The notes under the pieces were generated by a model that saw only the letters and a list, made by a program, of their open reading frames with translations, did no database searches and had not been told where the DNA came from. DNA of 64,000 nt from NCBI GenBank assembly GCA_951406725.2, contig OX597814.1, positions 158,906,001-158,970,000 of the forward strand, in the 5' to 3' direction. The stretch comes from Octopus vulgaris (taxonomy: Eukaryota). Position 1 is the first letter of the stretch, and every line of letters starts with the position of its first letter. The position numbers and the translations under genes were made by a program. Below, in pieces: positions 1 through 64,000 of this stretch.

Positions 1-863
1 AAAGGGTTATAGAAACCAATGTAAATGTTATGGAAAGCATCTGTATTTCATGTCTGTTATCAGTGGTTCTTAATTATTTACATTCTCATTTTGACTCTCT
101 TGATGCATTTCCTTAAAAGCCTTATATTAAAAATATGGTTTCCTAGACTTTTGTTTTCTAGACTACAGCTTATTTCTTTGAATTTTATAGGTCATGCTCA
201 TAATTTAACTATTCAAATATTGCTTATGAATGAATGATGTTAAAAAAAATGAATATTTTCCATCAACTTGAAAAGCAGATATTATGATTAAGAAATAACA
301 TAACAGTTGCATTTAGAACAGCGTTCTCAAATACCTTCAAATAATGGTTGTCAAATAAAAATTTAAAAAATGCAAAGCTCAAAACCTTGCTATTAAAGCA
401 ATTTTAGAAATAAAAAATCTTTGAAAGCATAAAGAAAATGTGCACAAATTATCCATGCTACAAAATTGTTAGACATTATGAAATATTTGTCAGAACGGTA
501 TTATTTAGAGACAAATTTTAGGCTAGTGCTTAAAGCCACTGTTTGAAAATAAAAATGCATTTTTAAAATTTCAGTCCATTACAAAAATAGAAAGAAATTT
601 GCTAATTTAAATCACAAGGCTGGCAAATTTTATATATTTGAAGATGCTAACTATTAAGAATAATTTAACTGGATAAAATAAATTCACAACTCAATGAATA
701 ACAACTTCGTTCTAAAATGTAGTATTGTAGCTCAGCTTTAAATGCCTCCATATTACTGATTTTCTTATTCAAAGAATCACATAGATGTTTAATGACTTTT
801 TAGCATGACTAATTTTTCAATAAGTTTCTCATTTGATGTACTTAAACAAACAAACAAACAAAT

Positions 864-895
<32 letters not shown>

Positions 896-2014
896 TAAAT
901 CAGAACTAATCAATAAAGTTTTTTCCTAATATCAGAGTATATAATTACATTTTGTTAAGAGTTAAATGTCTCTGAAAATAATTGATTCTCGAAGAATAAT
1001 AAGTGAGATATTATAGCCGAGGCATCGTGGTTATTAAGTCTATCTTTATCAAGCAATGCTTAAGCATACATCTAGTGTGAAGGTAAGTAATTGAATATGT
1101 GAGACATTGCATCCTCATATATGTGATGTTTCAGTAATTTTCCAGGGTCACTGAACTCTGCTATGCAGAGACTGGCTGTTTGATTTCAGATAAATTGTTA
1201 TTAAGATTTGGTCTTTAATGATTGCTATTGAGGAGGGAGAAGTAGATTTTGTTTGTTCATTAGCTTTAATTACCTTAACTTAATTAGGAGGTCCTTGGCA
1301 ATACAGCACATCTGAATTTGGCTCCTTATAATGTGGTTGTTTTAATATGAGAGTCTATGTTGTTTGTATGTGTTCATATTGGATAAAAGTTATGTTTTTA
1401 GAATAGCACTGAAATATTATTCTGACGAGATTTTAAATTCTCAAAATATTTGCAGTTGATCAGAGATATTTTGTGGTTTGAAGCATGGAGAGAACATAAC
1501 CCAAACTAAATCAGTGTTGAAATTGGAAATTGGGGTTGATTGTACTAATGAGGAATAAGATAGTACTGAGAGTTTGCAACTAAAGTATTTTCATAGATTT
1601 AAAAAGATAAAACATTTCCACATGGTAGAATGTGGCAAGTACTAAACTGAGTGAAGAAAAACTTACAAAGAAATAGATAGACTATGTCTTACATTTAGTT
1701 ACACAAATATAATGAAATAGGATAATATATGTGTAACATTATAAAAAAAGAAGGCTGTATTGAATAATGTCCTAAATGTTCAAAAATGTAGGATGATTGC
1801 CTTTGATCACAGGTTTAGTCAATCAAGATTGACTTTGGGTTAAACAACAACCACAATTAGTGTTATAACATTTTTCATAAATCAAATATAAGTTAACATT
1901 GCTAACTAAACTTCAAATAATCAATAATGATAATAATCTATTGTGATATAAGTATATATATACATCTATTATTTTAGAGATTATTATATTGGAAAAAATG
2001 TAGATGAATCATAC

Positions 2015-2281
2015 CTTCAACAGTAAGTTTTGCTTTAGAAAATTTATTTCCAATTACACAGGAATATTCAGCTTTATCTTTTAAAGTGACATCGTGTATA
2101 ACAAGCTTCTGTACATACTTGTCTGTGATGATTTCAATTCGCTTACTTGACTTTACCTCCTTTCCTCCCTTCATCCATCTTACCTTTACATTAGGTTTTG
2201 TTAATTCACATGTGAATGAAGTAGTTTCACTTTCTTTCACTTTCGTATTTGCTAATTTTTTGATGAATTCAGGAGGTGCTT
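2015..2281 (-). CDS. Ig I-set exon (EAPPEFIKKLANTKVKESETTSFTCEL...KAKLTVE), divergent from the array
   Basis: 267 nt, aacag| and |gtatga, phase 1-1, open frame. Confidence 0.93.
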
Positions 2282-3660
2282 CTGTTGAACATTAAATAGG
2301 ATTAAAGTTAGCTTAAATATATAACTACTAAAATACGATTGCTCATTCTGAATGAATTTTCACTAAAATTACTAAGAGAGCAACATACCAAAACAATAAA
2401 ATAACTGTCATAGAAACTATGAAAACTTATATTTTTGTAATACAGAATATCATGCATGTACAAAAGAATATAATAAAATTTAAATTGTGAGCATGCTTTA
2501 GGATAAATACAACACAAGATATATAAAAAAATGGAGAAAAAATTGTAAAATTTCATCAAGAAAAGGAAATTATTTTAACAACTTCAAATCAAATTAAATT
2601 TTAAATTATGTCAAATTTCAAACCATATCAAAGTTTTAAAAAACTGTGAGAAAAAGAACATTTGAACAGACCCTTATAATAAATAATTATTAATTACTTC
2701 ATTAGGTTTATGTTTTAATGATCTAAACTCTAAACCAATACAAACATTTAGATATACAGCATGGCCGCAGCCTTCAGGCTAAAACATTTTTAAGGATTTA
2801 AGGATACAAATTTTGAACTATACAATATTTTTTATTATTTGTACACCATTCAGACTGAATTAGAAGTTAGATTTGATATTTTTATATTATGAATCAATAA
2901 CATTTGAATGATACAGAACTTTATTTTGTATTAAACTTCAGCAAAAATGCTCTACTACCTATTCACAAAAAAAAAAAAAATTTAAGTTTCAGGTCTAAGG
3001 GAGATAATTCTTTTCAGAAACTTTATTAAGAGAAAGTTTTAATTAACAAATTAACTATAAAATTTAATTATGATATATTTGAAAATTAAAAAAAAGTATT
3101 GCACTCATCCATTTTTGATAACTTTTTCACACAGTAACAGAAGACATAAAAGAAAAATGAAGAAAGCTCTGATAGAATGGACTAGGCTATAAATGAAGGA
3201 AGTCATTTTCAAACTGTGTATGTCTAGATATGTAAAAGCAATATATATAACATATACTTTGATCTTGTTTTATATATGTCTATTTCTTATAGGATAGCAA
3301 TATTTTTTTTATCATTTGAACTATTTCTTTTAAGTTTATTGCATATAGTCATTACTTTCTCATTAAGCCCTATGGATAACGTATTTGTGCCTTATTTAGT
3401 TTTTAAATTATTATTAAATTAATTTGAATATTGTTCTATCTACTCTTTTTCTTTTTACATTGGCAGAGTAAATAATTCTTCATATCCTGATTCTTTATCA
3501 AAATAAAAATGGAAAATAGTCTGACTTTGAATGAAAAGATCGTTCTGTTTTTCTATTTCATTGATTGCTGAACTACACCATTTTTATTCTATTAATTAGT
3601 ATAAAATTATTCATTTATCATTTATATACTAATGATAATGAATAAGCTATGTGAAAGAGC

Positions 3661-3839
3661 CTCAGTTTTGACCGACACCGAATGGACATGACAAGAAAAG
3701 AAGAATATTGTTAACTGAATGGTACAGCAGATGGAATATGACAGATATTTATAATAAAACATATTCTACTTCTTGAAGTATTGAGCACATAATTGTGTTC
3801 TTAAGTATATCACACAAGAATATATATATATATATATAT

Positions 3840-3881
<42 letters not shown>

Positions 3882-4098
3882 CTTTACTACCCACAAGGGG
3901 CTAAACACAGGGAGGACAAACAAGGACAGACAAAGTCGATTATATCGACCCCAGTGCGTTACTGGTACTTAATTTATCGACCCCGAAAGGATGAAAGGCA
4001 AAGTCGACCTTGGCGGAATTTGAACTCAGAACGTAACAGCAGACGAAATACGGCTACGCATTTCGCCCGGCGTGCTAACGATTCTGCCAGCTCGCCGC

Positions 4099-4155
<57 letters not shown>

Positions 4156-5230
4156 CATATATGTGTGTACTCTGAGTAATATGCCATCTCTTATTTAATA
4201 CTATTTGGCAGAAAAGTTTATTTAGTTATTTTGCCTTTTCTCCTGAGATAGAAATAATTGTTTATTGTTTAGTGGAAAGCATTGTGTGACACTTCAAATT
4301 CATTTAAAATTTAATAAACCTAATTGTATTTATGGAAAAAAACATTTATCCCAGTGTAAAGGATGGACATTTAAATCTAGGTGTTCTTTTGTCAAATCAT
4401 CTTCAGACATATGTTTCAATTTATAATAAAATGAAATAGAGATGTAGTCAAAAATACCTTTGTTCATTAACTTGGATGTGTTTAGCAATATCTAAATATT
4501 TTTTGTCCTGGGAAGGTCCTTCACTAATCAGCAACCACAGATTGTTTATGGTCAAAAGTGGGTGTAAAGGTGCCATTTATTGACTATAAATCTTCAGAAA
4601 TTATATACAGTATAACAAGAATGAAGCCAGATGGCCTTCCAAATGCTAGCTATTTGATCATAAAGTGTAAAACCTTACTATTTTTATAATGTGAGGTAAA
4701 GTAAACAGAATAAAGAATCTAAAAGTACAATATTTTGCCTCTGGCAATATTTGAAACTCTGGCCCCTTCACTAGTAATTCGTTTCTTCATTCACACAAAA
4801 TAAAACATAGTTTATCCTAGACCATTTTCAAATTCTTCAATTCTGCTTGGATTATATGCTTTGAACACTGTTTCTACATATATAATAAAGCTTTTGTAGT
4901 TGTGATGTATGTCTGTAGTGAGGCAAACAGCTTCAATTAGTCTATTTTCCTTTTACACATTTATTCATTAAAATTTTTATTATATGCTTTGAGACAGTTA
5001 TTGTTACTGTTATCAAGGTGGTGAACAAAGTCGGAACATTGGATACAGTGCCCTGTGGTATTTGTTCTGGCTCAGTTTTGACAGACATTGAATGGACATG
5101 ACAAAAAAAGAAGAATATTGTTAACTGAGTAGTGGATAGAATATGACAGATATTTATAATGTAACATGGTCTACGTCTTGAAGTATTGAGTACTTTATTG
5201 TGTTCTTAGGCACATTACACAAGATTATAT
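3661..5230 (+). repeat. Two copies of a ~170-bp direct repeat (3661-3830 and 5071-5230)
   Basis: Both read ctcagttttgac.gaca..gaatggacatgacaa.aaaagaagaatattgttaactga...cttgaagtattgag...cacaaga and end in (TA)n. Confidence 0.85.
3881..4099 (-). mobile_element. tRNA-derived SINE (octopus-type), embedded in (TA)n
   Basis: Minus strand GGCGGCGAGCTGGCAGAATCGTTAGC (A-box-like) ... GAGTTCAAATTCC (B box) ... GACTTTGCCTTTCATCCTTTCGGGGTCGATAAA; related copies at 25395 and 44335. Confidence 0.8.
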
Positions 5231-5400
5231 ATATATATATGCACATATATGTGTATGTACCTAACTGATCTATGATAGCCAACAACAATTCAAAGCTATA
5301 ACCTCTTCTCCAAACGTTTATTTAGAAAAAAAGATATATACATTAATATGATTTGCTCTTGATTCCTCACTGCGAGGAGAGTGGATAACTGTGGCAATTT

Positions 5401-5409
5401 TATCTATCC

Positions 5410-5478
<69 letters not shown>

Positions 5479-5572
5479 CCAATCTACCTACCTACCTACC
5501 TACCTACCTACCTACCTACCTACCTACCTACCTCCGTATGTATGTATGTATGCATGTATGTATTTATGTATG

Positions 5573-5606
<34 letters not shown>

Positions 5607-5620
5607 TGTATGTATGTATG
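5401..5620. repeat. Compound microsatellite (TATC)n(TACC)n(TATG)n
   Basis: Direct reading. Confidence 0.97.
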
Positions 5621-5887
5621 CATAAAACTTTCAGCCTTTCAGTAATTTTGTAACTTCTGTGGACTGAATATATATGTATATGTATGTAGGGAGAGAGAGA
5701 AAGAGAGAGTAGGAAATAGAAAGAATGACAGAGATAGAGACTAACAGAGACAGACAGACTAGTTAAAATAAATAGATGCAAATAAAAATTAATTCTAATA
5801 TTCTAGTAGCTATAGTATTTCTTAATCATATAACCATATGAATGGTTGCACTCAAATAAAGATTTTGAAGAAATGTTCAATTCGTAC

Positions 5888-6154
5888 CTTCAACAATTAA
5901 AGTAGCATTAGAAGAGACATGACCAAGGTCACAGATATATTCTCCTTTATCTTCAAAACATACTTCTTCAATTATAAGTTTCTGAATGAATTTCTCTGTG
6001 ATGATTCTAAATCTCTCATTTTTCTTCATATCCCGTCCATTTTTCAGCCAATTCACTTTAATATTTTCTTTAGTTAATTCACATGAGAAAACTGCTGTTT
6101 CCTTTTCAGTAACATTCACATTTGAAAGTGTTTTGGAAAATTCTGCCCCTGATT
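5888..6154 (-). CDS. Ig I-set exon (ESGAEFSKTLSNVNVTEKETAVFSCEL...NATLIVE), divergent from the array
   Basis: 267 nt, aacag| and |gtacga, phase 1-1, open frame. Confidence 0.93.
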
Positions 6155-6771
6155 CTGTTAGACATGCAAATGTAAACATAGAATTCAGCATCTGAACAGC
6201 AAAGCATTAATTTACACTGCAATTATTAAAGTAGAAATTGGCAAAACTAAAGCAAGTGAGATGTTTTAAGATTTCCAGATGAAAGAATATTTTTGTAAAC
6301 TGAAAGAAAAATTAAATGTATTTTCTTACATAAAGCCAAATCCAAACAAATCATTGCAATTCTAAAGCAATCCAGAGAAATCATTGAAAATAGGCCATGC
6401 CCAGCTTAAGTAATAATTTTGACAATCAAAAGTATTAGTTCAAAATAGAAAAAAACACATTTTAAAATAGATTATTAAAGAAATCAATCCATTAAGCTTA
6501 AAGTTATACTTCAAAACTTGTGTAGATGAACTTTGTATAATTAATCAGCAATATTTCATAAACAGTTTTTCTCCGTTTTTCAAATTAATATTATATGGAA
6601 TTCATGAGCATGATGACTAAAATTCTCTTGAAATACTTTATAATGTATATAAAGTTTAAAAAAATATAAAGAAATAAAAAGAATCTTCAAGCTATTTATG
6701 TTAGGTAATTTTTCAATGTATAAACATTTAAAAATCAAGGTTTGGAATTGTTAAAAGATTGAACTGACCAA

Positions 6772-6820
<49 letters not shown>

Positions 6821-6841
6821 TCAGCAACAAGTTGCTTAGCC

Positions 6842-6895
<54 letters not shown>

Positions 6896-7630
6896 AACTT
6901 TTTGTAAAAGTTCCTACCGTTTATGGTTCTATTTCCATACCAAATCTACTAGGTAATAATTATTAATTTTTAAAATTAATAATTATTTACCCTTATATTA
7001 TTAATTATATATATATATATATATATAATTTCAATAGATTTAAATAAGAAGCACATTCTTTTCTTGGAGTAGTCTGCATAGAAACAGTATCAAAGAATTA
7101 CCCAGGTAAAAAGATGTTAGCATATTCAACTATATAATAAGATGAATGACCATAAATCCTATTAAACTTTGAGGCAAGGTTAAAGGAAATAATTGATGCT
7201 GAAATATAAAAGTCAACTCTATTGAAAACACTAGATGGTTCATTAATGGTGTATACAGTGATAAAGAATACTCTATGAAATGAAAATGTTGATGCATATA
7301 TATTTTTAATGACTACAGATTATATGGGTCTATAGGAAAAAGACACATGAATTTTTTTGACTATATTCAGTATTATAATTATCTGTCCATAATATCATAA
7401 GATAGACATACCTAAACTTTAATCAAACTAAACCTATTTTAAAATATTTTCTCTTTTATATATATATATATATTTCCTTTTTGTATTCAGTTTGCAAGAT
7501 TCTCTATGTGAATTCGTGTGTTGAAGCATATTTTATTGTGTCTGCGGAGAGTCATTCTCTTTTAGCGCCTTATTAATTTAACAAACTCACCAATTTCTAC
7601 TCATTTATTTGTTTATGACTCTCCCAAGAC

Positions 7631-7800
<170 letters not shown>

Positions 7801-8699
7801 GAGCATATTTCCTAGAACTGCTGTGAGTATAGCATATTCTTCAGTCATTATACATCTAGTAATAACTCAGTATGGCAGAAGCCATAATTTTCTGATAAGG
7901 CCATACTAATACTGAAAATTGTCTGAAGCTGCATCCAGTACATGCCAGGAAAATGAAAATATTTGGTACTGGCTGTGATTTTAAATTCTGAATATTTTGA
8001 GAGTGCTTCTGCAGCCAAATAGCTGGTTTTGTAATCTTGCTTCTTCAAACACTTTCAGAGCAAAATAACTCACAAGCATTCTTTGACCTAATAGTATAGA
8101 TAATGAGCAAAAAAAAAAAAAAATTACAACTGTAGCAATAAAAAAAGTGATAGGTTGTTCTTTGTTTACCACAAAGATACAGGCTTCCTAAAATACAAAG
8201 AGCCAACACATCTATTACTTCTTGATTAATTGTTCTTCTGGGTAAAGCTAATACTCATTACTTTGTAAGTTAGAGTTTATTTTACTCATAATAAAGACAG
8301 GTACAAAAAACATTGAAATAGAGCAGTTATCAAAATAGATAAATTTAATCATGAACACACCTGTCATTAGAATATATCGGAAAGAATAAGGACAGGAAGA
8401 TTATATAGTCAAAATAGGATATGAAATATTAGTTTCCTTAGCTCATGTTAATAATTTATACAAACATATAACAATAATTATGATTACATAAAAAACATAA
8501 ACTAGTAGTATGTGTGATCAATTTGTTGAATCATAATAAAATACATCTCGTTAATTTTCATAGCCATTCTTTGAATGTATAGCAACATTTCTAATCAGAA
8601 AACTAATTGTAGAGCTACCTGGATACACTTCCTAATACACTTCCTAATACTTAAATATAAGAAATGGGGAAACTTGTGAAGGATGCAGCAAACTTTAAA

Positions 8700-9520
8700 A
8701 AAACAACCCTTGAGCTCTCACAAATTTTCAAAAGAAATATCTTCAGTACATTTCAGAATAGGACAACTGTTTTAACAAAATAGCTCAAATAAATGGTTAA
8801 CTACTGAATAATAGAATAAAAAATATCTTTCAAAGGTCACTGATGCAATTGCAAATAAAAAAGAAAACAGAAGAGTCTTTTATAACTGCAATCCAGCATA
8901 AGGAAGAAGCAATCAATAATTGCATCATTATCAAAGAATTATTATTAGCTCAACTAAGACGTGTCTGAAGTTAACAACAGGCCTTTAGTTACCTGTCAAG
9001 TTTCTTTATGATAATCTAAAAACATTCTAACTAAACCACTGTTTATAGTTGCTCTCTGAGATATCTTTACATCTATTAGAAAAGCCAGTCTCACAAGTTA
9101 TAATACCAAAGTATCAGGGGTAAACAATGCAATCTGATGTCAACAAATCATAAGGGCTTAATGTTATATACTTGCGGTATAATGAAAACAACTTGCAATT
9201 CAATACTAGAAAGTTTCAAATACTTGGCTACCAGGTATGTAATACTTAGCAACCTAGATAGGATATAGTGTTATCCCACAGCCAGATATATAAGACCTTC
9301 GAAATGCATAATTTTCTGCACATATAACTAAAGTGTGAGTAAAAAATAGATGCCTGATAGGAAAGCTCCAGTAAACATTTAGAACAATGGTGGTTCTCAG
9401 CAAGACTGTATGGATTCAACTGTTTAGAATTTGTTCAGAGCTATGATCTCTTGAAATGTCAACTTGAATTCTGACCAGGAAGTTTTACTGCAAGACAGCT
9501 GCTTGTTTACAGAAGACAGA
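8700..9520 (+). mobile_element. Possible very degraded LINE (RTE-like) fragment
   Basis: Only weak motif echoes (IIKELLL); boundaries uncertain. Confidence 0.3.
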
Positions 9521-9700
9521 TGAAGAAGAGACTTATAAATGGATGGGTTACCATGAAAATTTGTCATGAAAGATATGCAAATCCTCAAACTAGATACCAT
9601 TGCATAATGAAGAGGGTTTCCAAATTTTCCTCCAGTTAGGAATAGATGATGAAATGAATATAGATTCTGTTAAACATTCAAGATTTAATTGGAAGCATAC

Positions 9701-9967
9701 CTTGCACAGACAATGTTGCAGATGTAGACACATCACCTGCCACACAAGAATATTCTCCCATATCTTCCAAAGTAACATTTTCAATAATTAATTGATGAAC
9801 CTTCTTATCGGCAACAATCTTCAAGTGATTATCACTTTTGATTTCTTTTCCATCCTTTTTCCAAATGACTTTTATGTTTTCCTTTGACAATTCACATAGT
9901 AAAACAGCTTTTTCCTTCTCAGTCACATTAATATTTGTTAATTTCTTTGTAAATTCAGGTTTTATTT
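9701..9967 (-). CDS. Ig I-set exon, last (3'-most) unit of the homogenised array (...SATLSVQ)
   Basis: 267 nt, tttag| and |gtatgc, open frame. Confidence 0.92.
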
Positions 9968-10287
9968 CTAAACAAATATGAGTTTTTATTAGCAGACATC
10001 ACATGGACAGTAAAAAATGTGACATAACATAAACAAAACATACATTAATTTTTGCACATATAGAATAGATAAAAGTGTTACTATCACAGAGCACAATTAA
10101 GTGAAATACATCAACATTAATGCTACAAAACACTATAACAATATTTAAGCACAAAATATCTTCAAATTTGTAAGAAATCAACAGTATTTACAATGTTATT
10201 TTGTAACCATTCTAAGGTCCACATGAGAGTGGATGTCATATAGAGGATATATGCATGGTTTATCATTTTATAGAATATTTACATATA

Positions 10288-11223
10288 CCAGGTGTTCAGG
10301 CTAAATTTGTGTTTTTATGTTTACTTTTTACATATACTATTTCATGAATCATATTCTATAATGTTACCTTTTTCAGAAATAGCTTGATGTGTTAGGGAAA
10401 AGTAAATCGTGTTGGAGAGCATAAAATTAAAGTTGTAGTTATGAAAGAGATGACACGGAAGACCAGAAACAATCTGAATATTGTAGAAGAATTACTTGTA
10501 TCATCATGATTCACTCTGGATATCAAAATGCCAACATCTTGACTGCTGTTCAACTTTCTGTGAACACAATATAAGTTGTAAGACATGACATGGACAGCTA
10601 CGATGGAGACTATACAAAACTATAGCCAGCATGAAGGGATACAGCAGGCTTTCTGACTGTGTCTGCATGCCAAGATTCATCCCTACATCTTTGAACAGGG
10701 TCATAGGTTCAGTTCAGATGGCTATGTTAAGTTAGAAGATATTGTGGTCAATCCCTGGCAGGAGAGGGTTGTTGCTGGAAGGCCATATGTGTGGCAGCAG
10801 GATTTGACTCCTTGTCCATTCTTCCAGAAAGAGTCAGAAGTGGATACTAGAGAATTTCTATGACTTTACCAACCCCAACTCCAACTTCTGGATTTCTCAT
10901 TCCCCTAATTGTAATCCCTTGGACTACTATGTATGGGGTATGGTTGAGAAAGACACCAACCACTCTGTCTACAACACCAAGGCTGAACTGGTGGCCAAGG
11001 TCTAGAAAGTGTTCAAAGATCTTGGCAGGGCCACAGTGAGGAACATATGTTCTAAGTTTCAGGCTTGTCTTGAGGCTGTGGTAAAAGCTGAGGGCAGCTA
11101 CTTTAAGTAAACTGTTATCTCCCAGTTGATATATTTGGATTTTTTAAAAACTCTGTTTTTTGAAAGGATATTGTGTCTTATTTTCTTTTTATGCAAAGTG
11201 TTAAATTTAATCTGAACACCCTG
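10288..11223 (+). mobile_element. Degenerate Tc1/mariner (maT/DD37D-like) transposon
   Basis: TIRs caggtgttcaggctaaattt / aaatttaatctgaacaccctg; relic motifs WQQDLTPC and SPNCNPLDYYVW. Confidence 0.8.
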
Positions 11224-11232
11224 AATGTATAG

Positions 11233-11234
<2 letters not shown>

Positions 11235-11316
<82 letters not shown>

Positions 11317-11339
11317 ACGTTCATGCTTGCATGTGTGTA

Positions 11340-11375
<36 letters not shown>
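11235..11375. repeat. (GT)n plus (TA)n microsatellite
   Basis: Direct reading. Confidence 0.97.
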
Positions 11376-11377
<2 letters not shown>

Positions 11378-11734
11378 AAGCAAGAATATTGCAAGTGTAG
11401 CATATCAACATGTTGATAACTGATATTGTTCTAATATTGAAGGAAAAGTAAACAATCATGTGAATAACAAAATAATGACTCTAGACATAAACATTTGTGC
11501 CATGAAGAAATGACTTGCTGACCAGTGTCAGCCAGCTTCACTTGATATAAATATCAGTCACCTCTACATTTATAAATAGTATATGACTTGTTATGTAACC
11601 AAGAACAATTCATCAATTTCCCAAAAGCATTTCTAAATTACCAAATGGTAATATCACTGGTACTTATGTCTACTGGAAAAAGGTTGGCAAGGGATGTGAA
11701 AGGCATTTTTTGCAAAGAACCAGCCATTAATATT

Positions 11735-11982
11735 TGAACAATGTGGCTGAGCTATATACATCCCCTGCTTGACAAGAATACTGTTCTCCTGTATCTTACA
11801 AACTAGCATTTTCATTAATCAGGTGATGATCTTTTCAAGCAGTTATCAGTTTTGGTACCTTTACCATTCTATTTCCATGTGATTTTGAATTTTCTTTTGA
11901 CAATTATTCAAAGAGTGGAAGTTTTTCTCCATTCTTATTCACTTCAATGCTTCTTAATTTATTTGATATTTCAACTTTAATT
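11735..11982 (-). pseudogene. Degenerate Ig pseudo-exon
   Basis: Recognisable blocks (aatgtggctga, caagaata, ccattctatttccatgtga, ttttgacaatt) with indels; both splice sites lost; ends approximate. Confidence 0.75.
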
Positions 11983-13002
11983 GCAAATATAAATTTCCAA
12001 ATATCAATTGGAAAGAACAACAAAGAGCAATATTATACAAAAGGCATTAAAAGTGATTTACAGTGAATAACAATGAATGCTACAATTACAAGGAGACATA
12101 TCAATATAAAAGCTAAAGCATATTACAAAGTAACATTAAGCAACAAATATCTTCTAAAGTCATACAATAAATGTGATTATCAATAATGGAAATTTCTAAG
12201 CATCTTACCATTAAATCAATGAGAGATGCAATTATTTGCACAGATGTATCTTTTGAAATATTTACACACACAGATGCATTGCACTCAGATATATATATAT
12301 ATGTGTGTGTGTGTGTGTCTGTATATTTGAGTGAGCTTATGCAAGTTAATTGTTCATATAGAACAATATTTTGAAAATACTCTGTACATTGCCCTATATT
12401 AATATTTTGTAATTCTGAAAGACATAGAAAAAAGATTTGAGCTCAACTAGAATAATCATATACATATTTGATTACTGTAATCGAAAGAAAACACTATAAT
12501 GACTTCAAATATATATGTAACATTTAATAACCTTGATTACTAGAAATACTGAATAATGTAACTGTTTCTTCAATGTTGTTTGCCAAAACAGACTTGAAAG
12601 ACAAAATTTTTTATCAAAGCAATAATACATATAAAACAATTACATCACAACTAAAAGCCCAGTAGAACAATATTTGGCAAACAGTACTGTTTTGACACTG
12701 AAACCAAAATATAAACATGTGGAAAACAAAATAATGATACTAGATATACATATTGTGACCATTAAGATATGATGCGCTCATCTGTACCAGGTTCTCCTAC
12801 AGAAGGTTAGTCTGCAGGGTATAAATGAATATCTATCCCCTTCACCTTTATCATACCAATAAGTACAAATTACAAGTTTCCTACAAAGATTTTCTTTGGC
12901 AATTATTTTTCTGATTAATAATGGTTAGCAAGGTACATGGGAAAAAAATAAAAATATTTCACTGCAAAGAACTTGATGTTTCTATTGTATAAACAGGCAT
13001 AC

Positions 13003-13269
13003 CTTCCACAGATAATGTGGCTGATGTAGACACATCACCTGCCACACAAGTGTAGTCTCCTTTATCTTGCAAAGTAACATTCTCAATAATCAATTGGTGA
13101 ACTTTCTTATCGGCAACAATCTTCAAGTGACTATCACTTTTGATTTCTTTGCCACTCTTCTTCCATTTGACTTTTTTGTTTTCTTTTGACAACTCACAAA
13201 GCAAAACAGCTTTTTCTTTTTCTTTCACTTTAATATTTACTAATTTCTTTGTAAATTCAGGTTTTAGTT
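13003..13269 (-). CDS. Ig I-set array exon
   Basis: 267 nt, cttag| and |gtatgc, open frame. Confidence 0.92.
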
Positions 13270-14745
13270 CTAAGGGAAAACAATCCACAATTAGCAAACA
13301 ATCACATGGACATCAGAAAGCATGACATGAAAACAAAATAGAGGATATTTCAAAACTATGAGACAAATCAAACATATCAAAGTTAGAGCTACAACACACT
13401 ACAAAACAATATGAAAACAACATTCATCTTTAAAATTTGTACTAGAGTTTATGCTATCTGTATTGAAATTTTCTAACTGTTTTACTAATAACTAGATACA
13501 AAATGCTACAAGATCTATCTTTGTGTTTGAATGAGTGTGTGTGTGTGGGGGGGGGGGGTCATACTCAAAATCTGAATACAAAACAGGAATTTAGTATTTT
13601 TCTCATGATTTGACATAAATCTACAGACCACTGAATATTTTCAAGTCTCCTAGATATGTTCAAGTAACTAAGTTAATTTATACTCCTTATTATGATATAT
13701 GTGTAACAAAGGATTATTTTATAAGTTTATTTTTTACTGATATTTCTGATGCTGCAAGATATCTCAATACTTTATAAAGTTCAGGATTTGTCATCAGGTA
13801 AGAGATCTCTGACTATTACATTGACAGTGGACTTACATTTAAATATATATATATATATATATATAAACGCAACTAAAGTTTTAAGCTCCCTGGAAGACTT
13901 TTCTTTGATTTCATCAGGCAATCCAAGAAAAAAAATAAGGATATTAACAAATAAATATCCAAGATCAGTTGCAACTTTGGAAGGATCATAAGGAAGACTG
14001 AGGAGGACTGGTTTAAAATGGGACTTATTAATGAACCATCCATAAAGCAATTTGCCTCTAATGCATTTTTCATTTGTTATTCTTCAAACTCAAATATATT
14101 TCCATTTAAAAGTTACAAAGTGTCAAGATATATCCATCCATTATCATATTTGAGGAGTTATTTTGTGAAAGTAAGAATTTGTGAAAGTATGAACTAATAT
14201 GGGGCCTGAAGATACAACCATTAATTTTGAAACCTACTTTGGAATTCTGAAGAAGTTGCTTACTGATATGAACCTTTATAATTGCACAACCTTCTGACAG
14301 GATGGTGTATGCCTCTTTCTGCATAATGTAGAAAAAACTGATTTAGAACTAATGATAATACTCTATGGGTTAAATGTTCAGGATTATCTCCTAACCTGGT
14401 TCCTGTAGAAATGCAACAATTCTTCCTCACTTTTGGATTAAAAACTACTGACACAGGAGATAAACCTAGGAGACAAATATTAAAATTTAATCAGAAGTAT
14501 GCATTAAATCATTGACACTTTACTGGAGATAAAGTGGTTTCATAAAAAGTCATGAGAAGTAATTTGAATGTTTATACTTTTGTAAATTATTTCCAGATTA
14601 TCTGCTGTTTAAGTTATAAAATATATTCCTTCCATCCACATTATCAATTATAATACCAAACCATATTTTACATCTATGTATTCATCCTTGGGACCAGACC
14701 AGGAGAGTGCAGACTTACACACACACACACACACAGACAGGTATT

Positions 14746-14810
<65 letters not shown>

Positions 14811-15463
14811 GTGTGTGTGTGTGTGCATGCATGCGTGTGTGTGTGTGAGTGTACATGAAAACATTCCGTATATTGGGGTACATTTACCATTTATTAATTG
14901 TTGAATTTCATAGACTGTAAGACATAGAAAACAATTTTTATAAATAATAGAATATACTTATGAAAATTCTATGATGACTCCTAATTGTTACTTACTATTT
15001 AATTATCTTATTTAAAATAAATATTGAAGTCAAAAGTAAAATAATGATATGGTTTTTCAGTGTGTATACTATGTTACACTTCATAAGCAATCATGTGTAT
15101 CAAAGTAGTGTTTTATATTAGAAATAGGTACACAGCTATTCATCTCAATGAAGCAATAGTTGAGAAACAGTATCATTGTGACACTAGCGAACATAAACAC
15201 AGTTTTGTAGATAACAAAAATGACAGAAGATATACACTTTGGTGTTATTCAGATATGACACACCTGCCAGTGTCTGACTCTTCTAGAAGGTAGCTCTGCA
15301 AGTTATAAATAAATAAAAATCCACTTCATACTTATAAATAATACAATATTTTCTTGTCAACTGTATTGGCATTATTGCTGGAAATTATTTTTATGAATAT
15401 TTTACCTCAAAGAAATATTATACCACAAAGAACCAACTACTTCTAATATATAAATAAGCATAC

Positions 15464-15730
15464 CTTCCACAGACAATGTGGCTGATGTAGACACATCACC
15501 TGCCACACAAGAATATTCTCCCATATCTTCCAAAGTAATATTTTCAATAATCAGTTGGTGAACCATCTTATCAGTAACAATTTTCATGTGACTATTAGTT
15601 TTTATTTCTTTGCCTTTCTTCTTCCATGTAACTTTCATGTTTTCTTTTGACAATTCACATTGTAAAACCACTTTTACATTTTCTTTCACTTTAATATTTG
15701 TTAATTTCTTTGTAAATTCGGGTTTTATTT
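15464..15730 (-). CDS. Ig I-set array exon
   Basis: 267 nt, ttcag| and |gtatgc, open frame. Confidence 0.92.
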
Positions 15731-16068
15731 CTGAATAAACACGAGCTACTATTAGCAAACATCATATAAACAAAAGGAGAGAAAGAATGATATGGCATAC
15801 ATAGAACATACAGGTGACTTACATGCAATTGACATGTTACAATTTTGGCTAAGAAGAGAAACACACAAACATTACAAACATTAGAGCTAAATAACACCAC
15901 ACAACGATAGATAATCTACAAATGTCTTTGGAATTTGTATTAAAATTTATACACTCTCCACTGCAAATTTGTAAAAACATTCTACTGTTAACATGATGAA
16001 AGATGTTATCTGTCATAAGGTGATATGCAAATAGCTACAATTTAATTCTTTATGACATGCAGCAGCAA

Positions 16069-16102
<34 letters not shown>

Positions 16103-16299
16103 TAATTTCCTTTTTTCCATGGTAGCACAGTACAGACGAGCCAACAGGTTGTGCTAATTTCTAACGTCTGTTTTAGCATTGTTTCTACAGCAGGATGCCC
16201 TTCCTAATGCAAGCACTTCACAGAGTATACAGGGTACTTTTTATATGCTACCAGCACTGGTAAAGTTATCAAGTGCTCAAAAAGACACACTTCATGAAA

Positions 16300-16347
<48 letters not shown>

Positions 16348-16420
16348 TAAGCAATTAAGGGTTTAGCAACGAATTGCCTTACCGCACACCGAATTTAGAA
16401 ATAGCAGTCAAAGAGATTAT

Positions 16421-16461
<41 letters not shown>

Positions 16462-16464
<3 letters not shown>

Positions 16465-16752
16465 TTTTGGTCTTTTGGCTGCAGGTATGCTGGAGCACCA
16501 CCTTGAAAGGATTTAGACAAACAAATCGACCTTAAATGTCAAGCTGTGATGGGAGGACAAATACAGACACAAAGACACACACATACACATATGACAGGCT
16601 TCTGTAAGTTTCCATCTACCAAATCCACTCACAAGGCTTTGGTCAGCCCAAGGCTACAGTAGAAAACACTTGCCCAAGGTGCAGGCAGTGGGACTGAACC
16701 CAGAACCATGTGGTTAGGAAGCAAGTTTCTTACCACACAGCCACACCTGTGC
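16462..16752 (-). mobile_element. tRNA-derived SINE, second family
   Basis: Minus strand GTGGCTGTGTGGTAAG (A box) ... GGTTCAGTCCC (B box) ... ACCTTGGGCAAGTG; head fragment recurs near 52152-52185. Confidence 0.75.
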
Positions 16753-16829
16753 CTATATATATATATATATCATCATCATCATCATCATTTAACGTCCGTT
16801 CTCCATGCTAGCATGGGTTGGACGGTTCG

Positions 16830-16872
<43 letters not shown>

Positions 16873-17072
16873 TATATATAATGGAGCATGGCCTACTTGT
16901 TAGGGTGTTGCATGCACAACAACAATGTCATGTGTTTGGGTTATGTATTGTATATTTAAAAAAAAACACTTCAACTCGCCTTGTGCTGCAATCACTACAA
17001 GCAACGTCAATTTGTGAGAGGAGTTGAGCTAGTGTGCAGCTCAAACATATGATCACAGTAAGCATATATGTA

Positions 17073-17131
<59 letters not shown>

Positions 17132-17260
17132 GTATATATATATATATGTATATATATGTACACACACACTCACATTTATATATATATAGCTTCCTATTCT
17201 CTTAAAGAACAGGGTCAATAAAAAAGATTTTTCTGTCCACAATAAAAAGAAAAACTATTA

Positions 17261-17580
17261 ATAGTTTCATGTTGTAGAGATACAATAATTTCGCAGACTT
17301 ATATAAAAAGCCAAGAAGTCTTTCAGACTCATTGCATACCATTAGACATATTTGAAAACCAGGATGCTAGTGTATGAAGAAACATGAAATAAAAATGGGA
17401 AGAAAATCATATCAATCTTCTTCATGTTTTTTTCCCATTTTGTTCACATGTTTCTCATAGACCAACATCCTGATTTTCAAATAGGTTAATTGGTACGCAC
17501 TGAGCCCAAAAGATTGCTTGGAGATATATGACTATTATATAAATCTGTTAAATTATTGTATCTTTATAGCATGAAGCTAT
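17261..17580. mobile_element. Palindromic MITE-like element
   Basis: atagtttcatgttgtagagatacaataattt pairs with aaattattgtatctttatagcatgaagctat; inner arms tttgaaaaccaggatg / catcctgattttcaaa. Confidence 0.8.
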
Positions 17581-18494
17581 GAGTTTAAAATTGTGTGTGT
17601 GTGTTTTTAATATCAGATACCTTATAACCAGCAATTTCTTATTAGTAAGCATGTGAGCCGGTGCAACTTGTGCATAGTTAGACTGTTAATGAGAAAATCT
17701 GCAACTCCTAAAAGTTTGCTTGGTGAAGAGTGTGACATTTGGACAACCCTGTAGGAAGAAAACTAAATCTCATCAAAGGGTAGATGAACTCAAGAGAATT
17801 ATCCATTATGAATTAGTGTATATAAATGCATATATATCAGGATTTGTATATAAATGTAAATCCACATGGATTTAGAACACTCACACTTTAAACCTGCTGT
17901 TGGTTTCAGACACCATGTCATCCAAGTGCTTGTCTTTATAGAATTTGATGTACAGATACATTTTGCACTTTCATTCTCACCTAACAAACAAGTTTCTTAG
18001 AGCCAAAGACAGATTACAATCATATTATAGCCACGATTAGTAGCAATCTTATATATATGACATTTAAATATCATTCATTCTGTAGGTTCTACATCTGTGA
18101 GAGCAGTGCAGGTGTACCAAAATCAGGGAATAGTTTTACTTTTAATTGTATAGTATTGTAAACATGACTATGTTCTAATTTTATCTATTTTACAAAAAAG
18201 GTACTTGCATATACATATTTATTTATATATGCATGCATGTATCTCAGTATGTAAATGATTAATGTTCTACAGAATACTAACTCATAGATATTACATACAA
18301 ATGCACTTAAATATATACATATATAAAATATGTACATATATTCATGCCATAGATAGAGAAATATGTAGATAGAGAGAGTGAGAGAAAGACAGACTAAAAT
18401 CAATAGCAGGTTTCAATTGTGAATATTTTTCCACTGTGTGGATCTAAATTTATATACAAATGCTGGTGTATACACAGACACACACACACTATAA

Positions 18495-18730
18495 GACATT
18501 ATAGCACATCCCTGGCCAGCAACATGTGGCACCTCAAGGATAAAGGCATGTCATATGCAATTAAATGGAGGTTCCTTGAACAGCCCTATATAAACAGGTG
18601 CAGGTGATGCAAGTTTTGCATAGCAGAGCAGGCAAGTGTCCAAAAAGATTCACTACATCCAAAGACCCTGCTAAATTCCAGAGAAGAGGTCTTCAGACCT
18701 TGTCCTCATTTTAAAGACTACCTACTGCAA
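18495..18730 (+). mobile_element. Penelope-like element relic (C-terminus of the GIY-YIG region)
   Basis: STSLASNMWHLKDKGMSYAIKWRFL...CR*CKFCIAE...LLNSREEVFRPCPH. Confidence 0.7.
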
Positions 18731-18998
18731 GTGTGGGATTTCCTGTTCATTGATTAGAGCCATAAAAAATTTGTCAACTGGAACTGATCTAAGGGTGGTA
18801 ACCCTATCCCACCTAAGGTTTGGACAATATCTTTTTTTGTTGTTTACAAAATTAACTGACCATAATGTTTTTTACTCCAATTTCAAAAGAAGTTATATGC
18901 TTATGGCCATTAGAGCCTGACAAACTGTCTATAAGGCTTGATGCTTCATAGATACAAAACCATTGGTCACTCTATGACTGGCCATATAATTAACTTCC

Positions 18999-19053
<55 letters not shown>

Positions 19054-19306
19054 ACATGTGAAAGCATATGGCTTAGTGACTCCAGTTTACTCAGCTGGTA
19101 AAAGTGAGTCGTAGCTCTGTTACATTGTGTCTCACTGGATTTCTCTGATGACAATGTTAAGGGTACATGTGTTTGGAGGCTCAGCCACTTGCACATTAAT
19201 TTCATGAACAGACTGTTCCGTTCAACTGGAATACTGATTGCCTTTACCAATAAAGTGCCAGTATTATATCATCATCATCATCATCATCATCATTATCATC
19301 TGCTTT

Positions 19307-19348
<42 letters not shown>

Positions 19349-19793
19349 TTATATATATATATATATATGGACTTTTAAAGTTCACTGTACATTTTTAAAA
19401 TCAAATTTATCATACAACTTATGCAACAACCTAAGCTTTGATAGATTTACGTAGATATCAAAATAATAAAGCATTTCAGAAGCAAGTATATTGCAAATAT
19501 ACCATGGTATATTCATAACTGACAAACAATATAGTTGTAGTATTGATGCCAAAATACATATAGTTATATGGAAAACAAAATAAGGAGCTGATATACACTC
19601 TAGCAACCCCATAGAATAACAGACTGAGATGATTCAGACTCTCCCACAATAACCACTAAAGTATTTCTTTTTCTGCATTATGGTAAAATTGGTGGCAGTT
19701 GCTGTATCTTTAGTAAGAGTTAGTAAAATACGTGACAAGGAATATAAAATATATCCCTCCAAACTACTACTTCTAATATACAAACAAGTGTAC

Positions 19794-20060
19794 CTTCCAC
19801 AGACAATGTGGCTGATGTAGACACATCACCTGCCACACAAGCGTAGTCTCCTTTATCTTGCAAAGTAACATTCTCAATAATCAATTGGTGAACCTTCTTA
19901 TTGGCAACAATCTTCAAGTGACTATCACTTTTGATTTCTTTGCCATTCTTTTTCCATGTGACTTTAACATTTTCCTTTGACAATTCACATAGCAAAACAG
20001 CCTTTTCTTTCTCTTTCATTTTAATGTTTGCTAATTTCTTTGTAAATTCAGGTTTTATTT
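19794..20060 (-). CDS. Ig I-set array exon
   Basis: 267 nt, tttag| and |gtacac, open frame. Confidence 0.92.
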
Positions 20061-20515
20061 CTAAAGAAAAACATGCAAGTTTTACCAGGCATCTCATAGA
20101 AAGAAATGAGAGATAGGAAGAGAACAACATTATACACACAGAACAAAGGATTTTGTAGCTACATATTTTACAATTAGAAGTACAATTATAATTTTAATTG
20201 CAGTATATTCACATACATGAATATTAAAGATACAATGTACTATGCATTGATATTCAAACAGAATTTAACCGTTAAGTATTATATCATAATTCAGACTTCT
20301 AAACATGCTAATGCTAACTTAGTTCAGGACATGATATATCTTTAAAGTGACATACAAATGATTTGTGAATATTAACATATAAATGTTTTTATTTAAGATA
20401 TCACACTCTATAGAGTATACTGCAGTACTTGTAGAATTTTTTAAAGAATGGCACAAGAAATTCAATATATTTCCTTGCAACAAACTAACTATTACTAATA
20501 TACAAACAAGCGTAC

Positions 20516-20782
20516 CTTCCACAGATAATGTGGCTGATGTGGACACATCACCTGCCACACAGGAATATTCCCCTATATCTTGCAATGTAACATTTTCAAT
20601 TATCAATTGGTGAACCTTCTTATCGGCAACAATCTTCAAGTGATTATCACTTTTGATTTCTTTGCCATTCTTTTTCCAAATGACTTTTGTGTTTTCCTTT
20701 GATATTTCACACAGAAAGACAACTTTTTCCATTTCTTTCACTTTAATATTAGTTAATTTCTTTGTAAATTCAGGTTTTAGTT
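20516..20782 (-). CDS. Ig I-set array exon
   Basis: 267 nt, cttag| and |gtacgc, open frame. Confidence 0.92.
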
Positions 20783-21719
20783 CTAAGGGAAAACAAGCTA
20801 TAATTACTAAGCATCACAGAATCACAAGTGAAAAAGAGAGGGAATAAGAAAGAGAACAAACATGTTACATAAAAAACATAAAGGTCTCAGACTATAAAGT
20901 AGTTACATATTCTATGGATAGGTTTACAAGTCAAATACATAAATACTAGAGATGCAACACACTTCCTAATAATATTCAAGCAACGATTGTCTTCAAAATT
21001 TTGTTATATATACTTAATTATCTGAATTGGAAATATCTCTGATGCAGAATGTTATATGTTGTAAAGAGATATGCACATTGTTACATATAGTTTTAATATT
21101 TAAGAAATATCAGCAAATGAATGTTTTCATATAGGAAAACAACCAATTCTATACTGTATATAGCTGTACAGTTTGCATGTTGTAGACTATCTTTAATTAT
21201 ATATAAACTATAAATAACAGGTGCATATATTTATCACTTTGTTATTTGAAGAAAACCTTGTAAATGCTACAGACATGTTATTTTTAATTACCTAGTTTAT
21301 TGTAAATATTGTGAAAGAAAAAAATGACAATACACTGTATCTTCAATGTATATGCTGTATTTCATTTGAAAGGCTAACAAGTATGTAAAGCAATGTTTTC
21401 TTTATCATACAAAACTATCACAAATGGAAGCACAGTATAGTCAAAGCTGACAAACAATATTGTCATATAGTATCCTAAGTAAACGAATTTATAACAACAC
21501 TAGACATGTACATTAGTGTCATAAAGAAATAACACATGCAGCAAAATTACCTGAAAATGTATATATAAATCTAGCACAATTTAAAAAATTACCTCAGAAA
21601 TTTCTTTTGCACACTTTGGAAATAATGGAGAAAACCATCTGATTTACTGATTCATGTAACAAAAAAATTCAAAACGTTTCCCCACAAAATATCTAATTCT
21701 AATATACAAACAAGCATAC

Positions 21720-21986
21720 CTTCCACAGATAATGTGGCTGATGTAGACACATCACCTGCCACACAAGAATATTCTCCAATATCTTGCAAAGTAACATTCT
21801 CAATAATCAGTTGATGAACTTTCATATCGGCAACAATCTTCAAGTGATTATCACTTTTGATTTCTTTGCTATTCTTTTTCCATGTGACTTTAACATTTTC
21901 CTTTGATAATTCACACAGTAAGACAGCCTTTTCTTTCTCTTTCACTTTAATATTTTCTAATTTCTTTGTAAATTCAGGTTTTATTT
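21720..21986 (-). CDS. Ig I-set array exon
   Basis: 267 nt, cttag| and |gtatgc, open frame. Confidence 0.92.
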
Positions 21987-22029
21987 CTAAGAAAAAACAA
22001 GCAACAATTACCAGATACAACATGAAGAT

Positions 22030-22087
<58 letters not shown>

Positions 22088-22886
22088 AAGAGAGAGCACA
22101 TGCAAAATATTTTGAGGTATAAAGCAGCTCTTTACCAAACTAGTTTTACAACTCAAACATGAATATAACAGACACACCACACTATACAACGACAATCAAG
22201 AAGTAGTTATTTTCTTAATTTGTATCATACTTCCCAATATTCATAGTCTACAGTTAACATGATATAGGATGCAATATGCAGAATGAAACATATTGGGTCA
22301 TATATTCCTTTAATATTCAGGAAATATAACCAAGTTGATGTTTTCATATAGAATCATTTAGAATAAATTTCATAGAATATATTACCATATGATTTGATTT
22401 GATTTGATTTTTCCAGTTTCAGCTAATGTGCTGTGGCCATGCTGGGGCACCGCCATTTAATATGCTTAATATTTCACGAAGAAATTAAAGCATTTGATAA
22501 CTAAAGAACATATTTGCACACATTCATAAAAGTCTGAATGGCTACAAAAAAAATGTAGTAACTAATTACCAATATTGTAAATATTTTAAAATGAAAATTT
22601 ATGTTACTGTTTTTTCTGTGTGTATACCAGAATTACAACAATAGGCTAATAAGTGTATCGAAGCAATGCACTTAACAGTGAAAGCCAATCAGATACATTT
22701 ATGGTTGAAACACAATAGTTATCACATTCCAGCCATATTTAACAAACTTTCTCAATTTCACATACACATCACCGGAATATTGTTGAAAATTATGTTTATT
22801 AATAGTAAACGTTATTCACGTTCATGACAAAACAATTCAAAACATTTTCCCCCAAATAATTACTTCTAATATACAAACAAGCATAC

Positions 22887-23153
22887 CTTCCACAGATAAT
22901 GTGGCTGATGTAGACACATCACCTGCTACACAAGAATATTCTCCTATATCTTGTAAATTAGCATTATCGATAATCAGTTGGTGAACCTTCTTATCGACAA
23001 CAATCTTCAAGTGATTATCACTTTTGATTTCTTTGCCGTTCTTTTTCCATGTAACTTTGATGTTTTCCTTTGACAATTCACATATTAAAACAGCCTTTTC
23101 TTTCTCTTTCACTTTAATATTTGTTAGTTTCTTTGTGAATTCAGGTTTTAATT
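22887..23153 (-). CDS. Ig I-set array exon
   Basis: 267 nt, tctag| and |gtatgc, open frame. Confidence 0.92.
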
Positions 23154-23201
23154 CTAGAGGGAAAACAAGTAACAGTTACCAAACATCACGCGGTCACAAG
23201 G

Positions 23202-23275
<74 letters not shown>

Positions 23276-23337
23276 CAGAAAGCAGTATGATAGACAAAGA
23301 ATATACAAAAAGTTTTGAAGCAGAAAATAGCTACGTA

Positions 23338-24215
23338 CGTGGTCTGATCAATAAGTATCAAGATTGTTGCCACAGTAACGAAACTAAAGCACGCAGAGTA
23401 AAGCCGCTTGAACTCTGCTGTGCATGCGCACTAAGTATTAACGTTCTAACTCACTTCCACTACTTACAGCAGTGCTTGGAAGGAAGGTGTGTAGCGTGTG
23501 ATCGTCGCATTGACCATGACAGAGGAAGTTGAGCAGAGAAGCTGCATCAAATTTTGCCAAAAGCTTGGCGATACTTGCTCAGTGGTGTACGCAAACTTTT
23601 CAAAAAGTTTTCATCATTCTCGACACAATCAAAGAGATCTTGTGCAACTGAAACACGAGTGTCATTATGGTTAGCAGAAAAGAAGGTTTTGCACAAACTT
23701 GGCAGACCAGCGTCTCATACCTAAATCTTCAGTGATAATGGACTGAATTGAACCTAACTAATCTGCACATCCTCTGATAGCTCACGGATGGTGATTCAAC
23801 TATTTCCCATAACAGTCGCACGCACATGTGCGATGTTTTTTCAGTTCTGCTGGTTGAGGGTCTCCCAGAACGACCGTCAATACCGACATTTTTCGGCCAT
23901 CTTGGAAACGTCTGAACCACTCGCACACTTCTGTGCAGCGCGTACACTCCTCACCATACACTTTTTGCAATTTTGCGTAGTCCTCTGAGCAGGTATCGCC
24001 ATGACAACTTTCTCTATCATGGTCAATGCAACGATCACACGCTACACACCTTCCTTCCAAGCACCACTGTAAGCAACGATAGTGAGACAGAACGTTAAAA
24101 CTTAGTGCGCATGCACAGCAGAGTTCAAAGTTAATCTGTGCAAAGCAGCTTTACTCTGCATGTTTTAGTTTCGTTAGTATGTGCAACAGTCCGGATAATT
24201 ATTGATCAAACCTAG
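23338..24215. mobile_element. Fold-back non-autonomous mariner element with ~250-bp inverted arms
   Basis: TA-flanked; both arms include the mariner transposase start (MTEEVEQRSCIKFCQKLGDTCS on plus; ...LQKVYGEEC...CEWFRRFQDGR...GRSGRPSTSRT on minus). Confidence 0.88.
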
Positions 24216-24835
24216 TATTCAACAATTAAGTTTACAAGTTAAGCGCATAGATATTAGCATATAATACACAACACATCGATATTTAAGCAGTAGTTTTCTT
24301 CTGTATTCTATATCATAATTTATATCACCTGTATTAAAAGTTTTTTAAGCATTCTACTTTTAAGTCGATGGGTTGAATGTTATAACTTGTAAATCATCAA
24401 CTTACACATAGTTACAGATAACGTCAATATTTAGGAAATAGTTATACATAGACGATTCCATATAGAATATCATCTGGAATAAATTCTGTACAATAACATA
24501 ACCCGATGAAAGCCTAGTAATGGCTACAAAAAGATAAGTAATAGTTAATAAACTAGCTTATTGTTAATACTGTAAACTAAAAGAAAAAAAAGAGAAAAAA
24601 TGTTAATATTCCTGAATGTTCCTACCGAAATACATTTGATAGGCTAACAAGTGTATCAAAGCAATCTTCTTATCAGTGAAAGTCTATTACAATGAGAACG
24701 CGATACATTCATAGCTGACATAGTTGACAAGAAATATTGTTGCCACATTGAGGCCAAAGCAAACGAATTTGTGTGGTTAACAATATAACGACATGAGACA
24801 AATACATTGGCGCCTTAAAGAAATGACGCACTCAC

Positions 24836-24865
24836 CAGTGTCAGGCTCTCCTACAGCAGGGATTT
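24836..24865 (-). CDS. 30-nt linker microexon EIPAVGEPDT
   Basis: ccctgcag|AAATCCCTGCTGTAGGAGAGCCTGACACTG|gtgagt, phase 1-1. Confidence 0.85.
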
Positions 24866-25394
24866 CTGCAGGGTATAAATAAATATGAATCACCTTTACA
24901 TGTATAATATAGAAATTATTAATCTGGCACAACTTAAAAGTTTTCCTCATAAATTCTTACTTAGCGATATATTACTTGAAATTATTACAGCAGAGGTTCG
25001 AACCTCAACTGCTACCCCATTAATGGCCTCCACAGTTTCATGTGATTGGTTTATAAACTGACCAATCAGCATGAAGCTGTGACGTGATATGACTTGCTTG
25101 GATGTTCTAGAATTTACCCATTTGTCGCTCTATACAAAACGATTGGCGCCTAATTCACCAGGTAGAATGTTTACGGCAGCCTCCTGATTCACACGCCTCA
25201 CCTCTTGCCAAGCAGAAAACCTCCGTAAATAGCCAACATCAAGTGTATTATGTCCAGCAATAAATATTAAAGTTAAAGGTCATGAGTCTGCTTTACACCC
25301 ACACAAAGAAAAGTCCAGCAATGATACGATCTCCGCGAAACAAGCAGCCAAATCACGACTGTATCATAATGATTTGCTAATAATAACAATAATA

Positions 25395-25580
25395 CTTTCT
25401 ACCAAAGCACATGGCTTGAAATTTTCGGAGACTGGGTTAGTCGATTATATCCTCTTCAGTGCTTGATTGGTATTCATTTCATAAATACCAGGAGAATGAA
25501 AAACAAATTTGAACTCAGACGGACGAAATGTCGCTAAGTATTTCGTTCGGCGTGCTAACGATTTTGCCAGCTCGCCATCT
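25395..25580 (-). mobile_element. SINE, same family as 3881-4099
   Basis: Shared tttgaactcaga...tttcg..cggcgtgctaacgatt.tgccagctcgcc. Confidence 0.75.
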
Positions 25581-25659
25581 TGCAAATGATAATAAATGCC
25601 AATAAAAATTCAATATATTTCCCGAAAAACAACTAATTTTAATATACAAACAAGCATAC

Positions 25660-25926
25660 CTTCCACAGATAATGTGGCTGATGTAGACACATCACCTGCC
25701 ACACAGGAGTATTCTCCTGTATCTTCCAAAGTAACATTCTCAATAATCAGTTGATGAACCTTCATATCGGCAACAATCTTCAAGTGACTATCACTTTTGA
25801 TTTCTTTGCCATTCTTTTTCCAAATGACTTTTGTATTTTCCTTTGACAATTCACATAGTAAAACAGCCTTTTCTTTCTCTTTCACTTTAGTATTTACTAA
25901 TTTCTTAGTAAATTCAGGTTTTATTT
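25660..25926 (-). CDS. Ig I-set array exon
   Basis: 267 nt, cctag| and |gtatgc, open frame. Confidence 0.92.
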
Positions 25927-26008
25927 CTAGGGGAAAACGAGCAACAATTATCATGCATCATGTGATTAAGTGGGAGAGAGAGAAACACAGAAAAAAACAC
26001 AAATACAT

Positions 26009-26078
<70 letters not shown>

Positions 26079-26701
26079 ATAGCTACATATTCTAGAACTT
26101 GGTTTAGAAGTCAAACACATGAATACTAGTCATACACTAACGTCGATATTCATTTGTATTTTATGTTATATTTCATATAATCTTTAGTAAGTGTTTCCAA
26201 ATATTCCACAGTTAACTCGATGCAGGATACCATAGGTTTTGAAAGTGCTACACCCACAGAAACAGATAGCGTTAATATTTAGAAAATAGCAATATATGGA
26301 TGTGTTTAAATAGAATATCGATTAAAATATATTTTCTACAATAAATAACCTTATGTATAATTAACATGGACATATTTGCCAATGTAACCTGGAACAAACC
26401 TAGTAATGGCTACCAAAAGATATATGATCTTCAATCAAATGTTCGAAATATTGTAAAAGAAAAACAACAAAAGTGAAATAAAACTTTAAAGGTATGAAAC
26501 AAATTAAATTTTAAAAGCTAGCAAGTGAGTTCAAAGGAATGCTCTTAAAAGCGAAAATCTATCACGATTTATAACGCGATGCATTCATAGTTGACAAGCA
26601 ATATTGCTGTAATATTGAAATGTAAGCAAACAAATTGGCATGGTTTGTAATATGACAACACCAGACAAATACATTGGCGCCATAAAAATTGACACACTCA
26701 C

Positions 26702-26731
26702 CAATGTCAGGCTCACCTAGAGCAGGCAGTT
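26702..26731 (-). CDS. 30-nt linker microexon ELPALGEPDI
   Basis: ccctacag|...|gtgagt, 30 nt, phase 1-1. Confidence 0.8.
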
Positions 26732-26961
26732 CTGTAGGGTACAAATATATTTAAATTACCTTCACATGTATGATAAGTAGATAAGTAATACATTGTCAAT
26801 CTAGCACAAATAACTAGTTTTATTTTCTCAAGAATTTCTCTTAACTTGTGGAATATTGCTGAAAATTATTCCATTGGATAGTAAAAGGTCCCAACGGATA
26901 TGACAAAATATTTAAAACATTTCTCTGCAAAGAACTAATTCGAATATGCAAACAAGCGTAC

Positions 26962-27228
26962 CTTCCACAGATAATGTGGCTGATGTAGACACATCACCTG
27001 CCACACAAGAATATTCTCCTATATCTTGCAAAGTAACATTTTCAATAATCAGTTGGTGAACCTTCTTATCGACAACAATCTTCAAGTGATTATCACTTTT
27101 GATTTCTTTGCCATTCTTTTTCCATGTGACTTTTGTTTTTTCCTTCGACAATTCACATTGTAAAACAGCCTTTTCTTTTTCTTTCACGTTAACATTTGCT
27201 AATTTCTTTGTGAATTTAGGTTTTATTT
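26962..27228 (-). CDS. Ig I-set array exon
   Basis: 267 nt, cttag| and |gtacgc, open frame. Confidence 0.92.
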
Positions 27229-27317
27229 CTAAGGAAAGACGAGCAACAATTACCAAACATCACATGGTCACAAGAGAGATAAAGACAGAGATAAAGATTG
27301 TGAGAAAATGACAGAGC

Positions 27318-27349
<32 letters not shown>

Positions 27350-28093
27350 AAGAGAGAGATAGAAAGAGAGAGGAGCAAAACAGATTAATATAGTATAAAA
27401 AGAACATGCAAAGGATTTGGAACCAAACTTTAGCGACATATTCGACAAGTGAAATACAAATATTGGTATAACACACAACAATATTCAAGCAGGAACTATC
27501 TTCTATTTTTTTTCATTATATTTCGTATCAAGTACATTAAAAAATTCTAAACATCCTAATATTAACTCGATGCATGATACTAATGTTATGAGTTACACAC
27601 ATTGTTAACGGTAGCTTTAATGTTTAGGAAATATTCTCAAAGGTTAATCTTGTAAAATAAATACAGTAAAATAAGTTGCTGTACAACTAACATTTTGTAA
27701 AGAAACTAAACTTTTCGATATTAACTACAAATAACAGACGCACATGGAACTTCAAGAAAATCTTGCAATGACTATAAACAGATATATATTATATTATTAA
27801 GTAACTTATGGTAAATATTAACATCAGACAGCTGTGTTACTATGTCTTCAATATGTATGCTGAATTAAACTTGATAAAGTAAGAAGTCTATCGCAACATT
27901 ACTTTTATCTATGAGACGCAATCAGAGATGGTAGCGTAATAAATTTATAGTTGACAATATATATTAGTCATATAGTGAACAACGTATAGTCGAATAGTTA
28001 ATAATATATAATCATATAGATATTATTTCGTAAACAAGTCTAAATATTTGGCTGCATGCGCATATACTTTCAATGCATTATAGGAAAATGAAC

Positions 28094-28903
28094 GGCGGAC
28101 TTTCAGAATAACTGTCATGAATCAAATTGGATTTCTTGTTATTTTTTTCTGGATTTTATAAATATTTTATAGTATCTTATACGACAAAGCAATTGTAAAT
28201 CGCTTTTGCGAAAGTCATTCAAAATCCACGTTTGTCAAATCTCTCAGCCATCTTCCCCACTACCTCCGTTAATCGTGTCTGCGCTATCGCTGCCGCAATT
28301 AAAATGAATTTTTTTGCGTGATCGTTATTTTCCGTCGTTATAGTATTAGATATTCGAAATACTTGTGATTCACATTTAAAAAATTCTTAATTCCTCCTTT
28401 CTCCTCCTCGTACCTTTCATGATTAAAATGAATTTATTTTGTTGTTTTTTTTTCTTTACACGTGTGCCATTTTATAAAGAACAAATACCCGTTTTCGATA
28501 CGGCACAAAACGTAAAGAAACCATATTTAATACGTGTATATTTCTTCACCTCCAAGTTACTTCAGTTTTCGCGTTTTTGCCACACTAAAAACTTATTTTA
28601 ATTGCAAAAGAGGAGGAGATGTGGGGGTTAAGATTATTCTTTTTGTCGAAAAGAGAATGGTAAGTTCCTCAAAATGTAGAATACAATAAAATGATAAAAT
28701 ATAACAGAAATAAAATAATCATTTTAATCGTGACTGCTATTGTGAAAGCACGATTTACAAAACAGATTTTTAAAATAAATTCTCTTTTAGAAAAATTATA
28801 AATATTTCTTTTGCAATCTGGGATACTATGAAATGTCGGAAATCCCAAAATAACACATAAAAAAAATTGATGCTTTTCTTGACAGTTATTCAGAAAGTAG
28901 GCC
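28094..28903. mobile_element. Old fold-back/MITE-like element with ~320-bp degenerate arms
   Basis: ggcggactttcagaataactgtca / tgacagttattcagaaagtaggcc; attaaaatga / tcattttaat; tctcctcctc / gaggaggaga. Confidence 0.7.
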
Positions 28904-29297
28904 CAAGGAACATTTTGATAACAACAAACAGATATTTAATTGCCTAGCTTATTGTCAATATTGAAATCGAACGGAAAACGACATAATGGTTCCTACGTCG
29001 AATGACAAGTGCCTTAAATTAATGCTCTTATCAGCGAAAGCCTATCAAAAGTCATAGCACAGTATATTCCATAGCCGACAAACAAATCTATTGTCACATG
29101 AAGACTAAGCAAACGAATTCGTGGCTTAACAAAACAACAGCAACTCCTACAGTAGGCATTCCTGCAGAGCTTAAATACATCTGAACCATCTCTATAACAT
29201 AATGATATAAAAAGTGTCAATCTAATATGTGCAACAAATTTCACTCCTTCAAATAGTCTCTAACTTAGGAAATTTTGGCTGAAAATTTTATCTCTAA

Positions 29298-29679
29298 CTA
29301 GCAGTATCGCCCGGCGTTGCTCAGGTTTGTAAGGGAAATAACTATAAAGCATTTTTAGAGAGTTATAGCCAAAAAATAGCAAAAAGATGGAAAAAAATGA
29401 TGGTAAATTTTTTTTTAGTTTAAAATGGTGGAGTTGTGTCCCCTAGACAGTTTGCGGTTTGTGTTTCTGATTCTCGACCCCATGTCGAATTTATCGATTT
29501 TTTTCAGAACTGGGGGAACTTTTCAAAATTTTCGCTGCGTTAGTTTTGAATTATGACATTGGGCTATGTGTGTGTCAAGTTTCATCAGAATCGGTTGAAA
29601 GCCGTGGTCAGGGTGAGGGTACAAGAAAACAGACACACAGAAACACGCACAGACAAACTGCCGTTTATATAGAGAGAGA
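29298..29679 (-). mobile_element. Non-autonomous Helitron
   Basis: Minus strand starts TC(TCTCTCTATAT) and ends with an imperfect GC hairpin followed by CTAG; inserted between A and T; absent from paralogous repeat units. Confidence 0.75.
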
Positions 29680-29761
29680 TTAGAAACAGATACAAACACG
29701 AAAAAATTCAAAAAATTTCTTTGCAATAAACTGAGTGCTTCTAATAAATAAACAAGCGTAC

Positions 29762-30028
29762 CTTCCACAGACAATGTGGCTGATGTAGACACATCACCTG
29801 CCACACAAGAATATTCTCCCATATCTTCCAAAGTAACATTTTCAATTATTAATTGATGAACCTTCATATCGGCAACAATCTTCAAGTGATTATCACTTTT
29901 GATTTCTTTGCCATTCTTTTTCCAAATGACTTTGATGTTTTCCTTTGACAATTCACATATTAAAACAGCCTTTTCTTGTTCTTTCATTTTAATATTTGTT
30001 AGTTTCTTTGTAAATTCAGGTTTTAATT
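29762..30028 (-). CDS. Ig I-set array exon
   Basis: 267 nt, cttag| and |gtacgc, open frame. Confidence 0.92.
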
Positions 30029-30065
30029 CTAAGGGAAAAACGAGTAACAATTACTAAACATCACA

Positions 30066-30116
<51 letters not shown>

Positions 30117-30832
30117 AGAGAGAAAAGAAGAAGAAAAAAGAGCACAAGGAAGAGCGCAATAAAATATATAAATAAACATATAAAGCAGAAAATAGTTGCA
30201 TTTTGTATAATTAAGTTTACAGATTAAGCATGGATATTAGCATATAATACATAACACATCGATTTTCAAGCGGCAGTTTTCTATATTCTGTATTATAATT
30301 CATATTGTCTATATTAAAAGTTTTTAAACATTTTACTGTTAATTTGATTGGTTGAATGCTATGAGCATTAAATCATCAACATACATATAGCTAGCGTTAA
30401 TATTTAGGAAATAGTAAATAAACAGGCTTCCATATAGAATATGATTTGGAATAAATTCTGTACAATAACTAGCCGTAAAATCAACATAGCCATGTTCTGG
30501 AATGTAACCCGATGAAAGCCTAGTAATGGCTATAAAAAGGACGGATAATATTTAATAAAATAGCTTATTGTTAATACTGTAAAATAAAACAAAAAATGTT
30601 AATATTCTTGAATATTCATACCGAAATACATTTGATGGGCTAACAAGTGTATTAAAGTAATGTTCTTATCAGTGAAAGTCTATCATAATTGTTAACGGAA
30701 TACATTCATAGCTGACATTGTTGACAAAAAATAATGTTGCCACATTGAGGCCAAAGCAAACGAATTCGTGTTGTTAACAGTATAACGATACTAGACAAAC
30801 ACATTGGCGTTTTGAAGAAATGACACACTCAC

Positions 30833-30862
30833 CAGTGTCAGGCTCTCCTACAACAGGAATTT
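30833..30862 (-). CDS. 30-nt linker microexon EIPVVGEPDT
   Basis: tcctgcag|...|gtgagt, 30 nt, phase 1-1. Confidence 0.85.
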
Positions 30863-31082
30863 CTGCAGGATATAAATAGATTTGAGTCACCTCCACATGT
30901 ATAGTATAGAAATTATTCATCTGGCACAACTTAAAAGTTTTCCTCATGAATTCTTAGCTACGTTAGTGATACAATACCGGAAGTTATCATTATGATTTGT
31001 AAATGTTAATAATAATAAATGCTAATAGAATTTCCACATATTTCCAGAAAGGCAACTGTTTCTTATATACAATCAAGCGTGC

Positions 31083-31332
31083 CCTACACGTACAATGTGG
31101 CTGATGTAGACACATCGCCTGTCGTATATTCTCGTATATCTTGCAAAGTAACTTATTGAATAATGACTTAGTGACCCTTCATATAGGTAGCAATCTGCAA
31201 GTGATAATCACTTCTGATTACTATTCTTTTTCTGACATTTGTGTTTTTCTTTGACAAGTCACATATCAATATCTTTCTCATTCTCTTTCACTTTAAAACT
31301 AGTTAGTTTCTTTGTACTTTCGGGTTCTGTTT
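31083..31332 (-). pseudogene. Ig pseudo-exon
   Basis: Acceptor AG>CG, donor GT>GC, internal deletions, in-frame TAA codons. Confidence 0.88.
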
Positions 31333-32228
31333 CGAATAGAAAAAGTGCAACAATTACCAAGTATTGCGCGGCCAAGAGAGAGAGAGAGAGCGAGAGAGGA
31401 GAGAAAAAGGAATGTGTAATACGACAAACCAAGAAGCATAAAATAGCTATAAGTTGAACAAAGGGTTTCTAAGTGAAACGCATAAATATTATCTATACAA
31501 CACACCTCATAACGATATTCAAGCAACAGTTATCTTCTGTAATTTGTATTATAATTCATATTATATACATCACACAAATACTTAAACATTCCCCGGTTTA
31601 CTCGATGGAGAATGTTAAGGTTATACGTTGTGCATGTAATTAAAGATGATGTAATTATTTTGGAAATATTCACGCAGAATAAACTTTCAGAATAAATTCA
31701 ATGCAATATACAACGGTACACTTAACATTTCGTGCAGAAACTAAATTATTCCATATCAATCACATAGAACACATGCATATATTTTTTTATTTTAATTCCA
31801 AGAAAATTTTGTAATTATTATAATTCTTATGCAACACTTAATTAACTAGCTCATTTCAGATATTAATATCAAATGACAACAAAATTCATTTTTCTTCTAT
31901 GTGTATACTAAATTTCACTTACAATACCTCACCAAACAAACACATTGGCGCCATAAAGAAATGACACATTCATCAGTGTCAGTCTGTACTACAACCGGTA
32001 GTTCATAGGGTACAAATAAATTTAAATGATCTACTGATGTATAGATAATATACATTTTGTCAATCTAGTTTTATACCCACTGCCCACAAAAAAAAATATT
32101 ATTCTTTAATCTATGGAAATATAGCTGGAAATAATCTTTCTGATTAACAACCCTACTGATGTACATCATGAGAAAATTCAAATCATTTCCCTCCAAACAA
32201 CTACTTCTAATAATACAAAGAATCATAC

Positions 32229-32495
32229 CTTCCACAGATATCGTGGCTGATGTAGACACATCACCTGTCGCACAAGAATATTCTCCTATGTCTTGCAAAG
32301 TAACATTTTCAATTATCAATTGGTGAACCTTCATATCGGCAACAATCTTCAAGTGATTATCACTCTGAATTTCTTTGCCATTCTTTTTCCAAATGGTTTT
32401 TATGTTTTCCTTTGACAATTCACATATTAAAACAGCCTTTTCTTTTTCTTTCATTTTAATATTTGTTAATTTCTTTGTGAATTCAGGTTTGATTT
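32229..32495 (-). CDS. Ig I-set array exon
   Basis: 267 nt, tgtag| and |gtatga, open frame. Confidence 0.92.
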
Positions 32496-33211
32496 CTACA
32501 GAAAAGCGATCAACAAATACCGGACACCACATAGGCAGGAGAAAAAGAAAGAGTGAGAAAGAGAATGACACAAAGTGAGAGCAGAGAGAGCAACATGTTA
32601 TACAAACAATGCTGAATGGATTTCAAAGCATAAATGAGCTACATATATTACAAATAAGGTTAATAAGTCAAGCTCATATGCACTAAAATACAAAACACTA
32701 CACAACGATATTGAAGCAGCATTATTCTTCTAAAATTATATTACAGTTCATATCATCATCTCGTAAATTGCAAAAAAGGTGATATATACAATTATTGATA
32801 GCTTGAAACAATAATACTTGGATATCCTGATAAAAAAATAGCATTTAGAATACACACTATGTAATATATGACCATTCATTTAACATTTCTGAAGCCAAAT
32901 TTTAAGCTAGATTATTTGATATAAAGTAAAAATTACACGTGAAATTATTGTTCATTTTAATTTGACAAAGACTTTGTAATATTTAAGTTTTAAAATCAGA
33001 CGAAAACAATGTAACCGTTTCTTCAATGTATAACATTTGATAGGTTAAATTTATCAAAGAAATATTCTACTCAGTAAAATCCTATCAGAAATCATTCATA
33101 TTGGAAAATCGATATTGTTGACACATTGAAGCCAAAGCAAACATCTTTGCATTGTTAACAATATAACGACACTAGGCAAACACACTAGCGCCATATAATG
33201 ATGACACTCAC

Positions 33212-33241
33212 CAGTGTCAGGCTCTCCCACAACAGGAACTT
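33212..33241 (-). CDS. 30-nt linker microexon EVPVVGEPDT
   Basis: ccctgcag|...|gtgagt, 30 nt, phase 1-1. Confidence 0.85.
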
Positions 33242-33424
33242 CTGCAGGGTATAAATAAATTTGAGTCACTATCACATGTACACATAAGAAATAATCAATC
33301 TAGCAAATTAACATGTTCCATTCTCAACAAGAATTACAGAAATCACCTCTCTGATTAGTAACTATCACAAATGTAAATTATTTCCTAAACAAAAGATTTA
33401 TTTCTAATATACAAACAAGCATAC

Positions 33425-33691
33425 CTTCTACAGACAATGTGGCTGATGTAGACACATCACCTGCCACACAAGAATATTCTCCTATATCTTCCAAAGTAAC
33501 ATTTTCAATAATTAGTTGGTGAACCTTCTTATCGGCAACAATCTTCAAGTGATTATCGCTTTTGATTTCTTTGCCGTTCTTTTTCCATGTAACTTTTGTG
33601 TTTTCTTTTGATATTTCACACAGAAAGACAACTTTTTCCTTTTCTTTCACGTTAATATTTGTTAATTTCTTTGTAAATTCAGGTTTTATTT
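33425..33691 (-). CDS. Ig I-set array exon
   Basis: 267 nt, cttag| and |gtatgc, open frame. Confidence 0.92.
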
Positions 33692-34669
33692 CTAAGTAAA
33701 AACGAACGACAGTTACAAAACATGACAAGGTCAGGTGAAAGAAAAAGAAATAAAGAAAGAAAAAGACTGAGAGAGAAACATAACATATAAAATACATGCA
33801 AGTATTTCGAGCGAAGCATAAAGTAGCTACATATTTCACAAATAAATTTACAAGTCAAACAAATAAATATTTGAAATACATCACATTACATAACAAATAT
33901 TCAAACGATAATTATCTTTTATATTTGTATTTAAATTCTATGGTTAACTCGATGTAGGATACAATTTCTTGTAAAGTGATATGCACATAGTCATGGTTAT
34001 CTTTAATATTTAGAAGATATCAACATATGGCTGTTTTCATATAGAATATAATTTACAAAGATTTTATAGGTTATATTACAGTACGCTTAACATTTCATAA
34101 ACAAATTTAAGTATTCGATATTCACAAAATATATACATTCATACTTGGCTACAGACAGGTATGAAACATCTAATTACCTAGTTTATTGTCAATATTTTAA
34201 AATGAAAATCAAAGATATTGATCCTTTACTATGCATGTCGAGTTATATCGAAAAGCTAGCAAGTGTATCGAAGCAATGAATACACTTATCAGTGAAAACT
34301 TATCCGAAATTCTAGTGCATTATTTTCAAAGTTGACAAGATATATTGGTGTTACATTGACACCAAATCTAAGAAATTCAAATGCATAACATTAAAGCGAC
34401 ACCAGACATGCACACTAGCGTCAGGCTCCTTTACAACAGGTAGTTTTGTAGATGGTAAAGAAATTTTAATTGTCTTTAAATATATAAATGATAGAGAGAC
34501 TATCAATCTAGCACAGTTTACAAGTTTCTCTTAAAAAATCTCTTCTGTAAATTATGGAGATATTGCTGGAAATTATCATTATGAAAATTATAAGCAAATA
34601 ACCTACATTGCAAAACATGTAAAAATATTTCCTCGCAAATAACTGCTTCTAATATACAAACAAGTGTAT

Positions 34670-34920
34670 CTTCCACAGATATTGTGGCTGATGTAGACAC
34701 ATCACCTGCCACACAAAAATATTTTACTGTATCTTTCAAAGTAACATTTTCAATAATCAATTGACAACAATTTTCAAGTGACTGTCACTTTGAATATCTT
34801 TGCCATTCTTTTTCCAAGTGACTTTTGTGTTTTGCTTTGACAATTCACATAATAAAACAACTATTTCTTTTTCTTTCACTCGCATATTTGTTAATTTCTT
34901 TGTGAATTCAGGTTTTAATT
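34670..34920 (-). pseudogene. Young Ig pseudo-exon
   Basis: 251 nt (16-nt frameshifting deletion), acceptor AG>TG, donor GT>AT. Confidence 0.92.
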
Positions 34921-35663
34921 CAAAGGAGAAACAAGCAACAATTACCAAACACCAACTGGACTGGTGATGGCGCGAGAAAGAGAGAGAAATGGAGTGAAAA
35001 TCATAATATAAAATGAACATATGATGGATTTCGAAGCATATCGAAACATGTTATAATTAGGGTCAAAATTCAAGCATATTAACATTAGTGATACAGTGCA
35101 GTATAGACTGATATTAATGTAGAAATTATTTTCTACATTTTCTATTATAATTCATATATATGCTATAAAGTATGAAGCACGCAGATATGGACAGCTTTAA
35201 TATTTAAGAAATATTAGAAAACGAATGTTTTCATAATCAATATCATTTAGAATGTATTTTATAAAATATATAAGAGTACAGTTGACATTTCTCAATCTAA
35301 TATTTTATATTTGATATTAACTAAATACACGCATACACCTGTATTTCATTGTAATATGATGGAAGCGTAGTAATGGCTACAAAAAGATGCTATATGTATT
35401 TATCTAGTCTAATTTCTAAATTGTAACACGAAAACAATTTACATTTTGTACAAATAGTTTACCGACTTACATTTGATTGACTAACAACTGTGTCAAAAAA
35501 ATGTTCTCCTTGTGAAAGTCGATCACAAATGATAATACAATACATTCATAAATGACAAAAAATATTGTTGCCACATTGAGGCGAAAGCAAACGAATTCGT
35601 ATGATTAACAATATAACGACACTAGACAATCACATTGGCGCCTTAAAGAAATGACACACTCAC

Positions 35664-35693
35664 CAGTGTCAGGCTCTCCTACAGCAGGGATTT
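35664..35693 (-). CDS. 30-nt linker microexon EIPAVGEPDT, flanked on both sides by dead Ig exons
   Basis: ccctgcag|...|gtgagt, identical to the copy at 24836-24865. Confidence 0.83.
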
Positions 35694-35905
35694 CTGCAGG
35701 GTATAAATAGATTTGAGTCATTTTTACATGTACAATATAGAATTCGTCAATCTAGCACAACTTACAAGATTTTTCTCCTTAATTTCTTACACATATTATC
35801 GATATATTGCTGGAAATATAAGTTGTAAATGCTGATAAGTCGCATGACAAAAAGATTCAACATATTTCCTCGGAGTGAACTACCTACTTTTAATATACAA
35901 ACAAG

Positions 35906-36146
35906 TGTCGCTGATGTTGAAACATCACCAACCACACAAGAAAATTCTCATTGCAAGGTAACAGTTTGAATAATCAGTTGGTGAACCTTCATATCGGCTA
36001 CAAACTACAAGTGACTCTCGGGATTTCTTTGCCATTCTTTTCCCATGTAACTTTTATACTTTCCTTTTGCAATATACATAGAAAAGTATTTTCTTTCTCT
36101 TTCACTTTAATATTTGTTAATGTCTTTGTAATTTCAGGCTTTATTT
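35906..36146 (-). pseudogene. Ig pseudo-exon
   Basis: Donor deleted (caagtgt joined to cgctgatg), acceptor AG>GG, several small deletions. Confidence 0.9.
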
Positions 36147-37135
36147 CCAAAGGAAAATAAGTAACAATTACCAAGATTCACGTGGTCAAAAGAGTGAAAG
36201 AGAGAAAGTGAGTGAGTAGGGAAGAGAAAGAGAGAGAAGGCGAAACAACGTAGTGGAAATAAAAATGATATAGAATCGATTTCGAAACAAATTACACGAG
36301 CGTGTAGACATCTGTAATGCAACACACTATACAACGATAATCAAGCATCAAATATCTTACAAAACTGGAAACTTAAACACATTCTACTGTAAACTCGATG
36401 CAGGATGGTATTTGTTGTAAAGAGGTATACACAGTTACGGGAAGCTTTAATATTTAGGAAATAGCAACGCAACTACGTCTTCATTTAGCAACACATCCAT
36501 GTCCTCATTTAGAATAGGATTTAGAAGAGATTTAAACAATATATTGCAGTAAAGTTAACAACTGAAGATTTCGATATTACATTGAATACACCTATACTCA
36601 TATATTTTGATGTTACCTGAAAGAAAATCTAACGGCATCACGAAACTGAATTGTAATATTTAAATACCTATCATAGTTTAAATATCAAAATGAAAGTAAA
36701 ATGTTTGTTTCATCAATATGTATACGCGCCAATTCTTGATAGCCTGGTAAATGGTTTTTTTTATCGTTAATTTTAAATATATAAATAGAAATCCAGTACA
36801 GTATTAATTTAGAAACAATGTCATTGCCACATGGAAACAACACCATACTAAAGAATCTAGACATACAACTTTTCGGCATTCAGCAATGACACATACACCA
36901 GTGTCCGGCTCGCCTACAACCGTGATTCTGCATAATATTAATAAAAAATCACTCATCTTCATATGCATGAATAATGTAAAAAGTTTGAAGCTAGCACTGT
37001 TTACAAGTTTCTCTCAAACTTTTCGTCTCTATATTACCGACATATTACGAGTAAATAAAAACTAATAATAGATATGACAAGTATTTAAAAAAGATAGCCC
37101 TTCAAGGGTTATTTCTACTATACAAACAAGAATAC

Positions 37136-37405
37136 CTTTTACAGACAATGTAGCTGATGCGGAAACATTACCTGCCACACAAGAGTATTTTCCTATATCT
37201 TGCAGAGTGACATTTTCTATATCAGTTGGTAAACTTTTATATCGGCCACAAACTTCAAGTGACTATCACTTTAGATTGTTTTTGTTTTTTGCTATTTTTC
37301 CCCATGAAACTCTTGTTCTTTCCTTCGATAATTCACACTACAAAACCTTTTGCTTTCCTTTCACTTTTATATTAATTAGTTTCTTAGTAAATTCAGGTTT
37401 TATTT
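37136..37405 (-). pseudogene. Ig pseudo-exon
   Basis: Acceptor AG>CG, donor GT retained, internal indels disrupt the frame. Confidence 0.88.
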
Positions 37406-37440
37406 CGAAGAAAAAACGAGCAACAATTTCCAAATATCAT

Positions 37441-37484
<44 letters not shown>

Positions 37485-38397
37485 GATGAAATAAACATTT
37501 TTCTTTTAGCAGTTTGATATACAAAAAAAAACATACGATGATCTCGGAATATAAAGTATATATTCGCAATTAGGTCTATAATCACACAAACCTATTCCAA
37601 CCACACCACACTATACAATGAGGTTCACACAGCAATAATATATAATGTGCATTATAATCTATGTTATCTGAGTCGGAAAATTCTAAACTGCTACTTCGAT
37701 GCAGGATTCTATGTGGTGTAAGATAGTTACACAATTGATTTCATATTTCATGGAATAATAATACACGGATGTTTTCATATATAAGATAATTTAGTACAGA
37801 TTCTATAATGTACATCGCCGTATATTTAAACCGTAAACGAAAATAGAAAAATTTAAGATGAACTACAGTACATACATACATATATTGTTCATTGTAGTCT
37901 GAAGAAAATCAAATAATGGCTCCAACTCAGCAAATTTTAAATTTTGAAACCAAATGCAACAAAATGTGAGTGTTTCTACAATGTGTACAACATTTACTCG
38001 TAGGCTGACAAAGCTCTGTTTCTTATCAATGAAAGCATACCACTAATGAAAGCCCAGGCTATACCTTGTTGACAAACAATATTGTTGTCACATGGAAGTA
38101 AAATCAAAAAACTGTTGATAAATAAATATCGACATCAGATACATATTCTGGGCATGAGATAATGATACACACACAGGCTTCGGGCCCTATTACGGCTTGT
38201 TATTCTGCAGGATATAAACAACCACTATTCTTGTTGTTAATTAATAATGTACATATTATGAAAGTACTGCAATATGAAATTCCATAAGACATTTCTTCAT
38301 TAGATCACAAACTGAATAATTAGTAGCAGTTAGTAAGATACGTGACAATTCAAAACATTACTCAGAAAAGATCTATTTCTAATTACAAACAGCATAC

Positions 38398-38664
38398 CTT
38401 CCACAGATATTGTGGCTGATGTAGACACATCGCCTGCCACACAAGAATATTCTCCTATATCTTCCAAAGTAACATTTTCAATTATCAATTGGTGAACCTT
38501 CATATCGGCAACAATCTTCAAGTGATTATCACTCTGAATTTCTTTGCCATTCTTTTTCCAAATGGTTTTTATATTTTCCTTTGACAATTCACATATTAAA
38601 ACAGCCTTTTCTTTTTCTTTCATTTTAATATTTGTTAATTTCTTTGTGAATTCAGGTTTGATTT
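38398..38664 (-). CDS. Ig I-set array exon
   Basis: 267 nt, cttag| and |gtatgc, open frame. Confidence 0.92.
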
Positions 38665-39431
38665 CTAAGAAAAAATACAAGCAAGTTTTTACCAAACATA
38701 ACATGAGACGAAACAGTATAACATAACAAAATACATACATAAAGGAATTTCCAAAGAATATAGAATTTACAAATGACAATAATGTTTACAAGTAAAATAC
38801 AACATGTAAATTATACATTAATATTACTGATACAACACACTAAACAACGGAATTATCTTCTAAACAACAAATTATCTTCTAAATTCCTATTAAAATTTAT
38901 AACTATCTTGAGAATTTAAAAAAAATATTCTACTGTAAACTCACTGAAAGATCCTACTAGATGCTAAATATCTGCATACTTACAATCGCATTATGTAGAA
39001 AATATTATCATAAACTTTCGTATTGCACATAATTTAAAAGAGATTTTGATTAGTATGTTATAGTACAATAAAATTAATCCACAGAAAACTAATGTATTCT
39101 AGATAAGCAGATGAATATAGTGTTCAATGTAATATGAAAATACCCTTGTATTGGTTCGAAATAGGCATTTAACGTTGAATTACCTGATAATAAATAATCA
39201 ATTTAAAAGTATATCAATGATAATGTTTATTTAATGTGCTCGCCAATTTACTTGCAATTAACTAACAAGAGCGATAAAGCAGTGTAGCATATCACAAACA
39301 GAAGAATTGTTATTTATATTTGAGACTCAATACTGTTGTTACGTTGAAGCCAAAGCAAACAATTTTGTTCGAGTAACAAAGCAACGACGCCAGATGTATT
39401 GATTGGCTCCAATGAGAAATAAGACACTCAC

Positions 39432-39461
39432 CAGTGTCAGGCTCTATTACAGCAGGTAGTT
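39432..39461 (-). CDS. 30-nt linker microexon ELPAVIEPDT
   Basis: tcctgcag|...|gtgagt, 30 nt, phase 1-1. Confidence 0.85.
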
Positions 39462-39687
39462 CTGCAGGATAGAAATATAAATAAAATTGCTTCATAATGA
39501 AAAAGAATATTGAATAAAGTACAAATAGCAAATTTACCACACTTTACAGATTTACCTTAAGCATTTCTTTTCTAGATTAACTAAATTTTCGCAGTATTTT
39601 TACAATCATTAGTAGATATACACAACAAGCAATTCAAAACATTTCTTTGCAATGAACTAGCTTCTACTAATATACAAACAAGCGTAC

Positions 39688-39954
39688 CTTCCACAGATAT
39701 TGTGGCTAATGTAGACACATCACCTGTTGCACAGGAATATTCTCCTATATCTTGCAAAGTAACATTTTCTATAATCATTTGGTGAACTTTCATATCGGCA
39801 ACAATCTTCAAGTGATCATCACTTTGAATTTCTTTGCCATTCTTTTTCCATGTGACTTTAATGTTTTCCTTTGACAATTCACATACTAAAACAGCCTTTT
39901 CTTTTTCTTTCAATTTAATATTTGTTAGTTTCTTTGTAAATTCAGGTTTGATTT
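39688..39954 (-). CDS. Ig I-set array exon
   Basis: 267 nt, cttag| and |gtacgc, open frame. Confidence 0.92.
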
Positions 39955-40654
39955 CTAAGAAAAAACAAACAGATTTTACTAAACATAACATGAGACAAAA
40001 CAGCATAACATATCCAAATTACAAACAAGGAATTTCCAAAGCATATAAAAATTACAAACGATACGATAAAGCTTACAGCTGAAATAATTGATATTACACA
40101 TACAACACACGAAACAACTAATATACTTCATAACACTTACAGTAAGAAGTTTTGAAAATATTGTACCGTAAACTGATTGCAAAATCTTACTAGATGTTTA
40201 GTGATATATGCATACGCACGCTCGCATTAATATTAAAGAAATATTATAATCTGATCAGATAGAATACCACTTAGCAGATTACCTAGCGTATATTGTCACA
40301 CAAATAAATATATGTAAAGAAAAATAGGCACATAAATATTGCTCAATGTAATCTGGAAATACACTTATACAGGTTCGAAATAGGCAATTAATGTTGAATT
40401 GTCTTATGATATATATATATTGAATTTAAAAGTATATAAATGATAATGCTTATTCAATGTGTACACCGATTAATTTAGGATAGGCTAACACACACACCAT
40501 TGCAGTGTGGCTTATCACAGTTCGAAGGACTGTACATTATAGTAGAGAAACAATACTGTAGCTTCATTGAAGCCAAAACAGACAAATTTGTACGAAGAAC
40601 AACGTAACGACACTAGACATACATATTGGCTCCATTGAGAAATAAGACACTCAC

Positions 40655-40684
40655 CAGTGTCAGGTTCTATAACAGCAGGCAGTT
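40655..40684 (-). CDS. 30-nt linker microexon ELPAVIEPDT
   Basis: ccctgcag|...|gtgagt, 30 nt, phase 1-1. Confidence 0.85.
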
Positions 40685-40901
40685 CTGCAGGGTGAAAGTA
40701 AAAATTAAATCACTACGTAATAGTAAAAAAAGCATCCAATCATACAGAAATTGTAAATATAGCGTAACTTACAGGAATATTTTAGCATTTATATTCCTCA
40801 TTAAAATATATTGTGGCCAATTTTCATAAAAATGCGCAATAAGAACTTCAAAATATTTCCTTGCAACAAACTAACTACTAGTAATATACAAACAAGTGTA
40901 C

Positions 40902-41057
40902 CTTCCACAGATATTGTGGCTGACGNNNNNNNNNNNNNNNNNNNNNNNNNNNNNNNNNNNNNNNNNNNNNNNNNNNNNNNNNNNNNNNNNNNNNNNNNNN
41001 NNNNNNNNNNNNNNNNNNNNNNNNNTGTTAGTTTCTTTGTAAATTCAGATTTTATTT
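40902..41057 (-). CDS. Ig I-set array exon interrupted by an assembly gap
   Basis: Intact acceptor (EIKSEFTKKLT) and donor (SATISVE|gtacac) on either side of 100 N. Confidence 0.7.
40926..41025. other. Assembly gap (100 N placeholder)
   Basis: Run of exactly 100 n. Confidence 0.99.
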
Positions 41058-41556
41058 CTAAGAAAAAAAAACAAGCAGGTCTTACGAAACATAACATGAG
41101 ACAAAACAGTATGAAATAACAACCAAAATACATACAAAGAATTTCCAAAGCATATAATAACTGCAAACGATATGATAAGGCTTACAGTTGAAATACATTA
41201 ATATTGCAGATACAACACACGAAGCACAAAACTCAAGCAGAAATCACCTCCTAAATTTCTTATATATTTCGTAACACCTAAACTGAGAATTTTAAGCTCG
41301 AAATAAGCTTGTAATGAATTGTCTTATGATTTATATTGAATTTAAAAGTAAATCAATGATAATGTTTATTCAATGTGTACATCGATTAATTCACGACAGC
41401 AATGCAGTGTGTCTTATCACAGTTCGAAGGACAGTACATTATAGTAGAAAAACAATACGGTTGCCACATTGAAGCCAAAGCCAGCAATTTCGTTCGAATC
41501 GCAATGTAACGACACTAGACATACATATTGGCTCCATTGAGAAATAAGACACTCAC

Positions 41557-41586
41557 CAGTGTCAGGCTCTATAACAGCAGGCAGTT
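41557..41586 (-). CDS. 30-nt linker microexon ELPAVIEPDT
   Basis: ccctgcag|...|gtgagt, 30 nt, phase 1-1. Confidence 0.85.
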
Positions 41587-41801
41587 CTGCAGGGTAAAAG
41601 TAAAAATTAAATCACTACGTAATAGTAAAATATTTAGTCATTCAGAAATTGCAAACTTTTCATAACTTACAAGGTTTACTTTAAGTATTTATATTCCACA
41701 TTAAAAGATATTGTGGACAATTTTCATAAAAATGCGCAATAAGAAATTCAAAATATTTCCTTGCAACAAACTAACTACTACTAATATACAAACAAGTGTA
41801 C

Positions 41802-42068
41802 CTTCCACAGATATTGTGGCTGATGTAGACACATCACCTGCCACACAAGAATATTCTCCTACATCTTGCAATGTAACATCTTCAATAATCAGTTGATGAA
41901 CCTTCATATCGGCAACAATTTTCAAGTGATTATCACTCTGAATTTCTTTGCCATTCTTTTTCCAAATGACTTTTGTGTTTTCCTTTGACAATTCACATAT
42001 TAAAACAGCCTTTTCTTTCTCTTTCATTTTAATATTTGTTAATTTCTTTGTGAATTCAGGCTTTATTT
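41802..42068 (-). CDS. Ig I-set array exon
   Basis: 267 nt, catag| and |gtacac, open frame. Confidence 0.92.
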
Positions 42069-42449
42069 CTATGGGAAAACAAGCAGGTTTTACCAAACAT
42101 CATCAGACAAAAGAGAGCAACTTAAGAAACAAAATTGATACAAGGGATTTCCAAAGAAAATAGTATTTACAAATGAAATGATAAGGTTTGCAAGTGAAAT
42201 AAATCAATCCTATGAATAAAACACACTAAGCAACGAAATTGAAGGAGAAATTATCATCTAAATTTCTAATATAACTCATAAATTTAGAAGCTTTGAAAAT
42301 ATTCTACTGTAAACTCTTTGTAAGTGTTCCCTAGATGCCAAGTGATATATGCTCACATCTACGCTCGCATTAATATTTAGAAAATATTATCACAATCTCT
42401 TCATGTAGAGTATCATTCAGAAGAGCATCTGCATAGTATATTTTCCCTG

Positions 42450-42594
42450 AATTAAATGTATGTAAAGAAAACGAAAGTATTCAAGAGAAATATTGTCGTA
42501 CAGTTAAATTAATGTGAAGATAACTAATCTGTTCGAGATAAATGTTGTCGAACAGTTAAATTTACGTAAAGAAATCTAAAGTTTTCGAGATAAA
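42450..42594 (+). repeat. Degenerate ~52-bp minisatellite, about 2.7 copies
   Basis: gagaaatattgtcgtacagttaaatt at 42485 recurs as gataaatgttgtcgaacagttaaatt at 42537. Confidence 0.7.
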
Positions 42595-42901
42595 CACATA
42601 AACACATTGCTCAATCTAATCTGAAAATACCCTTATATAGGTAAGTAATGTTGAATTGGTTTTTAATAAATATTGAATTTAGAATTAAAACAATAATGTG
42701 TATTCGAAGTGTGTCCTGATTTACTCCAGATTGGCTAATAAGTACGTGAAACCAGCCTGGCTTTTCACAATTGGAAGTACTGTACGTTTATAGTTGAGAA
42801 AATCTGTTGCCACACTGAAGGCAAAGAAAACAATCTTGTTCGAATAACAATGTAACGACGCCAGACATACATATTGGCTACATTAGAAATGAGACATTCA
42901 C

Positions 42902-42931
42902 CAGTGTCAGGCTCTATTACAGCAGGCAGTT
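42902..42931 (-). pseudogene. Linker microexon copy (ELPAVIEPDT) with dead acceptor
   Basis: Body intact, donor gtgaat, but ccctgcag is changed to ccctgaaa. Confidence 0.7.
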
Positions 42932-43144
42932 TTTCAGGGTAAAAATAAAAATTGAATCAATTCGTAATAGTAATAAAGATGTAAACATACAGAAATTGCA
43001 AACCTTCCATAACTTACATGATTACCTTAAGTACTTCTGTTCCACATTAAATAACTTTGTGGACAATTTTCACTAAAATGCACAAGAGATTCAAAATATA
43101 TCTTTGCAATGAACTAACTACTACTAATATACAAACAAGCGTAC

Positions 43145-43411
43145 CTTCCACAGATAATGTGGCTGATGTAGACACATCACCTGCTACACAAGAATATTCT
43201 CCTATATCTTCCAAAGTAACATTTTCAATAATCAATTGGTGAACCTTCTTATCGGCAACAATCTTCAAGTGATTATCACTTTTGATTTCTTTGCCATTCT
43301 TTTTCCAAATGACTTTAATGTTTTCCTTCAACAATTCACATATTAAAACAACCTTTTCTTTTTCTTTCACTTTAATATTTGTTAATTTCTTTGTAAATTC
43401 AGGTTTGATTT
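43145..43411 (-). CDS. Ig I-set array exon
   Basis: 267 nt, ttcctaag| (AAG acceptor) and |gtacgc, open frame. Confidence 0.88.
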
Positions 43412-44087
43412 CTTAGGAAAAAATACGGGCTTTTGTTACCAAACGTCACATTGAAAGGAAAGGGTAGCACAACATGCACAGAACATACAAATAATGTTAA
43501 ATATAAAATTAGCTACACAGGTTACAATTATGTTTGCCACTCAAATTGATTTTCGAACAACATCACCGTAAACAACAATATTCTCGCAAGCAATATCTTT
43601 TAAACTTATATCATAATCTATTTTGTAAAAATGAAACCTATCCAGTTTTGATTTGAGGCAGGATACTATAAATTGCAAATCGATGTATTGACAACTACGT
43701 TTACATACCGAATACACTTTAGAAGTGATCTGCACAGTATATTGCAGTGAAGTTAACATGTTCTAGACTGAAATGAAGTCTTTGAATTGATCGAAAATTT
43801 GTACAATAATATATTGTTCAATGGAATAATAAGTTTTAATAAATGCTACAAACGTTGCAAATTTCGAAATCGAAATTGAAATAATATTGTTAGTATGTTT
43901 ACTATTTCAGAGACTAATATTTGTATTAAAACAACGTTCCTTATCAGTGAAAGAAAATCACAGATCGTGATGCAGTTATTCATAATTGCCATATTATATT
44001 GTTCCCGCAATGACAGCAAGAGAAGCGGATTTGTTTAGATAGAATAACGACACCAGATATAAACGTTGGCATGAAGAAGGATTACAC

Positions 44088-44117
44088 CAATGTCAAGCTC
44101 ATCTATAGTAGGAGGTT
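44088..44117 (-). other. Diverged linker microexon copy (EPPTIDELDI), status uncertain
   Basis: 30 nt and open, but weak sites cagaag| and |gtgtaa. Confidence 0.3.
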
Positions 44118-44334
44118 CTTCTGGGTATAAATAATTTTAGCCACTTCTACATCATAATTATTATAGAAAGTGTCAATCTATTATAATTTACTGTTTCACT
44201 TCAAGTATTTTTTTCCATTCATAACGGTAATATCGATGGTAAGTATATTTATGGATTGTAACAGTTACTAACGTACATGCAAAGAAATTCAAAATATTGT
44301 CCAGCAAAGATCTATTTCTAATGCACAGTTACCC

Positions 44335-44462
44335 TGTTCTACTTTGCCTTTCATCCTTTCGTGATCGATAAAATAAATATCAGTTGAGCCCTGGGTGATC
44401 GATGTAATCGACTTACACCCGCCACCCGAAATTACTGATCCTGTGCCAAAATTTGAAACCAA
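44335..44462 (+). mobile_element. 5'-truncated SINE of the same superfamily
   Basis: actttgcctttcatcctttcgtgatcgataaaata...gatgtaatcgact, reverse complement of the core of 3881-4099. Confidence 0.7.
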
Positions 44463-44477
44463 TATACAAACTGGTGC

Positions 44478-44739
44478 ATCCTATTCAGGTAAGGTGCACG
44501 CAGCCTCTTCCACACAAATATATTTACCCATATCTTCCAAATGTAGCACTTTCAGTAATCACTTAATAAACTTTCATATCGGTAATGATCTTTATGTGAA
44601 TATTACTTTTAATTTTACTGACATTCTTTATTCGCGAAACTTTCATGTTTTCCTTTGTCAATTTATGTAGTTAAACAGGTATCTTTTTTCTCTTTTACAT
44701 GAATATTTTTTCATGTCGTTTTAAATTCAAGTTTTATTT
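44478..44739 (-). pseudogene. Old Ig pseudo-exon
   Basis: Homologous blocks (ccatatcttccaa, ctttcatatcgg, tttcatgttttcctttg, aaattcaagttttattt); acceptor AG>AA; donor lost. Confidence 0.82.
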
Positions 44740-44777
44740 TTAAGCAAACCCCAGCTAGTTTTACTAAGCACTGAAGT

Positions 44778-44808
<31 letters not shown>

Positions 44809-45444
44809 AGAAAGAGTGAGTGAGAGAGAAAGAGAGAGAAAGAAAGAGTGAGAGAGAGAGAGAAAGAAAGAGTGAGTGAGAGAGAGGGAGAGCAACTTAA
44901 TATCCAAAGTGAATACAAGGGATGTTAAATCATAAAGTTGTTACACATGTTACAATTAGGTTTGCAACTGAAAATAAAAATATTAGATACAATACACAAA
45001 CACCTCAATAGTCAAGCAGCAATTATATATTTTTGTTATTATTTATACTATACGCATAGGAAACTTTTAAACGGCTGAGTGCTATCTCATATAGCTCTCT
45101 CAACGTTGTAAAAGTATATAGGCATAGCTTTAATATTTAAGAAATGCAAACATATAGATGTTTACATAAAGAATATCCTGAAGCAGAGATTCGGCATCGT
45201 ATATAGTATTTAATTTCCTATCTTAGTGTAAATATTGAAATTAAGAGTAAAGCTAACATTTTGATCAAAACATTGTGAGTTCCTTAACGAAACAAACATA
45301 TCAGAAATGGAAGCGCAGTATATTCATAGTTAGCAATCAGCATTGTAGTTACTTTGAAAACACGAGGAAGTGAATTTGTGAGGATAAACTTTATAACGAT
45401 ACCCGACGTGCACTACTGGCACTATTGAGAAAAGACACACTCAC

Positions 45445-45474
45445 CAATGTCAAGTTCTTGTATGGCAGACAGTA
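45445..45474 (-). other. Diverged linker microexon copy (VLSAIQELDI), status uncertain
   Basis: atgtag|30 nt|gtgagt, open frame but both prolines lost. Confidence 0.35.
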
Positions 45475-45508
45475 CTACATTTACATATTTATTACAAATA
45501 TTTTAAAA

Positions 45509-45846
45509 ACCTCTGGCTAAGCGAAGGCGGGGGTATTGTTTTTAGTCGTGTTTGCTTGTTTGTTTGTCTGTGGACAAGATATCTCAAGAATCGCTGAATG
45601 AATTCGGATGAAACTTTCAGGGATGTTTGACCTCATGACTGGCACAAACTTATTAGTTTGGGGGACTGACCCGAAATGGGACAAGAATTCTGGATTTTTT
45701 CCTGATCTTAATTTTTGAGAGCGGTCGAGTTCATTTTTAGTATTCTCGTTTGAGAGGGCAGTCGAGTTTATTTCAGATTTTCTCATTTTAAAAATCATCT
45801 CTGGCTAATCGTCGAGAGGGCGTTGGTGTTACCTTGGCGGAGGTTT
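45509..45846 (+). mobile_element. HINE/DINE-1-like (Helentron-associated) element
   Basis: 5' acctctggctaagcgaaggcggggg, (GTTT/GTCT)n tract, gatgaaacttt core, 3' ccttggcggaggt subterminal inverted repeat. Confidence 0.65.
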
Positions 45847-46539
45847 GATACACAAAGAATATACAAAGGATTTCCAAGCATATAGTTTTTATAAATGTAA
45901 CAATTAGATTTACAAATTAAGCATATGAATATTAGACATAGAACACACTATCCAACATTATTCAAACAAAACTTTTCATCTATATTTGTATCAATATCTA
46001 TGTTGCCTGTGTCAGAAATTCCGGTATTCCGGTATTCATACTATGCAGGGCACTATAAACAGTAAATTATGTAGGTATGGTCAAGCACAGCTTTAAAACA
46101 TAGATGATTTCATATAAAATATCATTTTGAAGAGGATTTGTGCAGTATACTGCCACACAGTTAACATTTTTTATAAACAGGTGTGGAGTATTAGACATGA
46201 ACAGAAATGCATACATGAATATACTATTCATCGTAATCAGAGGAAAACATAATAGCCTCTGACTGCTATGTAATATTTAATTGCCTAACATATTTTAAAT
46301 ATGGAAATCAAAAGTAATGTTGTTTCTTCACTCTGTATACCGAATTACACTTATAGGCTAACATTTGTAACAAATCAGTATTTCTTTTTTGAAGTGTCCC
46401 AAAAATTGAAGCCCAGTGCATTCATAATACACAAACAATTTTATGATCACATCAAAGCAAAAGCAAACGAATTTGTATGGACAATAACATAACCGTAGCA
46501 GACGTAGACATTTGCGCCATTAAGAAATGACACACTCAC

Positions 46540-46569
46540 CAGTGTCAGGCTCTTCTACAGTAGGTGCTT
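46540..46569 (-). CDS. 30-nt linker microexon EAPTVEEPDT
   Basis: ccctgcag|...|gtgagt, 30 nt, phase 1-1. Confidence 0.85.
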
Positions 46570-46762
46570 CTGCAGGGTAAAAATAAATATGAATCACTAT
46601 CACAACATATTATAGAAAATGTCAAAATAGCATAATTTACAGGTATTTCTTCCCTACATCAGGGTTGTTCCGCTAGAAACTATCATTATGATTAGTGATT
46701 TAGTAACGTGCAAGACAAAATGTTCCAAGTACAAACTAGTTATAACGTACAAACGGACATAC

Positions 46763-47029
46763 CTTCCACAGATATTGTGGCTGATGTAGACACATCACCT
46801 GTCACACAAGAATATTCTCCTACATCTTGCAAAGTAACATTTTCAATTATCAATTGGTGAACCTTCATATCGGCAACAATCTTCAAGTGATTATCACTCT
46901 GAATTTCTTTGCCATTCTGTTTCCAAATGACTTTTGTGTTTTCCTTTGACAATTCACATATTAAAACAGCTTTTTCTTTCTCTTTCATTTTAATATTTGT
47001 TAATTTCCTTGTAAATTCAGCTTTTGTTT
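46763..47029 (-). CDS. Ig I-set array exon (ETKAEFTRKL...)
   Basis: 267 nt, attag| and |gtatgt, open frame. Confidence 0.92.
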
Positions 47030-47280
47030 CTAATAAAAAACGAGTTACAGTTACGAAACATCACATGGACAGAGAAGAGAAAGCAACATGACATACGAAG
47101 AACATGCAATAGATTTTGAAGCATAGTTACACGGGTCAGAATTAAGTTTCACATGAAACACGTAAATATTAAAGCTGCAACATACAATTCAGCGAGATAT
47201 ACGGTGAATGCTTATACACTTTAAGCTTATAAACATTATTATTATTTACAAATTATACATTATACAGTACAATATATATA

Positions 47281-48552
47281 CAGGTTGTTCTAAAATTAAG
47301 GTAACCAACTTTTTCAATTTTACCAAAACAAAATATTGTTATATTTCGGGTCCGAAAGTAACAATGCAATGGTAACGGATACACAATTATGATATTATCC
47401 AATTTATTCTATATGACCATCTCTGTTTAGAAACACAGCCTTAAGTCTAGGTGAGAATGCTTCACACGCGACACGCACTAGGCCGTGCGGAATTGAAGCC
47501 CATTCCTGGCGCAGTTTTGTCATCAGAGCATCGAGTGAAGCATGATGAGTGCTCGAAACAAAACAGACAAAATGGACAAAACAGAAAAATCCAACGGGTT
47601 GAGATCGGGGCTTCTTGAGAGCCATACATCCTTGCCTATAAACGACGGAATATCTTTCTGTGTTGTGTCTGTTTGGAGCTGTGGGATGGTGCCAAGTCTT
47701 ATTGGCGGCTCAAAGGTGCATCTTGAAAGTGCTCATTCGCCCATGGAAGCAGTTAAGCTTCCAGAATATCGCTAATGTATCCGCTGGGTGTTAATTTTAA
47801 TACCCGAGGGCACAAAACGAAGAGAGACCTTCCAGTGGCTGTCACAGCCGCCCAAACTATAACTGACTGGATTTTGACGTCGATTTACGAGTCAACACTC
47901 GACGGAGCCAGATACACTCCAGACTTGGCCATTCTGATGGTTTACTGCCAATTCGATGTCAAATTTCTTTTCATCAGTGAACACCAGGTTGGGCAACGCG
48001 CCTTCAACAATCTGGCATAGGATAAGACGACTCTCCAGTCTCATGGCCTTATAAATTTTCGTGAGCTCATGACGATGGATCATCATGTAGGAGTGGATCT
48101 TGAGATCCTCCTTCATTACTTGATACATCTATATTTGGTTTATTTTTGCTGTAGCAGCCAGTTTTCTGACGGAACGACGAGGATCTCCCTGTATCTTTTC
48201 TCTGGTACTTTTGATAAGCTAAGGGATCCGCACACATCTTTTTCGGTCACATTTAGGTCGATCAGCGATGGAACCAGTCTTCTGAAATTTCTTGGCAATT
48301 TTCCAGACTTTTGTTCGTTTAATTTTAAGCTTTTTTGTTATAGCTATATTACTTTCGCCCCCTTTGTGAAGAGCTGTGATTGTATTTTGGTTTATAGCCA
48401 TTATCTAATTTATAAATCTGAATTTATTTAGTCTGAAACAAAAAGAAGATACACTAAGCTTTTATAATAATGTATGATTTTTATACCCTATCACATTTAC
48501 TGATAGCTATTAAAGCCCGAAACTTCGGTTGCCTTAATTTCGGGACACCCTG
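47281..48552 (-). mobile_element. Near-full-length degenerate Tc1/mariner (maT-like) transposon
   Basis: TA-flanked TIRs caggttgttctaaaattaaggtaacc / ggttgccttaatttcgggacaccctg; fragmented transposase with HTH start (MAINQN...), FTDEKKF, DLAPSH and PDLNPLDF. Confidence 0.9.
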
Positions 48553-49088
48553 TATGTATATATATGATACAATTAGATTTGCAAGACAAACACATTAATA
48601 AAAGAGCGATAGCATACTACAATATAATATTCAAGCAACATATGTCATCTAAAATTTTCGTTAAGTCTATATTATCGGGAGTGCAAAATTACCTGATATT
48701 CTAATGTGAATGCGACGTAAAATGTTGCATAGTTAGGTATAGGTTTAATAAGTGTTGAACTAATTTTATATCCTGTGATACTGCACAAACACTTTGTAAA
48801 CAAGAAATTAAGTATTCGAGGTGAAATATACATATATGAATACTTATCTATCTTATTGTATATATTTATATAAAAATATAACAACGTTAATTCCGATCTT
48901 TTTTTTTTACAAAGGATAAGGTAATATTCCTTATCAGTGCTCGCTTAACAGAAATGGAGACGCATTACATTCATCGTTGCTAAAAAGCAATAGTATCACA
49001 TTAAAGCCAATGCAAACGAATTCGTGTGGGTAATAAAATAACACCACCAGACACAAATATTGGCACCATTAATAAAGGAGACACTCAC

Positions 49089-49118
49089 CAGTATCAGGTT
49101 CTTTGACAACAGGGGCTT
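49089..49118 (-). CDS. 30-nt linker microexon EAPVVKEPDT
   Basis: ccctgcag|...|gtgagt, 30 nt, phase 1-1. Confidence 0.85.
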
Positions 49119-49319
49119 CTGCAGGGTATAAATAAATATGAATCACCTTCAGATTGGTAAATAATATAGGAATTCTCACTCTAGCACAACTTACATGCTT
49201 CTTTGAAGTATGTCATCTCTAGATTATCGTATTATTGCTGGCATATAACTTGATTAGTAACAGTTAGTTTATATTTCCTTGTAAGGAACTAGCTACTTTT
49301 AATATATAAAGAAACGTAC

Positions 49320-49586
49320 CTTCCACAGAAATTGTGGCTGATGTAGACACATCACCTACCACACAAGTATATTCTCCTATATCTTGCAAGGTAACATTTT
49401 CAATAATCAGTTGGTGAACCTTCATATCAGCAACAATCTTTAAGTGATTATCACTCTGGATTTCTTTGCCATTCTTTTTCCATGTGACTTTTGTGGTTTC
49501 CTTTGACAATTCACATTGCAATACCACTTTTTGTTTTTCTGTGACTTTAATGTTTGTTAATTTCTTTGTAAATTCAGGTTTTATTT
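49320..49586 (-). CDS. Ig I-set array exon
   Basis: 267 nt, cttag| and |gtacgt, open frame. Confidence 0.92.
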
Positions 49587-51359
49587 CTAAGGGAAAATGA
49601 GCTAGTGTTACAAAACATGGATACAAGAGAAAACGAAGTGACACAAACAGAGCATACAATTATTTTCGAACATATCAAGTAGTCACATATGATTGAATTT
49701 GACTTACAAGTCTCGCACAACAATAGTAGAGTTACAGTACACTTCAAAACAACATTAAACAATAAATAGACTCGACATTTTATATTTTATATTATCTCTA
49801 CTGGGAATTCCTAAGTTTTTTTTATTGTTACTTGGAAGCAGAATTGTATAAATTGTAAACTGATATATTCTATTTTTCATTATTTTATCGTATACACACG
49901 CACGCAGGCGCGCGTGCACACACACTTATACAAAAATATGTATGTAACACAGACAAATATGTAACATGAAAGAATGGTATAGCAAATACCATACAGCATA
50001 AATTCTTGATTTATTAATATTATCTTCACCTCTAGAGGATGTGTCATATTTATCATATGATAACTGAAGCAAGTTCCATTTGTGAAGGATATAATTTCGA
50101 GAATATCGAGAATTTCTCTCAAGCCAAAGTTGACATGTCATCAAAAAAAAAAGGATTGTTTTCAAGTGATGAAAGGACAGCCTCGGGCACGTGTTCCTGC
50201 CTTAATATGCGTTATCAGTACGACAACTTTTCTAGAAATAAAGTTGTCTTGATAACAATATAACGTCAACTGACATACATTTATGCCATTTGGAAATGAG
50301 AAGCTCATCAGCGTTATGCATTTTTATGCAAGCAGTTCTGTAGGGTATAAAGAAATATGAATCATATATGTGTGTGTGTGCGTGAGCGCGCGTGTGTGTT
50401 GTGGAATAGTAGATCCCGAAGCAATTACAGCTATAAATATTGGACTGAAAAACCCTAAGGTTAGAAAAAGTTGAAGACTGTCCTACAGGCAGCAACATTT
50501 ATGTGTGTGTGCGCGCGCATGTGTATATGTATGTAAGTAGACTATAAAAATTAGGAGGTATGAGAGGTGAATATATTTATTTAATCACTTGACATCTTTA
50601 AGATCACGCCCGTTTCGTAGTCTTCTTCATTTAGTAATAATTTCAGTGTAGAATAAATTGTTTGCATAAATCCTCATGTTACGCACTATACAATACAGTT
50701 GTGTATTCACAAAATGCAAATAAAGAAAGCTAACTTATTTGATCACCAAAACACCATGGTTACGTTACCGATTCAACTGTAACTATACTCAAAAATTTTC
50801 TCTTTATATATACAATGTATAGAAAAGAGAGACTAGATAAAATTAACTTGGTTTGGTCAGTAAAAATAAATACATGTTGTTTCATATCAATAAGTTGCCA
50901 ATCAGAAGTTAAGGGAATTGATCGTTCTTTATTGCTAGTATAAACACGAGAGGGCAAAAAGAGGAAGTAAAGTATTTGAAGTAAATATTTTAAAAAATAA
51001 GAAAATAAAAAATAGCTTAGAATATATGTAAAATACATATGAAATTATAATAAATTAATTAACTGGGGAAAAGACAGCTGGAATAATAAAGATCAGACCA
51101 GGAAATATTATTGAACAACATGATTCAAATGGGGTTAAAAGATCAAAATGTCACACATAAAAACTTATGGACATTAATTTTCTAGACATATCTCAAAATA
51201 CTTTCTAGCTCAATGAGCTGTTGTAAAACCAAGCTGTACACACCCCAACACAAGCACAAGCAGAGACACATGAACAAACTAAAAAATACACAACCCCACG
51301 CGTAATAGTGTACTCTTTTTCACCCATGTATATACATATAGACCACACAGAGAAAAACA

Positions 51360-51670
<311 letters not shown>

Positions 51671-51679
51671 TCACAAGAT

Positions 51680-51910
51680 GACCTGATCGACCAAATTATC
51701 GGATGCTGGTATACATTGTTGGTCACAATGCGCTTTGCATCATTTTAGCTTTCGAATCCCCCTGAGTTACTCATTTACCGCTGAGTGGACTGGACCAATG
51801 TGGATTGGAGCATTTGGATCAAGAAAACAACGCGCGGCCCGGGAATCGAATCTACGATCTAGCAATCGTGAGTGCGACACCTTAACCGTTAGTATATGCC
51901 CCTTCACACA
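51680..51910 (-). mobile_element. Degenerate tRNA-derived SINE
   Basis: Minus strand AACGGTTAAGGTGTCGCACTCACGAT...GATTCGATTCCCGGGC head, followed by a GC-richer body. Confidence 0.55.
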
Positions 51911-51980
51911 TGCAGATATACACCCATACATACTCATTCACCTGTACACCCATTTATACATAAATATATACACAGAAATT

Positions 51981-52056
<76 letters not shown>

Positions 52057-52189
52057 CTAAGAAATTAACTAAAACAGTCTTCAGTATTCCCTCGAAGATT
52101 TTATTCTCTACAGCAATATTTCTACCAAATTAAATCTATGATTAGTATAAGTGATTGGGAAGCAAGTTTATCACCACACAGCCACTCTT

Positions 52190-52305
52190 GTTGCAAAGAA
52201 ATTTTCCATAATCACTCGAGGAACCTCCATTTGTAACTTGTTTCTGTTCATTCACTTTACTGTCTATGAATTTTTTTGTTTGTGTAAATTCAGAATTTTC
52301 TTGTA
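52190..52305 (-). pseudogene. Heavily deleted Ig pseudo-exon remnant
   Basis: ttgcaaag..attttccataatca, ttcacttta, tgtaaattcag, followed by array-type acceptor-side intron (gttacagttagaaaatatcacatgg). Confidence 0.55.
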
Positions 52306-52781
52306 GGGAGAAAGAAGTTACAGTTAGAAAATATCACATGGGCAGTAGGAGGAGAAATAATACATAAAAAGATCATACAGGGAATTATGCACAGAGAAGT
52401 TTGTATAGGTTACAATTAAATTTACACATCACACACACACATATATGTTAGATACAACACACTGCAAAAATATATTTAAACAACGAGTGTCTTCTAAATT
52501 TGTTTGATAAATTGTAGTATAACTAGTAAAATTTGTAAGCATTCTACTGTTTACTCGATGTACCCAGTGAAAGGTGATATACACATAGCAATACATTTAC
52601 ACATTGACACACAAACATAGAACTCGCACACATCCGAGTACACTTGCGTTCACATACATACTCTGTGTGTGTGCGCGTGTGCTAGACATTGTGAAGTAAC
52701 TACAATTTAAGTTTGGCTTCATCAGGGAGATATTTGATTCGGAGTAAGCTGTAGCCTCTTTTCTTCTATCAGTATTCCCTA

Positions 52782-52783
<2 letters not shown>

Positions 52784-52844
<61 letters not shown>

Positions 52845-52910
52845 CATACATACATACATACATACATACATACATACATACATACATACATACATACATA
52901 CATACATACA
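52784..52910. repeat. (TA)n(CATA)n microsatellite
   Basis: Direct reading. Confidence 0.97.
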
Positions 52911-53490
52911 CTGCACACTCACACACTGCTTAAATACCAATCTTGAGAAATTAGGCTTCTCAAAACCAGAAAGGAGAAAGCTAATTCGAAGACTACAGAT
53001 CCAATCCATCACTGGAACTGTAAAAATGTGCAAAACTTTCCATAAGTTTATCATTTAAATATATATGAGCATGTCTAGATATGCAACTAAATGCATGAGT
53101 ATACATGCATAAAACATACAAATTTGCACATACATGCATACGTACATATATACATACATACATACATACATGCATACATACAAAAATATCCTGTTTAAAT
53201 TCCAATGAAGGAGTCTCGGATCGAGGTTGGAGACCGGCTTTTACTCTAATGGCGGGAAATCTTGAAATAAACTGAATAATGACATACATACAGTGTGCAC
53301 TTTTCGTATATAGTATAGATTAGTAATGGTTCTGTATACTATAGTAATTCTTCATTCTCTATTGAACTCTGTAGGGCGATGTCACTGCCAATTTTCTTTA
53401 CGATTAGTAAACATTAGTTTTGTGTTAATCAAAAATTCAAAATATAGTACTACTATTAAGTTGCTACTTTCAATATACAAACAAACGTAC

Positions 53491-53757
53491 CTTCCACAGA
53501 CAATGTGGCTGATGTAGACACATCACCTGCTACACAAGAATATTCTCCTATATCTTCCAAAGTAACATTTTCAATAATTAATTGATGAACTTTCATATCA
53601 GAAGCAAGTTTTATGTGATTATCACTTTTGATTTCTTTGCCATTCTTTTTCCATATGACTGTAATATTTTCTTTTGAAACTTCGCATATCATCGTTGCTT
53701 GTTGCTTTTCTTTAACTTTCATGTCTTTTATTGTTTTTGTAAACTCTACTTTAGCAT
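53491..53757 (-). CDS. Ig I-set exon, first (5'-most) unit of the array (DAKVEFTKTIKDMKVKEKQQATMICEV...)
   Basis: 267 nt, ttgcag| and |gtacgt, open frame. Confidence 0.93.
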
Positions 53758-56225
53758 CTGCAAATGGGAAATATTTTGAATACTTTAAAAATATGTCAAT
53801 CATTTTATGTAACTGATTGCTTTAGAATCCAGAATACATGATTTCCAATTGTTTCCCCTACCTCACAATCAACCTTTTTCACAACCAACCTTTTTTATTT
53901 AAGTATTTTACACTTCTGTATGTTCATATCATTTCTCCTGGGAGGAAGACCTCTCCCTTTTCCTTTATCATTGCCACCAAAATCTACAGATTCGAGTTTA
54001 TGGCACGTCATAACAGATCACTTTGGTAGATAGATGACCAACAGAAAAAAAGCTTAAGCTATATTTTTCAGTTACACATACATTAGTGAGTATTTTGTTT
54101 GCTTCTTTCCCGCTTCCCCTGACCCATAACGCTTACCTTCTCTGATGTCTCAGGTGAGAAACACACTTTGAGACACTTTTCTACGTGCACAAGAAGAATA
54201 TTTTGCTACCCTCTTACTTTGCCATTTATATACCGGTAGGTCATAATATTTCATAGTGATCGACTCAAGTCCTCTGGGAACATTATGCCCTTGGCTTTCT
54301 TTGTTTCTTAGGCTTCATTCGCCTTGTATGTTCATTTTTTATTTGAATATATGTTTAACCAAGTTGCTGGTAGCTCTAACAGCAGCTGTACATTCTTTGA
54401 TGCTGCTGCTCTTTTCGTTGTTGTTGCTTATTTTATTCTTGTTCCCACTCATATTGGTGTTGCTATTGCTGTTTAAGTCATCTATGAGTGCAAGGACGGA
54501 GCCGGGTTATGCATAGTTATTGGTGCACATATTCTGTATTCTATGCATGAAAAATTCCCAAACGTGAACATGGAAGGACGAGCTGATTTATTACTCGTAA
54601 CATGAGCAGGCATGAGTTAGATAGTTACAGTAAGCATCTAATTATATTCGTCCAATGTGCAAGTTTAATATTCAGATATGTAAAAGTGGAAATTAAAGTA
54701 TTGATGTGTGCATGATATGAGAGCATCTGGTCCTATCTATATAATTCAGTAAACATGTGAAGAATGTGCTAGCTTATGAAGCAGAGATCAATTTTTTACA
54801 CGCGCGCAGAAATCCGAGAATCAAAATATTGAAGTAGGCATTTATTCTAACCATGTTGCTGCACACAAACGAAAACATGGCTCTTTACTGTTGAGTATCA
54901 TACTGAAGGATGACTTCTCACTATAGACGATATGTATAAATAAAATAATTATTCCAAAGGACTTAAATGGAGCAACAGACAAGGTATTTCGGCCTAATTA
55001 TCAATTTTTGAATAGTAGCTGCCACGCAGTCCTTTGGAGCTAAATAGAAGCGGCAGACATTATCAATAGAAATAAGCGAACAAAACATTCCCTGATGCGA
55101 GCGTTAACTTGCAGAGCCGAGATTAAATTATTACATGCGTGCAACAAAGCGAGAATCAATATACTGATGCCGGCATTCATTCTAACGCTGGATGAATAAC
55201 GGGATAGTAGTTATTATGAGGTGGGTGGACGTTAGAAGTATCTGGGTTTGTGCACAGCCGTAGATAGTCCAACCCTTGTCAAAAACTCAGAGTCGACTGT
55301 AACTTTTTTTTATATAATAAGCATATATACCCTTTATATCCAATGTACAAGTATTTAGTTTTATCAGATATAACGTTTTCACTATGTTACAATATAATAC
55401 CTCCCTAGTAATGCCGAACAACATAACATACATTTTCCGACCACTTATATCGACAAATATCCTCAAAACTGAACCTATCAACATATACTTCGCCATGGAA
55501 AAAAACACCCTTAAAAATGGGGACTCTTACTTGATAAGACGAATAGAAAAGAAAGAGATCATTACATGAGGTGTCCGATGAAAAATCTTATATTATCAAA
55601 AAGATAACAATAACGACAACAAAACCACCCCGAACTTTGGTTTCAAAACAACTGAATATCCACCAGTCGACGTTCTTCGCCAGCCCTTCGAAGAAAATGC
55701 ATTAAAACTCATCAATAATATCAAATTCCGAAAGCATATCAACACCATCCCAAAGAGAACAAAATCAGTATAAGCGAAAATATATTCGTACGATTGAATA
55801 AAACGAAAGCTATAAATCACAAAAATGTCTCTTAACCAACACTATATCAAGCACTTACAAAAGAAAAACTTATAGAAAATAGCCACTGAGTTAAAATACA
55901 GGAGGAGTTAATAGTGATATGCAGTCAGTTTGAAAACATTTTAGCCCAGAAATTTAATTTAAAGTATCCGAAGTACTCAATTGGCATAGTAAATAATTTT
56001 TGAATGTATAAATTTGCAAAAAAGCAGGAGTAAAGTTTATAAAGTTTGTATTAAACATCTGCAAGTCAAGAACAATTATTAGCTCGTACAAAACTGAGGC
56101 AAACATACTCTGAAGTGATGCGGAAAATATTTCAGTGCTATGACAGCCTTCCGTATAGGGAAAGGTTGACAGTTACTTTGAGATTTTGGCTATGTTGATA
56201 AAGTGATTGTTAAATATAATGTTTG

Positions 56226-56229
<4 letters not shown>

Positions 56230-56276
<47 letters not shown>

Positions 56277-56337
56277 TGTATGTATGTATATGTATGTATA
56301 TATGTTTATATATATTTATATATATATACATATATGC

Positions 56338-56410
<73 letters not shown>

Positions 56411-56484
56411 CATAAAAAGCATTTATATATACATACATACCTAAAACATACATATATATATACACACACATATATATATATATA
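56230..56484. repeat. (TA)n/(TATG)n microsatellite tract
   Basis: Direct reading. Confidence 0.95.
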
Positions 56485-56934
56485 GGCAAGGAAGGATTAG
56501 ATCACGAACGGGCTACCGTTTTCGGGAAGGAAGCCGCATAAGACATGATTCATCACCAGATGGGCTGTAGTTTACCCATGGCTGGAGTAGATAATCCAGG
56601 CGTTTACCACGCACAAAAAAAACATAACGACCGGTGACATTTTGAAGTTGCATAAAAAAATTTTCCCCCTGGAAACTAACGTTGCGAACAATGAGAGAAT
56701 CTGTAAAGTTTACTTGTCTCAGAGTATAGAAAAATAAGTGTACAGTGGAGTTTATGGTATAACTTTGTTCCATGGTTTACAATTCTTGGTCTCAATTGAT
56801 TTTGAAAAAAAATATTGTAATACATTAATATGTCCATGGAGAACAATTCAACGCAATACATATACTGGTTAAATGTACAGTACTTTAAGTGAATACTACT
56901 TGAGAATACCTGAGTAGTATGGTCCATGTTTAAG

Positions 56935-57470
56935 AAAACTTAGATGCAGAAATCACTTCTCGTACTCAAACAAGCCTTTGGCAGGCTAGAATCACAGTGC
57001 CATATCAAATCTGATACTAAAATCATAGTATATGTCATTTTTTTTTGTACTGTTGTAGTTTTCTGAAATTTGGACACTATACATGCATCATGTAAAAATG
57101 TTTGACAGGTTTCACCAGAAATATCTGCGCCACATATTCAGAATAAGCTGGGCTTCACCCATTCGTGACACGTAGGTTCTTGCTGATGTTAGGAACACAT
57201 CAATCCAAGCCATGCTTATATGGAATCGGCTACGATGGACAGGTTATCTCAACAGAGCGGATGAGTAGCGCATTCCCAAACAAATGCTCTATGGTGAGCT
57301 TATACCGAGAAAGAGGAAAAATAGTAAGCCAATGAAAAGATAGAAAGATTCCTTAAAACCAAATTGAGATACCTTAAATTATTTTACAAAAGTCTTGAGT
57401 CACTTGCGGCAGATAAATATGTGTAGAGAGCTACAATATGGACTGGTGTTAAAGACTTTGAACCTGACAG
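56935..57470 (+). mobile_element. RTE-clade LINE 3' relic
   Basis: AFGRL...FHQKYLRHIFRISW...RLRWTGYL.R...RIPKQMLYGEL, with stops and frameshifts. Confidence 0.8.
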
Positions 57471-59508
57471 ACCATGCAGATGTGTACCCTCAATTTTGTC
57501 GAGGGTATACATCTGCAGTTATGCAGATAAACTGATGACTTTTACATGACTAAGTAAAGTCAACATACACTCAATTTCTTCATAAATTCTAAACGCTGTC
57601 TAAGTTCTTGGTATTATTCTAAGTTTATTGAACGAGAGCATATAATTAGTCGCATAAAGAATACAATGGAAAATTAAACGTAACATACAAGAAAAATTAC
57701 ACAGAGAATCGAAGTTGTAAATACCGGTGGGTAGGCTTTCTGCCAGTACATTATATACAATACATAGATTTATATATATATATGTATACAAGACATACAT
57801 AAATGCATGCATCAATACATGCATGTATGTATGTATGTATGTATGTTTGTATGTATGTATGTATGTATGTGTGTGTGTATGTGAGTGTATGTGTGTATGT
57901 GTGTGTACAGCGTACGCCAAATTTTTTCCGTATGAATCGACAGAAGAATTCTTGAAATTTGCCATGTTTTTGGTAAAGGAAAACATTTGTCGGTATTTAT
58001 TAGCACCCTCAAAGAAAATGGCAGAGGATTTTGATAAATTAAGAATCAATTTCTCTTAATAGCTCACAAAGAGACAACTGTTCACACGTTTTGGTTTTAT
58101 TACACTCTTATAAGCATTGCATTATTTACATCAGCTTGCGTTGATCAGATGGCAACATTTTTATATGAGTACAAAGTGTGCTACGAATAACTTTTTTGCT
58201 AGTATGATTTGCATAATTACAAAAGTGAGTTAGAGCAATTAACACAAATGAGTCAAAAGTGTCAGTTTCGTGATATACTGAACGACGCATACAATAAAGC
58301 AAAAAAGAGCGTTATTAGTTATATATGTAGGTCTATGTATGTGTGTGTATGTGTGAGAGAGAGAGAGAGAGTATGTGTGTGTGAGAGTGAGTGCGTGTGA
58401 GAGAGTGTGTGTGTGTGAACGTGTTTGTGCTTACATGCACACACACCTATATAACTGAAACACAGAAAGCATATAAGAAATGCATTCCAAAAGTTTATTG
58501 CAATATAAGAAGCACTTATATAATAAAAGGAATTATATATATGAAATATTAGCACGCAATCATAAGCAATATAACGATTATGAACTAAATTATAAAACAA
58601 GATACATTATGATATATTATTACACGACTAGAATCTTCGACGTATAACACTGACTCGCGAAAAATCGACACGTCGTTTGCAAAAGAATGCTTATATTCTA
58701 ACGTCATTGCATTTCTGATTATATTATTATACACCGAGTCCAGAATGTGATTGGATTACACACTCTCATAAATTTTTAATGTAGAAGAAGTACCTGTTTT
58801 AGAAGTGCATGCCAGCAAGAAATCACATTAAAAAACAATATTTTCGCAGCCATTAAATTTTGTAGCGGATTTGTTTATTACGTATGATATGATCTAATGA
58901 TCACTGGCTAGAATTAAATTATCTAATTACTCCTTATTTAGTACATTTGAAAATACATTCCATTGAGAACGTAACCACTCTTTCTAACGCTACTTCAATG
59001 TGAATAACCTTTGACATTATGATTTCTCACTTAACGATTTTACATTTAAAATCAACTGGCCTGCTAACTCAGAATATTCCAGTACGCTGTTGTGATATCC
59101 TAAGATATATGTTATTAATTTTTGTGCTTAAACAGCTGTCCTTATTGATAAATGCGAGAAGTGAGGCTAGCTACTCCTGTATTACCAATCTTTGCAGACT
59201 CTAAGAACAGCACACTTAATTTCATTCAAATGTATTTCTTCATTCATAAAATTGTCGATATAGTTGACTGATCCACAGAAAGTTTTCCATGCTAAGGTTA
59301 TCCTTTAGTTTTCCGTACTAAGTTTATCCTTTACGGTATAAATACTATATCATTTGCCATTGTACTCTATTTTTAGTATATGGGAATGTTAAATAATTCA
59401 GAGATTTGACGATAAAAACACAGGAGAAAGATTGTAAACATAGTATATGCACACGCGGTCTATATGCAAATTAAATGAATGACTGAATGAAAGAACAACT
59501 ACTCATAC

Positions 59509-59535
59509 CAATATTACTGATGAGCATTGATATAT
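59509..59535 (-). CDS. 27-nt microexon DISMLISNI
   Basis: atttcag|27 nt|gtatga, phase 1-1, fits the spacing of neighbouring microexons. Confidence 0.5.
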
Positions 59536-59868
59536 CTGAAATTTTAGCATTCAAATTCTGCAAGAAATTGTTTTCACATATCTTCATTAATAAAAATGTC
59601 ATGAAAGAGGGGTGACATTAAGTAGGATGCCGTTCAGCAAGATACTGCTATATATATTTCCTAGTGCATCAAGAATATCGCTAATAAGTTATTAAATGAA
59701 AGAAATTAGAGTCACATGTATTTCACCAATAGAATTTTCAGCGAATTTAGTCTTTCCTGACACAGTAGAATGCAAGAAATTGCACAAGGAGACACGAAGC
59801 CATCAAAGTGAGACTCAGCAACAAGCAGAAGCAAGAAATCATTAGTCAATAAATAATCTTTCACTCAC

Positions 59869-59898
59869 CAAAAGCAGCTTCCACCTCAGAACGAGTTT
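59869..59898 (-). CDS. 30-nt microexon ETRSEVEAAF
   Basis: ttttcgctag|30 nt|gtgagt, phase 1-1. Confidence 0.8.
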
Positions 59899-60186
59899 CT
59901 AGCGAAAAATAAACGTAAATATACGCCCTCATTATTTAGGTCACGTGAAAACAGTAAATATATTGAGGAAGAAGGGACGTACTTTTTTTTTTGTTTCTTA
60001 AATATTACACCGTTATAAACAGTAGATGGACTTTACAAGAATCGAAAATACTCTGAGAGAGAATATGTATACGGTTCAAACTTAGAGAAATGTAATTAGT
60101 ACAATAAAAAAATATCGCAATACGATTAGAAACTTTAATATCTTATATTGATATATAATGCGAGAAACAATTTTGCAGTCGCTTAC

Positions 60187-60216
60187 CTGTACGAGTTATT
60201 TTTTCCGTTACGACCT
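60187..60216 (-). CDS. 30-nt microexon EVVTEKITRT
   Basis: tcctgcag|30 nt|gtaagc, phase 1-1. Confidence 0.8.
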
Positions 60217-62416
60217 CTGCAGGATTAAGGAAATATATAGTTTAATATTTCAAAAAGATAGTTTATAAACACTGTACCATTAAATGGTAACTATATTAGA
60301 ACATTTGTTGAAAAACTCATGGCATTTAATCATTCATTCGTTGTAAAATGATTCGTTGCTAAAATTTCACACACATATATACATATATATGAAGTGTATG
60401 TAAAAACAAACATATATATGTAGTATATCCTGTATGCATCTATGAATATATGCATGGATATATTCATTTAAGCATATGCGTGCGTGTGTATGTTTGCATG
60501 TAATGCAAGTAATTCGTTATATATGTAAATCTTTCTCAACGCAATACTTTCTCAACGAATGGACATTTTCCATTTAGTTGGTGGAGTGAAAAGTAACTAT
60601 TGATGATAGTTTTTAGTGACTCAACAAAAATAAACGATAATTCAATTTCCACAGTCCAAAAAATAATGAACAGTTAATCATAAAATAAGAATTTTCATGC
60701 TTAGATTGAAACCTGATCTTTTTTAGTAACACATTATCATCTACAAACTTGTTTTATTACACCGCGTTGGTATAGTCAAAAATCCAAGCATAAATTTAAA
60801 GTATTCATGTATGTTGTCATGTACAGAATGGCGTACGCCAAAATGGTTGAGAGGCTTGTATTTTGCCATTTAGATACAGAAAGAAAACAAAAATCCATAA
60901 AGTTTTCGAAACGAGGAAAAAATATCACAGTATAAACAATACCTTTTCTACCATTAATTTAAAGATGTCTATATCACTTTCTAATTTAGTTGTATCTTTC
61001 TATTCTATAACCTAAAGATATTTCAAAGACACAGACGAAGACAAAATAGAATAGATAATAAGAAACGAAGACAAATTTCACACCTTCAAGTTAGAAAAGT
61101 AAAAATTCTTCAAACAAAATAGAAAGCATGAAGGGAAAGCGCAAAACAAATAAAAATAGCGTGAGCGTATGTTTGTAAAGTCAGTGTTATTGCTGCTCGA
61201 TAATTCTTTATAGATATGCTATATTTATATTTAGTTGAAAATGTTAAATAAAATTTAAATCATCGCTACATTTGTATTGAAACCATTATTTTCTTTAGTT
61301 TGTATTTTTAGCAATGTGTATCATAGTCATTTTCTGCTGTAACACGAGATTCATTGTTAGTGCATGTGTATATGTTTGTGTGTGTTTAAGTGAGTATACG
61401 CGCATGTGAAATTTTGTATCTGATCGAAAGTAAGAAAGTGATATATACACATATAATACATATAATGCATGTGTGTGTGTATGTCTGAGCCGGTTGTGCT
61501 TTGTTTTGCTTCATCACAAGTGTTTTTCACATATTTTTATGTAATTTAAATATGAAATGAAATTTTTCGCATCAGACTTAGTTTCCTGTGACGCCAAATT
61601 CAGTTTCTTTTACTTTTCAAATGTTCTGGCTAAAAAACTAAATATATATTATACTAATATAATTTTAATTAAATAGTTTCCTTCTAATATATTTATTTTG
61701 CATGTAGATTTATTTCTTTGGGAAGTTCTGGTAATTCTGGTTGAGTAAATGTACTCAGGGAAGCATACTGTGCAGATGAAACATACTTAGATCTATTCAG
61801 TTATATAGGAAAGCTTCATGTCAGTTTGCTCATAAATGCCAAATAAGTAACGGTTAATATGCGCGTTGATTTTTGTTAGTTTGACTTTAGTGATGCCTTT
61901 ATATAGATGTTTTCTTATGCTGTGGAATTGACTAAATTATTTCAATCCTTTCTGCAATGTACGTAGTGATCCAAATTGTGCTTTAAACAATTATTTCAAG
62001 ATTAATACTGTTTTAGACAAATTGCATTTAGATCAATCATATTTTAGATAAAATGTTTTCGACAAACTCGCCGGATACAATAGGAAATCATTACTAGCGA
62101 ATTTGGGATCCAAGTACATAGCAGTGTCAGGCTGTTAAGAGAAACATGCCTGGCATGTAGGGAAAACTACAGCTAAGCCTTTTTGATCTTGACAAGTGTG
62201 AGTATGTATCTTTAAAATTAAATTGCAGTCTTTACAAATGCTTACTTTGATAGGGAAATGTTACAAACTAATTTGAATTTATACTAAAAATACTACAAAA
62301 ATCAGATAGTTTCGTTCTTTGAAAAAAGTGTTATCTACGCAATTATATATTTTTAGCGATTTCTTTGCCGAAGCGAAACACTGGAAGCCATTGAAATGAT
62401 TTTAAATGAAACTCAC

Positions 62417-62446
62417 CAACTGTAGATTCAACTTCAGACGGTTTTT
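62417..62446 (-). CDS. 30-nt microexon EKPSEVESTV
   Basis: tttcgttcag|30 nt|gtgagt, phase 1-1. Confidence 0.82.
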
Positions 62447-62812
62447 CTGAACGAAAGTTAATACGAAGTACAATAAGCAGGTTGTTCGATTATCTCATGC
62501 ACAAAACACTTTTGTTCAAATACTTAGTTATGTAGTTATACGCTTATAAATAGTATATCATTATAAATTTCTTACAATGGTAATGCATCTTCTAATTACT
62601 TTTAATTAGCACATGTTTTACTTTTAATATAGATTGTCTTAAAAATCATTAACTAATTTGAGAATCATTCGAAATAATTATCATTCTCTAAATATGCTAT
62701 AAATTTACAAGAAAACTATCAAAATTATTCTTTAGCATCTACGTTGAAATATTCTTTCCATAAAATGTATTTACATTAGTGAGTTCCATATTTTTATAGC
62801 TAATGTGCTTAC

Positions 62813-62842
62813 CTATGCGAGATTCGGTTTCTCTAACAAATT
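62813..62842 (-). CDS. 30-nt microexon (Q/E)FVRETESRI
   Basis: attttgcag|30 nt|gtaagc, phase 1-1. Confidence 0.8.
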   Translation of the reverse strand, partial: NLLEKPNLA

Positions 62843-63199
62843 CTGCAAAATCAAAATCGTTATTCATTAATGATTACTTTCATCATTTCGTGAAAGAAAA
62901 AAAGCTTAAATAGTTTGAATTCAATTAAATTCATCAGAGAATCTAGATTGGCGTATTTGTCAGTATACTTTCATATCAATTTCTTAAGTATAACTTAATT
63001 TGAAAAATGTCCTAAAGTTCAATATTTAGTATAAGAAGGAATACTATAAATCGTATATATCAATTCATACTAAGGCAAATTACACTTCTAGTACGCATAT
63101 CGATAAAAATAATAATCATTAAGAAATGTTTTACTGACTATAATAATTCTAATAATATAGGTGCTCAATTTTCATTGAATCAATTAAGAAAACACTTAC

Positions 63200-63229
63200 G
63201 AACTGTGGCATCGACCTCAGAAGGTTGTT
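63200..63229 (-). CDS. 30-nt microexon EQPSEVDATV
   Basis: catattcag|30 nt|gtaagt, phase 1-1, paralogous to EKPSEVESTV. Confidence 0.8.
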
Positions 63230-63675
63230 CTGAATATGGAATAAAAGGTGACATCAGATTTTGCACCGTGCACAAATAAAATATAGACGGACAGATGCAT
63301 GAATGCATAAAAAAACTTCTCTACACTTTTAAAATTTAACGGTATGTTGTTCGAAACTATACAATACACTTACGTAAAAGGTATATTCGCAATTTTGAAT
63401 ATGTATTGAAGTTTTATGACATATGTTAGATGCGTTTGAAAAGTAGACCAATAATTGGAGAGCACTTACAAAAATTTATTTCATGCTTGAAACAATCGTG
63501 AATATTTTTTAAGGATTTTTAATAATAATGACAAATCGATAATTTACAGGTATATGGAGATTTACATATTTAAAAATTACTTAAAATTTAGAAGTTTGAA
63601 AACAATTCTAGACGAAATCTATAGTATTGTGACTCAAGCGTATTATAGTAATAACGAAAATAGAAGATCGCTCAC

Positions 63676-63705
63676 CTTTAGGACGTTCGTCCTGTGTCAC
63701 AATAT
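63676..63705 (-). CDS. 30-nt microexon (D)IVTQDERPK
   Basis: atttcacag|30 nt|gtgagc, phase 1-1. Confidence 0.78.
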
Positions 63706-64000
63706 CTGTGAAATTAATTGAATGAAATTGTAATTGATTCTCAAGCATTTGCGGACAAAAAACTAAAAATGATAGTTCTTTTAATATCATACGATGTATT
63801 ATGGAAAATGATTATATTGAGAAACAGTAAAGTATGTTTCAAATATTAGCAGTGGCAAATTTTGTAAACAAACTTTATGATGAATAAAAGTCTGCATATG
63901 ATACATTTTATCATTTTATGTATTATTTGACTAGGACATTCAATGTATAATACTGAAACGCGATAAAGCAATAGCATTTTCACAAAAAGCATTTGCATAT

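Follow-up and report, generated by a model that had tools for sequence, protein, structure and literature searches.

A large, spliced and conserved microexon array in an octopod obscurin/UNC-89 gene, with evidence for block-level isoforms

In the obscurin/UNC-89 family, according to the parts of the texts cited here, the SH3-DH-PH module of UNC-89 lies near the N-terminus (PMC4865318), a KSP region is found between Ig blocks (PMC2120741), and the interkinase region, which is proline-rich, has been measured to be an entropic spring (bioRxiv 2020.04.03.023374). The PEVK region of titin is encoded in human by 113 exons; across mammals the mean exon length is 76-93 nt and the mean PEVK ratio 0.79-0.84, with a minimum of 0.54 per exon (PMC6469411, in part). 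In Drosophila, the splicing of Sallimus leads to long or short giant proteins that set the sarcomere geometry by muscle type (PMC12063666, in part). Very short exons are also known from the micro-exon genes (MEGs) of schistosomes, which harbor 10-20 of them, mostly frame-preserving, and encode secreted variable proteins (bioRxiv 2023.06.21.545858, in part). As far as coleoid cephalopods are concerned, muscle speed is thought to be tuned by ultrastructure rather than by myosin isoforms, thick filaments measuring 7.4 micrometres in the squid arm versus 0.81 in the tentacle; the same review mentions titin zero times (PMC4757648). No description of the array reported below was found in the articles searched, a coverage outside which most subscription papers lie, and a whole-word literature search for obscurin and cephalopod retrieved only matching titles on other subjects. 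In the portions available, PMC12198301 has Octopus only in tree legends and PMC12812942 makes no mention of molluscs or octopus.

The stretch of DNA analysed, here called the window, comprises 64,000 nucleotides of contig OX597814.1 of Octopus vulgaris, and the region surveyed included the window plus 400 kb on each side. The original prediction, made from the letters of the window, listed near its end seven microexon candidates (six of 30 nt and one of 27 nt), whose places, minus strand, AG/GT ends and phase 1-1 were all confirmed (Table 1). The six 30-nt exons are real and follow each other in the order foreseen, in agreement with the spliced contigs, and they do fall into two clusters, with introns of 288-446 nt and 2,200 nt between the clusters. 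Their acceptors are pyrimidine-rich and their donors are GTRAG. In a comparison which the original prediction had set for its own refutation, and which it withstood, the pattern yAG-N30-GTRAG occurred between 59 and 64 kb seven times on the minus strand and never on the plus strand, and 1,000 dinucleotide shuffles gave a mean of 0.127 and a maximum of 2 occurrences; six of the seven minus-strand matches pass a filter for a pyrimidine-rich acceptor.

Table 1. Features of the microexon array and of its surroundings (window coordinates, unless otherwise indicated).
Feature	Position	Strand	Remarks
First Ig exon (I-set) on the 3' side of the array	53491..53757	(-)	Pfam I-set, E 8.8e-17
Downstream tandem Ig block	1977..53757	(-)	20 or more Ig exons that are intact, plus copies in decay and linker exons of 30 nt
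27-nt candidate with AG/GT ends from the original prediction	59509..59535	(-)	Unsupported as exon
Class B microexon	59869..59898	(-)	30 nt; last exon of the array and putative splice branch point; unique within 3 mismatches
Class A microexon	60187..60216	(-)	30 nt; both-side joints in 4/4 runs
Class F microexon	62417..62446	(-)	30 nt; joint to E in 2/4 runs, to A in 4/4
Class E microexon	62813..62842	(-)	30 nt; joints present; 0-difference contig piece in X6
Class D microexon	63200..63229	(-)	30 nt; both-side joints in 4/4 runs
Class C microexon	63676..63705	(-)	30 nt, phase 1-1; GT-AG joint to 63229 in 4/4 runs
Whole microexon array	Contig positions 158,965,869-159,199,059; in-window end 59869..64000	(-)	Reaches 229 kb beyond the window end

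The presence of these 30-mers in transcripts, which had been predicted, was checked on the assembled contigs of five runs (X1, X4, X6, X8 and X13) among the 24 listed. The RNA nature of the runs was guessed, and the reading of the contigs as transcripts rests on intron-free joints at GT-AG ends and not on run labels. Contigs were placed at 90% likeness, and the interval 59300-64000 was examined in four runs, in which the contig cover sits on the exons, with a few small matches elsewhere. Joints with GT-AG ends cross all five introns, four of them in all four runs and the one between E and F in two; moreover, the class F exon is matched by 0-difference pieces in every run. Owing to the placement at 90% likeness, some of the joints seen for C, D, E, F and A may stem from paralogous cassettes: each of these five exons has 6-32 paralogues within 3 mismatches (6 for class C and 9 for class D), but class B has none. 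The class E and class F exons, moreover, are matched without any difference and have no paralogue within 1 mismatch.

Two other elements of the original prediction were not borne out. The 27-nt candidate, through which the array had been supposed to continue into the first Ig domain, has zero cover in all four runs and is bypassed in four studies, in which exon 59869-59898 and the Ig exon at 53757 are spliced together without it; the array is thus joined to the first Ig, as proposed, but not via the 27-mer. This candidate shows no likeness to any of the six classes (10-12 matches), has no counterpart module in the gene model of Argonauta, and lies in an intron containing five equally weak candidates versus three on the plus strand; it was rejected on these grounds, and could at most be a rare exon. 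In the same way, the Ig-linker exon, suggested to derive from the same 30-nt module, shares 12/27 nt with the classes and is no closer to them than the controls, i.e., in-frame Ig 27-mers (mean 10.6 and maximum 16 matches), and a common origin with the microexons was discarded, the likeness falling within the range of these 27-mers.

The prediction that the array continues past 64 kb was correct; it has about 265 exons, against the seven then listed. Over 233 kb, 268 candidate microexons were recognized (259 of 30 nt, five of 27 nt and four of 24 nt), 265 of which have a GT donor and together encode 2,636 aa without a stop. In a set of 261 exons, no stop is found in the coding frame, versus 142 and 322 in the other two frames. 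When the genome was searched for the first exon together with its flanking sequence, 31 more matches were obtained, none of them farther than about 200 kb upstream, and a profile scan of 464 kb found 259 30-nt exons, all on the minus strand and inside the array, with no match outside it or on the plus strand. Two strict-pattern matches inside the array, at 66947 and 289936, were dropped for a profile score below zero. In the 261-exon set, 255 microexons end in G and nearly all start with A; given the 1-1 phase of all the exons, almost any join keeps the frame and yields Glu or Asp, one of which is found at 253 of 260 junction codons.

The exons belong to six classes in the order A-B-C-D-E-F, held over about 40 cassettes of approximately 4 kb each, even though cassettes are frequently short of an exon or two and variants of four exons are present; the six exons of the window read C-D-E-F-A-B and represent the end cassette. 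The 20-aa alternation originally described does exist (autocorrelation of 0.41 at lag 20), but the true unit is one of six exons and 60 aa (0.63 at lag 60). A rarer aromatic unit with its own 24-nt exon occurs four times in the array and is present in Argonauta too. Classes B, D and F share 19-23/27 nt and classes A, C and E 13-17/27 nt, a likeness suggesting that a unit of two exons probably existed first and was copied to three, and that the resulting six-exon cassette was multiplied afterwards. The cassettes adjoining the window are about 70% identical over one third of their length; inner cassettes reach 99.9% identity over exons and introns alike, which indicates that the expansion of the array is recent or ongoing. 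The idea that the array is old, originally drawn from the dissimilarity of the introns, holds for the six classes, whose modules are common with Argonauta, and the introns of the terminal cassette are indeed diverged, but it does not hold for the inner cassettes.

In comparison with the class consensus, 89 of 126 possible synonymous and 124 of 344 possible non-synonymous variants are seen, together with none of the 16 possible stop changes, and the dN/dS between neighbouring exons of the same class is 0.37, a value obtained from paralogues, which are not an independent sampling. As far as can be judged from these substitutions, the repeat is under purifying selection. A search with the Ig adjoining the array returned five proteins among 63 candidates, four of which are from Argonauta hians. 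One of these, the partial gene model P0001, contains an Ig 80% identical to the Ig adjoining the array, and starts with 479 residues of the same modules directly joined to that Ig; a rough parse gives about 48 modules, 40 of which have at least 5/10 identity. Further searches with the Argonauta repeat disclosed no relative among proteins of 3,202-5,000 aa or of 30-1,004 aa and no usable match in the ESM Atlas, and five weak matches among 50% representatives (17-26% identity) lack the module motifs and were rejected as unrelated repeats, so that over these size ranges, representatives and atlas the Argonauta model is the only relative found.

The analysis of the surrounding region allows the host gene to be identified, on the basis of its domain content (Ig tandems, SH3, RhoGEF, PH, Fn3 and two kinases), as obscurin/UNC-89 and not titin; the latter label was discarded because the gene carries the obscurin domain set. 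On the minus strand, 17 Ig matches lie 5' of the array, and 3' of it at least 20 intact Ig exons are followed by SH3, RhoGEF, PH, Ig, 16 Fn3, Ig and a kinase, and then by a non-domain exon, Ig, Fn3 and a second kinase. Altogether, the locus has 55 Ig profile matches, including fragments or decayed copies. SH3, RhoGEF and PH follow one another on a single strand, at 5-21 kb past the window start; the best PDB match of the SH3 is that of obscurin (1v1c, E 1e-19; next 4e-6), and the E values of RhoGEF and PH are 1.1e-10 and 1.7e-9, respectively. The two C-terminal kinases, which have a non-domain region, Ig and Fn3 between them, were assigned from their genomic order; in a PDB search, DAPK/CaMK-type kinases were on top and no obscurin kinase was among the best 60. 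A partial tally gives the host gene about 350 exons, against the 119 of human OBSCN (PMC12812942, in part). Since squid tentacle fibres have been reported to be without an M band (PMC4757648, in part), an M-line or mid-thick-filament site of the octopod protein cannot be assumed.

The contigs also provide evidence for different forms of the transcript. In X1, X4 and X6 the Ig exon at 53757 extends 5' into exon B, and the reciprocal view is found in X4 and X13. In X8, instead, the same Ig exon is joined, over 244,721 nt, to the last Ig exon before the array, i.e., in one transcript set the array is skipped as a whole. This skip is represented by one contig of one run, whose short side, a loose end of 27 letters (versus a bridging guideline of 31), has a single matching place, stops where the upstream Ig exon has its GT donor and is in frame. 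In X1 and X6, two contigs share a mixed loose end at 59869 that has no match as printed. We infer that it is the alphabetical tie-break of the start of the Ig and of an exon preceding the SH3, located 2,315 nt before the window start, which is the sole place in 864 kb without a violation of the X1 string (the next best has 5), has a pyrimidine tract plus AG in front of it, and shares the reading frame of the SH3-like exon. Decoded in this way, exon B would be joined to the pre-SH3 exon, giving in X1 and X6 a third form with the array but without the downstream Ig block. Towards the SH3/kinase half of the gene, the contigs contain the join of the array to the Ig, and the decoded join would lead to the pre-SH3 exon; contigs do not demonstrate a single molecule with every exon. 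Skipping of single exons inside the array was not seen in the contigs; the apparent skips 60217-62813, 62448-63201 and 59900-62417 have a paralogous exon between their sides and were set aside.

The encoded repeat is acidic and rich in Glu (24%), Thr (16%), Val (15%), Ser (9.5%), Arg (7%) and Ile (6%), with 4.9% Pro and 4.3% Lys. Glu and Asp account for 27% and Ser and Thr for 25% of the residues, 39% of which are charged (net charge -0.16 per residue); the FoldIndex is -0.19, and aromatic residues and Leu are nearly absent. On the whole array the PEVK ratio is 0.51 with Ala and 0.48 without it. The original description of the segment as PEVK-like had to be abandoned, the ratio of 0.51 being under both the minimum and the means of titin PEVK exons, and Pro and Lys being scarce. 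The repeat is predicted to be, and likely is, disordered; the Argonauta segment, modelled with AlphaFold from its sequence alone, shows strands and no helices, but the model is uninformative (mean pLDDT 36). At a contour length of 0.38 nm per residue, a protein with all the exons included would gain about 1 micrometre in contour and about 299 kDa in mass.

A moderately probable reading of these data is that the array codes for a long spacer, disordered and acidic, which would work as an extensible tether and would be switched in one block by long-range splicing. The six microexons are spliced in frame, and the array would give obscurin a putative spacer or entropic spring that connects the N-terminal Ig tandem with the SH3-RhoGEF-PH-kinase half, and long-range splicing would include or drop it as a whole, the choice of forms being possibly specific to muscle type. 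The interkinase entropic spring of UNC-89 is counted as a precedent for it. Concerning its composition, the proline content is low in comparison with that proline-rich spring, and the 37% of Val, Thr and Ile favours strands, two features that speak against a spring. The same abundance of Val, Thr and Ile might suggest a stiff spacer, i.e., a beta-rich rod or hairpin stack, to which the strands without helices of the Argonauta model would also conform, but the pLDDT of that model, the near absence of aromatic residues and Leu, the high proportion of charged residues and the negative FoldIndex make it distinctly improbable.

The conserved class order, purifying selection and the strict 10-residue register might also be expected if each 60-aa cassette bound a periodic partner (conceivably the thin or thick filament, paramyosin or Ca2+), becoming ordered only when bound, so that the array would work as a ligand-binding ruler; the aromatic unit, with its four occurrences and its presence in Argonauta, would fit such a role. 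Tandem duplication, however, would also conserve the order, and the frequent loss of one or two exons from the cassettes, together with the four-exon variants, agrees poorly with a ruler, which we consider unlikely. It is very improbable that tandem duplication produced the array just as a nearly neutral side effect, removed by splicing most of the time and tolerated thanks to the kept frame: the whole-array skip, the near-identity of inner cassettes and the three candidates of 268 without a GT donor would be in line with it, but 265 exons without a stop, the dN/dS of 0.37, the inclusion of the array in four studies and its retention in Argonauta are not. Going back to the extensible spacer, a wider and more doubtful proposal is that the two block-level switches, one of the spacer of about 300 kDa and one of the Ig block of 20-plus domains, form a three-position splice switch with a titin-like, length-setting elastic role, tuning filament spacing and passive stiffness across the muscles of muscular hydrostats. 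If such a switch exists, the exon number of the gene would compete with that of titin, with an array more than 10 times as large as those of schistosomes. A block-switched spacer and Ig block in a giant scaffold would be a candidate for the ultrastructural tuning of muscle, octopods being the animals covered here. The locus is in any case one of extreme splicing, in which a row of about 265 exons, each of 24-30 nt, is either spliced together or passed over in a single step of 245 kb, and arrays of this kind are easily missed by gene predictors.

The octopod gene shares with obscurin/UNC-89 the tandem Ig, the SH3-RhoGEF-PH module, the Ig, the Fn3 and the kinase-interkinase-Ig-Fn3-kinase order, a layout described for the family (PMC4865318; bioRxiv 2020.04.03.023374). 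It differs from the other members of the family in that its N-terminal Ig tandem contains a repeat of 2,600 aa, encoded by about 265 microexons, and in the 16 Fn3 matches before the first kinase. The non-domain, low-complexity inserts of C. elegans UNC-89 (interkinase and KSP) are comparable to the array and belong to the same family, but the UNC-89 interkinase region is about 650 aa long, proline-rich and located elsewhere in the protein, and the octopod gene has a separate interkinase exon besides the array. In titin, the PEVK region is located between Ig tandems, as the octopod array is. Both are of low complexity and composed of many short in-frame exons, with tandem duplication and alternative splicing (PMC6469411, in part), whereas the octopod array is embedded in obscurin and consists of about 265 exons of 24-30 nt with a ratio of 0.51 and little Pro or Lys. 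Obscurin is likewise known to have a separate exon for each Ig and to be spliced into many forms (PMC12812942, in part), and the octopod Ig tandem precedes the SH3, unlike UNC-89, where SH3-DH-PH is close to the N-terminus (PMC4865318, in part). Sallimus, unlike octopod obscurin, is an I-band titin, and an effect on sarcomere geometry is known here for Sallimus alone. Lastly, differently from MEGs, the octopod array has more than 10 times as many exons, arranged in ordered cassettes that appear to be under purifying selection, and it is internal to an intracellular, multi-domain muscle protein.

In the sequencing runs X1 and X6, the last microexon of the array appears to have a second splice partner, namely a 50-nt exon located 5' of the SH3 exons, in the DNA preceding the window (L041, on the 3' side of this minus-strand gene). 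If this joint is true, it would imply a jump of 62 kb and the loss of the entire downstream Ig block. In the same region, a weaker second SH3-like exon (L041:6955-7119; Pfam SH3_10, E 0.0016, below cut-off) lies ahead of the obscurin SH3.

Within the Ig block, the linker exons match the array microexons in both length and phase; no sequence kinship between these linkers and the array microexons was detected. One 30-nt Ig linker exon is retained in the partial gene model of Argonauta hians. The Ig copy number is uncertain, since an assembly gap interrupts the Ig tandem.

The four 24-nt exons embedded in a rarer, aromatic-containing unit suggest that the array has a higher-order repeat spanning several cassettes, and a unit matching the aromatic-containing one is also present in the Argonauta model. 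The repeat at the 5' end of the array (272604-288716) is a different one: it is young, includes a 27-nt exon and occurs five times, with identity between copies reaching as much as 95%. Concerning the class-A exons devoid of a GT donor, two out of three are located in cassettes 99.9% identical to one another; the donor loss common to these two cassettes is either an inherited mutation or an assembly error.

Features of the locus (coordinates above 64,000 continue the window numbering past its end; L handles denote DNA before the window start)
Feature	Position	Strand
Three class-A exons without GT donor	128567, 124643, 161713	
Four 24-nt exons	270450, 209339, 172157, 152951	
About ten 30-nt linker exons, each between Ig exons	window 24836-49118	
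Assembly gap, 100 N within an Ig exon	window 40926-41025	
50-nt exon	L041:7636-7685, 2,315 nt before window start	minus
16 Fn3 exons, between RhoGEF region and first kinase	L045-L062, 43-216 kb before window start	

Some neighbouring Fn3 exons are separated by gaps of 60-75 kb. The number of Fn3 exons ahead of the first kinase is unusual in comparison with UNC-89-B, which has two Fn3 domains (PMC4865318).
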